Assembly (NCBI GenBank): GCA_934101185.1
Contig: CAKOQD010000003.1
Coordinates: forward strand, 855-64,854
Length of the DNA: 64,000 nucleotides
Direction: 5' to 3'
From: an uncultured Bacilli bacterium
GTDB taxonomy: Bacteria; Bacillota_I; Bacilli_A; RF39; UBA660
The position numbers and the translations under genes are program-made. Of this stretch, positions 1-64,000 are shown piece by piece. The notes below the pieces were generated by a model. It had not been told where the DNA came from, made no database searches, and saw only the letters and a program-made list of their open reading frames with translations. Positions within the stretch are counted from its first letter, which is position 1. Each line of letters opens with the position of its first letter.

Positions 1-412
1 CTATTTTTTTTGAATAGTTCATTATTCTTTTATGGTATTGATATTCTCCTCTATCTAAAACTTTAAATGAACCATCTGGAAATACTCTTAGATCTAAATC
101 ATAATCTATATATTTTATAGTATTGTTTTCAATGATATATGGTGATGCAATATTGCAATAATAATAAATCCCCGTTGGTTTTATTTGACCTATTATATTA
201 AACCAATTATCTTTTGAAAAGTACATAATTGCTGGTTCTTTTGTTCTCCATGTTCTCCCATCTGATTCTGTCACTAATGTTTTATAGTTTCCGAATATAG
301 TATAATCTTTTGTTTGGTCTATGTATATTGCTTGATCCCAACTTCTATGAATTTTATGATCGTGTTTATAACTATGTATATTCAATCTATCTCCAACCTT
401 AAATTCCATCAT
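1..412 (-). CDS. Nucleoside tri/diphosphatase, DUF402 (YgaC/Ntdp) family; 3' end runs off the window
   Basis: Hand translation of the minus strand from ATG 412/409 (GGGAGTG SD at 415-421) gives MMEFKVGDRLNIHSYKHDHKIHRSWDQAIYID...TLVTESDGRTWRTKEPAIMYFSKDNWFNIIGQIKPTGIYYYCNIASPY...IKYIDYDLDLRVFPDGSFKVLD. This is colinear with Bacillus YgaC / Staphylococcus Ntdp as I remember them. It is absent from the ORF track because the frame is still open at position 1. Confidence 0.8.
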   Translation of the reverse strand, partial: MMEFKVGDRLNIHSYKHDHKIHRSWDQAIYIDQTKDYTIFGNYKTLVTESDGRTWRTKEPAIMYFSKDNWFNIIGQIKPTGIYYYCNIASPYIIENNTIKYIDYDLDLRVFPDGSFKVLDRGEYQYHKRIMNYSKKI

Positions 413-535
413 ATCACTCCCTATTGGTTTTATTATATATCATTTTTATGAATAAAACAAATTAATTTACATTGTATATTATTGTTTAAGATATTTAGTA
501 TTATTTTTATAAATAAAGAAAAAACAAACAGTTTC

Positions 536-1783
536 CTATTTGTTTAATGTTTCTATTGCTTTTTGAAGTTGATTGTCATCTTCATCTTTTTGTGTTTCAT
601 AATACTTATCATTCAGTTTTTCTTCTATAGTTGGTTTTATACCAGTTTTGTCAATACTATTTCCTTTTGATGTCAACCATGTTTCTGCAGTATATTTTAC
701 CATAGAGCCGTTTGATAAGTTCAATACCTTTTGAACAGTTCCTTTTCCATATGTTTTTGTACCTATTAGAGTTGCACCATATTCTTCATTTAGTGCCGCT
801 GCTAGTACTTCTGAGCCTGAAGCGCTTCCTCCGTTTATTAAAACAGCAATTTCATATTTTCTGTTGTTGTTTTCTGTAGAGTATATCTTTTCTACTTTTT
901 CTTTTGTTTTAATTTGACAAATTACTTGATCTTTGTTTAAGAATAGATTTGCTATGTTTTTAACTGATTCTAAATGACCACCAGTATTGCTTCTTACATC
1001 TATTATTAAGCTATTAATATTTTGTTTTTCTAGTTTTTCTAGTTGTTCTTTGAATTGTTCATCTGTATTTAATGCAAATATAGATATGTACATATATCCT
1101 ATTTTTTTATTATTTTTTTCTATTACTTTTGATGTTACTGATGGAATGGAGATAGTTCCTGTTGATAGTGTTAGAGTTTTTTCTTCTTTTTCTCTTTTTA
1201 TTGTTACTGTGAATGGTTTTTTATAACTTTTTATTTTGTTTGTTACTTCTTTTAGTGTTTTATTTTCTGTTGACATATTGTCTACTTTTGTTATTAAGTC
1301 ATTTTCTTTTATTCCTGCTTTTGATGCTGGTGAATTTTCAAAAACACTTGCTACTACTATGTTTTTGTCTTTATCTTGTGTTACTTCTAATCCTATTCCT
1401 GTAAATGTTCCATTTAATCTTTGATTAAAGTCTTCTGATTCTTCTTCATCAAAGTATACAGAGTATTGATCACCAAGGAAATTCATCATTCCCTGAATGG
1501 CTGCTTCACTTAGTTTGTTTTTATCTACTTTACCATAGTACTCGTTTAATATTGTGTTGTATACTTTTTCTATTTCAGTTGCATTTGCTTTGCTAACTTT
1601 ACATTCAGCACATTTATTACTAAATATTACTTCTCCTACTAATAAGCCTAGTATTAAAGACATAATTATTACAATTATTAACTCGGCAGAATTAAATCTA
1701 ACTTTATCTAATTGAAGTTTTTTTTCTATTATTTTAAGTGCACTTTTTGTTTTTTTATTTATTTTGTCTTTTATATTTTTCAT
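536..1783 (-). CDS. Carboxy-terminal processing protease, peptidase S41 (CtpA/CtpB-like), membrane anchored, with PDZ domain
   Basis: 415-aa ORF with an N-terminal TM helix (IIVIIMSLILGLLVGEVIF). PDZ-like segment GIGLEV...VFENSPASKAGIKENDLI. S41 catalytic contexts NGGSASGSEVLAAAL (Ser) and TYGKGTVQ (Lys). Confidence 0.85.
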   Translation of the reverse strand: MKNIKDKINKKTKSALKIIEKKLQLDKVRFNSAELIIVIIMSLILGLLVGEVIFSNKCAECKVSKANATEIEKVYNTILNEYYGKVDKNKLSEAAIQGMMNFLGDQYSVYFDEEESEDFNQRLNGTFTGIGLEVTQDKDKNIVVASVFENSPASKAGIKENDLITKVDNMSTENKTLKEVTNKIKSYKKPFTVTIKREKEEKTLTLSTGTISIPSVTSKVIEKNNKKIGYMYISIFALNTDEQFKEQLEKLEKQNINSLIIDVRSNTGGHLESVKNIANLFLNKDQVICQIKTKEKVEKIYSTENNNRKYEIAVLINGGSASGSEVLAAALNEEYGATLIGTKTYGKGTVQKVLNLSNGSMVKYTAETWLTSKGNSIDKTGIKPTIEEKLNDKYYETQKDEDDNQLQKAIETLNK

Positions 1784-1892
1784 ATCTTATCACCAATTAT
1801 AATAATATCACATATTTTAATAGTTATAAACTGATTTTTTGTTTTTTTATGGTGTTTTATGTAAAAAAGAAGCTTAATGCCTCTTAATTATT

Positions 1893-3041
1893 TTATTTTT
1901 CATTCATTGTTGCTACTACATTTAATGATTTGGCAACTTGTAGTAATTCTTGTTTATTCATTGTATCTGATGCTATGTAGTACTCTATTCCGTTGCTTGT
2001 CCATGTATATGAAACATCTGTTAATGATCCTACGGTGTCTATTAGTAAGAATGGTTCTCCGTAAGTTGGCACTATTGTTAATTCGTCTGATGCTTTAACT
2101 GTTTCTTGTACTAATATGAATGGATTGTCTCCGGAGAATGTCATTATCATTCTTTGACCATTTTCTGTTTGAATTGTTTCTTTATTTGATAGGGATGTGT
2201 TAGTAGGTAAATAGAATGGGAATAATGAATCTTCTAGTGATGAAGTTGGTTCTTCTTTAGTTGTTGTTTCTTGCCCTTGTTGTTTTTCATCTGTTTGTTC
2301 TTGATTATTTTGCTCTGTTTTTTCTTTTTTATCTTGTTTTGTATTATTGCTATCTTGGTTTTTATTTTCATTTTGTTTTTGACTATTATCTTTTGTATTT
2401 TCAGTATCTACTTGATATTCTTTTGCAACTTTTTCAAGTTTGAAGTATTCATCGTCAAATGTTGGTTTTTTATCAATATTAGATACTGTAAATTCTATGT
2501 ATGGAACACTTTTTTCATCTAGTACTTTTACTTGTTTTAAAGTACTATTTTTATCTAATATTATTTGTTGTTTTTTATATGTTGGATTATTTGGATAGTT
2601 TACTTTAGTTGTAAAAACAAAGTTGTTGTCTTGTTGCTCAAATGTTGCTTCTTTATCATTTTTTAAGTCATTTACTAGTGATCCTAATAAATAGACTTGA
2701 GAGTTGTTATTCGGCCATGTTGATTGAAATTTGAAGCTCTTATTGATTGATGGTGATATTACATATACTCCATCGCTATTTTTTAAAATTATTTGTTTAT
2801 AATCGTTTGCTTTGTTTGTTAATACAACTTTGTAGTTTTCATCTTTTTTGTAACTTACTTCAACATCATATTTGTATGTATCATCATTGTTGGTTAAGGA
2901 CATTTCTCCTTCCATATAATAGCTTTTTAAATTGTCTGAATCTTTTATGAAGTTTTCTTTTATTTTATCTTCATTTAAAGTTCCACATCCTGTCAATAAT
3001 AGTGTCATTACTAAAGCAATGCTTAAAAACTTTTTTTTCAT
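1893..3041 (-). CDS. Lipoprotein with LolA-like N-terminal half and DUF4367-like C-terminal half (Bacillus YdcC type), split by a low-complexity linker
   Basis: 382-aa ORF with signal peptide and lipobox LLTGC (Cys19). The beta-rich N-half resembles LolA-fold sporulation lipoproteins. The C-half reads TFSGDNPFILVQE...YTWTSNGIEYYI. The central linker is QKQNENKNQDSNNTKQDKKEKTEQNNQEQTDEKQQGQETTTKEE. Confidence 0.6.
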   Translation of the reverse strand: MKKKFLSIALVMTLLLTGCGTLNEDKIKENFIKDSDNLKSYYMEGEMSLTNNDDTYKYDVEVSYKKDENYKVVLTNKANDYKQIILKNSDGVYVISPSINKSFKFQSTWPNNNSQVYLLGSLVNDLKNDKEATFEQQDNNFVFTTKVNYPNNPTYKKQQIILDKNSTLKQVKVLDEKSVPYIEFTVSNIDKKPTFDDEYFKLEKVAKEYQVDTENTKDNSQKQNENKNQDSNNTKQDKKEKTEQNNQEQTDEKQQGQETTTKEEPTSSLEDSLFPFYLPTNTSLSNKETIQTENGQRMIMTFSGDNPFILVQETVKASDELTIVPTYGEPFLLIDTVGSLTDVSYTWTSNGIEYYIASDTMNKQELLQVAKSLNVVATMNEK

Positions 3042-3156
3042 ATTTCACTCCTTCTTTTCTTTCATTTAATTATATTTATATATTTTTTTATTATTCGTGA
3101 ATATTTTTATTTTTTTGGCACATAATATTTAACGAAATAGGAAAAGGAGGAATTAT

Positions 3157-3348
3157 ATGAGTACTTTACAAAAGGTAGCTTTAGTATTCACCATAATTGG
3201 TGCAATCGTATGGCTTCTTGTTGGTTTATTTGATTTTAATTTAGTTACTTCTTTATTCGGAGAAGCTAATATTATATCTAGAATTATTTATATAATTGTA
3301 GGTATATGTGGATTAATAAATATTGGACTATTTTTTGAAGAAGATTAA
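3157..3348 (+). CDS. Small two-TM membrane protein, DUF378 family
   Basis: 63-aa ORF and the only convincing plus-strand gene. SD AAGGAGG (3144-3150) lies 6 nt before the ATG. VALVFTIIGAIVWLLVGLFDFNLV...IIYIIVGICGLINI fits the DUF378 pattern as I recall it. Confidence 0.75.
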   Translation: MSTLQKVALVFTIIGAIVWLLVGLFDFNLVTSLFGEANIISRIIYIIVGICGLINIGLFFEED

Positions 3349-3379
3349 AAAAACTCAAGATTTTGTTTCTTGAGTTTTT
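3349..3379. terminator. Bidirectional rho-independent terminator between the convergent DUF378 gene and frr
   Basis: Perfect inverted repeat AAAAACTCAAGA (3349-3360) / TCTTGAGTTTTT (3368-3379) with a 7-nt loop. It is flanked by an A-run and a T-run, so it can terminate in both directions. Confidence 0.8.
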
Positions 3380-3923
3380 ATATTTCCATTAATTCTTTTT
3401 CTTTTTCTTTAGTTAGTTCTTCTATTTTCTTGTTATAGTCATTTACTACTTCTTGAATAATATCTATTATGTTTTTTTCTTTGTCTTCTGGAAGTTCGTC
3501 GTTTTTAACCATTTCTATTACATCTCTACGAATGTTTCTTATAGCTATTCTTCCTTCCTCAGCGTATTCTTTTACTACTTTAACTAATTCTTTTCTTCTT
3601 TCTTCAGTTAGTTGTGGAATAGTTATAAATACTGTTTCTCCATTATTGTTCGGAGTAACACCAAGGTTTGCTTCAAATATTGCTTTTTCTATTGCTCCAA
3701 GTAAGTTTTTGTCAAATGGTTTAACACTTAATTGTCTTGCTTCTGGAACGAATATTGTAGCAACTTGTTTTACTGGTGTTGGTGTTCCATAGTATGATAC
3801 CATTACATCGTCTAACATGCTTGGATTAGCGCGTCCTGCTCTTACAGTAGTAAATCTTTCTTCAAGATTTTTAATTGCTTTGTTCATTTTTTCAATTGCA
3901 ATTTGTTTATAGTCGTTATTCAT
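3378..3923 (-). CDS. frr: Ribosome recycling factor
   Basis: 181 aa. ...[28 protein letters not shown]...[14 protein letters not shown]...[11 protein letters not shown]...RNIRRD is canonical RRF. Confidence 0.95.
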   Translation of the reverse strand: [181 protein letters not shown]

Positions 3924-3944
3924 AGTTATCTCTCCTTCATATAA

Positions 3945-3973
3945 ATTATATCAAATAAGGATTAAAATGTGAA
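3945..3973 (-). promoter_or_regulatory. Sigma-A-type promoter for frr
   Basis: Minus strand TTCACA (3973-3968), a 17-nt spacer, then TATAAT (3950-3945). It lies about 20 nt upstream of the frr SD and directly follows the upstream terminator. Confidence 0.55.
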
Positions 3974-4002
3974 TAAAAACTGATACTTTTTATGGTATCA
4001 GT
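3972..4002 (-). terminator. Rho-independent terminator after the rpsB-tsf-lipoprotein unit
   Basis: Minus-strand hairpin ACTGATAC-(8 nt)-GTATCAGT followed by TTTTTATT, immediately after the stop at 4007. Confidence 0.75.
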
Positions 4003-4006
4003 TCTA

Positions 4007-4639
4007 TTATTTTGATATTTTTTCAAAACCTTCGATTAGTAACTTTTGATATTGATCTGTTAGTTTTATATTATTACTTGATGAGTCGAATTCAAAATCG
4101 TCGTAATATCCATATATTTTTTTATCTAATATGAATATTACTGCTGGTGTTGAAAAGACTTTTTCTTCAGTTTTATAAACTTGTTCTTCTTGTTCTACAT
4201 TTAGTGTAGTTATGTAATCATTTAGTTTTTCTAACATTTCATTGTATAATTTAGTTCCATCAGAGGTTTTGACTAGTTTTTCATCTTTTATTTCATATTT
4301 TGGATTATTATCTTTATAATTATAATAATATATGTCATTTTTATAATCTTTTTCTATATTGTTTAAAGAATCTACAAGGTATCTTGATTTATTATCTTGT
4401 GGTTCTCCGATAAAGATTATGTTATTTGATGAAAAAACGTTATTTATATTATTCATGTCTAAGTATTTAAAGTTGTTATCTTTTTCTATATTTAGTTGGT
4501 AATTTGTACTATTATAGTTTTCATATTCGACTTTAAAATTTAGACCATCAATAACTTGTTCTTCTTTTTCTATTTGTGGTTTTATATCGCATCCACATAT
4601 TAGAAAAATTGATATTATTAGTATTATGTACTTCTTCAT
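4007..4639 (-). CDS. Lipoprotein with a thioredoxin-fold-like core that lacks the CXXC motif (function unknown)
   Basis: 210 aa with signal peptide plus ICGC lipobox (Cys17). IIFIGEPQDNKSRYLV sits where thioredoxin-like proteins have ...G.P.C..C..., and STPAVIFILDKKIYGYY resembles the cis-Pro/beta strand segment. This is an inference from pattern only. Confidence 0.45.
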   Translation of the reverse strand: MKKYIILIISIFLICGCDIKPQIEKEEQVIDGLNFKVEYENYNSTNYQLNIEKDNNFKYLDMNNINNVFSSNNIIFIGEPQDNKSRYLVDSLNNIEKDYKNDIYYYNYKDNNPKYEIKDEKLVKTSDGTKLYNEMLEKLNDYITTLNVEQEEQVYKTEEKVFSTPAVIFILDKKIYGYYDDFEFDSSSNNIKLTDQYQKLLIEGFEKISK

Positions 4640-4643
4640 GTTG

Positions 4644-5519
4644 TTATCCGTTTATTTGATTTTTTACTTCCTCTGCAAAGTTTTCAACTTTCTTTTCCAT
4701 ACCTTCGCCTACTTCATATCTTACAAGTTTTAGAATTGTTCCTCCATTTTGAGAAACATATTTTTCAACTGTTTCTTTGTTTTCAGCTTTGATAAATATT
4801 TGATCTGTTAAACATACTTCTTCATAGAATTTTTTTACTTTTCCAACCATGATTTGTTCAATTCTATCTTCTGGTTTTCCTTCGTTTAGCAATTGTTCTC
4901 TCATGATTGTTTTTTCTTTTTCTAGTACTTCAGTTGGTACTTCTTGTTCATTTAAGTATAATGGTCTCATTGCAGCAGCATGCATTGCTACTTCTTTTGC
5001 AACTTCTTCATTTGCTCCTTCAAGTAGAGTTAATGCAACGATTCTACCACCCATATGTGTATATGAGCCAAATACTTGTGAGTCTGTTTTTTCTAGTTTT
5101 TCAAATCTTCTGAAACTAATTTTTTCTCCGATTGTTGAAGTGATAGCTATTATTTTGTCACTAATCTTTTCACCATTTACTTCAAGATTTAGTGCTTCTT
5201 CCATAGTTGTAACATCGCTTTCTAATAAATCTTTAGATAGTTCGTTTACAAAGCTTTGGAATTTTTCGTTTTTGGCAACAAAGTCTGTTTCTGAGTTTAC
5301 TTCGATTACAATAGCTTTATTTCCTTCGATTAAAACGTTAGCTAATCCTTCTGCTGCTATTCTTTCTGCTTTTTTAGCAGCTTTTGATATACCTTTTTCT
5401 CTTAACCATGTGATTGCTTCTTCCATGTCTCCATTTTTTTCTTGAAGTGCTTTTTTGCAATCCATCATTCCTGCCCCTGTTTTTTCTCTTAATTCTTTTA
5501 CATCTTGAGCGCTAAACAT
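4644..5519 (-). CDS. tsf: Elongation factor Ts
   Basis: 291 aa. N-terminal UBA-like VKELREKTGAGMMDCKKAL...AITWLREKG and dimerisation-domain motifs. Positioned after rpsB as usual. Confidence 0.95.
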   Translation of the reverse strand: MFSAQDVKELREKTGAGMMDCKKALQEKNGDMEEAITWLREKGISKAAKKAERIAAEGLANVLIEGNKAIVIEVNSETDFVAKNEKFQSFVNELSKDLLESDVTTMEEALNLEVNGEKISDKIIAITSTIGEKISFRRFEKLEKTDSQVFGSYTHMGGRIVALTLLEGANEEVAKEVAMHAAAMRPLYLNEQEVPTEVLEKEKTIMREQLLNEGKPEDRIEQIMVGKVKKFYEEVCLTDQIFIKAENKETVEKYVSQNGGTILKLVRYEVGEGMEKKVENFAEEVKNQING

Positions 5520-5532
5520 AGTATACCTCCTA

Positions 5533-5571
5533 ATTATTTTAATGCTTCCAATAAGTCAGCTTTTTTCATTG
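5533..5571 (-). repeat. 39-nt near-identical DNA block shared by the 3' ends of rpsB and rplT (copy 1)
   Basis: ATTATTTTAATGCTTCCAATAAGTCAGCTTTTTTCATTG versus 6558-6596 ATTATTTTAATGCTTCTAATAATTCAGCTTTTTTCATTG, with 2 mismatches by hand alignment. Weaker similarity continues for about 50 nt more. Confidence 0.85.
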
Positions 5572-6472
5572 TACTATAACCTTTTACTTCTTTTTCTTTA
5601 GCTAATGCTTTTAATTCTGCTAAAGTTAAATCTTCAAGGTTTGTTTCTTCTGCTACTTTTTGTTCTTCTTTTACTTCTACTTCTTGTTTTTCAACTTTTT
5701 CAGTTTTTTCTTCTTTTTTGTTTTCTTTTTTAGATTCTTCTTTTTTAGGTTTGTTAGCTTTATCTTCAGGTGAAACACAGTTTAGCATTTCTCCACCGTT
5801 AACTTCGTTTATAGCGTTTGCTAAAGCACCAATTACTAATTTTACAGCTCTTACTGCATCATCGTTTGCTGGAATTACGTAATCTACCATATCTGGATCA
5901 CAGTTAGTGTCTACTATACCAAACACTGGGATTTTTAATTTTCTAGCTTCTTTTATAGCTGTTTCTTCAACACGTGGATCTACGATAATCATAGCACTAG
6001 GTAATTTTTTCATTTCTCTAATTCCACGTAAGTTTTTATTTAGTTTTTCGTATTCTTTTTTAATTTGTGCAACTTCTTTTTTAGGTAATAGTTCTAATGT
6101 ACCATCTTTTTCCATTGCTTCAATTTCATCTAATCTTCTTACTCTGTTTTTGATAGTTCTGAAGTTAGTTAATGTTCCTCCTAACCATCTTTCGTTTATA
6201 AAGTAATTGTTTGTTCTGATAGCATTTTCTTCCATTGCTTCTTGTGCTTGTTTTTTAGTTCCTACGAATAAGAAAGTTCCTCCGTTTTCTGCTATCTTTT
6301 TAATTTCTTCGTATGCTTCTTCGATGCATTTTGCTGTTTTTTGTAAATCGATAATATAAATATCATCTCTTGATGTATAAATATATTCTCTCATTTTTGG
6401 ATTCCATCTTCTTTTTTGATGTCCAAAATGTACTCCTGCTTCTAATAAATAATTCATTGACACTACTGTCAT
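5534..6472 (-). CDS. rpsB: 30S ribosomal protein S2 with about 75-aa C-terminal extension (K/E linker plus HeH/Rho-N-like module)
   Basis: 312 aa. The N-terminus [27 protein letters not shown] is canonical S2. The canonical body ends near residue 235. It is followed by [32 protein letters not shown] and then [31 protein letters not shown]. Confidence 0.95.
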
Positions 6473-6557
6473 AATATTCCTCCTTCGTTTTATCTTCTAC
6501 TAAGTTCAAAATAATATCACCATTTGGCACTAGATATTAAAATCCATTAGTATGTTT

Positions 6558-6596
6558 ATTATTTTAATGCTTCTAATAATTCAGCTTTTTTCATTG
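6558..6596 (-). repeat. 39-nt near-identical DNA block shared by the 3' ends of rpsB and rplT (copy 2)
   Basis: See copy 1 (5533-5571). Both copies include the stop codon and encode ...SxMKKA(D/E)LLEALK*. Confidence 0.85.
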
Positions 6597-7077
6597 AAGT
6601 GTATCCTTCAATTCCTTTTTCTTTTGCAAGTTCTTTTAATTCTGCTACTGTCATTTTAGAAATGTCATTTGTTTTTTCTTCTTTTGTTTCTTTTTTAGTT
6701 TCTTTAACAACTGTTTTATTTTCTACTTTACCACTTTTAGCAATTTTTACTAAGTTAGCAAATGCTTCTTTATCATTTATTGCTAATTCTGATAACATTT
6801 TTCTATTGATTTCTACTCCTGCTTTGTTTAATCCATCAATAAATCTTGAATAACTAATATCGTTATTTCTACATTCTGCATTGATTCTTGTAATCCATAA
6901 TTTTCTGAAGTTTCTTTTTGTTTGTTTACGATCACGATATGCATATCTTTCTGAATGCATTACTTGTTCATGAGCTGTTTTATATAATCTATGTTTACTT
7001 CCGAAATAACCTTCGGCTTTTTTTAGAACTTTTTTACGTCTTGCACGTGTTGCAACACTATTTTTAACTCTTGTCAT
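6559..7077 (-). CDS. rplT: 50S ribosomal protein L20 with about 55-aa C-terminal extension (K/E linker plus HeH/Rho-N-like module)
   Basis: 172 aa versus about 118 for typical L20. [35 protein letters not shown]...[20 protein letters not shown] is canonical. The tail is [21 protein letters not shown] followed by [31 protein letters not shown]. Confidence 0.95.
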
Positions 7078-7090
7078 TTTTTACTCCTCC

Positions 7091-7282
7091 TTATCTTACT
7101 ACATTTTTAAATCTTTTTAAGTCTGACTTACTTAATTCAGATTTAGCTCCTGCTTTTCTTGATTGAGCTGGGCTTTTCTTTCCTGTTTGGTGGTTATTAC
7201 CAGCGTTTAACTTTGTAATTGAACCACTTTGTCTAATATTTAATACTTTTTTTGTTCCTTTATGAGTTTTAATTTTTCCCAT
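7091..7282 (-). CDS. rpmI: 50S ribosomal protein L35
   Basis: 63-aa basic protein starting MGKIKTHKGTKK, positioned between infC and rplT as in the conserved operon. Confidence 0.9.
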   Translation of the reverse strand: MGKIKTHKGTKKVLNIRQSGSITKLNAGNNHQTGKKSPAQSRKAGAKSELSKSDLKRFKNVVR

Positions 7283-7293
7283 GGTAATCCTCC

Positions 7294-7824
7294 TTATTTT
7301 TCTTTTATTGGTGCAAGTATCATAGTCATGTTTCTTCCATCTAATTTTGCTTTTTGTTCAATTGTTGCTATGGAATTAACTTCGTTTGCAAACCTTGTCA
7401 TTACATCTATACCTCTATCGGTATGAAGCATTTGTCTTCCTTTGAATCTGATGCTTAGTTTTACTTTATGACCTTTTTCTAAATATTTAGAAGCATTTCT
7501 TAGTTTTGTATTGAAATCTCCAATATCGATATCTGGTGATAAGCGATATTCTTTTAATTCTACAATATTTGCTTGTTGCTTTTTCTTTGCTTCTTTTTGT
7601 TTTTTTGATTTTTCATATTTGAACTTATTATAGTCCATTATTTTACATACTGCAGGATTAGCATTTGGACTTATAAGTACTAAGTCTAAACCAGCATAGT
7701 TTGCAATTGTTAAAGCATCTTTTATTGCTTTGACTCCTAATTGTTCCCCATTTGGACCAATTACTAAAACATGACTTTCTTTGATTTGCTCATTTGTTAA
7801 CAAATCATTACTTTTTGTTGCTAT
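7294..7824 (-). CDS. infC: Translation initiation factor IF-3, probable non-AUG (ATA) start
   Basis: NEQIKESHVLVIGPNGEQLGV...ALTIANYAGLDLV...CKIMDYNKFKYE... is canonical IF3. The track ORF starts at ATG 7839, but that ATG sits inside the SD (atGGAGGTGttttgtATAgca). GGAGGTG at 7837-7831 is 6 nt from ATA 7824, matching the known IF3 autoregulatory non-canonical start. Confidence 0.9.
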   Translation of the reverse strand: MATKSNDLLTNEQIKESHVLVIGPNGEQLGVKAIKDALTIANYAGLDLVLISPNANPAVCKIMDYNKFKYEKSKKQKEAKKKQQANIVELKEYRLSPDIDIGDFNTKLRNASKYLEKGHKVKLSIRFKGRQMLHTDRGIDVMTRFANEVNSIATIEQKAKLDGRNMTMILAPIKEK

Positions 7825-7842
7825 ACAAAACACCTCCATAAA

Positions 7843-7969
7843 TTATAAAAAGAGTACGAAATGTACTCTTATCCAACCTAAAAAACACATAATAATTGCG
7901 TAGGCATTGACCTATGATTTTTCATCATCAGGTGGATATAAGACATCTCTTTCCTTTTTAACACTTAAG
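7843..7969 (-). promoter_or_regulatory. infC-rpmI-rplT leader with terminator/attenuator (L20-leader type)
   Basis: About 125-nt untranslated leader between a consensus promoter and infC. It ends in hairpin AAGAGTAC-(5 nt)-GTACTCTT (7870-7850) followed by TTTATAATT, just before the infC SD. In Bacillus, L20 controls this operon by attenuation at such a leader. Confidence 0.6.
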
Positions 7970-7998
7970 ATTATACACAAATTATATGCTTTTGTCAA
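7970..7998 (-). promoter_or_regulatory. Consensus sigma-A promoter of the infC operon
   Basis: Minus strand TTGACA (7998-7993), an exact 17-nt spacer, then TATAAT (7975-7970). Confidence 0.75.
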
Positions 7999-8031
7999 TA
8001 AAAATTGCTATAAAATAAGGCAAATGGAGAT

Positions 8032-8553
8032 TTATTTGTTATGTTTTGTTAGTGTTTTTGGTTTTTCTACTTCTTCTTGTAAATGATTTATTAATAAGGA
8101 TTGAACTTCTTTTAATTCTTCTATTTTTTCTTTTCTTGTTTTTTCTTTTGGTTTTTCTTGTTCTTGATTTAATTTTATTTCTTGTTTTTTGTCTTCTAAA
8201 TCATTTGTTAATTCTTCTAAGTAATCATCTAAATATTTTAGTTCATTTGACATCCTTACACAGTTTACAACTTCATAAGTTATTCCTATTGTTGTTATTA
8301 CAATTGATATAGTTAGCAGTGTGTTACTTATTAATAATGCACTTACTGCTTTATTTTCTAGTTTTATTAATGTTTCTAAAACTGGATATAGTCCTTTTAT
8401 TGAAAAGGCAAAAATTGGTATTAATGCAGTTGCTAGTATTGCTTTTATTTTTGATCGTTTTTTTTCGTGTTGCATTTTTTGCTTGATTTGTTTATATATA
8501 TTTATTTGTTCTTGTTCATATTTTAGTTTGTTATTGTCTATCATTTGTTTCAC
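8032..8553 (-). CDS. Hypothetical membrane protein (2 TM) with charged coiled-coil C-terminus
   Basis: 173-aa ORF. TM segments ILATALIPIFAFSI and VSALLISNTLLTISIVITTIGI. K/E-rich helical tail. No family recognised. Confidence 0.6.
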   Translation of the reverse strand: MKQMIDNNKLKYEQEQINIYKQIKQKMQHEKKRSKIKAILATALIPIFAFSIKGLYPVLETLIKLENKAVSALLISNTLLTISIVITTIGITYEVVNCVRMSNELKYLDDYLEELTNDLEDKKQEIKLNQEQEKPKEKTRKEKIEELKEVQSLLINHLQEEVEKPKTLTKHNK

Positions 8554-8610
8554 CCTCTTTTGTTGCTATAGTATAGACTTTTTTTGTTTGTTTGTCAAGA
8601 AATTGTAGTA

Positions 8611-8632
8611 CAAAAAAAAGACCGAGGTCCTT
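8611..8632 (-). terminator. Weak rho-independent terminator after tRNA-Lys
   Basis: Minus-strand AAGGAC-CUCG-GUCUUU (6 bp including one G-U) followed by a run of 8 U. Confidence 0.4.
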
Positions 8633-8643
8633 AATTTTCTTAA

Positions 8644-8719
8644 TGGTGTCCCGCTGGAGATTCGAACTCCAGACCCTTTGATTAAAAGTCAAATGCTCTA
8701 CCGACTGAGCTAGCGGAAC
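8644..8719 (-). tRNA. tRNA-Lys (anticodon UUU), CCA encoded
   Basis: Minus strand GTTCCGC-TA-GCTC-AGTCGGTA-GAGC-A-TTTGA-CTTTTAA-TCAAA-GGGTC-TGGAG-TTCGAAT-CTCCA-GCGGGAC-A-CCA. This is a clean cloverleaf of 76 nt with anticodon loop C-U-UUU-A-A. Confidence 0.95.
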
Positions 8720-8781
8720 GTTTTTTATGTATATATGTTATCATATTTTTTATTAAAAAGATATAAAAAAAAGAAAAAAAG

Positions 8782-9282
8782 TTATTTTTTTGACTCTTTT
8801 TCTTCTAACATTTTGATTATTTTGTTTTGATTTGCTGTTAATTTATTTATTTGCTCATGTAGTTGTTCTAGTATTAACTCACTTTTTAAATCTGTCTTAT
8901 AATCATTTTTTCCTCTTAGTGTATCTTTTTTTGCGTTTCTATTTTGACTCATCATTATGATTGGTGCTTGTAGTGCTGCTACGCATGATAGTAATAAATT
9001 AAGTAAAATGAATGGATATGGGTCAAGATTTTTTATTATTGTAACATTTAATAATATCCATATTATCAGGAATAGACTGAAACCTATTATGAATCCCCAG
9101 CTTCCTGCAATTTCTGTGAATTTATCTGCTAAAGCATCCCATTTTGTCCTTGTTTCTTCGAATTGTTTATCAACATCTATTGTTAATGGTTCATCAAATA
9201 GTAGTTCCATTAATTCGTCTTCACTTAGTTCTTCATTATTTTTATTAATTAGTTTTTTTACTATTTCTTTTCTTGTTACCAT
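8782..9282 (-). CDS. DUF1003-family membrane protein
   Basis: 166 aa. GSWGFIIGFSLFLIIWILLN...DPYPFILLNLLLSCVAALQAPIIMMSQNRNAKKD...DYKTDLKSELI matches the DUF1003 signature as I recall it. The start overlaps the trpS stop. Confidence 0.75.
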   Translation of the reverse strand: MVTRKEIVKKLINKNNEELSEDELMELLFDEPLTIDVDKQFEETRTKWDALADKFTEIAGSWGFIIGFSLFLIIWILLNVTIIKNLDPYPFILLNLLLSCVAALQAPIIMMSQNRNAKKDTLRGKNDYKTDLKSELILEQLHEQINKLTANQNKIIKMLEEKESKK

Positions 9283-10268
9283 TATCTTCCGAACCCCATT
9301 CTTTGTTTCATTAATTCATATTTTTCTTTTGCTTGTTGTCTTGATTTTTCTATTCCTTGATCTAATACTTTGTCTATTTCATCACTGTTTAATATTTGAT
9401 TATATTTTTCTTGTATTTTTGATATTTCATTTATTACTACTTCCGCTACTTGTTTTTTGAATTCACCATAATTAGAGTTTTTGAATTCTTCTTCTATTTC
9501 TTTAGTTGTTTTGTTTGTAAATACTTTATAAATATTAATTAGATTGGATATACCAGGTTTATTTTCTTTGTCATATTTTATTGTCATGTCTGAGTCAGTT
9601 GTGGCTCCCATTATTTTTTTTCTTATTGTTTCTTTATCGTCTAAAAGATTAATTACACCTTTTTGATTTTCACTTGATTTTGACATTTTTTTAGTTGGAT
9701 CTATTAAATCCATGATTTTAGCGCCTTCTTCTGGTATTAATGGTTCTGGTATAGTAAATGTTTCCCCATATTTTTTGTTAAATCTTTCTGCAATGTCTCT
9801 TGCTAATTCTACGTGTTGTTTTTGATCTTTTCCAACTGGGACATAATTTATGTCATATGCTAAAATGTCTGCGGCCATTAGGACTGGATATGTTAATAAA
9901 CCGCTTGTAAAGTTTATATTTTTTAAGCTTTTGTCTTTGAATTGAGTCATTCTTGATAGTTCACCATAGTATGTATTGCATTCTAGAAGCCATGATATAT
10001 TCGCATGGTATTCATTTTCTGATTGAATAAATATAGTGTTTTTATTTGGATCAATTCCGCATGCTAAGTAAAGAGCAAGTAGACTTTTTACTTTTGACGA
10101 TAGTGTTTTTGGATCTTGTGGCACAGTTATTGCATGAAGGTCTGCTACAAAGATGTATGAATCGAATTCATCTTGATATTTTACCATTTGTTTTATTGCG
10201 CCAATATAGTTTCCAATATGAATTGTACCTGTTGGTTGCAATCCAGTTAATATTTTCTTCTTGTTCAT
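9282..10268 (-). CDS. trpS: Tryptophan--tRNA ligase
   Basis: 328 aa. Class I motifs TGTIHIGNY (HIGH) and KMSKS. Overall TrpRS length and pattern. Confidence 0.95.
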   Translation of the reverse strand: MNKKKILTGLQPTGTIHIGNYIGAIKQMVKYQDEFDSYIFVADLHAITVPQDPKTLSSKVKSLLALYLACGIDPNKNTIFIQSENEYHANISWLLECNTYYGELSRMTQFKDKSLKNINFTSGLLTYPVLMAADILAYDINYVPVGKDQKQHVELARDIAERFNKKYGETFTIPEPLIPEEGAKIMDLIDPTKKMSKSSENQKGVINLLDDKETIRKKIMGATTDSDMTIKYDKENKPGISNLINIYKVFTNKTTKEIEEEFKNSNYGEFKKQVAEVVINEISKIQEKYNQILNSDEIDKVLDQGIEKSRQQAKEKYELMKQRMGFGR

Positions 10269-10337
10269 TTTATCACTTCCATTTAAATTATATCATTTAT
10301 TTGTAGTAATTAAAACTTTTATTTTATATTTTTATAT

Positions 10338-10369
10338 AAAAAAAGATCTGAGTTATACTCAAATCTCTT
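10338..10369 (-). terminator. Rho-independent terminator after tuf
   Basis: Minus-strand AGAUUUGAGU-AUAA-ACUCAGAUCU (10 bp with one G-U) followed by UUUUUU. It starts 8 nt after the tuf stop. Confidence 0.8.
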
Positions 10370-10376
10370 TAGTTAA

Positions 10377-11561
10377 TTATTCAATAATTTCAGAAACTTT
10401 ACCAGCACCAACTGTTCTACCACCTTCACGGATTGAGAATTCAGTTCCGTTTTCAAGTGCGATTGGGTGGATTAATTCTACTGTCATTGAAACATTGTCT
10501 CCAGGCATAACCATTTCAACACCTTGTGGTAATTCGATTACACCAGTAACGTCAGTTGTTCTGAAGTAGAATTGTGGTCTGTAGTTTGCGAAGAATGGAG
10601 TATGTCTTCCACCTTCTTCTTTAGATAATACATAAACTTCAGCTTTGAATTTATGATGAGGTGTTACTGTTCCTGGTTTAGCAAGAACTTGTCCACGTTC
10701 AACTTGTTCACGAGAAATACCACGTAATAATACACCAGCATTGTCTCCAGCTTCAGCGTAATCTAATGATTTTTTGAACATTTCAATTCCTGTTACTACA
10801 GTTTTTTGAGTTGGTTTAATACCAACGATTTCAACTTCGTCATTTAGATTTAATTTTCCACGTTCTACACGTCCTGTAACTACAGTTCCACGACCTGTAA
10901 TAGTGAATACATCTTCGATGCTCATTAAGAATGGTTTATCAACATCACGTGTTGGAGTTGGAATCCATTCATCAACAGCGTCCATAAGTTCTTCAATTTT
11001 TTCAACGTATTTTGGATCTCCTTCAAGAGCTTTAAGAGCTGAACCACAGATAATTGGAGTTTCATCTCCTTCGAATCCGTATTCATTTAATAAATCTCTA
11101 ACTTCCATTTCAACTAATTCGATTAGTTCTGGATCATCAACCATATCACATTTATTTAAGAATACTACCATTCTTGGTACTCCTACTTGACGTGATAATA
11201 GGATGTGTTCTCTTGTTTGAGCCATTGGTCCATCTGTAGCAGCGATTACTAAGATAGCTCCATCCATTTGTGCTGCACCAGTGATCATGTTTTTAACATA
11301 GTCGGCATGTCCTGGACAGTCTACGTGAGCATAGTGACGTTTGTCTGTTTCATACTCAACGTGAGCAGTATTAATTGTAATACCTCTTTCTCTTTCTTCT
11401 GGAGCTTTATCGATATTTGCATAATCAACGAATTGTGCTCCACCTTTTTTTGCTAATACACTTGTAATAGCAGCAGTTAATGTAGTTTTTCCGTGGTCTA
11501 CGTGACCAATTGTACCAACGTTAACGTGTGGTTTACTACGGTTAAATTTTTCTTTTGCCAT
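10377..11561 (-). CDS. tuf: Elongation factor Tu
   Basis: 394 aa. [33 protein letters not shown]..., [12 protein letters not shown]. Confidence 0.99.
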
Positions 11562-11643
11562 AATTTTTTCCTCCTTTTTGAAATTACATTATAATTGTAT
11601 CTAACAATTGAAAATTTTTCAACTGTTTTGACCTATTTTTTTA

Positions 11644-13713
11644 TTAATTACCGCTTTTTTTAATTATTTCTTCGGCAATATTTTTTGGTACTTCTTCATA
11701 ATGGTCTGGTACCATTTGGAAAGTTCCTCTTCCTTGGGTGTTTGATCTAATGCTTGTTGCATAACCAAACATTTCTGATAGTGGAACCATTGCTTCGAAT
11801 GCAATTGCATTTCCACGTGATTCTTGTGATAATGGTTTACCACGTCTTGCAGTGATGTCTCCCATTACATTTCCTAGGTATTCTTCTGGTACAACGATGT
11901 CTACTTTCATGATTGGTTCAAGAATTACAGGCCTACATTTGTTTTTAGCTTCTTTTAAAGCCATTGATGCTGCAATTTTGAATGCCATTTCTGAAGAATC
12001 GACATCATGGTATGAACCATCGAATAATGTTGCTTTTACATCGATCATTGGGTATCCCGCTAATACACCAGTTTGTAGGGCGTCTTGTAATCCCTTATCA
12101 GTTACTGGGATGTATTCTCTTGGTACTACACCACCAACGATAGCATCAACGAATTCATATCCTTTATCTGGGTTTGGTTCAAATTTAATCCATACGTGTC
12201 CGTATTGTCCACGTCCACCAGATTGTTTAATGTATTTACCTTCACATTCACCTGTTTGTGTAATTGTTTCTCTGTATGCTACTTGAGGTTTACCAACATT
12301 TGCTTCAACGTGGAATTCTCTTCTCATACGATCTACTAATACATCTAAGTGAAGTTCTCCGATACCAGCAATGATAGTTTGTCCAGTTTCAGCATCAGTA
12401 TGTACTCTGAAAGTTGGATCTTCTTCTGCTAGTTTTTGAAGGGCGATTGCCATTTTATCTTGATCTGCTTTTGATTTTGGTTCAATAGCAAGTTCAATTA
12501 CTGGATCTGGTACTTCGATTGATTCAAGAATGATTGGTTTCTTTTCATCGCACAAAGTATCTCCAGTTGTTGTATTTTTTAATCCTACTGCTGCAGCGAT
12601 ATCACCTGCATATACTTCAGATATTTCAGTTCTATCATTGGCATGCATTTGTAGAATACGTCCTACTCTTTCTTTTGCATCTTTTGTACTGTTTAGTACA
12701 TATGATCCACTTGATAGATGCCCTGAGTAAACTCTAAAGAATGTTAAACGTCCAACGAATGGGTCTGTCATTACTTTAAATGCTAAGGCACTAAATGGTT
12801 CTGAATCTGATGGATGTCTTTCATCAGGTTCTCCTTTTAGGTTAGTTCCTTTTACTGATGGAATATCAAGTGGTGATGGTAAGTAGTCAATTATTGCATC
12901 AAGTAATAATTTAACTCCTTTGTTTCCTAATGCTGTACCACACATGAATGGGAAGAATTTGGCTTGTAGTACTCCGTTTCTTATTGCTTTTTTAATTAAT
13001 TCAATAGAAACTTCTTCTCCTTCAAGGTATTTTTCCATTAGTTCATCATCAAATTCTGCAATTGCTTCAAGTAGTGATGTTCTATATTCTTCTACTTTAT
13101 CAGTCATGTCAGCTGGTATTTCTATTTCAGTGTAGTTTTCATCAGCATTTCCATCAAAATGATATGCTTTTCTAGTAATTAGATCTATTACTCCGTTGAA
13201 GTCTGATTCTGCTCCGATTGGAAGTTCGATAGCAGCAGTGTTTGCTCCTAGACGATCTTTTACACTTTGTAAACTCATATAGAAGTCTGCTCCAAGTTTA
13301 TCCATTTTATTTGAGAAGATAATTCTTGGTACGTGGTATTCATTTGCTTGTCTCCAAACAGTTTCACTTTGTGGTTCAACTCCAGCATTTGAGTCTAGTA
13401 ATAATACTGCACCATCTAGTACTCTTAAGCTACGTTGTACTTCTACTGTGAAGTCTACGTGTCCTGGAGTATCGATGATATTGTATCTATATCCTTTCCA
13501 GAATGCTGTTGTTGCTGCACTTGTTATTGTGATTCCACGTTCTTTTTCTTGTTCCATCCAGTCCATTTGAGAAGCTCCATCGTGAGTTTCACCAATTTTA
13601 TGGATTTTTTTAGTATGGTATAAGATACGTTCTGTAGCTGTTGTTTTTCCGGCATCGATATGTGCCATTATACCAAAGTTTCTTGTTTTATCTAAACTTG
13701 TTCCTCTAGCCAT
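11644..13713 (-). CDS. fusA: Elongation factor G
   Basis: True start is [25 protein letters not shown] at ATG 13713 (GGAGGGA SD). The track ORF is artificially extended 36 codons into rpsG. Canonical EF-G motifs are present throughout. Confidence 0.97.
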
Positions 13714-13723
13714 TGTATCCTCC

Positions 13724-14191
13724 CTACCATCTATAGTGTGCAAATGCCTTGTTGGCTTCTGCCATTCTATGAGTGTCTTCGCGTTTTTTAACTGAAGCTC
13801 CTGTTCCATTTGAAGCATCAATAATTTCGTTAGCTAAGTTTTCGGCCATTCCATGACCTCCTCTTAGTCTTGCATAATTTGTTAACCATCTTAGTCCTAA
13901 AGTTTGTGATCTTTCTTCAGATACTTCGATTGGTACTTGATAGTTTGAACCACCAACGCGGCGTGATTTAACTTCTAAAGCTGGTTTTATATTTTCTAAT
14001 GCTTGATTAAATACTTCCATTGGATCTTTTCCAGTTTTTTCTTTAATCATGTCAAATGCATCATATAAGATTGTTTGTGCTTTTCCTTTTTTACCATCTA
14101 ACATCATAGAGTTGATTAATTTAGTAACAACTTTTGATTTGTATATTGGATCTGGTAAAACGTCTCTTTTAACTGCACGTCTTTTACGCAT
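13724..14191 (-). CDS. rpsG: 30S ribosomal protein S7
   Basis: 155 aa. [27 protein letters not shown]...[10 protein letters not shown]. Confidence 0.97.
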
Positions 14192-14225
14192 TTTTATTCC
14201 TCCTTTACTATTTTGTTAATTCTTT

Positions 14226-14636
14226 TTATTTTCCTCTTTTAGTTCCGTATTTAGAACGTGCTTGTTTACGATCTTTAACTCCTTGAGTATCCATTGTTCC
14301 ACGAACGATATGGTATCTAACCCCGATTAAGTCTTTTACACGTCCACCACGAATTAATACAACACTATGTTCTTGTAGGTTGTGTCCTTCTCCAGGTATG
14401 TAAGCATCTACTTCTTTACCATTAGATAATCTAACACGAGCATATTTTCTTAATGCTGAGTTTGGTTTCTTTGGTGTTTTAGTTCCTACACGAATACATA
14501 CTCCACGTTTTTGTGGTGATGGTACTTCTGTAGCTTTCTTTTGTAAAGTATTCATTCTTACTCCTAATACTGGAGATTTTGATTTTCTTGTTTTGTCTTT
14601 TCTGTTTTTTCTAACTAATTGATTAATTGTTGGCAT
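14226..14636 (-). CDS. rpsL: 30S ribosomal protein S12 (variant decoding loop: ...[11 protein letters not shown])
   Basis: 136 aa. [10 protein letters not shown]..., [24 protein letters not shown]. The codon at 14327-14325 is ATC (Ile) where S12 normally has Pro. Confidence 0.97.
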
Positions 14637-14729
14637 AACTTCTCCTTTCTACACACATATCCAGGTGTATCATTTTCTTTAATTTTTATTAGGTTTATAA
14701 AATAAACCCAATCAAATTCAAACATTGCT

Positions 14730-14758
14730 AATATATCATGTTATTTTGTGTTTGTCAA
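14730..14758 (-). promoter_or_regulatory. Sigma-A-type promoter of the str operon
   Basis: Minus strand TTGACA (14758-14753), a 17-nt spacer, then TATATT (14735-14730). It leaves an approximately 90-nt leader before rpsL. Confidence 0.6.
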
Positions 14759-14833
14759 TTGTTTTTTAGTATTTTTAAGTGTTTTTACAATTATTTTCCT
14801 TTATTATAATATGCAATTTTTATTAGTTATTAA

Positions 14834-14860
14834 CAAAAAAGATGAGGTTGAGTCATCTTT
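14834..14860 (-). terminator. Rho-independent terminator after the 258-aa gene
   Basis: Minus-strand AAAGATGA-(7 nt)-TCATCTTT followed by TTTGTTA. Confidence 0.7.
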
Positions 14861-14868
14861 TGTATTTC

Positions 14869-15645
14869 TTATTTTGTAATATTTTGATGTTCTTGTAATT
14901 CTTTTTGAAGTTCTAGTGATAGTTTCATACTTTCTTTTATTTTTTCGTATGCTTTTTCTTGTTCTTGTTTTTTAAAATATATATTAGTCATTGCTTCTGC
15001 GCTTTTTAAATTAGTGCTTATATTTTCAGTATTTATTCCTTCTTCATTTAGGTATGATATAGTCATTTTTCCTAGTTCTTTTGCAATACTTTTTAATTGT
15101 TCTTTTTTATCATCTTGAATCATTTTTTCTATATCTAGATATAGTTTATCATTTTCTTCTTTAGTATATTGTTTGAATATTTCATTATTTGTTGCTATAA
15201 TTGACATTGGAAGTTCATAATCAATACCTTCGATTTTGACATAATGAGGTTCTTCGAGTAATTCTTGATTTTTTATTTCATTTTTAAATTCTAGTGACAT
15301 TTGCATACTTGTTTTTATTTTTTCAAACGCTTTTTCTTGTTCTTGTTTTTGTATGTGTATTTTAACCATACTATCTAAAAAGTTTAATTTTGGTGTCATT
15401 TTATTCCATTTTTCTGCGATTTGTCCTTGAGACTCTATTGCAATTTGTTGAATATTCATAGTGCATTGATATTCTATTTCTCTTAGTTCATCTAGTTTTT
15501 GTTCTTTTTCCATTCTTTCTATATCTAAGTAGTTTTTATTGTTTTTTACTAATTTATATTTATTTAGTATATTTTGATTTAGTCCTATTACCATAAGTGG
15601 TAATTCGTATTCTTTATTATTTATTATTATATAGTATTGTTCCAT
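14869..15645 (-). CDS. Hypothetical cytosolic protein made of two ~125-aa tandem repeats
   Basis: 258-aa ORF. Half 1 is YYIIINNKEYELPLMVIGLNQNILNKY...YLDIERME...HIQKQEQEKAFEKIKTSMQMSLEFKNEIKNQ. Half 2 is HYVKIEGIDYELPMSIIATNNEIFKQY...YLDIEKMI...YFKKQEQEKAYEKIKESMKLSLELQKELQEHQ. No family recognised. Confidence 0.6.
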   Translation of the reverse strand: MEQYYIIINNKEYELPLMVIGLNQNILNKYKLVKNNKNYLDIERMEKEQKLDELREIEYQCTMNIQQIAIESQGQIAEKWNKMTPKLNFLDSMVKIHIQKQEQEKAFEKIKTSMQMSLEFKNEIKNQELLEEPHYVKIEGIDYELPMSIIATNNEIFKQYTKEENDKLYLDIEKMIQDDKKEQLKSIAKELGKMTISYLNEEGINTENISTNLKSAEAMTNIYFKKQEQEKAYEKIKESMKLSLELQKELQEHQNITK

Positions 15646-15697
15646 GATAACCTCCGTTACTATATATAGTATATCGGTTTTTTATTTTTACTTCAAG

Positions 15698-16231
15698 TTA
15701 TTTAATGTTTATTCCGTATTTATTTTCTACAGGATCATAGAATATATAGTTTTTTGGAGGATCATAAGTTAGATTTAGTAGTATCATATAGAAGAGAATT
15801 ATTAGAATTATTGATATTTTGTCTAGAATATCTGTTTCTTTTTTTTGTTTTAATAAATAGTAACTTAGTATTTGTTCTAGTAGAATGACTATAAATAATA
15901 AGGATATACTTATTATTAGTTTTTCTCCGATTAGATTGTAAATTGGTAGATATAAAATCAAGTAGACTATTATACTAGTAAATGAGGTTAAGAATAGTTG
16001 GTAAGGATAATTGTTATAGTTTATTTTATTTTTCTTTAGAAGTATTATTTCTATTAATCCCCAAGAAAGTATTCCTGTGTATAAAAGTTTCATATGTTCC
16101 CAGATGCTTTCATTTACAGGAAATAGGATGCTAAATATTGGATTAGGAAACCATTCATATAGGAAATGATAAATAAATGCTAGGACAAAGATGGTTAGTG
16201 TTCCAATTATTTTGATTTTTTTAAGATTCAT
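15698..16231 (-). CDS. Polytopic membrane protein of unknown function
   Basis: 177-aa ORF with about 5 hydrophobic helices and a conserved-looking FPVNESIWEHMKLLYTG segment. Family not confidently recalled. Confidence 0.55.
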   Translation of the reverse strand: MNLKKIKIIGTLTIFVLAFIYHFLYEWFPNPIFSILFPVNESIWEHMKLLYTGILSWGLIEIILLKKNKINYNNYPYQLFLTSFTSIIVYLILYLPIYNLIGEKLIISISLLFIVILLEQILSYYLLKQKKETDILDKISIILIILFYMILLNLTYDPPKNYIFYDPVENKYGINIK

Positions 16232-16281
16232 GTTATCACCATTACTAGTATATTCTTTGTTTTATTATTTATTAAAGTATT

Positions 16282-16303
16282 AAAAAAGAAGCGGTTGCTT
16301 CTT
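16282..16303 (-). terminator. Rho-independent terminator after valS
   Basis: Minus-strand AAGAAGC-AACC-GCTTCTT followed by TTTTAAT. The hairpin overlaps the valS stop codon. Confidence 0.7.
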
Positions 16304-18836
16304 ATAATTGTTTTTCTAAACTTAATAGTTTTTCTTGTTCTTCTTTTAGTTTTTGTCTATCTAGTTCTACAATGTTTTGTGGTGCTTTTTTTACATAATT
16401 TTCGTTTGATAGTAACTTTGTTCTTTTTTCTATTGATTGTTTTATTTTTTCTATTTCTGAAATTAACAATTCTTTGTTAATTTCCTTTCCTTTTTGATAG
16501 AAAGTTATTTCAATGTTTGCACTTTTATAGTTGTATTTTTTTGTATCTATTGGTTGTTCTTTTGTTATTTGATCGTCTTTTATTTTTAGTGCAAATTTAT
16601 ATAGTTCTTTATAGTTACTATTTATTTCGATTTTAGCATCTTTTGTAATTTCGTTTACTACTTTTAGGTTTCTTATATTTGTTATATCTTCGATTAGTTT
16701 GTCTATTAATTTTTCTTCGGTTTCATATATTTGATCTTTATTGTATGTAGGGTATTTACTTATTACAATGCTTTCTTGATCTTTTACTGGTAGCATTTGA
16801 TAGATTTCTTCGGTTACATATGGCATAAATGGATGTAACATTTTGATTATGTTTGTTAGAACTTCGAGTAAGACTGTTTTTGTTGTGTTTTTTTCTAAGT
16901 TGTTTTTAGATAGTTCTATATAGTTGTCACAGAAGTCTTCCCATATGTATTTATATAAAGTGTTACCTACGTTATTAAACTCATATTTATCCATATTTTC
17001 TGTTATTTCTTTTATTGTTTTATTAGTTTTTGTCAATATCCATTTATCTATTTCTGTTAAGTTTTCTAATGTATAGTCTTCTTTTTTGAAGTTTTCAATG
17101 TTCATTAGAACGAATCTTGATGCATTCCATAGTTTGTTTATGAAGTTCCATGTTGATGCTACTTTTTCTTCATCGTATCTTAAATCCATTCCTGGTGATG
17201 AGTTTGTTGTTAGGAAGTATCTTAAGGAATCTGCTCCATATTTTTCTATAACGTCCATTGGATCTACACCGTTTCCTAATGATTTTGACATTTTTCTTCC
17301 TTGTTTGTCTCTTATTAGACCGTGAATTAGACAGTCTTTGAATGGTCTTTTACCTGTGAATTCTAGTCCTTGGAATGTCATTCTATTTACCCAGAATGGA
17401 ATGATGTCATATCCTGTTACTAAAACGTTGTTTGGATAGTATCTATTTAGATCTTTTGTGTCTTCTGGCCATCCTAGTGTTGAAAAAGGCCATAGAGCGC
17501 TTGAAAACCATGTATCTAGTACGTCTTCATCTTGAGTCCAACCTGATTCTTGTGGTGGATTTATTCCAACATATATTTCATCGTCTTTGTACCATGCTGG
17601 TATTTTATGACCCCACCATAGTTGTCTTGATATGCACCAATCGTAAGTTATTTCCATCCAGTGATTCATTATTTTTTCGTATCTTTCTGGTACGAAGTTT
17701 ACTTTTGTTTGTTTATTTTGTTGGTTTTCTAATACTCTATCTGCGAGTGGTCTCATTTTTACAAACCATTGCTTTGATAGGTAAGGTTCAACCATTACGT
17801 CTGTTCTTTCTGAGTATCCTACATTATGAGTTATTTCTTCGACTAAGATTAAAAGATTTTGTTCTTTTAAGTCTTTTGCTAATTGCTTTCTGCATTCGAA
17901 TCTATCTAATCCTTCATATTGTAGGGCATTTTTATTCATTGTTCCATTTGGATTTATGACTACGATTCTTTCTAGATTATGACGTTCTCCAACTGCGAAG
18001 TCGTTAGGGTCATGAGCTGGAGTTATTTTTACTACTCCTGTTCCGAATTCTGGATCAGCATGTTGGTCCGCTACTACGGGGATTTTTTTATTTACAATTG
18101 GTAATATTACATTTTTACCAATGTATTTTTTATATCTTTCATCTTTTGGGTTTACTGCTACTGCAGTATCTCCGAATAGTGTTTCTGGTCTTGTTGTTGC
18201 TATTTCTAGATAGTTATCTTCGTCTTCGATGTAGTATTTTATATGATAGAATGCTCCTTTTGTTTCTTTGTAGATTACTTCTTCATTTGATAGTGCTGTT
18301 AATGCTTCAGGATCCCAGTTTATTATTCTTTCTCCTCGATAGATTAATCCTTTGTTATATAAATCTACGAATACTTTTTTAACGGCATTTGATAGTCCTT
18401 CATCAAGGGTGAATCTTTCTTTAGAATAATCTAGGGATAGTCCTAGTTTTGCCCATTGCGCATGAATGTTTTCTGCGTATTCTTTTTTCCATTCCCATGC
18501 AATTTTTAGCCATTCTTCCCTATCCATTTCTCTTGGATTTATTCCTTGTTCTTTTAGTTTTTTATCTACTTTGGCTTGAGTTGCTATTCCAGCATGATCC
18601 ATTCCTGGTAGCCATAAAGCGTCATATCCTTGCATTCTTTTGTATCTTATTATAATGTCTTGTATTGTTGTATCCCAAGCATGTCCAAGGTGTAATTTTC
18701 CTGTTACGTTTGGTGGAGGTATTACTATACAAAATGGTTCTTTAGTTAAGTCTCCACTTTTAAAGTAGTCATTTTTTAACCATGTTTCATATTTTGATTC
18801 TTCTACTTGTTTGTGATTGTATTTTTTTTCTAACAT
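16302..18836 (-). CDS. valS: Valine--tRNA ligase
   Basis: About 844 aa. [14 protein letters not shown] (HIGH), KMSKSLGN, and a C-terminal coiled coil. The track start (GTG 18845) lies inside the SD AGGAAGTG, so ATG 18836 is preferred. Confidence 0.97.
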
Positions 18837-18849
18837 TTTAAGCACTTCC

Positions 18850-19082
18850 TTTTTTAATTAAAAAACATCTCATCCAAAGGACGAAATGTTCGTGGTACCA
18901 CCTTATTTTGTAATATAATATTACCTTATTCTTATTTAACGCATAAGTACGAATTATTCTACTAATTTCAAATAATTACTCAGAAGCTACCTTCGATTAC
19001 TTTGTATAGTAGTTTTCAGCTTACACTACCTCTCTTTAATACTTAGTAATTTACTCCTCTTCGTCATTGATTTATGAAATAT
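18850..19082 (-). promoter_or_regulatory. T-box riboswitch leader of valS
   Basis: Minus strand carries an AGAGA box (about 19031-19035) and the T-box sequence AAUAAGGUGGUACCACG (GGTGGTACCACG = 18902-18891). Then comes terminator AACAUUUCGU-(7 nt)-AUGAGAUGUU followed by U6 (18890-18858). Candidate Val specifier is GUA at 18990-18988. Confidence 0.85.
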
Positions 19083-19088
19083 GTTTAT

Positions 19089-19117
19089 ATTATAGCATAT
19101 TTTTTTGTGTTTTTAAA
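19089..19117 (-). promoter_or_regulatory. Extended -10 promoter of the valS leader
   Basis: Minus strand AAAAAAATATGCTATAAT (TGcTATAAT at 19097-19089), with a weak -35 TTTAAA 17 nt upstream. Confidence 0.55.
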
Positions 19118-19121
19118 TAGT

Positions 19122-19226
19122 TTATAGTGCACTTATTCCACTTACTGCGATAAATAGAACCATTAATAGCACAAATACTAGTAATAGGAATACCATCATT
19201 CCCCAACCGTGATTGTTTAGTTTCAA
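19122..19226 (-). CDS. Unannotated small hydrophobic protein (34 aa), putative
   Basis: Hand translation gives TTG-start MKLNNHGWGMMVFLLLVFVLLMVLFIAVSGISAL*. SD GAGGTGA is 4-5 nt upstream and overlaps the trxB stop (aatTAGAGGTGAtaaaTTG). It is below the 60-aa cut-off of the ORF track. Confidence 0.45.
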   Translation of the reverse strand: MKLNNHGWGMMVFLLLVFVLLMVLFIAVSGISAL

Positions 19227-19236
19227 TTTATCACCT

Positions 19237-20148
19237 CTAATTCATTAAGTCTTTGATACAAGATACTGCGGCGATTGCTCCGTCTGATGATGCTGTTATG
19301 ATTTGGTATGCTTCTTTTTTTACAATGTCTCCGGCAGCGTATATTCCTTTTATTTTGGTTCTTCTTGCCTCATCTACATTAATATACCCTTTTTCATCTA
19401 AAATATCAAGATTTTTTAGGAATTTTGTTGCAGGTTCGTATCCTATAAATATGAAACATGCTTTTACATATAAGTCTTTATCCTCTTTATCTGTTTTTAG
19501 TGTTACGTATTCTAGTTTATCGTTTTTACCATGAAATTCTTTTACTTCGCTACTATTTATTACTTCAATGTTTTCTTTATCATTTACTTTATCTATTAGA
19601 ATAGAATCTCCTTTTAGAGAGTTGCTTTTGTTTATTATTGTTACTTTTTTACATATATCTGATAGGTATAGGGCTTCTTCTAGGGCACTATTTCCACCGC
19701 CGATGATTGATACTTCTTCATTTTTATATAAGGTACCATCACATAATGAACAGAAGCTTATTCCTTTTCCTTCGAGTCTTTCTTCGTTTGTATTTTTTAA
19801 TTTTTTAGGTTCTCTTCCTATAGCAATTATTACTTTTTTGGCAGTGTATTCTCCTTTATTAGTTACAACTTTTTTATAGTCATTATTGTCAATTATTTCT
19901 TTTACTTCTTCAAATTTTTGTGGTATTTGTTGGGCATTTAATTGTTCATAGAATTTATAAGCAAGGTCTGGTCCAGTTATTTGGATTATTCCAGGATAGT
20001 TTTCTACTGTTGATGTTTTGTTTAATAGTCCTCCGGGTGTGTTTTTTTCTATTATTAAGCAGTTTAGATTTGCTCTTTTAAGATATAAGGCTGATGTTAT
20101 TCCAGCAGGCCCCATTCCTATTACTATTACATCATAATCAGTTTTCAT
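19237..20148 (-). CDS. trxB: Thioredoxin-disulfide reductase
   Basis: 303 aa. FAD motif VIVIGMGPAG, redox-active CSLCDG, NADPH motif IIGGGNSALEEALYL, and C-terminal GIYAAGD. Confidence 0.9.
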   Translation of the reverse strand: MKTDYDVIVIGMGPAGITSALYLKRANLNCLIIEKNTPGGLLNKTSTVENYPGIIQITGPDLAYKFYEQLNAQQIPQKFEEVKEIIDNNDYKKVVTNKGEYTAKKVIIAIGREPKKLKNTNEERLEGKGISFCSLCDGTLYKNEEVSIIGGGNSALEEALYLSDICKKVTIINKSNSLKGDSILIDKVNDKENIEVINSSEVKEFHGKNDKLEYVTLKTDKEDKDLYVKACFIFIGYEPATKFLKNLDILDEKGYINVDEARRTKIKGIYAAGDIVKKEAYQIITASSDGAIAAVSCIKDLMN

Positions 20149-20944
20149 TTATATCATTCCTTTCTTTGTTTCTATTTGTTCTTGTATCTTTTGTTTTTCT
20201 AAATATTAAGTATAATCCTAGTAAGAATAAGATTATTGATACTGCTTGTGCTACTTTGATTGGTCCAAGCATTAATGAATCTGTTCTTAATGATTCAATT
20301 AAAAATCTTGCAATACTGTACCAAACAAAGTATATTCCTGTTAGTTGTCCTGTTTTTAGTTTTAGTTTTTTTCTTAATATTATTAAGAGTATGAATCCTA
20401 GAAAGTTCCAAACTGATTCATAATAGAATGTCGGATGATAATATGTACCATTTATATTCATTCCTTTTATTACAAAGTTTGGTATTGGAAGGTTTTCTAG
20501 TGTTTGTTTTAGAACTGCTGGTCCGTGAGCTTCTTGATTTATGAAGTTTCCCCATCTTCCTATTGCTTGTCCTAGCATTAAGGCTGGGGCTGTTAGGTCG
20601 AATATTTTCAAGAAGTTTATTTTATTCTTTTTTGAGTAGTATATAAAGAATATTGCTCCGGCGATTATTCCTCCGTGGATTGCTAGTCCTCCGTTATATA
20701 TTTCTATTATTTCTATTGGATTTTGGAGATAGTATTTAAGATTGAATAAAACGTAGTATAGTCTTGCTCCGAGTATTCCCCATAGAACTCCATAGAATAT
20801 TAAGTTGGCTAGGAATTCTTCTTTTATATTTTGTTTTTTTGCTTGTTTAAATAGTACTTTTGAGGCCAATATTATGGCAAGTAGTATTATTATGGAATAC
20901 CAGTATATTTTTATTGGACCAAGTGATATTGCTATAGGATTCAT
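20138..20944 (-). CDS. lgt: Prolipoprotein diacylglyceryl transferase
   Basis: 268 aa. IYWYSIIILLAI..., GGLAIHGGIIAG, GRWGNFINQEAHG. There is an 11-nt overlap with trxB. Confidence 0.93.
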   Translation of the reverse strand: MNPIAISLGPIKIYWYSIIILLAIILASKVLFKQAKKQNIKEEFLANLIFYGVLWGILGARLYYVLFNLKYYLQNPIEIIEIYNGGLAIHGGIIAGAIFFIYYSKKNKINFLKIFDLTAPALMLGQAIGRWGNFINQEAHGPAVLKQTLENLPIPNFVIKGMNINGTYYHPTFYYESVWNFLGFILLIILRKKLKLKTGQLTGIYFVWYSIARFLIESLRTDSLMLGPIKVAQAVSIILFLLGLYLIFRKTKDTRTNRNKERNDINEN

Positions 20945-20955
20945 GTTATTCCCCC

Positions 20956-23763
20956 TTATAAGTATTTCTTAAGATATTGTCCAGTGTATGATTCTTTTAC
21001 TTGTGCTATTTGTTCAGGTGTTCCTGTTGCTATTACTGTACCGCCTTCTTTTCCTCCTTCTGGACCTAAATCTATTATGTAATCTGCAGTTTTTATTAAA
21101 TCAAGGTTATGTTCAATTACAATTACTGTATCTTTATTATCCACTATTTTATTTATTATGGCAAGTAGTTTTTTAATATCATGCGTATGTAGACCTGTTG
21201 TTGGCTCATCCATAATAAATAGAGTTTTACCAGTTGGCTTTTTTTGTAATTCTTTGGCTAGTTTAACACGTGATGCTTCTCCTCCGGATAGAGTTGGTGC
21301 TGGTTGTCCTAGTTTTATGTATCCTAAACCTACGCTTTCTAAGACTTCTAGTTTTCTTTTTAGTTTTGGAATGTTGTCGAAGAATTCTAATGCTTCGGAT
21401 ACTCTCATTTCTAGTACGTCATGAATATTTTTTCCTTTAAATTTTATTTTTAAGCTTTCTGTATTATACCTTTTTCCATGGCATATTTCACATGGTACAT
21501 AGACGTCTGGTAAAAAATGCATTTCTATTTTTTTAACTCCGTCACCACGACATGCTTCACATCTTCCGCCTTTTACATTGAATGAGAATCTACTTTTATC
21601 GTATCCTAACATTTTTGCTTCTTTAGTTGTTGCAAATAGATCTCTTATTTCATCGAATACTCCGGTGTATGTTGCTGGGTTACTTCTTGGAGTTCTTCCA
21701 ATTGGTGATTGTGATATATGGACTACTTTATCTATGTTTTCTAGTCCTTTTACTTCTTTTACTTTTCCTGGTTTTTCTTTTGTTGGATAAAGATTATTTG
21801 CAATTGTTTTATATAGTATTTCGTTTACTAGAGTTGATTTACCACTTCCTGAGACTCCGGTTACACAGGTAAATACTCCGAGTGGAAAGTTTACACTTAT
21901 ATTTTTTAGGTTATTTTCTTTGGCTCCGATGACTTTTAGTTCTTTTTTTATTCCTTTCCTTCTTGTTTTTGGTGTCTCAATACATTCTTTGCCACTTAAA
22001 TATCTACCAGTTAAACTATTTTCGTCGTTTGCAACTTCTTGTGGTGTTCCACTTGACACTAAGTATCCTCCTTTATCACCGGCGACTGGCCCGATGTCCA
22101 CTAGAAAGTCGGCTTTTTTCATGGTGTCAGTATCGTGTTCTACGACGATTAAGGTATTTCCTAAGTCTCTCATTTCAAGCATGGCATCTATTAGTTTATC
22201 GTTGTCTCTTTGATGTAGTCCAATGCTTGGTTCATCTAGAACGTATAAAACTCCGGTTAGTCTTGTGCCTATTTGGGTTGCTAATCTTATTCTTTGTGAT
22301 TCTCCTCCGGATAGTGAACCTGCCATTCTATCTAATGTTAAGTAATCTAATCCAACATTTATTAAGAAGGTTAATCTATCTTTTATTTCTTTTATTAACA
22401 GTTTTGATATTTGTTCTTGTTCTTTTGTTAGTTTTATCTTTTCTAGAAAGTTGTATAAATCTCTTATACTTAGTTGTGTTAGCTCATATATATTTTTATT
22501 ATTAATCAAAACTGATAGTATTTCTTTTTTTAGTCTTGATCCTTTACAAATTGGACATGGTAATTCAATCATGTAGTTTTCTAACCATTCTCTTATCCAA
22601 GTACTAGTAGTTTCTAAGTATCTTCTTTCTAAATTGGTTATTATTCCTTCGAATGTAGCATAGTTATTGAATGTATTTCCGCTTTTACTACTGTAATTGA
22701 AGTGTATTACTTCGTCTGTTCCATAAAGAATGATATCTAATTCTTCTTTTGTTAGTTTTTTTATAGGTTTAGATAAATCAATGTTGTAGTGTTTACAAAC
22801 TATTTCTAATTTTTTGAAGTTTAGTCCTTCGGTATCGTCTCCAAGGGTTACTATTCCTCCTTCTAGAATGCTTTTTTGTTTATCTGGCATGATTAAGTCT
22901 TTGTCTATTACAAGTTTTACTCCGAGTCCTTTACATTCTGGGCATGCTCCATATGGGGCATTGAAACTAAATATTCTTGGTTCTAGTTCTTTTAATGAGA
23001 AGTCGCAATGAGGACAGGCAAAGTTTTCTGAGAATAATAGTTTTTCTTTTCCTAGAACATCTATTACTACTTTTTCATGAGATAGTTTGCAGGCGTTTTC
23101 TATTGATTCGTATAGTCTTGATTTTATTTCTTCTTTTAGAACTAATCTATCAATTATAACGTTAATATTATGCTTTTTATTTTTATCTAGTTGTATTTCT
23201 TCGGATAGGTCATATTGATTATCATCTATAATTACTCTTACATATCCATCTTTTCTTAGGTCTTCGAGTAAATCTTTATGTGTACCTTTCTTACCTTCGA
23301 TTACTGGACTTTCAATTATTATTTTAGTTTGACTTTCTAATTCCATTACTTTGTTAGTCATTTCTTCGATGCTTTGATTTTTTATTGGAATGTTATGAGT
23401 TGGACAGTATGGAGTACCAATTCTTGCAAATAAAAGTCTTAAATAGTCATAAAGTTCTGTTACTGTTCCTACGGTTGAACGAGGATTTTTATTGGTTGTT
23501 TTTTGATCTATTGATATAGTTGGAGATAGTCCTTCGATTGAGTCTACGTCTGGTTTTTCTGCTGAACCAAGAAATTGTCTTGCGTATGATGATAGACTTT
23601 CTAAGTATCTTCTTTCTCCCTCGGCACAAATTGTATCAAAAGCAAGGGAAGATTTTCCACTTCCAGATACCCCAGTCATTACTATTAGTTTATTTTTAGG
23701 TAGTTCAAGATTTATGTTTTTTAGATTGTTTTCTCTTGCTCCTTTTATAATTATTTTATCCAT
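20956..23763 (-). CDS. uvrA: Excinuclease ABC subunit A
   Basis: About 935 aa. MDKIIIKGARENNLKNI, two ABC modules (GVSGSGKSSLAFDT / GVSGSGKSTLVNE) and zinc-finger CxxC pairs. The track start is a GTG inside the SD AGGAGTG, so ATG 23763 is preferred. Confidence 0.97.
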   Translation of the reverse strand: MDKIIIKGARENNLKNINLELPKNKLIVMTGVSGSGKSSLAFDTICAEGERRYLESLSSYARQFLGSAEKPDVDSIEGLSPTISIDQKTTNKNPRSTVGTVTELYDYLRLLFARIGTPYCPTHNIPIKNQSIEEMTNKVMELESQTKIIIESPVIEGKKGTHKDLLEDLRKDGYVRVIIDDNQYDLSEEIQLDKNKKHNINVIIDRLVLKEEIKSRLYESIENACKLSHEKVVIDVLGKEKLLFSENFACPHCDFSLKELEPRIFSFNAPYGACPECKGLGVKLVIDKDLIMPDKQKSILEGGIVTLGDDTEGLNFKKLEIVCKHYNIDLSKPIKKLTKEELDIILYGTDEVIHFNYSSKSGNTFNNYATFEGIITNLERRYLETTSTWIREWLENYMIELPCPICKGSRLKKEILSVLINNKNIYELTQLSIRDLYNFLEKIKLTKEQEQISKLLIKEIKDRLTFLINVGLDYLTLDRMAGSLSGGESQRIRLATQIGTRLTGVLYVLDEPSIGLHQRDNDKLIDAMLEMRDLGNTLIVVEHDTDTMKKADFLVDIGPVAGDKGGYLVSSGTPQEVANDENSLTGRYLSGKECIETPKTRRKGIKKELKVIGAKENNLKNISVNFPLGVFTCVTGVSGSGKSTLVNEILYKTIANNLYPTKEKPGKVKEVKGLENIDKVVHISQSPIGRTPRSNPATYTGVFDEIRDLFATTKEAKMLGYDKSRFSFNVKGGRCEACRGDGVKKIEMHFLPDVYVPCEICHGKRYNTESLKIKFKGKNIHDVLEMRVSEALEFFDNIPKLKRKLEVLESVGLGYIKLGQPAPTLSGGEASRVKLAKELQKKPTGKTLFIMDEPTTGLHTHDIKKLLAIINKIVDNKDTVIVIEHNLDLIKTADYIIDLGPEGGKEGGTVIATGTPEQIAQVKESYTGQYLKKYL

Positions 23764-23828
23764 ATATATCACTCCTGACTCATTTATTATATCACAAATA
23801 TTTGTTTTAATAAACTCGTTTTTTGTAG

Positions 23829-23851
23829 AAAAAAAAGATGTCTAGCATCTT
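23829..23851 (-). terminator. Rho-independent terminator closing the six-gene orphan operon
   Basis: Minus-strand AAGATG-CTAGA-CATCTT followed by TTTTTT. It overlaps the stop of the last gene (23850). Confidence 0.65.
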
Positions 23852-24356
23852 ACTTACTATTTTCATTTAGTTTATTTCTGAAGTCTTTAATCATTTGCTC
23901 AATTAACTCTTTTTCTTCTAAACAAATAATTTTTTTCTTAGAATATCTATCATCTTTATCTCTTAGTTCTTTTACATAAACTTCATCTATTTCGTAATTA
24001 CCATTTTCTTGAAGTCTCCATTTTTCTTTATCAACGTCTTCATAATTAATTTTATTTAGACCATATAATATTTCTTTTAAGTTTCCTAGCGCAAAATATA
24101 ATGGATTGTCAATACAATTTTTCTTGTTATGATCATCTTCATTTTTTAATACTTTATAGAACTCCTCCACTAAAAATTTTCTTCTTCCTTTCATTAGAAA
24201 GTCTGGATCACTTGTGAATTTTGATTTAGAAAATTCCTGTTCTATGATATTTATATAATCTTCAAAAAAAGTATTACTATCATGATTTTCTTTGTCGTAT
24301 TTTATTAGTTTGTCTACTAGTGTATCTCTATTTAATTTTTTCTTGAACATATTCAT
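23850..24356 (-). CDS. Orphan operon gene 6 (orfF): 168-aa charged cytosolic protein, unknown function
   Basis: ATG 24356 with SD GAGGGTAAG overlapping the TGA of orfE. K/E/D-rich with no TM and no motif recognised. Confidence 0.6.
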   Translation of the reverse strand: MNMFKKKLNRDTLVDKLIKYDKENHDSNTFFEDYINIIEQEFSKSKFTSDPDFLMKGRRKFLVEEFYKVLKNEDDHNKKNCIDNPLYFALGNLKEILYGLNKINYEDVDKEKWRLQENGNYEIDEVYVKELRDKDDRYSKKKIICLEEKELIEQMIKDFRNKLNENSK

Positions 24357-24368
24357 AATTTCTTACCC

Positions 24369-24575
24369 TCAATCTTTAAAAACACTAATTAATCTTTCTT
24401 TGGCTTCATTAACTAATTTTATTTGTTGTTCTAGAAAGCCAATTTCATTAAGACTGTTTGTGATATAATCTTCATATTCTTTTTTATTTCCATCAATCAA
24501 ATCGATTACCGCTAGTAATCCTCTTATTTCTAAGTTTAATTCATTTCTTTTTTTCTCTATTATATTATATTCCAT
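24369..24575 (-). CDS. Orphan operon gene 5 (orfE): 68-aa helical protein
   Basis: The start ATG shares one base with the TAA of orfD (TAATG at 24577-24573). Heptad-like sequence NELNLEIRGLLAVIDLI...FLEQQIKLVNEAKERLI. Confidence 0.55.
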   Translation of the reverse strand: MEYNIIEKKRNELNLEIRGLLAVIDLIDGNKKEYEDYITNSLNEIGFLEQQIKLVNEAKERLISVFKD

Positions 24576-26278
24576 TATCTAGACATACCTCTCATTTCTT
24601 CTTTTAATTCCTCATCAACCATAATATCACTCATGTTTTCAATATTATGCATTTGTTTTGCATATTCTGAAAAACTTAAAAACTCATTTTTATCATTTAA
24701 TGACGCTCTATATTTAATGTATTCTCTGTACACATTATTAGCTTGAGGTTTTATTTGTTCTCTTGATTGCCAGTTCTTATAGTCTGCCATAAATTCATAA
24801 GAAGAATCACTATACCCCACTCTTAAATCATTTAATTGTTGTGGTGTTAAGTCTTCTAACCTAGTATCAGAATTAATAAGTCCGCGACGTTTTTGATCTT
24901 CTAATCCTCTTTCTTCTGGTGTCATATCAGCAATTCTTTTTAATTCTTCTATTTTTCTTTGAATCATTGCTTCCTTATCTATTGGTTTAGAATGCATATC
25001 TCCATTTCTTAATTCATGTTCTTCATCAAAGGCTCCTGATGATTCAAGTTCGCGAATAGCATATTCACGTATTTCTTTCATAACGTCTGCTTTTAATTGA
25101 TCTTCATAAGCAATTTTTTCTTTGGCAGTTTCAACTTTTGCTCTTCGTTCTTGTTGTTCTTGTTGATATTTTGTTTTTCCTGCAACCATAGCTGTTTCTA
25201 ATTGTGTACTTGAGAATTCATATTCGGTCGTAACATCTCTCATAGCTTCTTTTATTTGTTGAATCTTTTCATAATTACCTGGGTTTTCAGACATAACTTT
25301 TTCTAGTTCATATGCTAATTGTTCATATTCCATTATATAAGAATTTTTTAATTTTTTTTGATCTTCTTGCTCTTTTTTTGTTTCGATTTGTTTTTTTATT
25401 TCATTAAAATCAAACTTACTTAAAAATTTGTTAGTTTTTTCTAGTTCGTTTTGATACTTGTTTCCAAGTTGTCTTAAACATGATTCAACTTTTGAAAAGT
25501 CAATTTCTGTTATTTTAGTTAGTTCCGATAATGTATTATTAAGAACAAGCAATGTTTCTTCTAGTCTTGTTTTTGTAACAAATGCTTCCTTTATTGAAGG
25601 AAAATTATCCATAATGTTTTGTGTATTATTATTTTTTTCTAATTGATTATTTTTTATCATTTCTTCTAATGATAACAATAGTAGTTCATCACTATTTTTT
25701 AATTGTATTTCAGTTTGTTTACTACTAATAAAAGAATATTGCATTGCTAAGTTTCTTAGTTGATTTTTTTCTATTTCTTTTATTGCATTATTAAATGATA
25801 TTGTATTTCCTGTATATTGATTAAATTGATTAAAAATTTGAAAGTTATTGCTTCCGATTTTCAATTGATTTAATATCTTTTCTATATTTATAACTCTTTG
25901 TTTAATATCTTCTTTTTTATTCTTATTAACATTTTTTAAACTATTATTAACACTTTCTCTTAATTGTGTTGTTTCTTGTGGTGATAATAATGTTCCTAAC
26001 CTATCAAATTGAGATTTTAATTCTTCTGGTAAAATATATTTATCGTTATCGCCAAACCTTAGGGTTGCAATTGATTGATTTAATTCTGTCAATTTTATTA
26101 TTTGTTCTTGATACTTTTTTATATCGGAATTAATGCTCATTTTATCAAACATTCCCAATTTTTTTGTAGAATCTTTTATTTTTTCTTCACTTTTATCTAA
26201 ATATGTTTTTGATTTTTTTATTCTTTTGTCAAGTTCTTCTTTAATTGAATTAAATAATTCACTATTTTCTATATTCAT
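24575..26278 (-). CDS. Orphan operon gene 4 (orfD): ~567-aa coiled-coil-rich soluble protein
   Basis: Preferred start is MNIENSELF at ATG 26278 (SD GGGGGAG). Long K/E/Q/N/L-rich heptad stretches with no TM. A more globular C-terminal ~130 aa reads ...GLINSDTRLEDLTPQQLNDLRVGYSDSSYEFMADYKNWQSREQ.... Confidence 0.65.
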   Translation of the reverse strand: MNIENSELFNSIKEELDKRIKKSKTYLDKSEEKIKDSTKKLGMFDKMSINSDIKKYQEQIIKLTELNQSIATLRFGDNDKYILPEELKSQFDRLGTLLSPQETTQLRESVNNSLKNVNKNKKEDIKQRVINIEKILNQLKIGSNNFQIFNQFNQYTGNTISFNNAIKEIEKNQLRNLAMQYSFISSKQTEIQLKNSDELLLLSLEEMIKNNQLEKNNNTQNIMDNFPSIKEAFVTKTRLEETLLVLNNTLSELTKITEIDFSKVESCLRQLGNKYQNELEKTNKFLSKFDFNEIKKQIETKKEQEDQKKLKNSYIMEYEQLAYELEKVMSENPGNYEKIQQIKEAMRDVTTEYEFSSTQLETAMVAGKTKYQQEQQERRAKVETAKEKIAYEDQLKADVMKEIREYAIRELESSGAFDEEHELRNGDMHSKPIDKEAMIQRKIEELKRIADMTPEERGLEDQKRRGLINSDTRLEDLTPQQLNDLRVGYSDSSYEFMADYKNWQSREQIKPQANNVYREYIKYRASLNDKNEFLSFSEYAKQMHNIENMSDIMVDEELKEEMRGMSR

Positions 26279-26348
26279 TGTAACACTCCCCCTATTTTTT
26301 AGACTTATCAAATTTTGTTAGAATTGTGATTAAAATTTTACATATATT

Positions 26349-27293
26349 TTAAATTAGTAATCCAATAACTATCACAATAATAGTAATAGCTAATAAAGCT
26401 AATAGTTCTTTTGGAACAATTTTTTTATATTTTACATATTCTTGTTTGATTCTATTACGATCTGATAAATTATTAACTTTCTTACCAATTAAAATATCAC
26501 TTGTTCCAACAAAGGATTCAATATCGTCTTTATAAATTTTCTTATGATTTGTTGTGTCATAACCAGCATATTTTTTATCAGGCATTATGGCATCATAATA
26601 CTTGTCTAGTTTAGATGATGCAACCATACTTCCAATGATATATGATAAGATCAGTGATACTATTGGAAACACTACATATCCTTTTAAAAGAATATTGTTT
26701 AATGTTGGAATAAATAGAAATAAAGTTGTTATAATTATTCCTGGCACCAAGCCGGTCCCAAGTGCTACAGTGTTTGTAATTTTTGTTTTATTTTTGATTA
26801 TGCCATCGTATTTTACTGGTGCATTTAGAATTTTATTTTTTATAAGAGTATATATCTCTTCAAGTTTTGGATCACTGCTTTTTAAATTTAGGCTAATATC
26901 TAGTTTATTTTCTGTGATATGCATTTGAATTGATTGCATATAGTAATTTCTGCTACGATTTGGTTCTGGTGTGATAACATTATAGTTTAATGCATAATAT
27001 ACATGTATAGATTTTATTTCATGAAGTCTACTGTAAAATATTCCAATAAAATTATCATAATTATCAAAAGTAATGTCTGTATTATCATAAAAATCAACAG
27101 TTACTTTCATTTTACTTCCTTCATCTTTAAAAGTATAATTTTTATTTTGTAATTCTAGTGTTCTATTTTTCATTTCTTCTTGTTGAGAGATTTTAAGATA
27201 TTTTTTTAATGTTTCACCCATTAATTGAAATATTTGCATTAAATCATCATTACTTATAATTTTGTTTTCAGCCTTAATCGTATCATTGTACAT
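26349..27293 (-). CDS. Orphan operon gene 3 (orfC): ~314-aa membrane protein (soluble N-domain plus 3 TM)
   Basis: Preferred start is MYNDTIKAENK at ATG 27293 (SD GGAGG 7 nt upstream). There is a ~180-aa N-terminal domain. TM helices are LVPGIIITTLFLFIPTL, VVFPIVSLILSYIIGSMVA and a C-terminal LLALLAITIIVIVIGLLI. Confidence 0.65.
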   Translation of the reverse strand: MYNDTIKAENKIISNDDLMQIFQLMGETLKKYLKISQQEEMKNRTLELQNKNYTFKDEGSKMKVTVDFYDNTDITFDNYDNFIGIFYSRLHEIKSIHVYYALNYNVITPEPNRSRNYYMQSIQMHITENKLDISLNLKSSDPKLEEIYTLIKNKILNAPVKYDGIIKNKTKITNTVALGTGLVPGIIITTLFLFIPTLNNILLKGYVVFPIVSLILSYIIGSMVASSKLDKYYDAIMPDKKYAGYDTTNHKKIYKDDIESFVGTSDILIGKKVNNLSDRNRIKQEYVKYKKIVPKELLALLAITIIVIVIGLLI

Positions 27294-27345
27294 TTTGTTA
27301 CCTCCTGCTAAATTGTATATCATTATGGTTTAAATTTACTATTTT

Positions 27346-27738
27346 TTATACAAATTTAATTATAAAGAATGTTACTGCGAATACTAGCACTATTAGTAAG
27401 AGTGTTACTGATAGTGTTAATACTGTTGATAGACCATTTTGATTAGTATACCCACCTTGAGTTGTTTGATAGTTTGAATAATTTGGATAATTGTTGTATG
27501 TTGGTTGTTCATTATTTACTATTGGTCTTATTGCTTGATTTGAGTTTAATTGTCTTGATTTTACTAATTGTTTTTCTTGAGTTTGTTCCATTCCATTTCC
27601 TTGGTAGTTATTTGTTTGATTTTGAAATTGATATTGTGATTGATTTACTTGATCAAGTGACTTTTTTACGCTTGTTATGACTGTGGGAATATTTTCTAAG
27701 AATTTGTCTTCTGCAAAATCAAAAAGATTTTTATTCAT
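27346..27738 (-). CDS. Orphan operon gene 2 (orfB): ~130-aa Q/N-rich tail-anchored membrane protein
   Basis: Preferred start is ATG 27738 (SD AAAGGTGGGG lies inside the last codons of orfA, and the track start is a GTG within that SD). Q/N/Y/T-rich low-complexity region QSQYQFQNQTNNYQGNG...NNEQPTYNNYPNYSNYQTTQGGYTNQNG. Single C-terminal TM is LSTVLTLSVTLLLIVLVFAVTFFII. Confidence 0.6.
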   Translation of the reverse strand: MNKNLFDFAEDKFLENIPTVITSVKKSLDQVNQSQYQFQNQTNNYQGNGMEQTQEKQLVKSRQLNSNQAIRPIVNNEQPTYNNYPNYSNYQTTQGGYTNQNGLSTVLTLSVTLLLIVLVFAVTFFIIKFV

Positions 27739-27739
27739 A

Positions 27740-28345
27740 TTATTCCCCACCTTTCATTATTCTTTGTGTTTTTTTAACTATTACTGATGTTACTTTTTTC
27801 ATTTGTTCATCGTTTAGATTATATGGTTTTAGTGATGTTTTTACATCGTTTTTTACTTTGTCTATAAAGTTATCTTTATAATAATCTGAGAATGATTTAG
27901 TATAGTCCATTCTTAAGAATATGCTTATAAAATAATCTTGCAACCAGTTTGGAACTTTACTCATATAGTCGTTAAAGTTTTCTAGTGCCATTAGATCGTT
28001 AAATACAGCGCTATGATCTTCGTTTACATACCATCCAAGTACCATAAGAGCAAATGATATTCTTTTATGTTCAAAGGAACTTTTACGATCTGCCATCAGA
28101 CTTATTCCTGTATTTACTCCAGCGATTGTTTTATCTGTTGTTGCAAATAGGTTGTCTGATAGAATTATTTCTCCGGTTGATGTATTTATTCTTATTTCGT
28201 CTAAGTTAATTCTAACTAATGCTCTTGGTTCTTTTTCTATAGCATCACATACTACTTTCATTAGACGACAAAAAGTCTGTGCTTTATAAGCATAATTGTC
28301 TTTATTATTTATAAATTGTCTTAATGATACAATATTATTATCCAT
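27740..28345 (-). CDS. Orphan operon gene 1 (orfA): 201-aa cytosolic protein with a degenerate protein-kinase C-lobe-like pattern
   Basis: ATG 28345 with SD AAGGAG 8 nt upstream. ...ALVRINLDEIRINTSTGEIILSDNLFA..., HKRISFALMVLGWYV and WLQDYFISIFLRMD resemble Hanks-kinase subdomains VIb-VII, IX and XI, but the catalytic residues are lost. This is an inference by eye. Confidence 0.6.
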   Translation of the reverse strand: MDNNIVSLRQFINNKDNYAYKAQTFCRLMKVVCDAIEKEPRALVRINLDEIRINTSTGEIILSDNLFATTDKTIAGVNTGISLMADRKSSFEHKRISFALMVLGWYVNEDHSAVFNDLMALENFNDYMSKVPNWLQDYFISIFLRMDYTKSFSDYYKDNFIDKVKNDVKTSLKPYNLNDEQMKKVTSVIVKKTQRIMKGGE

Positions 28346-28368
28346 AGCCTATACTCCTTATCATAGTC

Positions 28369-28400
28369 ATTATAGCATATTTTTTTTTGATAATAAACCT
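28369..28400 (-). promoter_or_regulatory. Extended -10 promoter of the orphan operon
   Basis: Minus strand AAAAAAAAATATGCTATAAT (TGcTATAAT at 28377-28369), 24 nt before the orfA ATG, in the 76-nt gap after sigH. It shares an 18-nt identity with the valS promoter. Confidence 0.5.
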
Positions 28401-28421
28401 ATTTTTACTTTTTTTCTTGTA

Positions 28422-29033
28422 TTACTGTAGAATTTTGTCTAAGTATGTGTTTTCTAAATCTAGTTTTTTTAGATATTTTTTTAGTTTTTGTTTAGTTCTG
28501 AAGATAGAATTATCTACTTTTTTTGTGTTTATATCTAGTATTTTTGCTATATCTTGATAAGTCATTGATGATAGTTTCAAAAGAAATATTGCGGAGTCTT
28601 GAGCATTTAATTTAGTGTTGAAATCTTTTAATATTTCTGTTAAGTAGTAATCATAATATGTTGATAGTAATGGATCTTGTTCTTCACATAGTTCGTATTT
28701 TGAGATGTCTGCGACTAAGATTTCTTTTTGATATCTTTTATATCTTCTTTTATAGTAGTCATTGCATGTATTTTTTAATGCTGTGGATAGATATGGATAG
28801 AATCGATTGTTTTCATCTGTTTTATACATTCTTATTGCTTTATAGAGTGTTAATCTCATTTCTTGTAGTAAGTCTTCATGATCTATTGATGCTTTTACTC
28901 CGTATGTTTTTTGATAATAAAAAGCAAGGTATTTTAATAATGGTTCGTATTTTTCCATTATTATTTTCCATGCTTCTTCATCGTTTTCTCTTACCATGTA
29001 GATAAGTTCTTCGTCATTTGTTTGGTATTGCAT
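28422..29033 (-). CDS. sigH: RNA polymerase sigma factor, SigH-like
   Basis: 203 aa. The region 2 pattern DLLQEMRLTLYKAIRMYKTDENNRFYPYL aligns with B. subtilis SigH DIVQEGMIGLYKSIRDFKEDKLTSFKAF. The region 4 pattern MTYQDIAKILDINTKKVDNSIFRTKQKLKKYL aligns with SYQEISDELNRHVKSIDNALQRVKRKLEKYL. The conserved synteny cysS-mrnC-rlmB-sigH supports the call. Confidence 0.8.
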   Translation of the reverse strand: MQYQTNDEELIYMVRENDEEAWKIIMEKYEPLLKYLAFYYQKTYGVKASIDHEDLLQEMRLTLYKAIRMYKTDENNRFYPYLSTALKNTCNDYYKRRYKRYQKEILVADISKYELCEEQDPLLSTYYDYYLTEILKDFNTKLNAQDSAIFLLKLSSMTYQDIAKILDINTKKVDNSIFRTKQKLKKYLKKLDLENTYLDKILQ

Positions 29034-29043
29034 AGTGTCCTCC

Positions 29044-29739
29044 TTAATGACTTCTTTGTCTTACAACCTCATATATTAATATTCCTGTTGCGACTGAAGC
29101 ATTTAAACTTTCAAATTGTCCTTTCATAGGAATTGACACTATGTAATCTGATGATTTTTTTACTAGTTCAGAGACTCCGGATCCTTCGTTGCCTATTATT
29201 AAGCAAGTATTTGGAGCATAGTCTATTTCACTATAGTTTTCTCCGTTCATGTCTGCTGAATAGGACCAGTAACCTTTTTCTTTTAGATATTTTATTGTTT
29301 GATTTAGATTGGTTACCATGCATATTTTACTTCTTATGGCAGCTCCACTGCTGGTTTTCATAACGGTGGAGTTTACTTTGACACTTCGGTCTTTTGGAAT
29401 TATTATTCCATCTACTCCTGCCGCTAAACAAGTTCTTATTATAGCACCAAAGTTGTGTGTGTCTTCTAGATGATCTAGCATTACAATTAGACCTTGTTCT
29501 TTAATGATATCATCAATATCACAGTAGTCGAATTCCTCGATATCTACTATTATACCTTGATGATTTCCATTTGCAAGTTCATCTAATTCAAATTTGGTGC
29601 ATAAAATTGGTTCAATTTTTAATTTTTCTATAAGGGAAATCAGTGTTTTGTCACTAAATTTCCTATCCAAATATACTTTTTTAACAGATTTGCAATTTTT
29701 TAATATTTCGTAGCTACTATTTCTTCCATATACTATCAT
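29044..29739 (-). CDS. rlmB: 23S rRNA (guanosine-2'-O)-methyltransferase RlmB (SpoU/TrmH family)
   Basis: 231 aa. SpoU motifs NFGAIIRT, LIIGNEGSGVS, IPM.G..ESLNASVA. Position matches Bacillus yacO. Confidence 0.85.
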   Translation of the reverse strand: MIVYGRNSSYEILKNCKSVKKVYLDRKFSDKTLISLIEKLKIEPILCTKFELDELANGNHQGIIVDIEEFDYCDIDDIIKEQGLIVMLDHLEDTHNFGAIIRTCLAAGVDGIIIPKDRSVKVNSTVMKTSSGAAIRSKICMVTNLNQTIKYLKEKGYWSYSADMNGENYSEIDYAPNTCLIIGNEGSGVSELVKKSSDYIVSIPMKGQFESLNASVATGILIYEVVRQRSH

Positions 29740-29750
29740 AATTGTACCTC

Positions 29751-30128
29751 TTAATTATTTATGTTTACTATTTCTTCAAATATTTCATTTATTCTTTCTT
29801 TGTTATTGTAATATAAATAACCAATTAATGTTTCAAATGCAGTTGCATGTTTATAGGTTAATATATCACAGTTTTTTGGTTTTGAATTTACTTTGGTATT
29901 TCTTCCTTTTTTTACTATTTCTAGTTCTTCTTCAGTTAGTTTATTTTCTTTTATTAGTTCGTTTAGAATATGTGCTTGTCTTTTTGCTGTTACAAATTCT
30001 AAACTTTTTGTTTGTAGTTCATTTACTTTTTTGTTTGTCTTATTAAGAAGATAATCTCTTACTAGAGTTTCGTAGACGCTATCTCCGATATATGCTAGTT
30101 GCAGTGGTGAATAAGTAGTATTAGTCAT
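29751..30128 (-). CDS. mrnC: Mini-ribonuclease 3
   Basis: 125 aa. LQLAYIGDSVYE... and ...YKHATAFETLIGYLY. Position matches Bacillus yazC/mrnC. Confidence 0.85.
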   Translation of the reverse strand: MTNTTYSPLQLAYIGDSVYETLVRDYLLNKTNKKVNELQTKSLEFVTAKRQAHILNELIKENKLTEEELEIVKKGRNTKVNSKPKNCDILTYKHATAFETLIGYLYYNNKERINEIFEEIVNINN

Positions 30129-30786
30129 TGTTAGTCATTGATAATAATCTTAGTACTTCAAGTATTGTGCTGGCAAGGCTTGCTACATATGTAAGGGCTG
30201 CACTTGTTAGTACTTTTTTAGCGTCTTCTACTTCTTCTTTTTCTAGAATGTTATATTCTTCTAGATATTTTAGGGCATTACGAGATGCACCAATTTCTAC
30301 TGGTAATGTTACTAATTGAAATAGTAATATAATCATTAGAAGAATTATTCCAAAGTATATTAATTGAAACATTCCTAGGATGGCTCCGAGTAGTACTACT
30401 ATGTAACCCATTTTAGTACTAAAGTTTACAAATGGAACTAGGAAGCTTCTTATTCTCATGAATTTGTTTTTATTTTTATCTTGAATTGCATGACCGCATT
30501 CATGTGCCGCTACGGCGATTGAGCTTATGCTGTCTCCATCAAAAACATTATGAGATAGTCTTACTACTTTTGCTTTTGGATCATAATGATCTGTTAGGGT
30601 TCCTTGTGTTTCTACTACATATAGTTTTTCTAAGTTATTTTTTTCTAGTATTTTTTTTGCTGTTTCAAAACCACTTAATTTGTTTTTGCTTTGTATTTGG
30701 CTGTATTTTGAATATGTAATGTTGATGTATATTTGTGCTATAACTGTTATTAATAAAGATATTATTCCTAGTGTGTAATATATCAT
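30121..30786 (-). CDS. Membrane zinc metallopeptidase, YugP-like (putative neutral zinc metallopeptidase family)
   Basis: 221 aa. N-terminal TM, HExxH motif AAHECGHAIQD, and two C-terminal TMs. There is an 8-nt overlap with mrnC. Confidence 0.75.
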   Translation of the reverse strand: MIYYTLGIISLLITVIAQIYINITYSKYSQIQSKNKLSGFETAKKILEKNNLEKLYVVETQGTLTDHYDPKAKVVRLSHNVFDGDSISSIAVAAHECGHAIQDKNKNKFMRIRSFLVPFVNFSTKMGYIVVLLGAILGMFQLIYFGIILLMIILLFQLVTLPVEIGASRNALKYLEEYNILEKEEVEDAKKVLTSAALTYVASLASTILEVLRLLSMTNND

Positions 30787-30788
30787 CT

Positions 30789-32195
30789 TTACCTCCCTAT
30801 AATGATTTCATAGGTTGTTTGTTCTTTGGTGTCTATTAGTTTTATTCCTTTTTGTAATAGTTCATCTCTTATTTTGTCTGCTTTTTGATAGTCTTTTTGT
30901 TTTTTTGCTTCTTGTCTTAGTTTTATTTGTTCTTCGATGTATTTTTTTTGATTATCATCAAGTTTTTGTTCTTCTTGTTTTAATAAGTCTAATGATAATA
31001 CTTGATCAAAGTCTTCGATTAGTTTTATTTTTGTTGTATCGTTTAGATTTTGATCTTTTAATATATCATATATTAGTGTTATAGCATTTGCGGTATTTAA
31101 ATCATTTTCTAGATTTTCTTTGAATTTATTTTTATATGTTTCAAATTCTTCTTGTTGTAATCGTTTTGTATCTTCAAGATTTGAGATACGTGTTTTTAAT
31201 TTTTTATAGGCTTTGCTTGCTGTTTCTAGTCCTTCGTATGAAAATACTAGTTGTTTTCTGTAGTGACTTGTTAGGCACATGTATCTAAATGCTAATGGAT
31301 CATAGCCTTTTTCTTTTAATAGGGATACAGTTAATGTTGCTCCTTTGCTTTTGGACATTTTCCCTGTTTCATCCATTAAGTGTTCGTTATGAAACCAATA
31401 GTTGCACCATTTGTGTCCTAGATATGCTTCGCTTTGTGCTATTTCGTTGGTGTGGTGCGGGAAGATGTTGTCTACTCCTCCGCCGTGAATATCTAGATAT
31501 TCTCCAAGATAATGCATGCTAATTCCAGAACATTCTATGTGCCATCCTGGGTAACCTATTCCGAATGGGGAATCCCATTTTAATTCTTGGTCTTCGAATT
31601 TTGACTTAGTAAACCAAAGGGCAAAGTCTGCTTGATTTTTTTTATTATTATCATTTGTTACACCTTGTCTTACTCCGACAACCATTTCATCTTCTTTATG
31701 GTTTGTTAGTTTGTAATAATCATCGAGTTTAGATACATCAAAGTAAACGTTTCCTCCGCTTTTGTAAGCATAGCCTTTTTCTAATAGTTTTTCGATTATT
31801 TTTATGTAGTCATTTATATGATCTGTTGCTGGGCTTACTATATCTGGTCTTCGATTATTTAGTAATTCAAAGTCTTTAAAGAATGCGTCTGTATAATATT
31901 TTGCTATTTCTAGAACGCTTGATTTTTTTTCTTTAGCACTTTTTACCATTTTGTCTTCTCCAGAGTCGGAATCACTTGTTAGGTGTCCAACGTCTGTTAT
32001 GTTCATTACTCTAGTAACATTGTATCCTAAATATCTTAGAGTTTTATCTAGAATATCGTGTCCTATATAATTACGCATATTTCCTATGTGTTGATCATGG
32101 TATACTGTTGGACCACATGTATAGAATGATACATTGTTTTTGTCATTTGGAATAAATTCTTCTACTTTTCTTGTTAAAGTATTATAAAATTTCAT
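30789..32195 (-). CDS. cysS: Cysteine--tRNA ligase
   Basis: 468 aa. CGPTVYHDQHIGNMRNY (HIGH), KMSKSKG, and zinc ligand context WHIECS. Confidence 0.96.
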   Translation of the reverse strand: MKFYNTLTRKVEEFIPNDKNNVSFYTCGPTVYHDQHIGNMRNYIGHDILDKTLRYLGYNVTRVMNITDVGHLTSDSDSGEDKMVKSAKEKKSSVLEIAKYYTDAFFKDFELLNNRRPDIVSPATDHINDYIKIIEKLLEKGYAYKSGGNVYFDVSKLDDYYKLTNHKEDEMVVGVRQGVTNDNNKKNQADFALWFTKSKFEDQELKWDSPFGIGYPGWHIECSGISMHYLGEYLDIHGGGVDNIFPHHTNEIAQSEAYLGHKWCNYWFHNEHLMDETGKMSKSKGATLTVSLLKEKGYDPLAFRYMCLTSHYRKQLVFSYEGLETASKAYKKLKTRISNLEDTKRLQQEEFETYKNKFKENLENDLNTANAITLIYDILKDQNLNDTTKIKLIEDFDQVLSLDLLKQEEQKLDDNQKKYIEEQIKLRQEAKKQKDYQKADKIRDELLQKGIKLIDTKEQTTYEIIIGR

Positions 32196-32199
32196 TTTA

Positions 32200-33636
32200 T
32201 CACCTGCTTAATCTTTTTAAAACGGTTTCTTTTCCTAATAGGTAAATTGTATCAGGTAGTTCAGGTCCATGCATTTGTCCACTTACTTTTATTCTGATAG
32301 GCATATATAGCATTTTTCCTTTGACTCCTGCTTTCTCTTTAGTATTATTTATTGCTTCTTTTATATTTTCTACTGTCCAAGTTGTAAGATTTTCTAATTC
32401 TTGTTTTAATGCATTTATGGTTTCATCTACTGTTTCTTGTTGCATGAATTCTTGGCATTCTTCATCTAATGTTATGTCTTCTTTAAAGAATAGTTCTGTT
32501 AGTTCTACTATTTCTTTTCCATAACTTAAATGATTTTGATATATTTCTATTAGATGTTCTATCCAAGTTGGTGTTTTATCTTTTAAGTCATAGCTTTCTT
32601 GTAGGAATGGTAGACACAAGTTTACTACTTCATCTTTTTCTAATTGTTTTATGTAATGAGCATTGAACCATCTTAGTTTTTTTACATCGTAACTACTAGA
32701 TGATTTACTTATTCTTGTTGGATCAAAGGCTTCGATTAGTTCATCCATTGTAAATATTTCTTGATTATCTTTTGGAGACCATCCTAAAAGAACTAGGTAG
32801 TTTACTATTGCTTGTGGTAGATAGCCTTCATTGTATAAATCCATGAATGATGCATCTTTATTTCTTTTGCTTAGTTTGTTACCGTCTTCTCCGAGTACCA
32901 TTGCTACGTGTATGTATGTTGGTTTTTCCCATCCAAATGCATCGTATAATAGATTATATTTTGCTGTTTGATCTAAGTATTCTTTTCCTCTTATTACATG
33001 GGTTATTTTCATTAGATGATCGTCTACTACATTGGCAAAGTTATATGTTGGATAGCCGTCTGATTTTAATAGTATTTGATCTTCTAGTACGGAGTTTTCG
33101 ATTAGTACTTTTCCATACACTAAATCATTTATTACTGTTTGTCCTTCTTTTGGCATTTTTTGTCTTATAACATATGGTTCATTGTTTTTTAATTTTTCTT
33201 CTATTTCTTGTTTTGTTAAGTTTTTACAATGACCATCGTACATAAATGGAGTTTTATTTAAACTTGCAACTTCACGTAATTTGGTTAGTCTTTCTTCGGT
33301 ACAAAAGCAATAGTAGGCATAACCTTTTTCTACTAGTTCTTGTGCATATTTTTTATAGATGTCTTTTCTTTCGCTTTGAATATATGGTCCAACTTCTCCT
33401 TCGTTTTGTGGCCCTTCATCAATTACAAAGTTACATAGCTCTAGTGTTTTGTAGATAAAGTCTATTGAGCCTTCGACTAGTCTTTCTTGATCTGTGTCTT
33501 CTATTCTTAGTATGAATTTACCATTATTTTTTTTTGCTAATAAGTATTCAAAGATTGCTGTTCTTAAGTTTCCTATATGCATAAATCCTGTTGGACTTGG
33601 TGCAAATCTTGTTCTTACTTCTTTCAATTTAATCAC
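32200..33636 (-). CDS. gltX: Glutamate--tRNA ligase
   Basis: 478 aa. RFAPSPTGFMHIGNLRTA (HIGH), KLSKR. Confidence 0.96.
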   Translation of the reverse strand: MIKLKEVRTRFAPSPTGFMHIGNLRTAIFEYLLAKKNNGKFILRIEDTDQERLVEGSIDFIYKTLELCNFVIDEGPQNEGEVGPYIQSERKDIYKKYAQELVEKGYAYYCFCTEERLTKLREVASLNKTPFMYDGHCKNLTKQEIEEKLKNNEPYVIRQKMPKEGQTVINDLVYGKVLIENSVLEDQILLKSDGYPTYNFANVVDDHLMKITHVIRGKEYLDQTAKYNLLYDAFGWEKPTYIHVAMVLGEDGNKLSKRNKDASFMDLYNEGYLPQAIVNYLVLLGWSPKDNQEIFTMDELIEAFDPTRISKSSSSYDVKKLRWFNAHYIKQLEKDEVVNLCLPFLQESYDLKDKTPTWIEHLIEIYQNHLSYGKEIVELTELFFKEDITLDEECQEFMQQETVDETINALKQELENLTTWTVENIKEAINNTKEKAGVKGKMLYMPIRIKVSGQMHGPELPDTIYLLGKETVLKRLSR

Positions 33637-33674
33637 CTCTTTTAATACGTTAAATTATACCAAAAAAACAAAGA

Positions 33675-35975
33675 TTATACAAGTTCTACGTTCATAATAC
33701 TAGAGATTTTTATATCTTTGTTTCCATTATAAATATTATCTATAATAATGTTTTCTAAGTTATTGTATATTACTTTGTCTATTTTTCTGGCACCATATGT
33801 TTTATATTCACATAAATCTTTTATTTCTTGTTCTATGTTTTTTGATATTGTTAGGTTTATATTTTTATCTTTGTATTTTTTTCTTAAATTGTTTATTTTG
33901 TTTCTTATTATTTTTAAAACTGTTTCTTCGTCCATTTGATTGAAAAATATTATTTTGTTTATTCTATTTACAAAGGATATACCTAGGACTTGGTTTATAT
34001 CTGTATTTTTGTTTTGATTATTGTTGAATCCTAGTTGTCTTTTTTCGCATCCTATATTGGAGGTCATTATGATTGTTGTATTTGTAAAGTTTATTTCTTC
34101 TCCTTTAGAGTTTTTTGCTATTCCTTCGTCTAGTATTTGAAGAAACAAGTTAATTACATCTGGACTTGCTTTTTCTATTTCATCTAAGAGGATTAGGCTA
34201 TGAGGATTGTCTTTTATTTGTTCAAAAACATTTTTATTGTCATCATATCCAACATATCCTGGAGGGGAACCTATTAATTTGCTTACTGAATGATTTTCTT
34301 TGTATTCACTCATATCTAATCTTATTAGACTATCTTTTTTATAATAGTTTTTAGCATATTCTTTTACTAATAGAGTTTTTCCTACTCCTGATGGCCCAAC
34401 GAATAGGAATGATAATGGTTTTGTTTTGTCATAGTCATAGTTATATTTTTTTATTATATCGCACAGTGTATCCACTGCTTCTTGTTGTCCTAGTACTGTT
34501 TTATTTATTTTGTTTTTAACTTTTAACCACATATTTTTATCATCTAAAAGAACAGGTATTTTTGATCTTGATTCTACTACTTCGATTACGTCTTTTATGT
34601 TGACGTTGTGATAATTATTTGGTTGTTTATTCATTTCGTATTTATTTTTCTTGTCTTCAAGTAAGAGTTCTTTTTTTCTAAATTCTAAAGCATTTGTAAA
34701 ATCATTTTTAATTATTGAATCATTTTTTAAGTCTTTTATTTTATTTAGTTCTATATAAATATCCTCTAATTTATTTGTCTTTTTGCAATTTGATATAAAT
34801 GTTCTTGAGCATACTTCGTCTAGGACGTCTATTGCTTTATCTGGCATCATTCTATCATGAATATATCTATTTGATAATGTTACTATTTCTTGTAGTATTT
34901 CATCACTTATTTTTACTTTGTGATATTTTTCGTATATTGGTCTTAGTTTTGTTAGTATTTGAAGTGTTGTTTTTGTATCTGGTTCTTTTATTGTTACTGT
35001 TTGAAATCTTCTTGATAGAGCTTTATCTTTTTCTATGTATTCTTTATATTCTTCAGTAGTGGTTGCTCCGATTATTTTGATTTTTCCTCTTGCAAGAGCT
35101 GGTTTTAAGATGTTTGATGCATCTATTGCTCCTTCGGCTCCTCCTGCTCCGACAAGGGTATGAATTTCGTCTACAAATAGTATTACATCAGTTTCTTCTT
35201 CTAATTCTGTTATGATTTTGTTTATTCTTTCTTCAAATTCTCCTCGATATTTTGTACCTGCGACTAGTGATGCCATTGATACTGATACTATTCTTTTTTT
35301 ACTTAGTGGTCCATATGTGTTATTGTTTGTTAATATCCTTGCTAGTTCTTCTACTATGGCGGTTTTTCCTACTCCTGCTTCTCCGATTAGCAAGGGATTG
35401 TTTTTAGTTCTACGTGATAGTATTTCTAGAACTCTTTTTATTTCTTTTTCTCTTCCTACGACTGGATCTATTTCACCTTTTTTAGCTTTTTTATTTAGAT
35501 CTATTCCAAAAGAGTCTATCATTAATTTTTTATTATTTTTTTGATTTGGTATAAACTTTTCATCAAACTCATCATATAGTGTGTCTACATCTATTCCCAT
35601 TCCTAGTAATATTCTGATTGCTATTCCTTCGCCTTCTTCGAAGAGTGCTAATAAAAGGTCGTGACTGTCTACTAATTTTTTCTTTTTGTCATTTGAGATT
35701 AGCTCTGCTACTTCGATTATGTTTCTTAAAAGTGGTGTATAAAGATAATAGTCATTTTCTTTGCTTCCTGTTCCTACAATTTTAATTAGTTCGTTTTTAA
35801 ATATATCGTATGTTATGCCAGTTTTATTTAATAGTTTTATATCATCTTTTTCTCCCAGTTTTAAAAGTGATAAGAATAAGTGTTCACTACCAATGTATGG
35901 ATGTTTTAACATTGCCATTTCTTTTTGCATATTTACTAATACTTTTTTTGCTTGTTCATCAAATTTTGAAAACAT
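33675..35975 (-). CDS. clpC: ATP-dependent Clp protease ATP-binding subunit ClpC
   Basis: About 766 aa. Clp_N repeats are present. AAA1 has [12 protein letters not shown] / [11 protein letters not shown]2 has [12 protein letters not shown] / [10 protein letters not shown]. Preferred start is ATG 35975 (SD GGGTGA); the track start is a TTG five codons upstream. Confidence 0.92.
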
Positions 35976-36037
35976 TTTTATATCACCCAATAATAGTGTA
36001 TGTAGACTATTTAAAAAAATAATTTTTTTTATTCAAC

Positions 36038-36062
36038 AAAAAAAGAGCAATTGCTTGCTCTT
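36038..36062 (-). terminator. Rho-independent terminator after the YfcC-like transporter gene
   Basis: Minus-strand AAGAGCAA-GCAA-TTGCTCTT followed by TTTTTG. Confidence 0.75.
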
Positions 36063-36063
36063 A

Positions 36064-37548
36064 TTAGATTAATGTTAATACTGTAAATACGATAAATGAT
36101 ACTACTAGTAAGCATAGAGCGTATTTCCAGATGAATTTTAACCATTCTGTATATTTAACTTCAGATATTGATAATGAAGTTAATAATAGTACACTTGTTG
36201 GCGCTACTAACATAACTAATGCATATAGGTTAGTGAATACTAGTCCTATTAATGAGTATAGTGATGTATCTTTAATAGTTTGAACAAATGTATATACAAT
36301 GTAGTATCCATAGTATGAGAAGTCTGGGTAGAATACACTGCTTATTATTGCATGTAATCCAGATGTCACTATATTGAATGAATCAGTTAATCCTGTTATC
36401 CAAGTAGTGATGACTCCTAGTACTGGATAGTAAATAGTAAATACGAAGATAGAGTATGCTATTAATGCTAAGAATGCTGGTACTACATATTCTTTTATTC
36501 CTTTTACAAATGCGTCAAAAGCATCTTTTAGTTTAACTTTGTAAACTATTGCTAATGTAGCTACTGCAAATAAGATCATAATTGAGTATGATACATATCT
36601 AGTTGATGATGTCCAAGTACCGAATGCATCTAATCCACCGAATAGTTTTTCTACTACTTTAAATCCTCCGATTTTCCATTTATTCATGATTGTATCATGA
36701 GCTGTTGCAAACCAGTTACTACTAAAGATGTTACCCCAAGCAGTTGTACCAAGAATTAATACTAAGAATAGTAGTCCTAATACTAATAGTAATGGCCATA
36801 CTTTCTTTTCTTTTTCTTCAGTTTTTTCTTTCTTATCTGCTTTTTTAACTTTTTCTTTTTTAGTTTCAGATTTTACTGTTTTTTTAGCAGCCTTTTCTTT
36901 TGATTTTTTTGCTTTGTTAGCAGTTTTTTCTGGTAGCATGTTGTTCTTTTTCATATAGATTAGTGTGAATCCAATTAATAGTCCTAAAGCTAATACAAAT
37001 AATATTACTTTTGCTAGAATATTATCTGTTGGTTTAGTTTGCATGAATCCATCTAAGTATCCATATAATGTTCCTGCATATGTTGCTCCATACATACCAA
37101 CGATTGTTGCACCAAATGTTGCCACTAATGCAATTATCTTATCATATCCCATCATTAATACTAATGAGATGATGAATGGAAATAGAATAAGTAATCCTAG
37201 TTCTAATCCTGTTATTGATGAAATGATTGCCATCAATACAATTATTGTAATTAGGACTAATTTTTCTTTTCCTTTGAATTTTTCTGCTAATTTTTCAATT
37301 GCAGGTTTATAGGCTCCAGTTGCATCCATTACAGCATATAATCCTCCGATTAGAAGAATGAATACGATAACGTTTGAGAAGCCTGCGAATGCATCGATAA
37401 ATGTTGAACCAAATTTAGTTAGTCCAATTTGGTATGATGCTTCGACTTTCCATCCAAATATGCTTACTACTATTGGAACTAGCCAAGATAATAGAACATA
37501 ACCTGCTAAGACTATTCCTAGTATCTTAAATAAATTATTTTTCTTCAT
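36064..37548 (-). CDS. Polytopic membrane transporter, YfcC / DcuC-type (C4-dicarboxylate anaerobic carrier superfamily)-like
   Basis: 494 aa with more than 10 TM. ...VFILLIGGLYAVMDATGAYKPAIEKLAEKFKGKEKLVLITIIVLMAIISSITG...MGYDKIIALVA fits the YfcC family pattern as I recall it. There is an unusual ~45-aa lysine-rich cytoplasmic loop. Confidence 0.55.
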   Translation of the reverse strand: MKKNNLFKILGIVLAGYVLLSWLVPIVVSIFGWKVEASYQIGLTKFGSTFIDAFAGFSNVIVFILLIGGLYAVMDATGAYKPAIEKLAEKFKGKEKLVLITIIVLMAIISSITGLELGLLILFPFIISLVLMMGYDKIIALVATFGATIVGMYGATYAGTLYGYLDGFMQTKPTDNILAKVILFVLALGLLIGFTLIYMKKNNMLPEKTANKAKKSKEKAAKKTVKSETKKEKVKKADKKEKTEEKEKKVWPLLLVLGLLFLVLILGTTAWGNIFSSNWFATAHDTIMNKWKIGGFKVVEKLFGGLDAFGTWTSSTRYVSYSIMILFAVATLAIVYKVKLKDAFDAFVKGIKEYVVPAFLALIAYSIFVFTIYYPVLGVITTWITGLTDSFNIVTSGLHAIISSVFYPDFSYYGYYIVYTFVQTIKDTSLYSLIGLVFTNLYALVMLVAPTSVLLLTSLSISEVKYTEWLKFIWKYALCLLVVSFIVFTVLTLI

Positions 37549-37629
37549 ATCTTTTAACCTCCTAATACAATTATCACACTTTTATCAAAAAAAATAAAGT
37601 AAAATATGTAAAAAAGTGGTATTTTTAAA

Positions 37630-37654
37630 GAAAAAAGCACTTTATTTAGTGCTT
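37630..37654 (-). terminator. Rho-independent terminator after the 127-aa gene
   Basis: Minus-strand AAGCAC-(8 nt)-GTGCTT followed by TTTTTC. It overlaps the stop codon. Confidence 0.65.
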
Positions 37655-38036
37655 ATCTCATTGATTTTTTCATTTGATATGCTTCAACTAGTTCTTCTGA
37701 ATCGGCCATGTATTTTTTTAAGTCACTCTCTAATTGTTTTAGCAATTTAAATAATTCTATTGTTTTTTCATCTGTTGCTACTAAGATTGGTTTTGGTTTT
37801 ACAACGTTGTACGATACCACTTCGTGTGGTCTTTGATAATAAATACCTTCTTCGTTTTCGTCTAAGTATAATTGTTCTGTAAAACCAGGTTCTAAAATAT
37901 ATTTTCCCAAACCTATTCTTTTGTATAAATTATATATAACTTTGTCAATGTTATCTTTAGTTAATTCTATAGGTGTTAAATCTATGCTTTGTGGATCAAC
38001 ATCTATTGCTACTTTTGCCATTCCTTCTATTTTCAT
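37653..38036 (-). CDS. Hypothetical 127-aa cytosolic protein
   Basis: ORF 17 nt downstream of lysS, with SD AAAGGA. No motif recognised. Confidence 0.5.
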   Translation of the reverse strand: MKIEGMAKVAIDVDPQSIDLTPIELTKDNIDKVIYNLYKRIGLGKYILEPGFTEQLYLDENEEGIYYQRPHEVVSYNVVKPKPILVATDEKTIELFKLLKQLESDLKKYMADSEELVEAYQMKKSMR

Positions 38037-38053
38037 GTTTGCTATCCTTTTTG

Positions 38054-39535
38054 TTATTCTCTGTTTTTCATATGTGGGAATAAAATTACTTCTCTTATTG
38101 TATCTACTCCAGTTACTAGCATTACTAGTCTATCTATACCAATTCCCATTCCTCCGGTTGGTGGAAGTCCATATTCTAATGCTTCACAGAAGTCTTCATC
38201 CATGTCGCTTGCTTCATCGTTTCCAAGTTTTTGTTCTTCTACTTGAGCTTCGAATCTTGCTCTTTGATCAATTGGATCGTTTAATTCTGTAAATGCGTTG
38301 GCATATTCAGTGTTTACTATGAATAGTTCAAATCTATCTGTAAATAATGGATTTTCTCTATTTCTTTTTGATAATGGACTTATATCAGTTGGATGTCCAT
38401 AGATGAATGTTGGTTGAATAATTTTGTATTCACAATATTTTTCGAAGAATGCTTCTACTATGTGTCCATATAGGAAATGATCTTCCACTTCAATACCGTG
38501 TTCTAATGCTAGTTTTTTACATTCTTCAAGATCAGTTATTTCAAAGAAGTCTACTCCACATTCTTTTTTTATTGCTTCGCACATGTGAACTCGTGCAAAT
38601 GGTTTTTCAAAGTCAAGCATATGACCTTTGTATTCAAATTGTAGTTCTCCACGTACTTCAGTTAAAACTTTTTTGATTATTCTTTCTGCTGTGTCCATCA
38701 TGCCTTCCATGTCAGAGAATGCTTTGTATAATTCGATTGTAGTGAATTCTGGATTATGGTTTCTATCCATTCCTTCGTTTCTGAAGATTCTTCCTATTTC
38801 ATATACTGCATCCATTCCTCCGACAATTAGTCTTTTTAGATGTAGTTCTGTTGCTATACGGAGATACATATCAATATCTAAAGCATTATGATGGGTAATG
38901 AATGGTCTTGCTGCTGCTCCTCCTTGTATTGTTCCTAGTATTGGAGTTTCTACTTCAACGTATCCTTCAGTATCTAACAAGTTTTGAATTGTACGTATTA
39001 CTTTTGGTCTTGCAAAAGCAATTTTTCTTGCTTCTTCATTCATTATTAGGTCTACGTAACGTCTTCTGTATCTTTCTTCTACATCTGATAGACCATGATA
39101 TTTTTCTGGTAGTGGTCTTAGTGATTTAACTATATGATGATATTTTGTGGCTTTTACACTTAATTCTCCAGTATTAGTTTTCATCACTAGTCCTTCAATT
39201 CCTACGATGTCACCAATGTCTGCTTTATCGAAGAGTTCATATTCAAAGTCTCCAATTTCATCTTTTCTTACGTATATTTGAATTTGACCATATTTATCTT
39301 GGATATGCATGAATCCCACTTTACCTTTTCCTCTTTTGGTCATTATACGTCCCGCGATTGTAACTGGTATTTCTACTTCGTGTAGTTCTTCTTTTGTCAT
39401 TTCTTCATATTTTTCTTTTATTTCTTTTGAGTTGCTAGTTAAATCTATACGATAACCAAATGGTTCAATTCCTTTAGCGCGTAAGTCCTCAGCTTTTTGT
39501 CTTCTTATTAATTCTTGTTCTGTAAATTCTTTCAT
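38054..39535 (-). CDS. lysS: Lysine--tRNA ligase (class II)
   Basis: 493 aa. N-terminal OB anticodon-binding domain, class II motifs ...FRNEG..., and GGMGIGIDRLVM near the C-terminus. Confidence 0.96.
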   Translation of the reverse strand: MKEFTEQELIRRQKAEDLRAKGIEPFGYRIDLTSNSKEIKEKYEEMTKEELHEVEIPVTIAGRIMTKRGKGKVGFMHIQDKYGQIQIYVRKDEIGDFEYELFDKADIGDIVGIEGLVMKTNTGELSVKATKYHHIVKSLRPLPEKYHGLSDVEERYRRRYVDLIMNEEARKIAFARPKVIRTIQNLLDTEGYVEVETPILGTIQGGAAARPFITHHNALDIDMYLRIATELHLKRLIVGGMDAVYEIGRIFRNEGMDRNHNPEFTTIELYKAFSDMEGMMDTAERIIKKVLTEVRGELQFEYKGHMLDFEKPFARVHMCEAIKKECGVDFFEITDLEECKKLALEHGIEVEDHFLYGHIVEAFFEKYCEYKIIQPTFIYGHPTDISPLSKRNRENPLFTDRFELFIVNTEYANAFTELNDPIDQRARFEAQVEEQKLGNDEASDMDEDFCEALEYGLPPTGGMGIGIDRLVMLVTGVDTIREVILFPHMKNRE

Positions 39536-39544
39536 TTTAACACT

Positions 39545-39767
39545 CCTTTTATTTACAAAAAAAAGTTAATGATGAAAGGGCGTTTTATCGCGGTACCACC
39601 TTTCTTATCATTAACTGATATCTCTTATTGATAACGGTTTATTAACCGGGCTTTTGCCATCTCCACAGTTTTAGTTCCTTATAGAATGTTACTAAGTTGC
39701 ACCAACCCTTAGCTCTCTTTGAATCATTGCTATAATTATTGTGCTTTTGCACCTGCTTCATAAATAT
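39545..39767 (-). promoter_or_regulatory. T-box riboswitch leader of lysS
   Basis: Minus strand carries an AGAGA box (about 39713-39717) and the T-box sequence GAAAGGUGGUACCGCG (GGTGGTACCGCG = 39600-39589). The terminator helix is GTTAATGATAAGAAAGG / CCCTTTCATCATTAAC followed by T8 (39615-39555). A candidate Lys specifier AAA lies within 39672-39669. Confidence 0.85.
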
Positions 39768-39773
39768 GCATTT

Positions 39774-39802
39774 AATTTATCATTATTTAGTTTATTTGTC
39801 AA
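39774..39802 (-). promoter_or_regulatory. Sigma-A-type promoter of the lysS leader
   Basis: Minus strand TTGACA (39802-39797), a 17-nt spacer, then TAAATT (39779-39774). Confidence 0.55.
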
Positions 39803-39810
39803 CTGTTTTT

Positions 39811-39841
39811 AAAAAAAATCAGAAAATAGAGACTATTTTCT
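39811..39841 (-). terminator. Rho-independent terminator after rpmE
   Basis: Palindrome AGAAAATAG-(3 nt)-CTATTTTCT (39821-39841) followed on the minus strand by GATTTTTTTT. It overlaps the rpmE stop. Confidence 0.8.
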
Positions 39842-40033
39842 GTTGTATTTTTTATTAAACTTTTCAACATTACCTGTTAAAGTTGCTGTTCCTTGTTTTC
39901 CTGTATAGAATGGATGACATTTAGAACATATTTCAACATGGATTTCGTCTTCTTTTTTTGTTGAGTTTGCAGTGAAAGTTTCACCACATGCACATATAAA
40001 TTTAGTTGGTTTTGTTTCAATTACTTTTTTCAT
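39833..40033 (-). CDS. rpmE: 50S ribosomal protein L31 (zinc-binding type A)
   Basis: 66 aa. CxC...[10 protein letters not shown] signature. Confidence 0.93.
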
Positions 40034-40088
40034 TTTGCATCTCCTTCCGCCATGACATTTAAGTCATAGTAATAATTAATTCTTGTAT

Positions 40089-40117
40089 AGTATATCAAAC
40101 TTTTTTAAATATTGCAA
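40089..40117 (-). promoter_or_regulatory. Sigma-A-type promoter of rpmE
   Basis: Minus strand TTGCAA (40117-40112), a 17-nt spacer, then TATACT (40094-40089). Confidence 0.5.
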
Positions 40118-40133
40118 TATTTTTGTTGCTTTT

Positions 40134-41402
40134 TTAACTATTAACAGTTATTTCTTCGACTATTTTGATATCTGCTCCAACATTTGTTAATTTTTCAATT
40201 ATTCCTTCATATCCTCTTAGAATGTGTTCTACTTCAGATATGGTTGTTTTATTTTCAGCGATTAAGCCTGCGATTACTAATGAAGCTCCCGCTCTTAAGT
40301 CGGTTGCTACTACATCTGTTCCTATTAATTTTGTTTTTCCTATTATTATTGCAGTATCTTTTTCTGTTTTTATATTAGCTCCCATCTTATTTAAATATGG
40401 AATATGCATAAATCTATTTTCATATAATGTTTCTTTTATTGTTGATTGACCTTCGCATTGCGTTGTAAATACTGAAAATGGTTGTTGAAGATCGGTTGGA
40501 AAGGCTGGATAATATGATGTTACTATATCTATTGCTTTTAACTTGTCGCTTTTATTGCATATAATATTGTCTATTCCAATTTGTATGTTAGCATTTGCTT
40601 CTTTTAGTTTATCAGTTAATGCTTTTAGATGTTCTGGGACGATGTTATCTATTTTTAGATCTTCTCCAATTAGAGACCCTATTATTACATATGTTCCTGC
40701 TTCAATTCTGTCTGGAATTACTTCAGTTTGACCTTTTGACAAGTATTCTACTCCGGTGATTGTTATTTTTTCTGTACCTTCACCACTTATTTTTGCCCCC
40801 ATACTTTTTAAGAATTGAGCTACATTTATAATTTCAGGCTCTTTAGCGGCATTATTTATAGTTGTTATTCCTTCGGCTTTTATTGCGGCGAACATTATGT
40901 TTATTGTTGCACCGACTGATGCTTTTTCTAAAGTTATGTCTGCACCTTTTAGTTTTTCTGCTTTTATTATGTACTTATCACCCTTTTCTATAACTGTTGC
41001 CCCTAGTTTTTTGAAACCTTCAAGATGATAATTTATTGGTCTTGAACCTATTTTGCAACCTCCTGGAAAGTTCATTTCAACATATTTGTATTTTGTTAAA
41101 AGGGCTCCCATAAAGTAATATGAAGCTCTTAATTTGCTAGATATTTCTTCTGGAATTGATTTGTTTTGCATATTTGTTGGATCTATTATCATTGATTCTG
41201 TTGCTCTTTTTGTCTTAATATCTAAAAAAGATAATATGCTTTCTAATGAGTTTATGTCTGATATTTCAGGAATATTACATATTGTTGATGGCTCATCTGA
41301 AATAATTGCTGCCGGTATTAATGCTACTGCAGCATTTTTTGCACCACTTATTCTTATTGTTCCAGATAGTTTTTTATTTCCATTTATAATTATTTTTTTC
41401 AC
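40134..41402 (-). CDS. murA: UDP-N-acetylglucosamine 1-carboxyvinyltransferase
   Basis: 422 aa. ISGAKNAAVALIPA, active-site Cys context PGGCKIGSRPIN, and overall EPSP-synthase-fold length. Confidence 0.95.
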   Translation of the reverse strand: MKKIIINGNKKLSGTIRISGAKNAAVALIPAAIISDEPSTICNIPEISDINSLESILSFLDIKTKRATESMIIDPTNMQNKSIPEEISSKLRASYYFMGALLTKYKYVEMNFPGGCKIGSRPINYHLEGFKKLGATVIEKGDKYIIKAEKLKGADITLEKASVGATINIMFAAIKAEGITTINNAAKEPEIINVAQFLKSMGAKISGEGTEKITITGVEYLSKGQTEVIPDRIEAGTYVIIGSLIGEDLKIDNIVPEHLKALTDKLKEANANIQIGIDNIICNKSDKLKAIDIVTSYYPAFPTDLQQPFSVFTTQCEGQSTIKETLYENRFMHIPYLNKMGANIKTEKDTAIIIGKTKLIGTDVVATDLRAGASLVIAGLIAENKTTISEVEHILRGYEGIIEKLTNVGADIKIVEEITVNS

Positions 41403-41527
41403 TTCGCTACCTCGCTATTTGTTTATATTTTAGTATATGCATTTATCATATATTTTGTTTTCTTATTTCATTATTATGATATCATGTTTTTATATACAAT
41501 GCAATGTTTGTCTTTAAGACTGTTTAA

Positions 41528-42019
41528 TTAGAACATTTCTATTAATTGATCTAGTTTATCAACAACTTTGAAACCTTTTCCATTCATTTTTTGAGAGAAT
41601 CTAACTGGGATTCCACCTTCTTTTTCCCATTCTCTTAAGTTTCCTGCATAGTCGTCTACTAATATGGAATCTTTTGTATGTACCATTTTAGTTTTTGATA
41701 TTGCTTTAGGACAAGGTATAATTGTTATGTCTTTGAAATATTTTCTTAAATATTTAATTTTTAGTTCTGCTTCATGTAGTGAGTTTACATGTGTTAAAAT
41801 AGCAAGATTAAACTTGTCACTATCTATTATTTTTTGAATGCAATTGATGCTATCGTTTATGATGTATTTATCTTTTATTATTTTTGTCCAATCATAATTG
41901 ACAAAGAATTCTTTTACTTTTTCTTCAGGAACATTGTCTTCTTGAAGTTTTTGATATAAGGGATTTATTGTATCTAATATAACTCCATCAAAATCAATGT
42001 ATAAGTTTATTTTTTCCAT
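41528..42019 (-). CDS. HAD-superfamily hydrolase, 5'(3')-deoxyribonucleotidase-like
   Basis: About 163 aa from ATG 42019 (SD GGAGGT; the track start lies inside the SD region). HAD motif I is LYIDFDGVILDT. Motif IV-like VDDYAGNL. Size is typical of the YorS/NT5C family. Confidence 0.6.
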   Translation of the reverse strand: MEKINLYIDFDGVILDTINPLYQKLQEDNVPEEKVKEFFVNYDWTKIIKDKYIINDSINCIQKIIDSDKFNLAILTHVNSLHEAELKIKYLRKYFKDITIIPCPKAISKTKMVHTKDSILVDDYAGNLREWEKEGGIPVRFSQKMNGKGFKVVDKLDQLIEMF

Positions 42020-42100
42020 ATATACCTCCATCTTTTTATATTATAATACTATTTTTAAGTATTTTATGCAAGAAAAAGAGCAATTTTTCAATCGCCCTTA

Positions 42101-43591
42101 TTATTTTATTTCTTGTTTTGTTCCAGTATACTTGTATCCTTGTTTAATTAATTTTGTATCATTTGATGAATTAGACCATACTTTGTAAGTTTGTGCTTTT
42201 GATTTAAGTGTTCTTGTTTTTGTATGATAGTAATATATTCTTTGAGTTGTTGTTACTGTTACAGTTTTTTGTTCATAACCAATTATTCTTGATACTGTTG
42301 TATAAATTGGAACTTCTCTTTCTACTAATTCACTACATTCTGCTTCAAGTGTTTTCTTAGATGTTGATGATACTGTTGCACTTCTTGTATATTTTTTGAA
42401 TATATACATTGGTTTTAGTGTACAGTTAGATGCACAGGCATCAAAGTCAAATCCAACATATTCATATTTTACTGTATTACTATTTTCTGGAACATATCCA
42501 AGTGTTACCTTTCCTTGATATTTCCAGTCTGTTGCTTTATATGTTTTTCCTGTTGTTTGATTTATATAGTAGTAATAATTTTTACAAGTCCATCTCTTAG
42601 ATGTTAGTGATGTCTTAACTAATTCTTCTTTTCCAAATATTGGTTTTGTTGTATCATTTCTATATTGTTTTTTGTTTTTTGTTATATTTGCATAACCATA
42701 TTTTTCATTCCATACTAGTTCTTGTTTTCCCCAGACAATATTGTTATTGTTTGGATCATATTCTTTATCTTTTGACCAATCTGACCAATTACTATATACC
42801 GCTTCAACTTTCTTTTCATATAAATATTGATATTTTTTACATGCTTTTTCATATGCTGTTTTTGTTACAACATTTCCTTTATTGTCATAGTATTTGTTAT
42901 TTACTACTTTACAATAATGTTTTGTTGTTGGTGGTGTGTTCTTACATGCTTTTTCATATGCTGATTTTGTCACAACATTTCCTTTATTGTCATAGTATTT
43001 ATTTTTTACTACTTTACAATAATACTTTGTTGTTGGTGTTGGTTTGTTATTACTAGTTGTTGTAGTTTTGTTTGATGTTTTATTAGTTGTTGTTTTCTTT
43101 TCACAGATGTAATTAGAACAATAATCGTAACATCCTAAATATACTATTACATAGTCTTCATCATTACCACATGAAAGGTAAATCTTCATTTCATATTCTG
43201 TCTTTTTCTTTGTTACTTCAATATATGTGTTATCAATGTTACACATTTTACCTTTATCATCACTTAAGTTAATTAGAAGTTTCTTTTCTAACATTTCTCC
43301 AAGTGTAATTCTTACTTTATCTCCTTCGTTTTTAGGAAGTCTTTCTAATGTAAAGTAAGATTCTGCTACATCTTTTAATAGATTGATGTTTTCTTGGAAG
43401 TAATTTGAAAACTCATTTGTTTCTTCTTTATTACTGTTTAATAGTTTTTGAATTGTTGAATTGGTTGGGAATATCCATACTAGTAATAAAAGTAATATTA
43501 CTATTAATAGAAATCCCACTAAAAAGTTTTTAATATAATGTGTTAATGGTTTGTTATTATTATTTTCATTATAATCTACTTCGTATCCCAT
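42101..43591 (-). CDS. Membrane-anchored, Cys/Tyr/Lys-rich extracytoplasmic protein with a 35-aa tandem repeat (unknown function)
   Basis: 496 aa. N-terminal TM is NFLVGFLLIVILLLLLVWIF. It has many Cys pairs, and a T/N-rich spacer precedes 2 copies of KYYCKVVKNKYYDNKGNVVTK.AYEKACK. SD is AAGGGGGA. Confidence 0.65.
   Translation of the reverse strand: MGYEVDYNENNNNKPLTHYIKNFLVGFLLIVILLLLLVWIFPTNSTIQKLLNSNKEETNEFSNYFQENINLLKDVAESYFTLERLPKNEGDKVRITLGEMLEKKLLINLSDDKGKMCNIDNTYIEVTKKKTEYEMKIYLSCGNDEDYVIVYLGCYDYCSNYICEKKTTTNKTSNKTTTTSNNKPTPTTKYYCKVVKNKYYDNKGNVVTKSAYEKACKNTPPTTKHYCKVVNNKYYDNKGNVVTKTAYEKACKKYQYLYEKKVEAVYSNWSDWSKDKEYDPNNNNIVWGKQELVWNEKYGYANITKNKKQYRNDTTKPIFGKEELVKTSLTSKRWTCKNYYYYINQTTGKTYKATDWKYQGKVTLGYVPENSNTVKYEYVGFDFDACASNCTLKPMYIFKKYTRSATVSSTSKKTLEAECSELVEREVPIYTTVSRIIGYEQKTVTVTTTQRIYYYHTKTRTLKSKAQTYKVWSNSSNDTKLIKQGYKYTGTKQEIK
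42840..43049 (-). repeat. Two tandem 105-nt (35-codon) repeats inside the 496-aa gene
   Basis: CATGCTTTTTCATATGCTG...TTTCCTTTATTGTCATAGTATTT...TACTACTTTACAATAAT occurs starting at 42840 and again at 42945. The copies are roughly 90 percent identical by hand alignment. Confidence 0.85.
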
Positions 43592-43604
43592 AATTTAATC
43601 CCCC

Positions 43605-45488
43605 TTATTTACTATAAACCCTGTCTACTATTGTTTCTTCTTCATATGTGTAGTTATTATCAGCAGACGGTGTTACAGTTTCAGTTTTTACAGTTGTTGA
43701 GTTTTCATTGTTGGTATTATTGTTATCATTATTTGTATTGTTGTTTGTATTGTTGTTTGTATTATTATTTTCTACTGTTGTATCTTTTGGTACGTATCTA
43801 TCAGTTGTTACTATTTCTTCTTCCTCTTTAATTATTTCTTTTTCTGCTTCTTCTCTAAATTGTTTTTCACTATCGTATAGTTCTTTTGCTAATCTTACAG
43901 CTTCTCTGTAACCTTGCCATAATGCTACTTTATATTTTTCTTTATATTTACCTGTGTAACTGTTTGCTTTATTTGTTAATTTAGCTTCATATGTAGCACT
44001 ATTGAAAGAACCATTATTTCTATACATTTCTTGATAGATATCATTTGTAAAGTTGACACCATATTGTTTTGCTTCTCTTGTTATTTCTTCAATTTTATTA
44101 GCATCATCTATTGAGTAATCTTTATTATCAATAGTTATTATTGGATCCATTTTATCTGCTTCTTGTTCTGCTTTTTTTACTTCTTCTTTACCGAATTCTT
44201 TTATAGCAGTTTTTTTACTAACTTGCTTTTTAGTATACTTTGTATTTTTTATATTTAATTTTTTCAATGCTGATTTATTTTTTATTACTTTGTTTGTTAG
44301 TTTTCCATTTTTAATTATTGGAGCAATTTCTCTTGTACTTACTTTAATATTTTTATTATCCATTGCATCTGAAATATAATATAATGCTTGATTTTCACTT
44401 AATTTAATTTCTTGATTGTCTTCTGTTGTAACTACTACTAAGTTTCTTGCTTCTGTGTATTCATCAATTTCTTTTATGTATTCTTTTATAGTATTACATG
44501 TTACTGTTTCATTGGCTTCGACTACTTTGTCTGCGAATGATTTTGATAATACTCCATTTAATTCTAGTGCTGCTGTCATATGTGTTCCGATGAATGATAC
44601 AGCTTCTGGACAAGTATTTTTTAAACTATCTATTTTTCCACTGAAATATATTTGATCTAATTTATTAACAATTTTTTGTTTATTTTCATTTGATGGTTTT
44701 TTGTTATAATTTAATACTAATTGTTCAAAACTAGCAAATAATTCTTGATTTTTTACGTTTGTAAATAGTTTGGCTATACCAGATGGATTTGTTGCTCTTA
44801 GATAATAATTATTTAATACTCTTGCAGAGTTAGTGTAATCTTCAGTTGCTTTAGCATCATCAAATGTTGAACCAAATATTTCATAGAATGTTTCTTTAGA
44901 ATATGTATCAGCATTTGCATATATAAATAATGATTTTATTTCATCAGCATTTAAGTATAATTGTGCGCCTTTATCAGCTTTTACTTTAATAGTTGGTGCT
45001 GCAATATTATTGAAATAGTTTTGAACTTCATCCATCAATTCAAATGAATCTCTTTGTACTCCTTCATTTAAAAGCGCAAGTAGTTGTTCAAAATCCATTT
45101 CTTGATAATTTTCTACTGTTGTTACTGGTTCTTCTGCTTTTTCTTTTTGATTTGAGCATCCAATAAGTGCAGATGCACCAATTGCTATTGCTAGGATTCC
45201 TGCTGTTATTTTAAGTTTTAGATTCTTTTTAGCATTTTTGATATTATTTTTATAAACTTTCATGTTTTCAATTTTTGAATCTTTTTCTTCTTTTTTAAAG
45301 TATGATTCTCCAATTACTACTTGTTTATTATCATTTGCTTCCATAAACTTATAAATTGCAGATGTTTCTCCTAAAGATATTAGTATTTCTCCAATGTCTT
45401 TTGGACTTTTTAATTCATATATTTTTCCTTTGTATCCAAACTTTGTTGCGTTTCTTAATTCTTTGTCTAAATAAAACTTATTATCCAT
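43605..45488 (-). CDS. Membrane-anchored ~627-aa protein with small cytosolic N-domain, large extracytoplasmic domain and N/T-rich tail (unknown function)
   Basis: Preferred start is MDNKFYLDKELRN at ATG 45488 (SD AAGGGGGAA). The track start at 45548 falls inside the -35 box of the promoter. TM is ITAGILAIAIGASALIGC. C-terminal repeat is NNNTNNNTNNNTNNDNNNTNNENS. Confidence 0.65.
   Translation of the reverse strand: MDNKFYLDKELRNATKFGYKGKIYELKSPKDIGEILISLGETSAIYKFMEANDNKQVVIGESYFKKEEKDSKIENMKVYKNNIKNAKKNLKLKITAGILAIAIGASALIGCSNQKEKAEEPVTTVENYQEMDFEQLLALLNEGVQRDSFELMDEVQNYFNNIAAPTIKVKADKGAQLYLNADEIKSLFIYANADTYSKETFYEIFGSTFDDAKATEDYTNSARVLNNYYLRATNPSGIAKLFTNVKNQELFASFEQLVLNYNKKPSNENKQKIVNKLDQIYFSGKIDSLKNTCPEAVSFIGTHMTAALELNGVLSKSFADKVVEANETVTCNTIKEYIKEIDEYTEARNLVVVTTEDNQEIKLSENQALYYISDAMDNKNIKVSTREIAPIIKNGKLTNKVIKNKSALKKLNIKNTKYTKKQVSKKTAIKEFGKEEVKKAEQEADKMDPIITIDNKDYSIDDANKIEEITREAKQYGVNFTNDIYQEMYRNNGSFNSATYEAKLTNKANSYTGKYKEKYKVALWQGYREAVRLAKELYDSEKQFREEAEKEIIKEEEEIVTTDRYVPKDTTVENNNTNNNTNNNTNNDNNNTNNENSTTVKTETVTPSADNNYTYEEETIVDRVYSK
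43732..43767 (-). repeat. 12-nt in-frame microsatellite (3 units) encoding (NNNT)n
   Basis: TTTGTATTGTTG TTTGTATTGTTG TTTGTATTATTA on the plus strand. Confidence 0.8.
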
Positions 45489-45519
45489 ATTATTTCCCCC
45501 TTCAACTTGGATTGGCATT

Positions 45520-45548
45520 ATTATAGCACTTTTTGTCGTTTTTGTCAA
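45520..45548 (-). promoter_or_regulatory. Consensus sigma-A promoter (with TG extension) driving the two surface-protein genes
   Basis: Minus strand TTGACA (45548-45543), an exact 17-nt spacer ending in TGC, then TATAAT (45525-45520). Confidence 0.75.
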
Positions 45549-45583
45549 TTATTTTCGTATTTTTATGATTTTTAAAACTATAT

Positions 45584-45620
45584 ATCAAAAAAGTATATGC
45601 TATTTTGATTGCATATACTT
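45584..45620 (-). terminator. Rho-independent terminator after pssA
   Basis: Perfect 10-bp stem AAGTATATGC (45591-45600) / GCATATACTT (45611-45620) with a 10-nt loop. On the minus strand it is followed by TTTTTGAT. Confidence 0.8.
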
Positions 45621-46246
45621 TATAAAATTATTAATGTTAGTCCTAAAACTAGACCTCCGATTAAAAATATTATTAATTCTTTTGTCTTAGGCTTTTTAAT
45701 TTTAAAGTTTAGGACAAATAAGATTGATGTTATTAACATTACAATTGTATATATAATATTAAATGTGTTAGTTGTTAACAACATTGTTAATAAGTAAAAT
45801 ACTGGAAATATTATAGCGGTTGATGTTACAGGTAATCCACTATAGTATTTTACTGGGGCATTTTGATCTGCTATTGTATTAAAGTAAGCTAATCTTATGA
45901 CTCCTCCAAGGGCAAATAGTATAAATATTATTATATTAATTATACTATGTAATCCTAGTGAATAAAATATTATAATTGGAAACATTATGAATGCAATTAA
46001 ATCTGCTAATGAATCTAGTTCTACTCCAAATTGCTTTTCTTGTTCTGTTCTTTTGCATGTTCTTGCTACTTTCCCATCGAATGCATCACATAATCCTGAT
46101 ATTATCAATAGTAAAAGAGCATACTTTGGCTCGTTTTCTATTAATGCTATATACATACCTATAATTGCACTTATTACGGATAGATATGTTAATATTACTG
46201 ATTTTGTATAGTAGCCTATTAGTACTTTTTTCTTTTCTTTTTTCAT
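45620..46246 (-). CDS. pssA: CDP-alcohol phosphatidyltransferase (phosphatidylserine synthase-like)
   Basis: 208 aa, polytopic. Signature D-x2-DG-x2-AR-x8-G-x3-D-x3-D is seen as CDAFDGKVARTCKRTEQEKQFGVELDSLADL. Confidence 0.8.
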   Translation of the reverse strand: MKKEKKKVLIGYYTKSVILTYLSVISAIIGMYIALIENEPKYALLLLIISGLCDAFDGKVARTCKRTEQEKQFGVELDSLADLIAFIMFPIIIFYSLGLHSIINIIIFILFALGGVIRLAYFNTIADQNAPVKYYSGLPVTSTAIIFPVFYLLTMLLTTNTFNIIYTIVMLITSILFVLNFKIKKPKTKELIIFLIGGLVLGLTLIIL

Positions 46247-46255
46247 TTGTTACTC

Positions 46256-46834
46256 CTATAATATATTGTTATTATTATCAAATTTTACGTTTAAGAATTT
46301 CTTGCTTGATAGAAAATCACATGTATGAACGAAAATTTGGTATTTAGTTTCTGGTTTTGGTAAAATTATATTGCTATATTGATTAGTGTTCCATTGTCCC
46401 ATGTGGGATGATATTGCTGATGTTATGAACTTTATCTCATCATCTGTAAATGTTGTTTCTTGTTGATGATTTTTAATATTGTTTGCAGAAAGTAGTGGAT
46501 GATCAAACCTTGTATATTGTTCTTTTACTTCTCCACATTTTAATGTATCATGCATTATTACTGCTATTTTTAAAAGATCTTGTTCATCTTTTGTAAACAT
46601 ATTTTGATAACATTCTAGTGATAAAAGTTCATTTGCTATTCTTGTTGCTACTTTTGTATGTCTAAGTAGTCCTTGTGGTCCTGCCGAAAACTCTGGATGA
46701 TATTTTCCTGTTGATGAGGCTGGTATTTCAAAAAAATAATCAGGTATACTATTTATTAGTATTTTTAAATTATCTTTATATTTCTCATTTTGTATCATGT
46801 CTATTTCTGGTTTTAACATTTCTTCTTTATTCAT
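46256..46834 (-). CDS. HD-domain phosphohydrolase
   Basis: 192 aa. ...GKYHP...LLRHTKV... and IAVIMHDTLK (HD dyad). Confidence 0.7.
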   Translation of the reverse strand: MNKEEMLKPEIDMIQNEKYKDNLKILINSIPDYFFEIPASSTGKYHPEFSAGPQGLLRHTKVATRIANELLSLECYQNMFTKDEQDLLKIAVIMHDTLKCGEVKEQYTRFDHPLLSANNIKNHQQETTFTDDEIKFITSAISSHMGQWNTNQYSNIILPKPETKYQIFVHTCDFLSSKKFLNVKFDNNNNIL

Positions 46835-46851
46835 TGTACTTCTCCTTTTTA

Positions 46852-47619
46852 TTATGAATTTATTAATTGTTCTATTTTTTTATTATATTCAAATCTATAA
46901 TGATTGGTAATAGTCATATCTGTTGTTTCTAGAATATCTTCTTCTTTTGATTTTTGTTTATTATCATATAGATGAATTATATATGGTATACCGTTTTTGT
47001 TTATTTTATCGGAAATTATTGCTATATGGGAATTGTAATCAAATACTATTATATCACCTGGTTGGAACGAACCAATTTCATATATGTCTGTTGTTAAGTC
47101 TTTAGCGTATCTTTCGAAAAATATTTGTTGATTGGTTATTCTTCTAAAGTCTATGTTGTCATCTCTTATTTCTATATTATAAGTGTTCTCTTTTGATTTT
47201 TGAGTCTTTTTTATATCTTTTGATATAAGTTCTTTTAAATCATATCCTGCTTCTTTTAAGGCCCATGATATTAAATCTGCACTTATCCCTTCGGTTTCAG
47301 GTGGATAACCACCATCATAGTATTTACTTACATACTTAGGATTTCTTTCTGCTACTTTTTTAGCACCATTTAGAATATCGGTGTAATCATCTATTTTATT
47401 TTGATTATAATCATTGGCACTTTTTTCGTAAACAAATCCAAAATCATATAGTTTGTAATATTCTTTTTTCTCGGTTGTATTTGGTGTTGTTTTTCTTTCA
47501 ATGTGGTATAAATAGTTTATACCCTCACATGAAATTATTATTACTAGTATTCCAATTATTAAAAACATGAATTTTTTCTTTACTTCTTTTTTAATTCTTA
47601 GTTTTTTCTTCTTTTTCAT
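46852..47619 (-). CDS. DUF1287-family protein with N-terminal TM anchor
   Basis: 255 aa. GISADLISWALKEAGYDL..., NIDFRRITNQQIFFERY, FQPGDIIVFD...HIAIISD...IIH fit DUF1287 as I recall it. Confidence 0.6.
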   Translation of the reverse strand: MKKKKKLRIKKEVKKKFMFLIIGILVIIISCEGINYLYHIERKTTPNTTEKKEYYKLYDFGFVYEKSANDYNQNKIDDYTDILNGAKKVAERNPKYVSKYYDGGYPPETEGISADLISWALKEAGYDLKELISKDIKKTQKSKENTYNIEIRDDNIDFRRITNQQIFFERYAKDLTTDIYEIGSFQPGDIIVFDYNSHIAIISDKINKNGIPYIIHLYDNKQKSKEEDILETTDMTITNHYRFEYNKKIEQLINS

Positions 47620-47629
47620 AGCTATTCCT

Positions 47630-49573
47630 TTATTTTAATTTTAATTCAAATATAATATCACGTAATTGCATAGCACGTTCGAAGTCTAAGTTCTTTGCTG
47701 CTTCTTTCATTTCTTCTTCCAATTTTTCTATGCTTACGTTTTCCATTATATCATCTTTTTCTGGTTTTGAATAGTTTTCTTCTTCTGTATTAGATATTAA
47801 TTCTCTAATTTCTTTTTTTATTGTTTTTGGAATAATGTTATGTTCTTTGTTGTATTGTTCTTGAATTGTACGTCTTCTTTTTGTTTCTTCGATTGCTGAT
47901 TTCATGCTATCGGTCATTTTATCAGCATACATTATTACATGACCATTTTCATTTCTTGCGCATCTTCCTATTGTTTGAATAAGACTTCTTGTTGAACGTA
48001 GGAATCCTTCTTTATCTGCATCTAGTATTGCTATTAGGCTTACTTCAGGAATGTCTAATCCTTCACGCAATAGATTTATTCCTACGATACAGTCATATGT
48101 CCCTAGTCTTAATTCTCTTATTGTTTTTAATCTATCTAGTGTTTTTACTTCTGAATGAAGGTATGCTACTTTTATGTCAAGTTCTTTTAAGTAGTTTGTT
48201 AATTCTTCAGCCATTCTTATTGTTAGAGTGGTTATTAATACCCTTTCATTTTTTTCTATTCTAGATTTTATTTCTCCGACTAGATCATCTATTTGTCCAA
48301 GTGATGGTTTTATTTCAATAGTTGGGTCTAATAAGCCTGTTGGTCTTATTATTTGATCTACTTTATTTTGTGCTAATTCTAGTTCATAGTCTCCAGGTGT
48401 TGCTGATATATATATTGCTTGGTTTATCTTTTTCTCGAATTCGTCGAATTTTAATGGTCTATTATCGAGTGCACTTGGTAGTCTAAAACCATATTCTACT
48501 AATGTTGTTTTTCTTGCTCTATCCCCGTTATACATTCCTCTTACTTGAGGTAATGTTACATGTGATTCATCTATTACTAAAAGAAAGTCTTTAGGGAAGA
48601 AGTCAATTAATGTATTAGGTGTTTCTCCTTCTTTTCTTCCTCCTAAGTGTCTTGAGTAGTTTTCAATACCACTGCAGAATCCTGTTTCTTTCATCATTTC
48701 TATGTCATATTTTGTTCTTTGTTCAATTCGTTGATATTCTAATAGTTTATTATTTTCTTTAAAGTATTCTAATCTTTCTTCTAATTCTTTTTCTATTCTT
48801 TTAATTGCTTCTTGTAGTTTGTCTTCGCTTGTTACAAAGTGACTGGCTGGAAATATGGATACGTTCTTTTTTGATGAAATTATTTTTCCTGTTATTGCAT
48901 CTGTTTCTAATATTTTATCTATTTCATCACCGAATAATTCTATTCTAATTGCTTTTGAGTGCTCATTTGTAGGTATTATTTCTATTATGTCTCCATGAAC
49001 TCTAAAAGTTCCTCTTTTAAAGTCTATATCATTTCTTTCATATAACATATCGATTAATTTCATTAATAATTGATTTCTTTCTATTGTTTGACCAACACTT
49101 AATGTAAGCATGTTTTTTTCATATTCTTCTTTTTCTCCGATACCATATATACATGATACTGATGCTACCACTATTACATCTTTTGATGATAAAAGGGCAC
49201 TTGTTGCAGCATGTCTTAGTTCATCTATTTCATCATTTATTGATGAATCTTTTTCAATGTATGTATCTGTTTGAGGTTTATAGGCTTCTGGTTGATAATA
49301 GTCGTAATATGATACAAAGTATTCAACATGGTTTTCTGGAAATAGTTCTTTTAATTCAGAGTATAGTTGTCCCGCTAATGTTTTGTTGTGTGCTAGTACT
49401 AATGTCGGTTTGTTTGTTTCTTTTATAACATTTGCTATTGTAAATGTTTTACCAGTTCCTGTTGCTCCTAGTAAAACTTGATGTTTCAATCCTTTGTTTA
49501 CTCCGTCTACTAAGCTTTTGATCGCTTGTGGTTGATCACCACTTGGTTGAAATTTAGAGTGTAATTTAAACAT
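47630..49573 (-). CDS. uvrB: Excinuclease ABC subunit B
   Basis: 647 aa. [21 protein letters not shown], helicase motifs, and the C-terminal UVR domain [22 protein letters not shown]. Confidence 0.97.
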
Positions 49574-49640
49574 AGTATTCCTCCTTTTGCAATACTATTA
49601 TAATACACGAATGATTATTTGTAAATAAAGTTTATGATTA

Positions 49641-50489
49641 TCATTTTTTATTGCTTAGTAAATATGCTTTGTATGAGTTTTCTAAGAACATTGCTATGGT
49701 TGCTGGCCCTACTCCTTTTGGCACTGATGTTATATAAGATACTTTGTCTTTAACATCTTCAAAGTCAACATCTCCACATAGTTTTCCGTTTTCATCTTTA
49801 TTTATTCCAACATCTATTATTATAGCATCTTTTTTGATATAGTCTTTAGTTATAAGTTTTGGTCTTCCTATAGCACTTATTAGTATATCAGCTTTATTTG
49901 TAATTTTTTTTACATCTTTAGTTTTAGAATGACATAATGTTACTGTTGCATTACTGTTAGTTAATAGTAAAGAAAGTGGTTTTCCAACAATATCACTTCT
50001 TCCTAAAATTACGATATTTTTCTCTTTAATATCTATTTTATATAACTCTAAAAGTTTTAATATTCCAATTGGTGTACATGGCGCTAATGTATAGTTATTG
50101 TTGTACAGTTTTATTATGTTTGAGTCAGTTAATCCATCTATATCTTTGTTTTCATCTATTGCATTAACAATTATTTTTTGATTTAAATGTTTTGGAAGAG
50201 GTAATTGAACCATGATTCCATCTATTTCTTTATCTTTATTTAATGCATTTATTTTTTTTATAATTTCTTGTTCTTTAGTTTCTCCTTGTAATTTAATATG
50301 ATTTATTAATATGTTAATTTCTTGTTCTAATTTCTTTTTTTGGTTTATGTAGATAGTACTAGATTCATTGTTTCCAACTTGAATGATTGCTATTTTAATT
50401 GGTCTTGGTAATGATTTTGTTTTTTCTTTTAAGTCTCTTATTATTTTTTCTTTTAACTTATTTCCTTCGATTAGTATCATATTATTCAC
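49641..50489 (-). CDS. folD: Bifunctional methylenetetrahydrofolate dehydrogenase/cyclohydrolase
   Basis: 282 aa. VQLPLPKHL, PCTPIGI, ILGRSDIVGKPL, GVGPATIAMFLEN. Confidence 0.93.
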   Translation of the reverse strand: MNNMILIEGNKLKEKIIRDLKEKTKSLPRPIKIAIIQVGNNESSTIYINQKKKLEQEINILINHIKLQGETKEQEIIKKINALNKDKEIDGIMVQLPLPKHLNQKIIVNAIDENKDIDGLTDSNIIKLYNNNYTLAPCTPIGILKLLELYKIDIKEKNIVILGRSDIVGKPLSLLLTNSNATVTLCHSKTKDVKKITNKADILISAIGRPKLITKDYIKKDAIIIDVGINKDENGKLCGDVDFEDVKDKVSYITSVPKGVGPATIAMFLENSYKAYLLSNKK

Positions 50490-50556
50490 GTTTATTGTCT
50501 TTTTTATTTTAGACTAGTTCCTTTCTTTTGATTTTAAAAAGTTATTAACAAAATTG

Positions 50557-51789
50557 TTAATAACTTTGTGGCATTAATGATTCAAAAATTGTTGATAACT
50601 TCTCAAATCCTTTATTTTGTAATAGCTTTGTTGCAATATCTTGCATTTGTTTTTCTGTTAAGTCTTCATATTTTACTGAATCTTTTATTTCTTTTTTATT
50701 TATTGTTGGATTTTTTTCTTCCTTATTTGTTATGTTTATTGTAGCATTTCCTAATCCAATAAGTGATGCTTCAATTGAGATTTTTTCTTTATCTTTTATA
50801 ATAGTTCCTTTAGATATTATTACATCTTCTTGTTTTATTTTAAAGTCATATTTATCTTTGTGTTTTGTGACTGCTATATTATAGGTTTCTTCATCTTGTT
50901 TTAATTCTACTTCATATCTAACTACTTCTTTTAAAATTCCCTTACAATAGATAGACACTGTCATAGTAGTTCCGCTTTGATTATCGAATGATATTTCATC
51001 AATTAAGCCTTCTATTTCTTCTTTTGTGTTTTTAGTTTCTGATATAGAGTTGAATGCTTTAATGAATTCTTGATCATCTTTTAGATATGTTAAAAAGTCT
51101 TTTGATATTTTTGCTAGTTTTTCATCATTTAATTCCATTGATATTTTTGTTGTTTTTGTCTTTTTATCATCAATTGTAATTGTTTTGTTTTCTGAAGTTA
51201 AGTATTCTTTTTTTAAAGACTTTTGAAATGCTTTATTAACACTTTTAACAATTACTTTGCTTTCTTTTGTATTTTTTGTTGTATTGAATATATCATCATA
51301 GTCTTCAGATATGTCTACATTTATATACTTATCAAATACTCCAGGTAGTTGTACAAAACTTTTTTTGTCTTGCATGTAGATATTTGCATCAATTAATTTT
51401 TCATTTTTATATGTTGTTTTTAATTCTGTTTGTAATATTTTGTTTTCTGTATCCATTTTGTAGTTGGCAACCACTGATAGACCATTAAAGGCATCAATCA
51501 TTTCTTTCAATGTTGAATCAGTCGATTCAATGTTATAGTCAATTTCTAAATTACCTGATATTTTTTTTATTTTTTCTTGTTTTTCTATTTGTTCTGTTAT
51601 ATTTTCTGTTAGTTTATTTGCATTGTACTTTATTGCTAGTAATGGATTGCTATTGATGTAGAAGTAGATTATTACTGCTCCTACTATCAATAGTATTACT
51701 ACCGATAGTAATATTAATAGTAATTTACTTTTCTTTTTATTTTTTTCAAAGCTTACTATTTCATTACCCATTATTTCATTATTTTCCAT
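50557..51789 (-). CDS. Hypothetical membrane-anchored 410-aa protein
   Basis: Single N-terminal TM (LLLILLSVVILLIVGAVIIYFYI) and a K/E/T/I-rich extracytoplasmic body. No family recognised. Confidence 0.6.
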   Translation of the reverse strand: MENNEIMGNEIVSFEKNKKKSKLLLILLSVVILLIVGAVIIYFYINSNPLLAIKYNANKLTENITEQIEKQEKIKKISGNLEIDYNIESTDSTLKEMIDAFNGLSVVANYKMDTENKILQTELKTTYKNEKLIDANIYMQDKKSFVQLPGVFDKYINVDISEDYDDIFNTTKNTKESKVIVKSVNKAFQKSLKKEYLTSENKTITIDDKKTKTTKISMELNDEKLAKISKDFLTYLKDDQEFIKAFNSISETKNTKEEIEGLIDEISFDNQSGTTMTVSIYCKGILKEVVRYEVELKQDEETYNIAVTKHKDKYDFKIKQEDVIISKGTIIKDKEKISIEASLIGLGNATINITNKEEKNPTINKKEIKDSVKYEDLTEKQMQDIATKLLQNKGFEKLSTIFESLMPQSY

Positions 51790-51866
51790 ATTAAAAAACT
51801 CCTTCTCTCTTATTTTCTGCCTTTATTTTATCATATAATTATTAGGTTTGCAAGTAATCATTCATA

Positions 51867-51894
51867 TAAAAAGAAGAGGTTTTACTCTTCTTCA
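51867..51894 (-). terminator. Rho-independent terminator after hpf
   Basis: Minus-strand AGAAGAG-(6 nt)-CTCTTCT followed by TTTTAT. It overlaps the hpf stop. Confidence 0.65.
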
Positions 51895-52418
51895 ATTAAA
51901 CCATAATCTTTGTTTTTCCTTTTATAAATTACTGCGAACTTATTTGTATCAATGTCTTTGAATAGATAAAAGTCATGTCCTAAAAGTTCCATCTGAAGAA
52001 TAGCTTCTTCTTCATCCATTGGTTTTAGTTCTACTTGTTTTCTTTTTATAATTTTATTTTCATCTTCTTCAACATTAAAGTTTGAAAAATCATAATCTAG
52101 GTTAAAATCACTTTTTTCTTTTTGTTTTTTGCTATTAATTCTTGTTTTATTTTTTATTATTTGTCTTTCTAATTTATCAATAGCAGTATCTATTGTAGCA
52201 TAGAAATCTTCTCCTGTTTCTTCTACTCTTAATGTGTATTTTTTAAGTGGAATTGTGATTTCTACTTTTTGTTTTACTCCTTGTTTTTTGAATAAAATAT
52301 TACTTTGTACTTGTTCTTCTTGTTCCAAGTACTTTGAGAGTTTATTTATTTTGTTTGATGCGTATTCTTTCATCGCATTTGTTATTTCAAGTTTTTCTCC
52401 TCTTATTTTTAAATTCAT
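51882..52418 (-). CDS. hpf: Ribosome hibernation promoting factor (long form)
   Basis: Preferred start is MNLKIRGEKLEITNAMKEYA at ATG 52418 (SD AGGAGGA); the track ORF is extended 27 codons upstream. The C-terminal dimerisation domain reads KPMDEEEAILQMELLGHDFYLFKD. Confidence 0.92.
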   Translation of the reverse strand: MNLKIRGEKLEITNAMKEYASNKINKLSKYLEQEEQVQSNILFKKQGVKQKVEITIPLKKYTLRVEETGEDFYATIDTAIDKLERQIIKNKTRINSKKQKEKSDFNLDYDFSNFNVEEDENKIIKRKQVELKPMDEEEAILQMELLGHDFYLFKDIDTNKFAVIYKRKNKDYGLIEEE

Positions 52419-52497
52419 AATATCATCCTCCTGATAACATTTTAACATTTTTTTTAAACGAAATAAATAGTTTAGAAATAGTTTGACTTTTTTTGAC

Positions 52498-52532
52498 ATA
52501 ATAAAATCGAGCTATAAGCCACAACTCGATTT
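52498..52532 (-). terminator. Terminator-like hairpin after csp
   Basis: AAATCGAG (52504-52511) / CTCGATTT (52525-52532) with a 13-nt loop and a U-rich tail on the minus strand. Confidence 0.5.
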
Positions 52533-52551
52533 TACAATATATTTGATCCAA

Positions 52552-52773
52552 CTATATGGGCATTGGTTCTTTTTGCTTAATAACTATAACATTAACTGCT
52601 TGAAGTCCTTTACCTGTTTCTACTATTTGGAATGTAACATAGTCACCTTCATTAAGAGTCTTATATCCTTCCATTTTAATAGCAGAATAATGAACAAATA
52701 CATCTTCATTAGGTTTGTAATCAATGAAACCAAATCCTTTTTCATTGTTAAACCACTTTACAAAACCTGTCAT
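52552..52773 (-). CDS. Cold-shock protein (CSD)
   Basis: 73 aa. [15 protein letters not shown] (RNP1) and VFVHYSAI (RNP2). Confidence 0.93.
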
Positions 52774-52879
52774 TTTTTCACCTCTCCTTCCCTACCAAAT
52801 ATTTTTACTACTTTTTACTTCTGATACAGGGTGTTTTATCTTATGTGTGCTATTTAATAGTATCACAAATATGACAGAT

Positions 52880-53620
52880 TTATAATTTTGTACCTTGTTT
52901 GGTAAAATTTATGTCTTGTTCGGTAAGAACTTTTAGTAATTCCTTCTTTTTGTCTCTTGAAATCATACTTGTTTGATGATGATTAGTAAAACTTATTATT
53001 CCATTTACGTGGTCATACGTTTTTATTTCTTTTATATTAACAAAAACGCTTCTATGTACCATTATGAAATTTTCATTAAGTTTTGTCTTAATATTATTTA
53101 GTGTTTCTTTAATTATGTATTTTTTATTTTTACATATAATTTGAGTATATTTTGAATTTTGTAGCTTTTCTATACAGACAATATCAGAGAGTGGTATTAA
53201 AAATAATACTCCATTTTGTTTAAACCAAAACATGCTGGAGTCTTGTATATACATTTTATTTAACTCTTTAATTGTCATTACCAAATTTGTTGGCATATTA
53301 TAGCTTTCTAGTATAGTAGTCATAACATTATATTTTGGTAACTCAAAGCCTTTTTCAAAATTAATGATAATAATATATGACTGATAATCATCTCTTTCCT
53401 TTCTTATATAATCAACAATTAATTCTGCATTTATTAATGAGTTATTTTCAATTATATAAATATTTCTTGTTCTATTATTTTCAACATACTCCTTCATATT
53501 ATTAATATCATCGAATTTATAACTATGATATTCTATTTTTGAACCTAGTAACGATTCACTTATCACACCTTCATACCCCTTTATATTCTTTTCACTACTA
53601 CCTAAAATAATGAAGTCCAT
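52880..53620 (-). CDS. LytTR-family DNA-binding regulator with degenerate (pseudo-)receiver N-domain
   Basis: 246 aa. The C-terminal LytTR pattern is FLIPLSDIVCIEKLQNSKYTQIICKNKKYIIKETLNNIKTKL..NFIMVHRSVFVNIKEI. The N-domain has receiver-like topology, but MDFIILGSSE replaces the usual acidic DD/DE pocket and IYIIENNS replaces the phospho-Asp segment. Confidence 0.75.
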   Translation of the reverse strand: MDFIILGSSEKNIKGYEGVISESLLGSKIEYHSYKFDDINNMKEYVENNRTRNIYIIENNSLINAELIVDYIRKERDDYQSYIIIINFEKGFELPKYNVMTTILESYNMPTNLVMTIKELNKMYIQDSSMFWFKQNGVLFLIPLSDIVCIEKLQNSKYTQIICKNKKYIIKETLNNIKTKLNENFIMVHRSVFVNIKEIKTYDHVNGIISFTNHHQTSMISRDKKKELLKVLTEQDINFTKQGTKL

Positions 53621-53675
53621 AACTTTCTCCTGACTAAATTTTTTATTTTTTTTATAATTAAAATAGTTTTAATTA

Positions 53676-53927
53676 CTACTTAATTATTTTGATGAATGCT
53701 TGTTTATGGAAAGTATTTATACTTCTAACTGAATAGCGACCATGTGTTTTTCCATATTTCCTGAAATCCATGGTGTCCGCTATAAATGTTAGGTTTTGCT
53801 TGTACCAATAAATTCTTATTATAATTTCTTTTTCATAATCAGCTAATCCTTTTTGATCGCATAAATCTTCTAACTCTTGTAATGAAGTTCTAACAATTAA
53901 AGTTCCTACTCCTAGTCTTTTTGGCAT
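53676..53927 (-). CDS. Small (83 aa) sigma-70 region-4-like HTH protein
   Basis: LADYEKEIIIRIYWYKQNLTFIADTM...RYSVRSINTFHKQAFIKI resembles the sigma region 4 / LuxR-type HTH (L..rE..vi.l.y....s..eIA......S..tv.....A..Kl) with an inserted loop. It overlaps the upstream gene by 16 nt. Confidence 0.5.
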   Translation of the reverse strand: MPKRLGVGTLIVRTSLQELEDLCDQKGLADYEKEIIIRIYWYKQNLTFIADTMDFRKYGKTHGRYSVRSINTFHKQAFIKIIK

Positions 53928-54364
53928 ACCTCATCTTCCTTTACTACTATATAATGCATGTATATTGATAACATAACTCCCATAAGTACACATAAGAAAA
54001 CACTTATATATATACTAGGAATCAACCATGTTATCAAGAAAAATAAAGTCCAAGTAAATGTTGTACATGTTATTGTTGAATTCAAATGAAATGTTTCTCC
54101 TAAAAAACTTCTTGTAAAGAAAAAACCTATTAAGAAAAATGCTAACTCTGCAAATGCATCATTGAAATAAGCAATTACAAATACTCCAATTGTTTGAAAT
54201 AGTTGCAATGGTATAGTAATTGCATAAAATATTATATTTTCAATGGTCTTTTCTAGTTTGGATGCTGTTTCTTGTGAAAAGTTTTCTATTGTGGTTGTGT
54301 CATTAAACCAAATTCCATTTTTCTTTTTTCTAGCATTCTTTTTTTGTTTTTGTTTTTCTTCCAT
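53912..54364 (-). CDS. Four-TM membrane protein, weakly AgrB-like
   Basis: 150 aa with strong SD AAGGGGG. Between TM2 and TM3 is FTRSFLGETFHLNSTITC. The His and Cys are 7 residues apart, preceded by R...G, as in S. aureus AgrB (RRHAHGAHAPSSFWC, H77/C84) from memory. It is shorter than typical AgrB. Confidence 0.35.
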   Translation of the reverse strand: MEEKQKQKKNARKKKNGIWFNDTTTIENFSQETASKLEKTIENIIFYAITIPLQLFQTIGVFVIAYFNDAFAELAFFLIGFFFTRSFLGETFHLNSTITCTTFTWTLFFLITWLIPSIYISVFLCVLMGVMLSIYMHYIVVKEDEVCQKD

Positions 54365-54507
54365 AATATTACCCCCTTACTATAGATGAATGTGTAAATA
54401 ATAGTAGGACCCATGAACTATTATTTACATTGAATTATTTAGCTAATTTCTTAGCTATTTTCTTGGCAAAGTTGCTTTCATTTTCGAATTGTCCCCACCA
54501 TAGTACA

Positions 54508-55128
54508 CTATGACCCACTTATTTCTCTCCTTTTTGTTAAATAAATTTCTTTTGCTAATATAACTATCGACATGATTATTACTAAATCAAATCCCAAAAT
54601 TATTTGTGTTGCGTTATTTGTTGAAGCAAAGTCTATAAATCTCGCTTTGTAAAGATAGCAAATGTATTGTATTATTACATCTACTATGTATGAGATTATT
54701 GCATACATAATATACTTGTTTTTTCGGCCGGAATATAAATAGCAAAATACCAATAAATAAAGTATTATAAATATTTGGTTGGCTAAATATCCAAATTCTG
54801 TGTATGTAACTATGTTTAATATTAAGTATAATATAGAATATGGAAATATTTTTTTAAATTCTTTTACTCTAAATACTAGAAATACTAACATATAAAAATT
54901 TAACAGTACCATCAGATATGAAGCAAAATATTCAAGTACTTTGTGTGAATTAATTTTTTGTAGATTATCTACAGTTATTTTATAATAAGGCAAACCTAGA
55001 CTGTCCAGCGCTGTATTAACAACAATCAGACATACCATTATTATAAATAACCATATTGCTACTTTTGCAACTTTTTCATTAACACCTAACCATTTTAAAA
55101 AATCTTTCATAAACAACCACATCTCCAA
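54508..55128 (-). CDS. Six-TM membrane protein of unknown function (first gene of the LytTR module)
   Basis: 206-aa ORF. The start is uncertain (TTG 55128, ATG 55122 or ATG 55110). About 6 hydrophobic helices and no soluble domain. No kinase or ATPase motifs. Confidence 0.55.
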   Translation of the reverse strand: MEMWLFMKDFLKWLGVNEKVAKVAIWLFIIMVCLIVVNTALDSLGLPYYKITVDNLQKINSHKVLEYFASYLMVLLNFYMLVFLVFRVKEFKKIFPYSILYLILNIVTYTEFGYLANQIFIILYLLVFCYLYSGRKNKYIMYAIISYIVDVIIQYICYLYKARFIDFASTNNATQIILGFDLVIIMSIVILAKEIYLTKRREISGS

Positions 55129-55157
55129 TATAACACAGATTAAAATATCTTTCGCGC

Positions 55158-55193
55158 AATTTTTACAATTTTTTTATTTTTTTTACATTTTTT
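55158..55193 (-). promoter_or_regulatory. Direct repeat pair upstream of the LytTR module (candidate operator)
   Basis: Plus strand TTTTTACAATTTTT (55160-) and TTTTTACATTTTT (55180-), with centres 20 nt apart. They lie 30-65 nt upstream of the first gene. The sequence is low complexity, so the evidence is weak. Confidence 0.25.
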
Positions 55194-55237
55194 GGAAATT
55201 TTTTCCTTTTTTCGATATTATTCTAGCACTTTGTTGA

Positions 55238-55272
55238 GCAAAATAAAAGAGAAAATTGTTATTTTTTCTCTT
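55238..55272 (-). terminator. Rho-independent terminator after tagO
   Basis: 10-bp stem AAAGAGAAAA (55246-55255) / TTTTCTCTTT (55263-55272). The stop codon is in the loop and the downstream tract is U-rich. Confidence 0.65.
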
Positions 55273-56320
55273 TGTTAACCGTTTGTTTATTTTTATCTGA
55301 TATTATTCCTGTTCTAAATACTATCCATAGTATTAATGCTAATATTGTTAGGTATACATATATACCTATTTTTTTATCTCCGATTATATATATTATTGAT
55401 GCGATTGCAAATAATATATTCATTGCATATATTGCTAAGACTGTATTTCTATGTGATAAACCTAAGCTTAATAGTTGGTGGTGTAAGTGGGATTTATCTG
55501 GCATATATATTGGTTGATGTTTTAGACTTCTTCTTATTATTGCAAATAGTGTATCTAGTATTGGTATTCCTAGTATTAATAATGGAACAAATAGAGAAAT
55601 CATTGTAGCAGTTTTGAATCCTAGTAAAGATATTACTGCAATCATGAAGCCTTGAAACATGGAACCTGAGTCTCCGGAAAAGATCTTTGCTGGATAAAAG
55701 TTATGATACAGGAAACCTAGTGTAGAACCTAACATAATAAATGCTAATGTTATATTTAATGCTCCCATTGTTCCTTTGATAAATGCAATTATTCCTATTG
55801 TTAAATAAAATATTGCACATGTTCCGCTTGATAGACCGTCTAGTCCATCAATTAAATTTATTATATTTATACACCCTAGTATAAATAAAACTGTTAATGG
55901 GTATGAAAAGATACCAAAGTTTATGTATAGTCCAAATAGTGTTACCTTGTTTAATAGGATGTTTCCATAAAAAATTACTATACATGCTGCAATTATTTGT
56001 CCAATTAATTTTGTTTTTGCATCAAGTGGTTTTATATCATCTATTACTCCGGTTAAAACTATAATGAAGCTTCCTATTAGTATTGAGTTCATTTGAACAC
56101 TTTGAACTCCAAATAGCATGTAACCAAATAGAAATCCTAAGAATATACCTAATCCTCCAAGTCGTGGCATTGGCTTAGTATGGACTTTTCTTTTATTTGG
56201 AATATCCATTGCTCCGATATGAATGGCTATTTTTTTAATATAGAATGTTATTGCTAATGTAATTGTTAAACATGTTAGTACTATAAATAGTATATGCAAT
56301 TGATTATTAATATCTAGCAT
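55259..56320 (-). CDS. tagO: Undecaprenyl-phosphate N-acetylglucosaminyl-1-phosphate transferase (MraY/WecA/TagO family)
   Basis: 353 aa, polytopic. MDIPNKRKVHTKPMPRLGGLGIF, NLIDGLDGL, FSGDSGSM. Confidence 0.8.
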   Translation of the reverse strand: MLDINNQLHILFIVLTCLTITLAITFYIKKIAIHIGAMDIPNKRKVHTKPMPRLGGLGIFLGFLFGYMLFGVQSVQMNSILIGSFIIVLTGVIDDIKPLDAKTKLIGQIIAACIVIFYGNILLNKVTLFGLYINFGIFSYPLTVLFILGCINIINLIDGLDGLSSGTCAIFYLTIGIIAFIKGTMGALNITLAFIMLGSTLGFLYHNFYPAKIFSGDSGSMFQGFMIAVISLLGFKTATMISLFVPLLILGIPILDTLFAIIRRSLKHQPIYMPDKSHLHHQLLSLGLSHRNTVLAIYAMNILFAIASIIYIIGDKKIGIYVYLTILALILWIVFRTGIISDKNKQTVNKEKK

Positions 56321-56383
56321 TTTATCACCGCCTAAGTTAATTATATCATATTTTTACTTATTTCAACAAAAAAGAACAGGTTG

Positions 56384-57367
56384 TTAGTCTATATAATATA
56401 TCTTGTCTAACATTATTCCTGTCCCTTCAGCTACACATGCAAGTGGGTTTTCTGCTACTTTAACTGGTACTTTTAGTTCTTCTTCTAGAAGTTCTTTTAA
56501 GTTTTGAAGCATTGCTCCCCCTCCTGTTAACATTATTCCATTTTCTATGATGTCAGATGCTAGTTCTGGTGGAGTTTGTTCTAATACTACTTTTATCATG
56601 GATATTATTTTATTTATACTATCTTTTAATGCTTCTTCCACTTCATCGCTTGTTATTGTAATTGTTTTTGGAAGTCCCCCGATTAGATCTCTTCCTCTTA
56701 TTTCTAATTTTTCTTTTTTTGTGCTTTTTACCGTTCCTATTTTTATTTTTATATTTTCTGCAGTTTTTTCCCCGATTAAGAGTTTATATTTATTTTTTAC
56801 ATATTCTATTATATTTTCATCAAATGTATTTCCTGCGGTTTTAATTGATGCACTTGTTACTATGTTTCCTAATGATAAAACTGCAATATCAGTTGTTCCA
56901 CCACCAATGTCTACGACCATATTACCTATTGGCTCTCCGATTTCTAGACCTGCTCCTATTGCGGCAACTTTAGGTTCTTCTTCAATAAATACTTTTTTTG
57001 CGCCAGTTCTTTCTGCTGCTTCTTTTATGGCATTTTTTTCTACTTCTGTTATATTGGATGGACAACATATTATTATTCTTGGTTTTACTATTTTGTTTTT
57101 TATATTTATCTTTCTTAATAAATAGGATAGTAATGTTTCAACCATTTCGAAGTCTGCTATTACTCCATCTTTCATTGGTTTTATTGCCTTTATTTTTCCT
57201 GGTGTTCTTCCTAACATTTTGTTTGCTTCTTCTCCAAAGGCAATTGGTTTTTTTGTTTGTTCATCTACCACTATTACACTTGGTTCATTTACTATTATTC
57301 CTTCTCCTTTAACATAAACTAATATATTGACTGTTCCTAGGTCAATTCCTATATCTTTATTAAACAT
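56384..57367 (-). CDS. mreB: Rod-shape protein MreB/Mbl family
   Basis: 327 aa. IGIDLGTVNILVY, DIGGGTTDIAV, GIMLTGGGAML. No mreC/mreD follow, so it may be an Mbl/MreBH-type paralogue. Confidence 0.93.
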   Translation of the reverse strand: MFNKDIGIDLGTVNILVYVKGEGIIVNEPSVIVVDEQTKKPIAFGEEANKMLGRTPGKIKAIKPMKDGVIADFEMVETLLSYLLRKINIKNKIVKPRIIICCPSNITEVEKNAIKEAAERTGAKKVFIEEEPKVAAIGAGLEIGEPIGNMVVDIGGGTTDIAVLSLGNIVTSASIKTAGNTFDENIIEYVKNKYKLLIGEKTAENIKIKIGTVKSTKKEKLEIRGRDLIGGLPKTITITSDEVEEALKDSINKIISMIKVVLEQTPPELASDIIENGIMLTGGGAMLQNLKELLEEELKVPVKVAENPLACVAEGTGIMLDKIYYID

Positions 57368-57368
57368 A

Positions 57369-58001
57369 TTAGTATCCTTTTATGTTTTCACTGAAGTATT
57401 TTTCTGGATCTATTAGTTTATTGTTACTATATAATTCAAAATGTAAATGATTTCCTAGGTCTTGACTTATTGCGTTTGTAGATGATGTTGCTATTGTTTG
57501 TCCTTGTTTTACTTCTTCATTTTCTTTTACAAGTACATCTTTTACACTTTGATAGACACTAACTAAATTATCATTATGTTTTATCTTTATAGTTGTTCCT
57601 GTTATATCGTCTTTTGTTACTGATAGAATTTTTCCGTCTTTGATTGCATTTACTTTAAAAACTGAATCATTTGTGTAATCTACTCCACTGTTTTGAATAT
57701 AAGTATTTTCGTAGTATATGATTGATTTTTCTTGTGTTTCTTTATTTTGATAGTCATAGAATGTTTTCCCAATTTTTACTTTGTCATCATCATATGGTCT
57801 CACAACACTTTTTTGTTCTTCTTTTGTAACTGGTACAACATTATCAGTAAGCACTTCGTATGAAACGTATGTATAGTTGTCACTTATTTTAGAGTCTACT
57901 ACTGACATTGATCTTACTAGTGCAAAGCTAAGTAAACAGAATACGCATATACTTGCAAATATTATTCCTTCTACTGTGTAGTTTCTTGTTATTTTTTTCA
58001 T
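57369..58001 (-). CDS. spoIIQ: Stage II sporulation protein Q-like (TM anchor plus degenerate LytM/M23 domain)
   Basis: 210 aa. IGKTFYDYQNKETQEKSIIYYENTYIQNSGVDYT...LVSVYQSVKDVLVKENEEVKQGQTIA...LGNHLHFELYSNNKLIDPEKYF is colinear with B. subtilis SpoIIQ (VVKKFYE...LVTYNNTYSLSKGIDLA...STVYQSLSEVSVEQGDKVKQNQVIG...SGNHVHFEIRKDGVAMNPLNF), recalled from memory. Ser replaces the first zinc-ligand His. Confidence 0.7.
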   Translation of the reverse strand: MKKITRNYTVEGIIFASICVFCLLSFALVRSMSVVDSKISDNYTYVSYEVLTDNVVPVTKEEQKSVVRPYDDDKVKIGKTFYDYQNKETQEKSIIYYENTYIQNSGVDYTNDSVFKVNAIKDGKILSVTKDDITGTTIKIKHNDNLVSVYQSVKDVLVKENEEVKQGQTIATSSTNAISQDLGNHLHFELYSNNKLIDPEKYFSENIKGY

Positions 58002-58056
58002 TATAAAATCACCTCATTAAAAGTTTTAACAATTAATGAGGTTTTTATTCATAAAC

Positions 58057-58251
58057 TTAAAATATTTTTATAGTTGTTGCAATTTCGTAAATGAAGTTTG
58101 TTACTAAATATATTAGTGATATTGCTAAGAAGAAGTAAAATAGTCTTGCTTGAAAGATTTTATTTTTTTTAAATACATTATTTATATTTACTGAGTCTAG
58201 TGATATTATTACTAATACTGTTATTAAAAAGTATAGAGCTATTTTACCCAT
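58057..58251 (-). CDS. Small membrane protein, DUF1146 (YwzB-like)
   Basis: 64 aa with 2 TM. SLDSVNINNVFKKNKIFQARLFYFFLAISLIYLVTNFI fits the DUF1146 pattern as I recall it. Confidence 0.6.
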   Translation of the reverse strand: MGKIALYFLITVLVIISLDSVNINNVFKKNKIFQARLFYFFLAISLIYLVTNFIYEIATTIKIF

Positions 58252-58693
58252 TTTCGTACTCCTTAATTTGATTTATTCTTTTTATATATTTTTCTTGATT
58301 GTTTTCTTCTGAGGTTAAGAATGTTTTTATAATTTGTTTTGTTTTTAATTTTGACATTTCTCCAGATAATGCAATTATATTGGCATGATTGTGTTCTTTT
58401 GCAAGTCGTGCTTCTTTTTTATTTGATACTTTTGCACAAATTATTCCTTTTACTTTATTGCATGCTATTGAGATTCCTATTCCTGTTCCACAAAGGGCAA
58501 TTCCTAGATCGGCTTTTTTGTCTTTTATTGTTTCTCCTAGTAGTATTCCATATTTTGGATAGTCTGCACTTTCTTTACTATTTGTTCCTAAATCTAGTAC
58601 TTCATAGTTTTGTTCTTTTAAATAGTTTATTAGTTCTTGTTTCATTTCATAGCCGCGATGATCTGATGCTATTGCTATTTTCATTTTTATCAC
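58244..58693 (-). CDS. rpiB: Ribose-5-phosphate isomerase B
   Basis: 149 aa. KIAIASDHRGYEMKQ, CGTGIGISIACNKVKGI. Confidence 0.92.
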   Translation of the reverse strand: MIKMKIAIASDHRGYEMKQELINYLKEQNYEVLDLGTNSKESADYPKYGILLGETIKDKKADLGIALCGTGIGISIACNKVKGIICAKVSNKKEARLAKEHNHANIIALSGEMSKLKTKQIIKTFLTSEENNQEKYIKRINQIKEYENG

Positions 58694-58741
58694 CTATATT
58701 TAGTATACTATTTTATTAAAAAAAAAGATACTTTTTTGTAT

Positions 58742-59716
58742 CTATTTGACATTTTCTCTTATTTCATTTAATAAGTTTTTAAATTCTTGTTCTGTTTTAC
58801 ATGATGTTATTTTATTTTTATATTCTTTTATATTTGGTAGTCCTTTTATATACCAAAGTGCATGCATTCTAATTTCTAGTAGTGCTTGTTTTTCGCTAGT
58901 ATATTTTTTTAAAAGTTCGTAGTGATGCTCAATCATATCTATTTTTTCTGTATTTGTTGGAGGATCTATTATTTTATTATTTTCTATGTATTCTACACAT
59001 TCTTTTATGAACCATGGATTACCTAGTGTTGCTCTTCCGATCATTATAGCATCGCATTTTGTTTCATCAAGCATTTTTTTCGCATCATATATTGTTTTTA
59101 TGTCTCCGTTTCCTATTACTGGTATGCTAACATTTTCTTTTACTTGCTTTATTATGTCCCAATTTGCTTTACCCCTGTATCCTTGACTTCTTGTTCTTGC
59201 ATGAATAGCTATTAGTGAGGCTCCAGCTTGTTCTATTTTTTGTGCTACTTCTACAGCATTTATACTATTTTCATCCCAACCGCTTCTTATTTTTACGCTT
59301 ATTGGAGTATTTGTATTTTCTACTACTTGTTTAACTATTTCATATATTTTATCCGGATTTTTTAACAGGGCACTTCCTGCTTGAGATTTTAATGCTATTT
59401 TAGGGACTGGGCATCCCATATTTATGTCTATTATATCTGGATGATAATTGTCTTCGATATATTTTGCTGCTTTGATGAAGGAATCTATATCGTTTCCAAA
59501 TATTTGGATACTTATTGGTCTTTCTGTTTCATTAAAGTTTATTAGGTCTATAGTTTTTTGACTTCCATATTTGATACCCATTGTACTTATCATTTCTGAG
59601 TATATTAAGCCTGCGCCCATTTCTTTTATAATTGTTCTAAAACTTATATTTGATACTCCAGCCATTGGTGCAAATACTACTTTATTTTTTATTTTTATAT
59701 TTCCTACTTCAAACAT
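58742..59716 (-). CDS. dusB: tRNA-dihydrouridine synthase
   Basis: 324 aa. APMAGVSN, DINMGCPVPK, SVKIRSGW, IHARTR, GNGDI. Confidence 0.92.
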   Translation of the reverse strand: MFEVGNIKIKNKVVFAPMAGVSNISFRTIIKEMGAGLIYSEMISTMGIKYGSQKTIDLINFNETERPISIQIFGNDIDSFIKAAKYIEDNYHPDIIDINMGCPVPKIALKSQAGSALLKNPDKIYEIVKQVVENTNTPISVKIRSGWDENSINAVEVAQKIEQAGASLIAIHARTRSQGYRGKANWDIIKQVKENVSIPVIGNGDIKTIYDAKKMLDETKCDAIMIGRATLGNPWFIKECVEYIENNKIIDPPTNTEKIDMIEHHYELLKKYTSEKQALLEIRMHALWYIKGLPNIKEYKNKITSCKTEQEFKNLLNEIRENVK

Positions 59717-59734
59717 GTTTTTTCCCTTTCTATC

Positions 59735-60364
59735 TTATAATTTTTTTCCTTTTACATAATAGGATTGTTCTGCATCTTGTAAGATAACGAAATCATTTAT
59801 ATCTATATATGTTCCTTGTTCTAGATCTTTTGATGTTACTTTTTCTTTTTTATAAATATTATTTTCTTTGGATAGTTTGTATGTTTTATATTCTATCTCT
59901 GTTCCTGTACGTCCTATTCCTTCGTAATTTGAGAATGTTTTTTTACTTACTGTTTTCCATTTTGTTGGAAATGTTAGTTTTCCATTTTTATTTTTATATG
60001 GTGTTGTACTTTTTATTTGATATATTGTTCCTTGTTTATTTAATTCTTCTTCTATTTCATCTTTTAATAAATCTGTTTCATACAAATTATTTTGATAAAG
60101 ATAGTTTCCTAAGTCATCTTTTATTATATAGTCTCCTGTATTTGTGTATGATTTTGAATTAAAATTACAATCTTTGTATGTATATTCTATATCATTTTTA
60201 TTTTTATAAATGTGATAATGATCTTCTTTTATATTGCATGTTTTGTCTTTAGCGCATCCTGTTAATGATGTTGATATAATTGTTCCTATTAAGAATAGTG
60301 TCATAATTTTTTTCTTGGTATTTTTTGGATATAGTTTAATATTTCCTATTATTTTATTTTTCAT
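59735..60364 (-). CDS. Lipoprotein of unknown function
   Basis: 209 aa with signal peptide and lipobox SLTGC. K/Y/N-rich mature part. Confidence 0.6.
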   Translation of the reverse strand: MKNKIIGNIKLYPKNTKKKIMTLFLIGTIISTSLTGCAKDKTCNIKEDHYHIYKNKNDIEYTYKDCNFNSKSYTNTGDYIIKDDLGNYLYQNNLYETDLLKDEIEEELNKQGTIYQIKSTTPYKNKNGKLTFPTKWKTVSKKTFSNYEGIGRTGTEIEYKTYKLSKENNIYKKEKVTSKDLEQGTYIDINDFVILQDAEQSYYVKGKKL

Positions 60365-60435
60365 ATGTTCACCTCAGGTGCCTGTATTATAGCATAATTA
60401 TGTTCTTAAATCAAGAAAAAAGACAATTGAGTCTT

Positions 60436-60981
60436 TTATTTGTCTTCGTTTATAAAATTTTCTTCAACTGAGTTTTCTATTTGTTTTGATATTTCTTCTT
60501 GTTCTTGTTCGTCAATTATATCTTCCCATTCGTCTTCATCTTCGTCAACTGAAATACGCATTTTTGTATCTCCGACTATTTCTATTCCTAGTTCTTTTTC
60601 AATAGAATATTCTATTTTTCCTCCATTTATTTCTACTTTTGTACAACTTGGTTGTTTTAGGCTTCTTACAATTATTTCTTCTTGACTATTAGATTCTAGT
60701 TCTTTTGTTCTTTTTACATTTAGCAATTCACTGTATGATATTGTTTGTTTAGATACAATTGTTTTTGTATCATTATCGTATGAGTACCAAATGTTTACGT
60801 CACAAGTTCCTTCTACTCGGATTTTATCGTTTTCTTTTTGTCCTTTGAATTTATGATTTATTACCCAACATCCAAGTATAGTTGTAGGAATTTCTTCTGG
60901 TATTAAAGTATAGTTATTTGAAAATAGTTTTTTACCTTTTCCTATCACTGCTTTTGTGACTATTTCTCTAAAACTGCCCAC
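60436..60981 (-). CDS. cotE: Spore coat morphogenetic protein CotE
   Basis: FREIVTKAVIGKGKKLF...ILGCWVINHKF...DVNIWYSYDNDTKT...VRSLKQPSC...EIVGDTK plus an acidic tail is colinear with B. subtilis CotE (YREIITKAVVAKGRKF...ILGGWIINHKY...DINVWYSYADNTKT...). The probable start is GTG 60981 after SD AGGGGTGA, giving 181 aa; the track uses TTG 60996. Confidence 0.85.
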   Translation of the reverse strand: MGSFREIVTKAVIGKGKKLFSNNYTLIPEEIPTTILGCWVINHKFKGQKENDKIRVEGTCDVNIWYSYDNDTKTIVSKQTISYSELLNVKRTKELESNSQEEIIVRSLKQPSCTKVEINGGKIEYSIEKELGIEIVGDTKMRISVDEDEDEWEDIIDEQEQEEISKQIENSVEENFINEDK

Positions 60982-61036
60982 TATATCACCCCTCAATTTA
61001 ATTTATGCTAATATAATGGTTTTGTTGACTTTTTTA

Positions 61037-62026
61037 TTAATAAATATATACTGGGGTCCCAATGGATACCATTGAATATAGTTTTTGGGCATTGTAATAT
61101 GGCATATTAACACATCCATGACTACCGTTAGTTTTATATATTTGTCCTCCGAATGATGAGCGCCATGTTGCATCATGTAATCCGTATGCTGTTCCTTTGA
61201 ATGCTATCCAATAGTATACAAAGCTTGCATAGTCTTTTCCTCTTAATGTTGTATTCCTTGCTTTGTTTACTACTTTATATGTTCCAATTGGAGTTGTGTT
61301 GTTTAATCCTGTTACTATGCTTGATTTTAATACTAGTTTATCGTTTTGATAATACCTTAGTGTTTGTGCTGGTATTGATACTTCAATGAATGTTCCTTTG
61401 TAGTTTGATTTTTCATTTTTTGGATAAGTATACTTTGGTTTTGGTTTTGGTTTTTCTTTTACTGTAACATTTATTGTTTTTTCTGTTTTATTTCCACTTG
61501 AATCTACAACTGAGTATTTTACTGTGTATTTGCCTGCTTTTTTAGTATTTACGTTTGATGTTACTTTAACTTTTTTGGTGATATTTCCATCTACATTGTC
61601 TATTGCTTTGTAGTTTGGAGTTTTAAAATTATCTCCAACTTGTTTAGTAATTTGTGTTTTTCCTTCGATTGTGAGGACTGGTTTTGTGGTATCAACTACT
61701 TTTATTTTTCTTTTTAATTCTTTTTGTTTTTTTATTTTGTCAAAGTTTAAAGTATAACTTATTTCATATTCTCCGATGGCATTAATATTTAAGTTTGATA
61801 GTACTTTGACATCTGTTTCTTTGTCTTTTTTATTTACTATGGCAATATATCCTGGATCTTTGTATTCTTTTCCTACTTCAAGAGTTAGTGTTTCTTCTCC
61901 ATTTAATTTGAATGTTGCGTTGTTAAAATCATCTATCATCTTAAAGTATAATATTAATAACATAGTTATTGTTAGTATTATAATGATCGGAAGAATTGTT
62001 AATATTATTTTTTTCTTATTGCCCAT
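61037..62026 (-). CDS. L,D-transpeptidase (YkuD domain) with N-terminal TM anchor and two Ig-like (DUF5011-type) domains
   Basis: 329 aa. Two repeats of ...YKDPGY.A......D(V/I)T..V.V.S.(L/V)N....G.Y...Y... are followed by the YkuD catalytic context GLHDATWR...GSHGCVNMP. Confidence 0.8.
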   Translation of the reverse strand: MGNKKKIILTILPIIIILTITMLLILYFKMIDDFNNATFKLNGEETLTLEVGKEYKDPGYIAIVNKKDKETDVKVLSNLNINAIGEYEISYTLNFDKIKKQKELKRKIKVVDTTKPVLTIEGKTQITKQVGDNFKTPNYKAIDNVDGNITKKVKVTSNVNTKKAGKYTVKYSVVDSSGNKTEKTINVTVKEKPKPKPKYTYPKNEKSNYKGTFIEVSIPAQTLRYYQNDKLVLKSSIVTGLNNTTPIGTYKVVNKARNTTLRGKDYASFVYYWIAFKGTAYGLHDATWRSSFGGQIYKTNGSHGCVNMPYYNAQKLYSMVSIGTPVYIY

Positions 62027-62091
62027 AGTTTCACCAATTATATAGTATCATATTTTTTTGTTTTTACAAATAGTTTTAAAAAAAGAATATG

Positions 62092-63498
62092 TTATTTTAC
62101 ATATTCTCCATCTAGGCTCCAAGTTTTTATTTGTATTATTTTTACTTCTACTATTTTGCCTATTATTTCTTTTGGGCCTTTTATATTTACTAGTTTGTTA
62201 GTATCAGTATAACCCATTAACATATTGTTTTTGTCACTTGGCCCTTCGACTAAAACTTTTACTGTTTTATTTAGTAATTTTTTATTGTTTTCAAGTGCGT
62301 ACTTATTTATTAGTTCATTTAATTTATATAATCTTTCTTCTTTTTCTTCTAAAGAGATGTTATCTTGCATTTTTTCTGCAGGTGTTCCTACTCTTTTTGA
62401 AAATATAAAGGTAAATGCTAGATCAAACTTACACTTATTTACTAAGTCTAAAGTATCATTGAATTGTTCTTCTGTTTCATTAGGAAATCCAACGATTATA
62501 TCAGTTGTTATTGAAACATTTGGTATTTTTTCTTTTATTTTGTTGAATAATGTTAAGTATTCTTCTTTTGTATAGCGTCTTCCCATTAGTTTTAGTATTT
62601 CGTTGTTTCCTGATTGTACTGGTAAATGAATACTTGGCATTATGTTTTTATATTTTGCAATTGTTTCAATCATGTCATCTGTAAAGTCCCATGGATGTGA
62701 TGTTACAAATCTTATTCTATTGATATTAGTTTTTGCAACATCTGTTAATAAATCTGTCATGGTGTAATCTATGTTTAAATCTTTTCCATAGGCATTTACG
62801 TTTTGTCCTAATAGTGTCACTTCTTGATATCCATCTTTTACAAGTTGTTCTACTTCTTTTATGATATCATTTGGTTTTCTACTTCTTTGTTTTCCTCTTG
62901 TGTATGGTACAATACAGTATGTACAGAACTTATCACATCCATACATTATATTAACAAATGCTTTTACTTTGCTATTTCTTGTAGTAGGTAGCCCTTCGAG
63001 TACTTTTCCTTCGCAACTTTGTGCTTCAATTTTTAGTTCGTGTTCTTTTAATGAATCATATACTAATTCACTTAATTGTTCTATATTGTGTGTTCCTAAT
63101 ACAAAGTCCATCCATTTGTATTTTTTTAATATTTCTTGTGCCACTACTTCTTCTTGAGCCATGCATCCTGCGATTCCTACGATTAAGTCTTTTTTAGTAC
63201 TTTTTAAATGTTTTGCTCTTCCTAACATGCCAAATACTTTATTATGGGCATTTTCTCTTATTGAGCAGGTATTTAGTAGCACTAGGTCAGCATCTTCCAT
63301 ATTTTCAGTTTCTTTAAAACCCATTTCTTCAAGTATTGCTTTCATGTTTTCACTATCATGTTCATTCATTTGACAACCGTATGTTTTTAGAAAGTATTTT
63401 TTATTATTTACAATATTTTGATATTTCGATTCATAATAATTTGTTTCTACTTCTTTATTTGTTCTTTTTTTTGCTTCTTTTAAGTTTGGGATATTCAT
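62092..63498 (-). CDS. miaB: tRNA-2-methylthio-N6-dimethylallyladenosine synthase
   Basis: 468 aa. N-terminal cluster YGCQMNEHDSE...NTCSIRE...GCMAQ, radical-SAM CDKFCTYCIVP, and a C-terminal TRAM domain. Confidence 0.95.
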   Translation of the reverse strand: MNIPNLKEAKKRTNKEVETNYYESKYQNIVNNKKYFLKTYGCQMNEHDSENMKAILEEMGFKETENMEDADLVLLNTCSIRENAHNKVFGMLGRAKHLKSTKKDLIVGIAGCMAQEEVVAQEILKKYKWMDFVLGTHNIEQLSELVYDSLKEHELKIEAQSCEGKVLEGLPTTRNSKVKAFVNIMYGCDKFCTYCIVPYTRGKQRSRKPNDIIKEVEQLVKDGYQEVTLLGQNVNAYGKDLNIDYTMTDLLTDVAKTNINRIRFVTSHPWDFTDDMIETIAKYKNIMPSIHLPVQSGNNEILKLMGRRYTKEEYLTLFNKIKEKIPNVSITTDIIVGFPNETEEQFNDTLDLVNKCKFDLAFTFIFSKRVGTPAEKMQDNISLEEKEERLYKLNELINKYALENNKKLLNKTVKVLVEGPSDKNNMLMGYTDTNKLVNIKGPKEIIGKIVEVKIIQIKTWSLDGEYVK

Positions 63499-63558
63499 AA
63501 TTCATCACTCCAGTTATAGATTATAAAAGAAAAAAGTAAATTAATCAAGTAATTTACT

Positions 63559-64000
63559 TTAAACTTCTTGTAATACACTATATACAATATTATCTAAATA
63601 TTTTATTTCATTGTTTTGCACGTGATTTTTTATTTCTTCAAAATTCTTTGTAATAGTATTTACTATTTTTTCTACTTTTGGTAATAATTCTTTATCAACA
63701 AGATTGTCAATAATTATTTCCAAGTTATTCATTTTAGAATAAATACCATAGTTATTACTTCTTATATAGTTTTCATATAAGTTTTTAAAGGATACTAGAT
63801 CTATATTATTGAATCTATCATCTTCGAGTATTTTTACTGTTGTATATATGTAATGTTCATTGATTGATTTATCTAGAATTGTTTCTCCTTTTTTATTCCT
63901 AATATTTGGAATAAAGTTTTTATTTTTTTGTAGTTGTTTTATTATTTCTAGAACTTCACGATAATTTTTTGATACTAAAATATGCGCGAATGTTTCTCCT
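63559..64000 (-). CDS. Hypothetical protein, C-terminal 146 aa only (5' end outside the window)
   Basis: Hand translation gives ...GETFAHILVSKNYREVLEIIKQLQKNKNFIPNIRNKKGETILDKSINEHYIYTTVKILEDDRFNN...NEIKYLDNIVYSVLQEV* (TAA 63561-63559). The two G-E-T-(F/I)-(A/L) segments are faintly ankyrin-repeat-like, and I do not trust this beyond a hint. Confidence 0.45.
   Translation of the reverse strand, partial: GETFAHILVSKNYREVLEIIKQLQKNKNFIPNIRNKKGETILDKSINEHYIYTTVKILEDDRFNNIDLVSFKNLYENYIRSNNYGIYSKMNNLEIIIDNLVDKELLPKVEKIVNTITKNFEEIKNHVQNNEIKYLDNIVYSVLQEV

Follow-up and report, generated by a model that had tools for sequence, protein, structure and literature searches.

A predicted Rho_N-type domain at the C-termini of ribosomal proteins uS2 and bL20 in uncultured low-GC Bacilli

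It is customary to regard the ribosomes of bacteria as nearly uniform. Why, then, would two unrelated ribosomal proteins, one from each subunit, end in the same small domain? The question is raised by a locus in a 64-kb stretch of DNA (64,000 nt, hereafter the window; GC content 28%) from an uncultured member of the Bacilli, in which the adjacent genes rpsB and rplT each continue beyond a ribosomal core into a charged linker and a 32-residue module. A first-pass annotation, made from the sequence and its open reading frames, had described this common ending, likened it to the N-terminal motif of Rho and proposed recent gene conversion or strong constraint as the source of the similarity at the DNA level. 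Here, we ask what the module is, whether it is maintained in relatives, how its two copies have been kept alike, and what it might bind.

Two adjacent genes with one C-terminal module

The identity of the two proteins rests on full-profile matches that cover complete canonical bodies, as had been claimed (Table 1), and on the canonical operon context. Their best matches in the PDB are S2 chains (1e-98) and L20 chains (1e-44). The gene order in the window is infC-rpmI-rplT-rpsB-tsf-(lipoprotein)-frr, and the synteny from infC to tsf recurs in independent assemblies. This agrees with the original suggestion that the two genes are neighbors because infC-rpmI-rplT abuts rpsB-tsf. Since rplT lies directly upstream of rpsB, the two module-coding segments form direct repeats about 1 kb apart. 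The minus strand of the rplT-rpsB spacer contains no terminator-like hairpin and only a weak promoter-like match, and upstream of infC the Rfam L20 leader gives only a sub-threshold match.

Table 1. Features of the rplT-rpsB locus, in positions of the window
Feature	Position	Strand	Evidence
infC	7294-7839	-	ORF; IF3_N/IF3_C Pfam on syntenic genes of relatives; no tail
rpmI	7091-7282	-	ORF; Ribosomal_L35p Pfam on syntenic genes of relatives; no tail
rplT, ribosomal protein bL20 with C-terminal extension, 172 aa	6559-7077	-	ORF; Pfam Ribosomal_L20 153.1 bits and Rho_N 41.2 bits
bL20 core, aa 1-116	6730-7077	-	Pfam Ribosomal_L20 residues 3-109; AF2 helices to residue 115
bL20 linker, aa 117-140, K/E/T-rich	6658-6729	-	AF2 pLDDT <50 at 120-136
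bL20 C-terminal Rho_N/HeH module, aa 141-172	6562-6657	-	Pfam Rho_N residues 141-171
rplT-rpsB spacer, 86 nt	6473-6558	-	Sequence
rpsB, ribosomal protein uS2 with C-terminal extension, 312 aa	5534-6472	-	ORF; Pfam Ribosomal_S2 326.2 bits and Rho_N 36.0 bits
uS2 core, aa 1-230	5783-6472	-	Pfam Ribosomal_S2 residues 9-223; solved S2 chains align to about 1-230 only
uS2 linker, aa 231-280, K/E-rich, low complexity	5633-5782	-	Composition; low cross-species identity
uS2 C-terminal Rho_N/HeH module, aa 281-312	5537-5632	-	Pfam Rho_N residues 279-311
tsf (EF-Ts), downstream partner of rpsB	4644-5519	-	ORF; EF_TS Pfam on syntenic genes

When an HMM built from the two tails was run against all six-frame ORFs of the window, it recovered the S2 and L20 copies at E=2e-22 and 5e-21 and nothing else below E=1.8, so that the sharing goes far beyond chance. 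No further copy of the module was found elsewhere in the 64-kb window, in which L35, L31, and S12 are without a tail, nor outside S2 and L20 in 677 kb of flanks in relatives, and no protein has the modules in tandem.

The HeH/Rho-N-like character assigned to the module by the first-pass annotation is upheld by profile searches, for which the Pfam gathering thresholds are 24.9 bits for Rho_N (PF07498), 23.9 for SAP (PF02037) and 28.9 for HeH/LEM (PF12949). Rho_N is the best-scoring family throughout, and both full-length proteins pass its threshold, as do the isolated tails of S2 (40.8 bits) and L20 (42.4 bits). The SAP threshold is passed by the isolated L20 tail only (28.8 bits; full-length L20 22.2, S2 tail 15.0), and that of HeH/LEM by neither protein (L20 21.9 and 26.0, S2 14.4); a precomputed PF12949 match is present in some relatives. 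Pfam finds only the ribosomal core and Rho_N in the two proteins, with neither the Rho OB domain (PF07497) nor a RecA-type ATPase domain, and we reject on this ground the idea that they are themselves Rho proteins. The only sequence matches to the module in the PDB are Rho N-termini and the Ku70 SAP domain.

The module is predicted to fold as a Rho_N/SAP/HeH-type helix-extended loop-helix domain. In the AF2 prediction for the stand-alone 36-aa L20 module (pLDDT 90.8), a helix at 8-18 and a second at 28-35 are joined by a loop, and in the model of whole L20 the module helices fall at 144-154 and 164-171. The stand-alone model resembles the N-terminal domain of E. coli Rho (1a8v; TM 0.80, rmsd 1.0 Å) and the SAP domain of Hcc-1 (2do1; TM 0.82), with Foldseek E-values that are non-significant because the domain is so short. 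The linkers are K/E-rich, as had been claimed, and that of L20 is predicted to be disordered (Table 1). The module is absent from every solved uS2, bL20, and bL21 chain in the PDB, the bL20 chains all ending at about residue 115-129.

Maintenance of the fusions and gene conversion in relatives

The S2 and L20 tails are real gene fusions, kept by selection across a clade of low-GC Bacilli from the gut that are known only as uncultured organisms. A survey of orthologues finds the extension on all 240 relatives listed, PF07498 being present in the same architecture on 120/120 of the best S2 relatives listed and on 120/120 of the best L20 relatives listed. At the level of loci, the S2 module is present in 85/85 (the window, 80 GTDB species loci, and four metagenome contigs). 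The L20 module is found in 39 of the 80 species loci, all with rplT adjoining rpsB, a count outside which stand about 29 species with rplT elsewhere. A missed stop or an assembly artefact, which the first-pass annotation had raised against its own proposal, is rejected, as the tails are in frame and recur in hundreds of independent assemblies (ENA, JGI, NCBI, Logan) and in 80 GTDB species. Three over-long database entries (P0002, P0007, and P0121) proved to be internal-duplication misassemblies with no bearing on the tails. The seeming absence of the S2 gene at one locus (L087) is due to a wrong gene call, and the gene there is intact.

Conservation is distributed unevenly along the two proteins. 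The uS2 linker ranges from 41 to 104 aa (median 66; 81 species), with 24% K, 22% E, and a net charge of about 0, and the bL20 linker from 20 to 59 aa (median 45; 39 species). Mean pairwise identity across the 81 species is 0.79 for the S2 core, 0.35 for its linker, and 0.61 for its module; the corresponding values for L20 are 0.86, 0.44, and 0.67. Residues L7, A11, K23, and K24 are invariant across 120 modules.

In the relatives, the two modules resemble each other more within a genome than between genomes. Their identity is 0.72 within versus 0.60 between genomes, a difference that 0/10,000 permutations equaled (p<1e-4), and the pooled fraction of identical codons is 0.80 versus 0.69. An excess of synonymous-codon identity is seen in 16/39 species at P<0.005, eight of which survive Bonferroni correction, and in one species (locus L025) the two tails agree in 32/32 residues and in 30/32 codons. 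The tracts of similarity begin 119-206 nt before the stop codon and run up to it, or nearly so; past the stop codons, the two 3′ ends show no further DNA similarity. Moreover, in a tree of 639 aa from S2, L20, and EF-Ts, 0/200 bootstraps unite the S2 genes with an L20-type (“B”) tail into a monophyletic group, and these genes fall into at least two separate groups. L20-type tails have thus replaced S2 tails at least twice in relatives, and in many species of the clade gene conversion running in both directions has homogenized the module repeats of about 100-200 bp. Such homogenization implies that the modules are functionally interchangeable.

The genome of the window itself shows no synonymous excess (P=0.25-0.26). 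Its S2 and L20 modules share 69% amino-acid identity, and the last 96 nt of the two genes are identical at 78/96 positions. The first-pass annotation had counted only two differences in the last 39 nt; there are three (36/39 identical), and two in the last 38 nt. Since the rest of the module DNA is only about 74% identical, and since conversion is demonstrable in relatives, one could read this near-identity at the 3′ end as a recent conversion tract in this very genome. We think this very improbable. In a codon test, in which the number of identical codons expected at identical residues is taken from the window's own codon usage, the whole module has 16/22 identical codons against 14.3 expected (P=0.26), and even the last 12 codons, a stretch chosen post hoc, have 9/10 against 6.6 (P=0.058). 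The longest exact run common to both tails measures 16 nt and ranks with the shorter ones across the 39 species, and a close relative (L004) has the same S2-type versus L20-type differences as the window. The residual similarity is explained by purifying selection and codon bias acting on copies that have drifted apart. The earlier suggestion of gene conversion therefore holds for related species, but as a recent event in the window it is not supported.

Recruitment to other proteins and possible ligands

While none of the other ribosomal proteins in the window carries the module, it is not peculiar to S2 and L20 when other bacteria are considered. A DNA-pattern scan of metagenomes found bL21 with the module to be widespread in Flavobacteriaceae, on contigs of 30-50% GC, and found bL27 and bS1 with it once each; the architectures Ribosomal_L21p+Rho_N, Ribosomal_L27+Rho_N, and S1+Rho_N exist. 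The same module subtype has thus been recruited independently to the C-termini of bL21, bL27, and bS1. Between the two phyla, the ribosomal protein modules have a mean identity of 0.62 and a maximum of 0.85, similar to S2 versus L20 within one clade, a figure inflated by the choice of the L21 set through a DNA pattern in which about 10 of the 32 residues are already fixed; true Rho N-termini are more distant, with identities of 0.24-0.52. A module profile searched against 1.84 billion representatives gave 4462 matches, headed by multi-repeat Rho_N proteins and by S2 and L20 gene fragments. Pfam scanning of 73 of these matches showed kinase, helicase, and sigma-70 partners and no further ribosomal protein family, with SAP also matched in 42/73. 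As the first-pass annotation had supposed, no function has been described for the S2 and L20 tails: our literature search found no paper on fusions of Rho_N to ribosomal proteins or on the function of such tails.

Lineages that lack the module offer a hint at its ligand. Nine species have, in place of the L20 module, a K/T/A tail that is strongly basic (net charge +7 to +15), and one locus with such a tail (L029) is nested among module-bearing sisters. In F. johnsoniae, too, bL21 ends in a K/A tail and lacks the module. These replacements, together with a net charge of about +2.3 for the module itself, suggest that the ligand of the module is interchangeable, and probably a polyanion.

Our best overall explanation, to which we give an even chance of being right as a whole, joins the maintained fusions and the conversion in relatives to an inferred nucleic-acid-binding handle. 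The modules would be flexibly tethered, low-specificity handles on the solvent surface of both subunits, concentrating ribosomes, or unbound ribosomal proteins, locally on their ligand, and would not be expected to dock at one fixed place on the ribosome. The likeliest ligand would be single-stranded RNA (mRNA or nascent rRNA), with A/T-rich DNA as second choice. A precedent exists in Arabidopsis RHON1, in which the isolated 40-aa C-terminal Rho-N motif binds ssRNA, including fragments of 16S and 23S, in gel shifts, and bound no dsRNA (PMC3458557). Two observations count against this reading. The positive charge of the module is slight, and the L20 copy of the window has a net charge of 0. The carriers also fall into two physical neighborhoods, uS2/bS1 and bL20/bL21, a hint that the place on the ribosome could be important, which agrees less with a generic handle.

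Some contacts made by HeH and SAP domains are with proteins, and the main RNA site of Rho lies outside its helix bundle, which leaves room for a protein partner. The module could then be a protein-protein adaptor, with one partner common to both subunits, such as RNA polymerase or NusA (Rho touches the transcription complex through its N-terminal domain), an RNase, or a factor for hibernation or assembly. The clustering of carriers in two neighborhoods would suit such an adaptor, as would the contact of S2 with S1 on the ribosome that is reflected in an S2-S1 chimera (PDB 4toi). The modules of two phyla are also closer to each other than to Rho N-termini, suggesting a conserved partner. However, the identity between phyla is inflated by the L21 pattern, no candidate partner has been identified, and the exchange of the module for a plain basic tail in sister lineages is easier to reconcile with polyanion binding. 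Overall, we consider an adaptor unlikely. We are more doubtful still of a SAP-like binder of dsDNA, by which ribosomes or unbound uS2 and bL20 would be tethered to the nucleoid, A/T-rich in these bacteria with small genomes. The SAP score of the isolated L20 tail, the SAP matches among the module relatives, the structural matches to the SAP domains of Hcc-1 and FAN1, the sequence match to that of Ku70, and the low GC content of the genome all lean this way. Yet Rho_N scores best throughout, the C-terminal motif of RHON1, the one tested biochemically, bound ssRNA and not dsRNA (PMC3458557), and the bL21 module occurs in Flavobacteriaceae contigs of 30-50% GC.

Hardly any credence is due to the idea that the tails lack a specific ligand, whether the charged linker serves as an entropic or solubility “bristle” that the small domain merely caps or the whole is tolerated baggage. 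Disordered extensions of ribosomal proteins are indeed common across bacteria, most of them without an assigned role (PMC9534751), and the linkers vary freely in length and sequence. But the module is far better conserved than the linker, its Lys-Lys pair and hydrophobic positions are invariant, and it has been kept in at least 80 species, re-homogenized by conversion, and recruited independently to other ribosomal proteins. A more specific version of ligand binding, which we think very unlikely as a complete account, is that a Rho-N-like subfamily was recruited repeatedly, in at least two phyla, at uS2/bS1 near the mRNA exit and at bL20/bL21 on the solvent side of the 50S subunit, where it would mimic the N-terminal bundle of Rho and bind Rho's ligand (nascent ssRNA or a component of the transcription complex), with conversion keeping the copies matched. 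If so, nascent transcripts would be tied physically to ribosomes, or ribosomes would be competitors of Rho.

Comparison with known systems

The nucleic-acid-binding handle that we favor opens the hypothesis of tethered RNA- or DNA-binding handles on ribosomes, possibly tied to transcription-translation coupling or mRNA capture, in carriers that include abundant gut and marine bacteria. There are also practical consequences: these ribosomal proteins will be included wherever Rho is counted by means of PF07498, and the tails are best excluded from rpsB, rplT, and rplU trees.

One close likeness is to the N-terminal helix bundle of Rho (PF07498; 1a8v, 8hsj, 7oqh, 3l0o), with which the tails share the helix-extended loop-helix and a G-x-x-x-M-[KR]-K signature. 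In Rho, the motif is N-terminal and followed by an OB-fold RNA-binding domain and an ATPase, whereas in S2 and L20 it is a lone C-terminal domain. In this respect RHON1 comes nearer, an unrelated protein whose C-terminus is formed by a lone Rho-N motif that follows a charged region (PMC3458557); it is, however, a plant chloroplast RNase E cofactor and not a ribosomal protein, and has no homology to S2 or L20 outside the motif. The SAP/HeH/LEM-like domains (Ku70 SAP 1jjr, Hcc-1 SAP 2do1, FAN1 SAP) have a two-helix fold and share with the tails a conserved Leu and a Gly-x-Lys pattern, but the matches are weak and these are eukaryotic DNA- or chromatin-binding modules. Among ribosomal proteins, the bL21, bL27, and bS1 fusions are alike in passing from a core through a low-complexity linker to the same module subtype at the very end of the chain, and rplU/rpmA resembles rplT/rpsB in that the tail can occur on either of two adjacent genes. 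They differ in their host proteins, in their phylum and in their linkers, which are K/A/P-rich and not K/E-rich, and their architecture is auto-annotated in databases, with no paper found on it.

Long, charged C-terminal extensions of ribosomal proteins are also found in genome-reduced relatives of the Bacillota. On the in-cell ribosome of Mycoplasma pneumoniae, such extensions are mostly disordered and their function “largely elusive” (Xue et al. 2022, PMC9534751). They have not been reported to end in a folded domain common to several proteins, and the S2 chain of M. pneumoniae (7ooc) aligns to residues 3-269 of our query only, and thus without the module. What appears distinctive here is an extension that ends in a conserved, predicted folded domain of a nucleic-acid-binding type, common to unrelated proteins of both subunits and kept alike by conversion in relatives. 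For the conversion itself there is precedent in tufA/tufB and other duplicated translation genes, in which interlocus gene conversion recurs and the copies within a genome are more alike than orthologues (PMC6053082). In tufA/tufB, whole paralogous genes are converted, whereas in rpsB/rplT it is only a 3′ domain segment of about 100-200 bp in non-homologous, essential genes, an unusual case of concerted evolution.

The Rho_N module at the end of S2 and L20

Both uS2 (rpsB) and bL20 (rplT) in the window run on beyond a complete ribosomal core into a linker rich in Lys and Glu and a 32-residue C-terminal module, and the two tail sequences quoted in the first-pass annotation match the encoded proteins exactly. 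With Pfam (gathering threshold 24.9 bits), S2 carries Ribosomal_S2 at residues 9–223 (326 bits) followed by Rho_N at 279–311 (36.0 bits), while L20 carries Ribosomal_L20 at 3–109 (153 bits) followed by Rho_N at 141–171 (41.2 bits). The family proposed from the sequence, Rho_N/SAP/HeH (helix-extended loop-helix), was recovered as Rho_N on both tails; SAP and HeH scored below Rho_N, SAP passing its threshold with the isolated L20 tail alone and HeH staying under its own in every case. When an HMM built from both tails was run against every six-frame ORF in the 64-kb window, it matched S2 and L20 alone, and the tail is absent from L35, L31 and S12, the remaining ribosomal protein genes identified there.

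Structure prediction gives the module a HeH/Rho_N fold and leaves its tether disordered. AlphaFold2 models the 36-residue L20 tail (pLDDT 90.8) as a helix (8–18), a nine-residue extended loop and a second helix (28–35); in full-length L20, the canonical helices continue to residue 115, the linker at 120–136 has pLDDT below 50, and the module helices occupy 144–154 and 164–171. In Foldseek, the predicted module superposes on the N-terminal domain of E. coli Rho (1a8v; TM 0.80, rmsd 1.0 Å, 33 residues), as it does on two SAP domains, those of Hcc-1 and FAN1; with a domain of this small size the E-values do not reach significance. Its PDB sequence relatives are Rho N-termini (8hsj, 7oqh, 3l0o) and the Ku70 SAP domain, nothing else, and in a PDB sequence search no solved uS2 or bL20 chain reaches into the tail.

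The module is under purifying selection. Mean pairwise identity is 0.79 in the S2 core, 0.35 in its linker (41–104 residues across species, median 66) and 0.61 in its module, the corresponding values for L20 being 0.86, 0.44 (20–59 residues, median 45) and 0.67; Lys makes up about one quarter of the linkers and Glu about one fifth. Across 120 modules, L7, A11, K23 and K24 are invariant and T3, K/R8, K12, M22 and L31 are kept in 88–100%. The mean net charge of the module is +2.3, and tandem modules were found in no protein examined.

The window has a G+C content of 28.4%, and nearly all of its credible genes (~60) lie on the minus strand of positions 1–64000, among them rpsL-fusA-tuf (the str operon), several tRNA synthetases, uvrA and uvrB-like genes; co-orientation this extreme characterizes low-GC Bacillota and Mollicutes-like genomes. 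The infC leader probably acts as a divergent attenuator through which the infC-rpmI-rplT operon would respond to L20.

Genes and regulatory features around rplT and rpsB and elsewhere in the window
Feature	Position	Strand	Remarks
infC	7294-7839	-	first gene of the minus-strand series
rpmI	7091-7282	-	after infC
rplT	6559-7077	-	172 aa; after rpmI
rpsB	5534-6472	-	312 aa; after rplT
tsf	4644-5519	-	after rpsB
lipoprotein-like ORF		-	between tsf and frr
frr	3378-3923	-	last of the series
sigma-70 promoter	7998-7970	-	perfect consensus TTGACA-17-TATAAT, upstream of infC
infC 5' leader	within 7840-7998	-	
terminator-like hairpin	7870-7850	-	in the infC leader, 3' of the promoter
Rfam L20_leader match	7840-7957		full-length, sub-threshold: 22.1 bits vs gathering score 58.7; E=0.18
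T-box leader	18874-19076	-	128 bits; upstream of the next ORF
valyl-tRNA-synthetase-like ORF	16302-18845		847 aa
L31-Firmicutes leader	40041-40069	-	33.4 bits, just at threshold; upstream of rpmE
rpmE	39833-40033		

Spread of the fusions and exchange between the rpsB and rplT tails

An artefact of sequencing or assembly had been considered for these tails, but relatives and independent metagenome contigs agree that the extension is a lineage feature. Among the matches listed, PF00318+PF07498 occurs in 120/120 S2 relatives (down to 70% identity) and PF00453+PF07498 in 120/120 L20 relatives, and the order infC-rpmI-rplT(Rho_N)-rpsB(Rho_N)-tsf is kept on gut-metagenome contigs (Hadza and others). 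A GTDB scan with one genome per species returned 80 loci (numbered here, like the metagenome loci, with an L), all from uncultured gut bacteria, under record names as varied as Bacilli, Tenericutes, “Acholeplasma sp. CAG:878”, Ca. Faecenecus, Ca. Fimihabitans and Ca. Coprosoma, the last three placed by NCBI in Bacillota or Mycoplasmatota incertae sedis. S2 has the C-terminal module at all 85 loci considered (the window, the 80 species loci and 4 metagenome contigs).

In 48 of these 80 species rplT immediately precedes rpsB, and L20 ends in the module at 38 of these 48 (length filter applied), as well as at L007, where it stands behind a masked N stretch. At nine (L014, L016, L028, L029, L033, L035, L057, L062 and L075), a strongly basic K/T/A-rich tail of 31–106 residues and net charge +7 to +15 takes its place (example tail end KKTTTKKTTKKEDK), and no module remnant was found downstream in these nine species. 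Since L029 is nested among module-bearing sisters, its swap from module to basic tail is recent. The simplest reading of the S2/L20 pairing lies in gene position: S2 is a carrier at 85/85 loci and L20 at loci with rplT immediately before rpsB, the arrangement in which L20 was examined, so that the module may have been copied onto the neighboring gene and retained there. In the sub-clade of L083 and ~29 other species loci without rplT upstream of rpsB, the S2 linker holds an extra conserved basic segment, ALETVKRKEDRKRFDNKKDKKPFNKEKKPF, often called as a separate small protein by gene callers (e.g. database entries P0286, P0291 and P0299). The over-long S2/L20 entries P0002 (524 aa), P0007 (452 aa) and P0121 (293 aa) were rejected as biological variants, their internal core duplications being metagenome misassemblies.

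The first-pass annotation reported two differences in the last 39 nt of the two genes and suspected recent gene conversion or strong constraint. Aligned from the stop codon, 36/39 positions match, with three differences, and the last 96 nt are identical at 78/96. Using codon frequencies from 42 long window ORFs and scoring positions with identical residues, we find 16/22 identical codons across the module against 14.3 expected (P=0.26), and 9/10 against 6.6 (P=0.058) in the last 12 codons, a stretch picked after the fact; the longest exact run common to both copies is 16 nt. The near-identity in the window is what peptide conservation together with a codon bias toward AAA, GAA and TTA produces, and it gives no evidence of recent exchange. 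Gene conversion fails the codon test for the window genome, but it holds for related species in tests on 39 genomes with the module on both genes, the window included.

In this set, S2 and L20 modules are 0.72 identical within genomes and 0.60 between, and 0/10,000 permutations attain the observed within-genome value. The modules fall into type A (G-Y-S/T-S/T-M-K-K) and type B (V/T-T/A-G-L/M-K-K, its loop shorter by one residue). In one clade, module-bearing L20 is always type B, S2 varies between the two types from species to species, and the type-B S2 tails share lineage-specific details with the L20 tail of the same genome. On a neighbor-joining tree of a short concatenate (639 aa; S2 core, L20 core and EF-Ts), the type-B-S2 genomes are monophyletic in 0/200 bootstraps and fall into two or more groups, each placed within type-A genomes, so the L20 tail has replaced the S2 tail on no fewer than two occasions. 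Transfer the other way is seen at L025, where an S2-type L20 tail has 32/32 residues and 30/32 codons identical. Identical codons exceed expectation from a species' own codon usage in 16/39 species at P<0.005, 8 surviving Bonferroni correction; the pooled fraction is 0.80 within genomes against 0.69 between, a control that corrects only partly for an expectation built on locus-wide rather than ribosomal-protein-specific codon usage. Tracts of DNA similarity begin 119–206 nt 5' of the stop and extend to the stop codon or fall slightly short of it, with exact S2/L20 runs of up to 50 nt. These relatives have thus undergone interlocus gene conversion, with direct repeats separated by ~1 kb as the partners; if the repeats recombined by crossover, rpsB would be deleted, and the product would not be expected to survive.

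The module on other ribosomal proteins

Besides these genuine and conserved fusions, further ribosomal proteins have recruited the module, and repeatedly so. Searching public metagenomes with the conserved module core back-translated to a DNA pattern returned 127 module-bearing ORFs in 120 loci: 40 S2, 40 L20 and 47 others. These 47 include 32 bL21 (K/A/P-rich linker and module), one bL27, one bS1 and one true Rho, the rest being contig-end S2/L20 fragments or unrelated proteins that are small, histone-like or acidic; Pfam confirmed Ribosomal_L21p+Rho_N, Ribosomal_L27+Rho_N and S1+Rho_N. For one module-bearing bL21, PF00829+PF07498 occurs in 120/120 relatives among the matches listed, the named sources being Flavobacteriaceae. 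The tail is on L21 in 32/33 rplU-containing loci, with rpmA, where present in these 32, plain; at L110 (contig Ga0181553_10000256), L21 (103 aa) has no tail, and linker and module are found on the adjoining L27. The tail thus appears to have moved to the neighboring gene, and its presence on either adjacent gene echoes the rplT/rpsB situation.

Flavobacteriaceae L21 modules are on average 62% (maximum 85%) identical to those of gut-Bacilli S2/L20, a figure inflated by a search pattern that fixes ~10 of 32 residues; this pattern-inflated closeness equals that of S2 to L20 and exceeds that to real Rho N-termini (24–52%). F. johnsoniae bL21 in a solved ribosome (7jil_R, 147 aa) has a module-free K/A-rich C-terminal tail of ~45 residues, which the structure paper does not discuss (PMC7797042).

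PDB matches of S2 include an S2-S1 chimera (4toi). As bS1 docks on uS2 and bL21 adjoins bL20 on the ribosome, the carriers fall in two surface neighborhoods, bL27 being the single exception. The sole bS1 example, at a metagenome contig end (L172), has at least three S1 domains, an N-terminus lost to the contig end, and a final K/A/E linker and module. The same module subtype ends a histone-H1-like K/A/P-repeat protein (L157, 70% GC) and a family of ~115-aa small basic proteins (L109, L167), and is also present close to the C-terminal end in two proteins of ~455 aa that contain poly-Asp/Glu stretches (L160, L163).

Possible function and relation to known systems

[quoted passage not shown] Swapping between different rRNA surroundings on a tether of unconstrained length makes docking at a fixed neighboring site unlikely, and the module more probably binds a generic ligand reachable from the ribosome surface. 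In sister lineages plain basic tails stand in for the module; this alternation, with the family resemblance, suggests that the ligand is nucleic acid. The sole biochemically tested lone C-terminal Rho-N motif, that of Arabidopsis RHON1, has single-stranded RNA as its ligand, with rRNA fragments among the RNAs bound (PMC3458557). On these grounds, we give about an even chance to the module being a tethered, low-specificity RNA-binding handle. One shared protein partner seems unlikely beside the replacement by polycationic tails. We consider binding to A/T-rich DNA or the nucleoid quite unlikely, and tails with no specific ligand very unlikely for a module under purifying selection.

The first-pass annotation knew of no described function for such S2 or L20 tails, and our literature searches found no paper describing or explaining Rho_N tails on ribosomal proteins. 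Two-domain architectures of this kind are already auto-annotated in databases, and a survey of Rho found PF07498 in 2379 genomes against 2248 for the Rho RNA-binding domain, its authors noting that some PF07498 matches may be false positives. The Rho_N/SAP/HeH family is already known, as are lineage-specific ribosomal protein extensions as a general phenomenon; in M. pneumoniae, 11/52 ribosomal proteins are extended, with functions “largely elusive” (PMC9534751). Among translation genes, entire paralogues such as tufA and tufB are known to evolve in concert (PMC6053082). The finding is not categorically new; it is unreported, recurs across phyla and bears an unusual evolutionary signature.

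Follow-up and report, generated by a model that had tools for sequence, protein, structure and literature searches.

The cluster of six genes between the sigma factor gene and uvrA is probably a composite of parts with separate histories: an ancestral pair, orfA-orfB, which is a candidate partner of the sigma factor, and an inserted cargo, orfC to orfF. The window analysed is a 64,000-nucleotide stretch of DNA from an uncultured Bacilli bacterium, and a sequence-only reading of it had taken the six genes for one self-contained operon. The features are as follows, in coordinates of the window.

28422-29033, minus strand: sigma factor gene (203 aa), SigH-like and of the sigma-70/ECF superfamily; conserved 5' of A
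28369-28377, minus strand: extended -10 promoter element TGCTATAAT, read from the sequence; serves A-B
27740-28345, minus strand: orfA (201 aa)
27346-27738, minus strand: orfB (130 aa)
27334-27345, minus strand: left terminal direct repeat AAAATAGTAAAT, 11/12 match to the right repeat
26349-27293, minus strand: orfC (314 aa)
24575-26278, minus strand: orfD (567 aa)
24369-24575, minus strand: orfE (68 aa)
23850-24356, minus strand: orfF (168 aa)
23852-27345, minus strand: lineage-specific insertion of 3,494 bp (C to F), lying 3' of the B stop codon and 5' of the terminator of A-B
23852-23863, minus strand: right terminal direct repeat AAAATAGTAAGT, 11/12 match to the left repeat
23829-23851, minus strand: intrinsic terminator, AAGAUG-CUAGA-CAUCUU + U8, weak; originally that of A-B

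All six ORFs are co-directional on the minus strand, and gene callers run on the identical public contigs agreed on their lengths (201/130/314/567/68/168 aa). The tight packing described earlier is plain in the sequence: 1 nt separates the stop of A from the ATG of B, the D stop and the E start overlap in TAATG, and a Shine-Dalgarno sequence, GAGGG, overlaps the stop codon of E. The promoter proposed as TGcTATAAT is likewise present at 28377-28369, and the extended -10 is kept approximately 22 nt 5' of the A start, as TGnTATAAT or TGnTATACT, in 20 relatives with A proteins 54-97% identical. The proposed terminator fared less well; the hairpin and U8 are there, but the hairpin is weak (6 bp, -5.2 kcal/mol, not better than shuffled sequence) and was not picked up by a consensus terminator scan. 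Transmembrane predictions returned one C-terminal segment in B and two central plus one C-terminal segment in C, as had been proposed, and no segment in A, D, E or F. None of the six proteins matched Pfam, NCBIfam, PHROGs, PADLOC or PDB sequences, in line with the statement that they belong to no known family; the PADLOC search gave zero matches at E up to 1, and thus no component of a known anti-phage defence system. Their status as undescribed proteins is supported.

We give almost no credence to the view that the six genes evolved together as a single self-contained, membrane-associated system. It draws on the co-directional, tightly packed layout with a single promoter and terminator and no internal hairpin (none was found in the B-C or C-D spacer), and on purifying selection on all six genes in both lineages with this gene order (dN/dS versus L007: A, 0.064; C, 0.07; D, 0.16; F, 0.17). 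However, this species and L007 were the only ones with the order A-B-C-D-E-F. In sister species L008, L009, L010 and L012 there is a clean, precise empty site, in which A-B is followed by the terminator and then uvrA; this speaks against a self-contained unit and for C-F as an insertion. The terminator hairpin is conserved in five sister species; in the four with the empty site it lies directly 3' of the B stop and is predicted at -7.0 kcal/mol, versus -5.2 here. C, D-E and F were found without A-B in every other context examined, and more than 20 species have A-B but not C-F. A check of co-occurrence in relatives, which the sequence-only reading had proposed, found the genes scattered, with A-B always beside the sigma gene, C elsewhere with a different partner, D-E in several other places, and F only sometimes with D-E; a scattered distribution was an outcome which that reading had itself named as refuting. 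The distribution of the genes thus largely refutes the one-system view. No evidence tied the cluster to the sporulation, division or envelope role that had been suggested for it.

The ends and the composition of the insert bear on how it arose. Contrary to the report of no flanking repeat, it opens with AAAATAGTAAAT and closes with AAAATAGTAAGT, a match of 11/12 that was equalled in 2 of 2000 shuffles; most of the last four sense codons of F, together with base 1 of the stop codon, come from the right repeat. The absence of a compositional shift is only roughly true, as GC is 0.21-0.26 in C-F versus 0.30-0.34 in uvrA. The absence of an integrase stands: there is no recombinase within C-F. An integrative mobile element (prophage, ICE or transposon) was considered as the carrier of C-F and rejected on the lack of a recombinase, the absence of the repeats from the empty sites and a search of phage records and viral contigs that turned up no relative of D. 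Because the empty sites hold no copy of the terminal repeat, neither target-site duplication nor simple deletion fits.

We regard it as very unlikely that C-F was ancestral at this site and was lost by deletion in the sister species. C-F and the flanking genes have similar dS values (C-F dN/dS, 0.07-0.17), which indicates that the block is not very recent, and direct repeats at its ends could mediate deletion. Such a deletion would, however, leave one repeat copy, and none is present at the four empty sites, all of identical structure. Moreover, A-B-secA occurs without C-F in more distant relatives, and a fifth sister species (L027) has other cargo at the B/uvrA site, an acyl-CoA synthetase and a histidine kinase. 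The nearest homologues of C, D and F are just 73-75% identical and lie in other neighbourhoods. Protein clusters tell a similar story: A has 25 at 82% identity or above, versus only 1 for C and only 3 for D above 75%, and close relatives therefore lack C and D.

The closest DNA relatives of the C-F block lie elsewhere, in L040-L047. D-E-F gave a contiguous DNA match to L045-L047 at 80-82% identity, with homology to the donor-type D-E-F block ending at 23861, and C gave a separate match to L040-L045. Three genes that lie between C and D in L045 are missing in the window, as is the conserved 179-180-aa ORF that C usually follows (L040-L045). We propose that the 3.5 kb C-F block was put together from parts of an accessory region in the chromosomes of more distant relatives, where the order is 179aa-C ... 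D-E-F-SIMPL, that it entered the site between the end of B and the terminator in the common ancestor of this species and L007, and that it has since been maintained by selection. As no hairpin separates B from C or C from D, transcription from the A promoter probably reads through into C-F. No evidence was found that A-B acts together with C-F, and the best reading of C-F is passenger cargo. A functional link within the cargo is possible, as C is a few kb from D-E in both L045 and the window.

None of the tools run gave any indication of the function of C, D-E or F. C, with a soluble N-terminal domain and three transmembrane segments, had 308 homologues; the 120 listed were 64-98% identical and nearly all 311-314 aa. 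F, a charged, soluble protein, was 73% identical to the ORF directly 3' of D-E in L045-L047 and was absent after D-E in L034, L036, L129 and L130. In the L038 and L040 regions, ORFs in other positions were 33-43% identical to it. D had 157 homologues, of which the 120 listed were 46-100% identical, and was best conserved over its C-terminal ~190 aa. Its model was confident and mostly helical (AF2 pLDDT 87.8), with no Foldseek match in the PDB or BFVD. The proposal that E is a translationally coupled partner of D gained support, since the TAATG stop/start overlap was present at every D locus examined. E was also better conserved than its neighbour (73-88% identical where D was 46-74%; mean column identity, 87%). 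Together, the conserved overlap and the stronger conservation of E suggest that the two work together, and D and E are most likely an obligate complex of a long helical protein and a small helical subunit, as predicted here.

The D-E pair was found in several other neighbourhoods. Some of these include AbiE, DUF3800, an ISL3 transposase and a HerA-like DUF87 protein, which, with the patchy distribution of D (157 clusters versus 314 for A), the differing cargo at the B/uvrA junction in different species, and the order of a large protein followed by a small, translationally coupled and more conserved partner, would be expected if D-E were a selfish or defensive two-gene cassette (toxin-antitoxin, toxin-immunity or anti-phage) and the insertion a small defence-island event. 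We consider this unlikely. There was no PADLOC or PHROG match, no relative of D in phage records or viral contigs, and neither an enzymatic motif nor a fold match; the conserved part of D is its C-terminus, the opposite of polymorphic toxins. In addition, D-E has a stable place after housekeeping-type CutA1-isochorismatase-MBL genes at three loci from two or three lineages (the L036 and L130 neighbourhoods are nearly alike).

Turning to the ancestral pair, A had 314 homologues, with only 31 clusters among 1.84 billion representatives. Its description as a kinase-C-lobe-like pseudoenzyme was upheld by structure comparison, in which the best 50 Foldseek matches in the PDB to the model (moderate confidence, AF2 pLDDT 69.5, mixed alpha/beta) were all protein kinase domains, although the matches were weak (E of at least 0.2, TM 0.3-0.4). 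In alignments, the equivalent of the catalytic loop is RINLDEI, with an invariant N47 at the position of the catalytic Asp, and D-x-L-F takes the place of DFG. The 201-aa protein begins near the hinge/alpha-D-E region and so would have no N-lobe; this and N47 would make phosphorylation impossible. A looks like a soluble kinase-C-lobe-like domain with neither N-lobe nor catalytic Asp, on fold matches that are not significant.

B is Q/N-rich, with a C-terminal transmembrane tail anchor at residues 100-130, and is predicted to be the detached membrane anchor of A. A tail-anchored B-like ORF follows or overlaps A, and is followed by secA, in 15 more distant relatives. The partnership of A and B that had been suspected is borne out by fused forms in more distant relatives, single proteins of 298-326 aa consisting of the A domain, a linker and a transmembrane segment, one of them again directly 3' of rlmB-sigma; such fusion suggests that A works with B.

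The gene preceding A had been called sigH. Its position after rlmB agrees with this name, but the protein scored only 53-56 bits against SigH equivalog models with cut-offs of 208-295 and passed only the NCBIfam sigma70-ECF superfamily model (75 bits). In all relatives the gene keeps this syntenic position after rlmB. The order rlmB-sigma-A was found in all related genome loci having upstream sequence (A 54-97% identical), and no A-type gene lay apart from a sigma gene among them. A scan with a sigma profile yielded 71 classifiable metagenome loci. An A-type gene was present at 9, and at 26 a one-piece tail-anchored homologue of 186-272 aa lay immediately 3' of a SigH-like sigma gene; the other 36 had no A-like gene, and in most of these, as in Bacillus, (rpmG-)secE-nusG comes next. 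Profile comparison supports homology of A with the one-piece proteins (hhalign, 91% probability, E 1e-6), as does a reciprocal HMM of the one-piece proteins, which finds the window-type A at E 6e-7.

Our preferred reading is that A-B is a split form of a single tail-anchored membrane protein with a non-catalytic cytosolic domain derived from a protein-kinase C-lobe. It has its own conserved extended -10 and, in a broad range of uncultured gut Bacilli, always lies directly 3' of a SigH-like sigma gene. It may bind the sigma factor at the membrane, sequestering it in the manner of an anti-sigma factor or modulating its activity. The basis of this putative link is synteny, and adjacency in related uncultured gut Bacilli could be inherited rather than functional. 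A-B might be unrelated to sigma, sharing an inherited position with it but acting in another process as a membrane scaffold or pseudokinase adaptor, an alternative that we hold to be possible but doubtful. A has its own sigma-A-type promoter, independent of the upstream gene, and no known anti-sigma domain was recognised in it. Furthermore, region 2.2 of the translated sigma factor reads ...SIDHEDLLQEMR..., keeping the acidic DHED motif, and by the criterion of PMC8999054 the factor could do without a kinase-type activator. On the other hand, the adjacency holds despite varying downstream genes (secA, secE-nusG, whiA-region genes and uvrA) and down to approximately 26-30% sigma identity, and among loci with upstream sequence A never occurs away from sigma.

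The cluster had been placed where Bacillus has rpmGB-secE-nusG after sigH. The upstream array clpC-gltX-cysS-mrnC-rlmB-sigma is indeed in common with Bacillus; the sigma factor itself falls below the SigH equivalog cut-offs. As in Bacillus, many relatives with a SigH-like sigma proceed directly to rpmG-secE-nusG. In contrast, an A-like tail-anchored gene separates sigma from the next gene in about half of the lineages sampled, and this genus has secA or uvrA in place of secE-nusG.

EssB/YukC of Firmicute type VII secretion has a cytosolic pseudokinase and a transmembrane segment. A-B resembles it as a dead kinase-like cytosolic domain joined to a single transmembrane helix in a Firmicute. However, A-B gave no YukC/EssB Pfam match, EssB was not among the best 50 Foldseek matches, every neighbourhood seen held housekeeping genes only, with no EssC or WXG100 gene, and A is a C-lobe only, with no extracellular domain. 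D-E is analogous to toxin-antitoxin or toxin-immunity pairs in having a large gene, a small downstream gene, a stop/start overlap and more than one neighbourhood, but differs from them in that it has no family, fold or motif match to a known toxin, antitoxin, immunity or defence protein.

In ECF43, an ECF sigma factor is encoded next to a transmembrane Hanks-type Ser/Thr kinase, as in EcfP/PknT of Vibrio parahaemolyticus and EcfK/PknS of Xanthomonas citri, a pairing recognised through microsynteny; the sigma factors lack the acidic DAED motif in region 2.2 and need phosphorylation (PMC8999054). Here too, a sigma-2/sigma-4 type sigma gene adjoins, in conserved microsynteny, a gene whose product is anchored in the membrane and has a kinase-type cytosolic domain. 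Unlike the ECF43 kinases, A has no N-lobe, no catalytic Asp (N47) and no Pkinase Pfam match, and the anchor is a C-terminal tail without an extracytoplasmic sensor domain; unlike the ECF43 sigma factors, this one keeps its acidic DHED. [quoted passage not shown] A-B differs from class I membrane anti-sigma factors (RsiW/RslA type) in having no match to zf-HC2, RskA or another anti-sigma Pfam/NCBIfam model, no HxxxCxxC in A (2 Cys, 2 His), a mixed alpha/beta, kinase-like model instead of a four-helix ASD, its own promoter and almost no extracytoplasmic part. It shares with them a gene directly 3' of sigma and a cytosolic N-terminal domain on a single transmembrane segment, the anchor being provided by B or by the fused forms.

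The six ORFs between the SigH-like sigma factor gene (sigma) and uvrA, here called A to F, fill the minus strand from 28345 to 23850, and gene callers on identical public contigs reproduced the same six products (201, 130, 314, 567, 68 and 168 aa), in line with the six co-directional ORFs of the sequence-only reading.

Features of the six-gene stretch, window coordinates
28377-28369, minus strand: extended -10 element TGCTATAAT (TGcTATAAT) upstream of A, read from the sequence
27740-28345, minus strand: A, 201 aa, no TM segment
27346-27738, minus strand: B, 130 aa, single C-terminal TM segment
26349-27293, minus strand: C, 314 aa, two central TM segments and one C-terminal
24575-26278, minus strand: D, 567 aa, no TM segment
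24369-24575, minus strand: E, 68 aa, no TM segment
23850-24356, minus strand: F, 168 aa, no TM segment

The junctions are legible as described: the 3' end of A (GGT GGG GAA TAA) is followed by one base and then the ATG of B, TAATG is common to the D stop and the E start, and a Shine-Dalgarno sequence, GAGGG, overlays the E stop codon. The proposed promoter and terminator are both there. The extended -10 is kept in 20 relatives, and a hairpin (AAGAUG-CUAGA-CAUCUU) with eight U lies 3' of the F stop codon, but this hairpin is weak (-5.2 kcal/mol, not above shuffled sequence). It was not picked up by a consensus promoter/terminator scan, a scan that gave no information in DNA as AT-rich as this (28 sites against an expected 37). 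No hairpin separates B, C and D, so C-F are probably transcribed by read-through from the A promoter.

As an observation, the sequence-only description is right for the most part, and its account of the proteins as family-less stands. None of the six matched Pfam, NCBIfam, PHROGs or PADLOC, and sequence-profile searches of the PDB with A, C, D, E and F gave no match. Some 30 orphan proteins encoded nearby in related regions were run against the same libraries with no informative result. The idea, taken from its position, that B is a divergent SecE was rejected: B had no SecE Pfam match, and a separate secE follows the A-like gene in relatives.

The six proteins were compared by tblastn with 27 species-level genome loci found by the A profile. 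Wherever upstream sequence exists among these loci, the order is rlmB-sigma-A, with A 54-97% identical. C, D, E and F were present only in L007, another lineage with the six-gene order (A 96% identical). They were missing in four sister species (L008, L009, L010 and L012; A 88-97% and uvrA 95-99% identical), in which, by junction alignment, the B stop codon is followed directly by the same AAGATGCTAGACATC-T8 terminator and the uvrA promoter. Protein clusters number 25 for A at at least 82% identity, whereas above 75% there is only one for C and three for D; thus, close relatives lack C and D altogether.

The C-F insertion, window coordinates
27345-23852, minus strand: C-F insert, 3,494 bp between the B stop codon and the terminator
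27334-27345 and 23852-23863: 12-nt direct repeat, 11/12 identical, exactly at both insert ends

The insert starts with AAAATAGTAAAT and finishes with AAAATAGTAAGT, a terminal match equalled in only 2 of 2000 shuffles. The four empty sites contain no copy of this repeat, for which neither a target-site duplication nor a deletion between repeats accounts. These results overturn the view of the stretch as one self-contained system that was not an insertion and had no flanking repeat. The gene-neighbourhood check, set beforehand as the refuting one, likewise found the six genes apart in relatives, with C, D-E and F in other neighbourhoods. In the related locus L027, genes for an acyl-CoA synthetase and a hybrid histidine kinase occupy the same B/uvrA junction, so the site takes different cargo in different species.

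Between the window and L007, dS across C-F was 0.10-0.13, equal to that of the flanks, and dN/dS was 0.07-0.17. The insertion is older than the split of the two species, and its genes are kept by selection. Window positions 26275-23861 (D-E-F) are 80-82% identical at the DNA level, in one piece, to loci L045-L047; C matches L040-L045 at the DNA level separately from D-E-F, and three further genes separate C and D in L045. The C-F block of the window is thus a shortened extract of an accessory region that belongs to more distant relatives. The six genes have a composite history and should not be followed up as one unit; the case illustrates how genes with no relation to each other can pass for one operon when a block is inserted shortly before a terminator.

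C has 308 homologues; identity among the 120 listed is 64-98%, and almost all of these are 311-314 aa long. Outside the six-gene order, every C examined has other orphan genes around it and is immediately preceded by a conserved ORF of 179-180 aa; it was never found there beside sigma or A-B. This partner is absent from the window, so C is uncoupled here from its usual neighbour.

Orphan ORF of 179-180 aa before C, 47-70% identical among loci
L040, 7426-7965
L042, 7431-7970
L044, 7428-7967
L045, 1650-2192

In L042, the pair of this ORF and C lies in an orphan-gene block (3259-13400) that begins right after smpB and contains a KilA-N protein, along with several pairs of a large protein and a small overlapping ORF (394+84, 516+71 and 593+95 aa). 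The C-termini read ...GGISR in the 394-aa repeat protein of this locus (5459-6643, minus strand), ...QGGRSR in many D homologues (P0140, for example) and ...RGMSR in the D of the window; the L042 protein and the D homologues may have a C-terminal motif in common. That D-E is one of many paralogous large-plus-small pairs was rejected, as hhalign comparisons of these two proteins and F with the remaining large and small proteins of these regions revealed no relationship.

D has 157 homologues, 46-100% identical among the 120 listed. E is always the next gene, with the same stop/start overlap, and is 73-88% identical even where D is just 46-64% identical. D and E are coupled, and we infer that they would form an obligate heteromer. 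The pair follows topA or an AI-2E transporter gene at some loci, elsewhere lies in a region that contains an ISL3 element and, at three loci, comes after CutA1-isochorismatase-MBL hydrolase genes; two of these neighbourhoods (L036 and L130) are nearly identical, so the three loci represent two or three lineages. In lineages with D identity of 46-48%, a gap of 12-20 nt separates the MBL-fold (Apyc1-like, PF23023) hydrolase gene (L036 9258-9980, L129 9270-9989, L130 9258-9980) from D-E downstream. The CutA1 and isochorismatase genes precede the hydrolase gene, in what looks like an operon-type arrangement. F follows D-E only in L045-L047 (73% identical; order 331aa-D-E-F-SIMPL), and weaker F homologues (33-43%) occur elsewhere in the L038 and L040 regions.

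The AF2 model of D (pLDDT 87.8) is almost wholly helical with two small hairpins, and Foldseek found no significant match to it in the PDB or BFVD. Since the model is confident yet without such a match, D-E is a clean target for structural and functional work. A phage origin of D was rejected, as no relatives were found in phage records (tblastn) or in viral contigs (scan). These negative searches, together with the lack of PADLOC and PHROGs matches, also bear on D-E as a toxin-antitoxin or defence module, a reading that is possible but unsupported. A polymorphic-toxin reading had rested on DUF1963/YwqG neighbours, which we had taken to be immunity proteins. It was dropped, as these are described as TYPP domains with a proposed chaperone-like role (PMC4275035).

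The exact A protein is encoded, in an identical gene order, by 23 metagenome contigs, which come from Hadza and other human gut samples. MAGs with related loci are labelled uncultured Bacilli, Tenericutes, Mycoplasma or Erysipelotrichaceae, and GC content is about 28%. Three contigs clearly of this clade (L009, L021 and L024) are filed in MAGs labelled Muribaculaceae, Bacteroidaceae and Lachnospiraceae, which is probably binning contamination. Upstream of the stretch lie clpC, gltX, cysS, a Zn-peptidase gene, mrnC, rlmB and sigma, and downstream lie uvrA, lgt, a thioredoxin-reductase-like gene and valS with a T-box, then rpsL-rpsG-fusA-tuf. The Zn_peptidase_2 membrane protein gene (30121-30786) overlaps the mrnC start and breaks the Bacillus-type cysS-mrnC-rlmB order; it is kept in relatives. 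Rfam models placed the T-box leader at 18874-19076, one tRNA gene at 8647-8719 and, barely at threshold, an L31 ribosomal-protein leader at 40041-40069. A 258-aa ORF without a Pfam match (14869-15645) and a DUF6512 protein (15698-16231) are encoded between valS and rpsL. For the sigma factor, the sigma70-ECF superfamily model is the only one passed; its scores with the SigH equivalogs, 53-56 bits, fall short of the cut-offs (208-295), and the name SigH-like reflects gene position rather than curated membership.

Across many uncultured gut Bacilli, all loci that include upstream sequence have A-B, the ancestral pair, immediately 3' of the SigH-like sigma gene. Fifteen more distant relatives have a B-like ORF (98-178 aa) after A, frequently overlapping it and with a low-complexity region and a C-terminal TM segment, and then secA. 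Searched in full with HMMER, 1.84 billion representative proteins yielded only 31 clusters for A, five of which (298-326 aa) are single proteins that join the A domain, a linker and a C-terminal TM segment; one such fusion again lies directly after rlmB-sigma. Scanning metagenome contigs with a sigma profile yielded 71 loci that could be classified. A-type genes were present in nine, and in 26 a one-piece tail-anchored protein of 186-272 aa is encoded immediately after sigma; the remaining 36 have no such gene, and most go directly to (rpmG-)secE-nusG, Bacillus-like. The profile-profile comparison of A with the one-piece proteins gave 91% probability (E 1e-6, 128 columns), and the reciprocal one-piece HMM matched window-type A at E 6e-7. 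By these profiles, the one-piece proteins are remote homologues of A; they belong to no Pfam or NCBIfam family. Their genes (L065, L074, L109, L112, L124, L126 and 20 more metagenome loci) lie between SigH-like sigma and secE-nusG, and the proteins carry motifs such as LKYIH..GY.V..F.P..I and YYSDY. Sigma adjacency stays while the downstream gene varies (secA, secE-nusG, whiA-region genes or uvrA). We regard both the A-B fusion and the adjacency to sigma as established, and the proteins constitute an undescribed family that is sigma-adjacent, tail-anchored and pseudokinase-like. Two leads survive, this A-B family and the orphan-fold D-E pair.

The AF2 model of A had a pLDDT of 69.5. Its top 50 Foldseek matches in the PDB were all protein kinase domains, including STK40, WNK3, PERK, KSR2, ASK1 and PknB, but at E 0.2 or worse (TM 0.3-0.4). 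Vestiges of a catalytic loop (RINLDEI(K/R)IN), a DFG motif (D-x-LF) and an alpha-F region (SFALMVLGWY) are recognisable in the A alignment; another residue stands in place of the catalytic Asp, and the N-lobe is missing. The earlier proposal of a kinase-C-lobe-like pseudoenzyme is fair but weakly supported.

To our knowledge, the control of SigH/ComX-type sigma factors outside model organisms is little understood, and the A-B family is a concrete, testable candidate regulator of these factors. It is quite possible, if somewhat short of probable, that A-B is a membrane-tethered partner of the SigH-like sigma factor, which it would sequester like an anti-sigma factor or modulate otherwise. More doubtful is the broader reading, in which A-B and the one-piece relatives would be an undescribed, kinase-C-lobe-derived family of tail-anchored proteins dedicated to SigH/ComX-type sigma control in a large group of uncultured gut Bacilli and D-E, separately, a clade-specific two-subunit complex of new fold. 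No relevant paper on an anti-sigma factor for SigH turned up in a literature search. Two known arrangements come closest, the pairing of an ECF sigma factor with a neighbouring transmembrane Hanks kinase and the classical membrane anti-sigma factor (PMC8999054), and A lacks what defines each of them. Unlike the former, A has no catalytic kinase core, and the sigma factor here retains an acidic DHED motif; unlike the latter, A has no anti-sigma domain. If the broader reading holds, the family would be a new structural class of sigma-factor partner.
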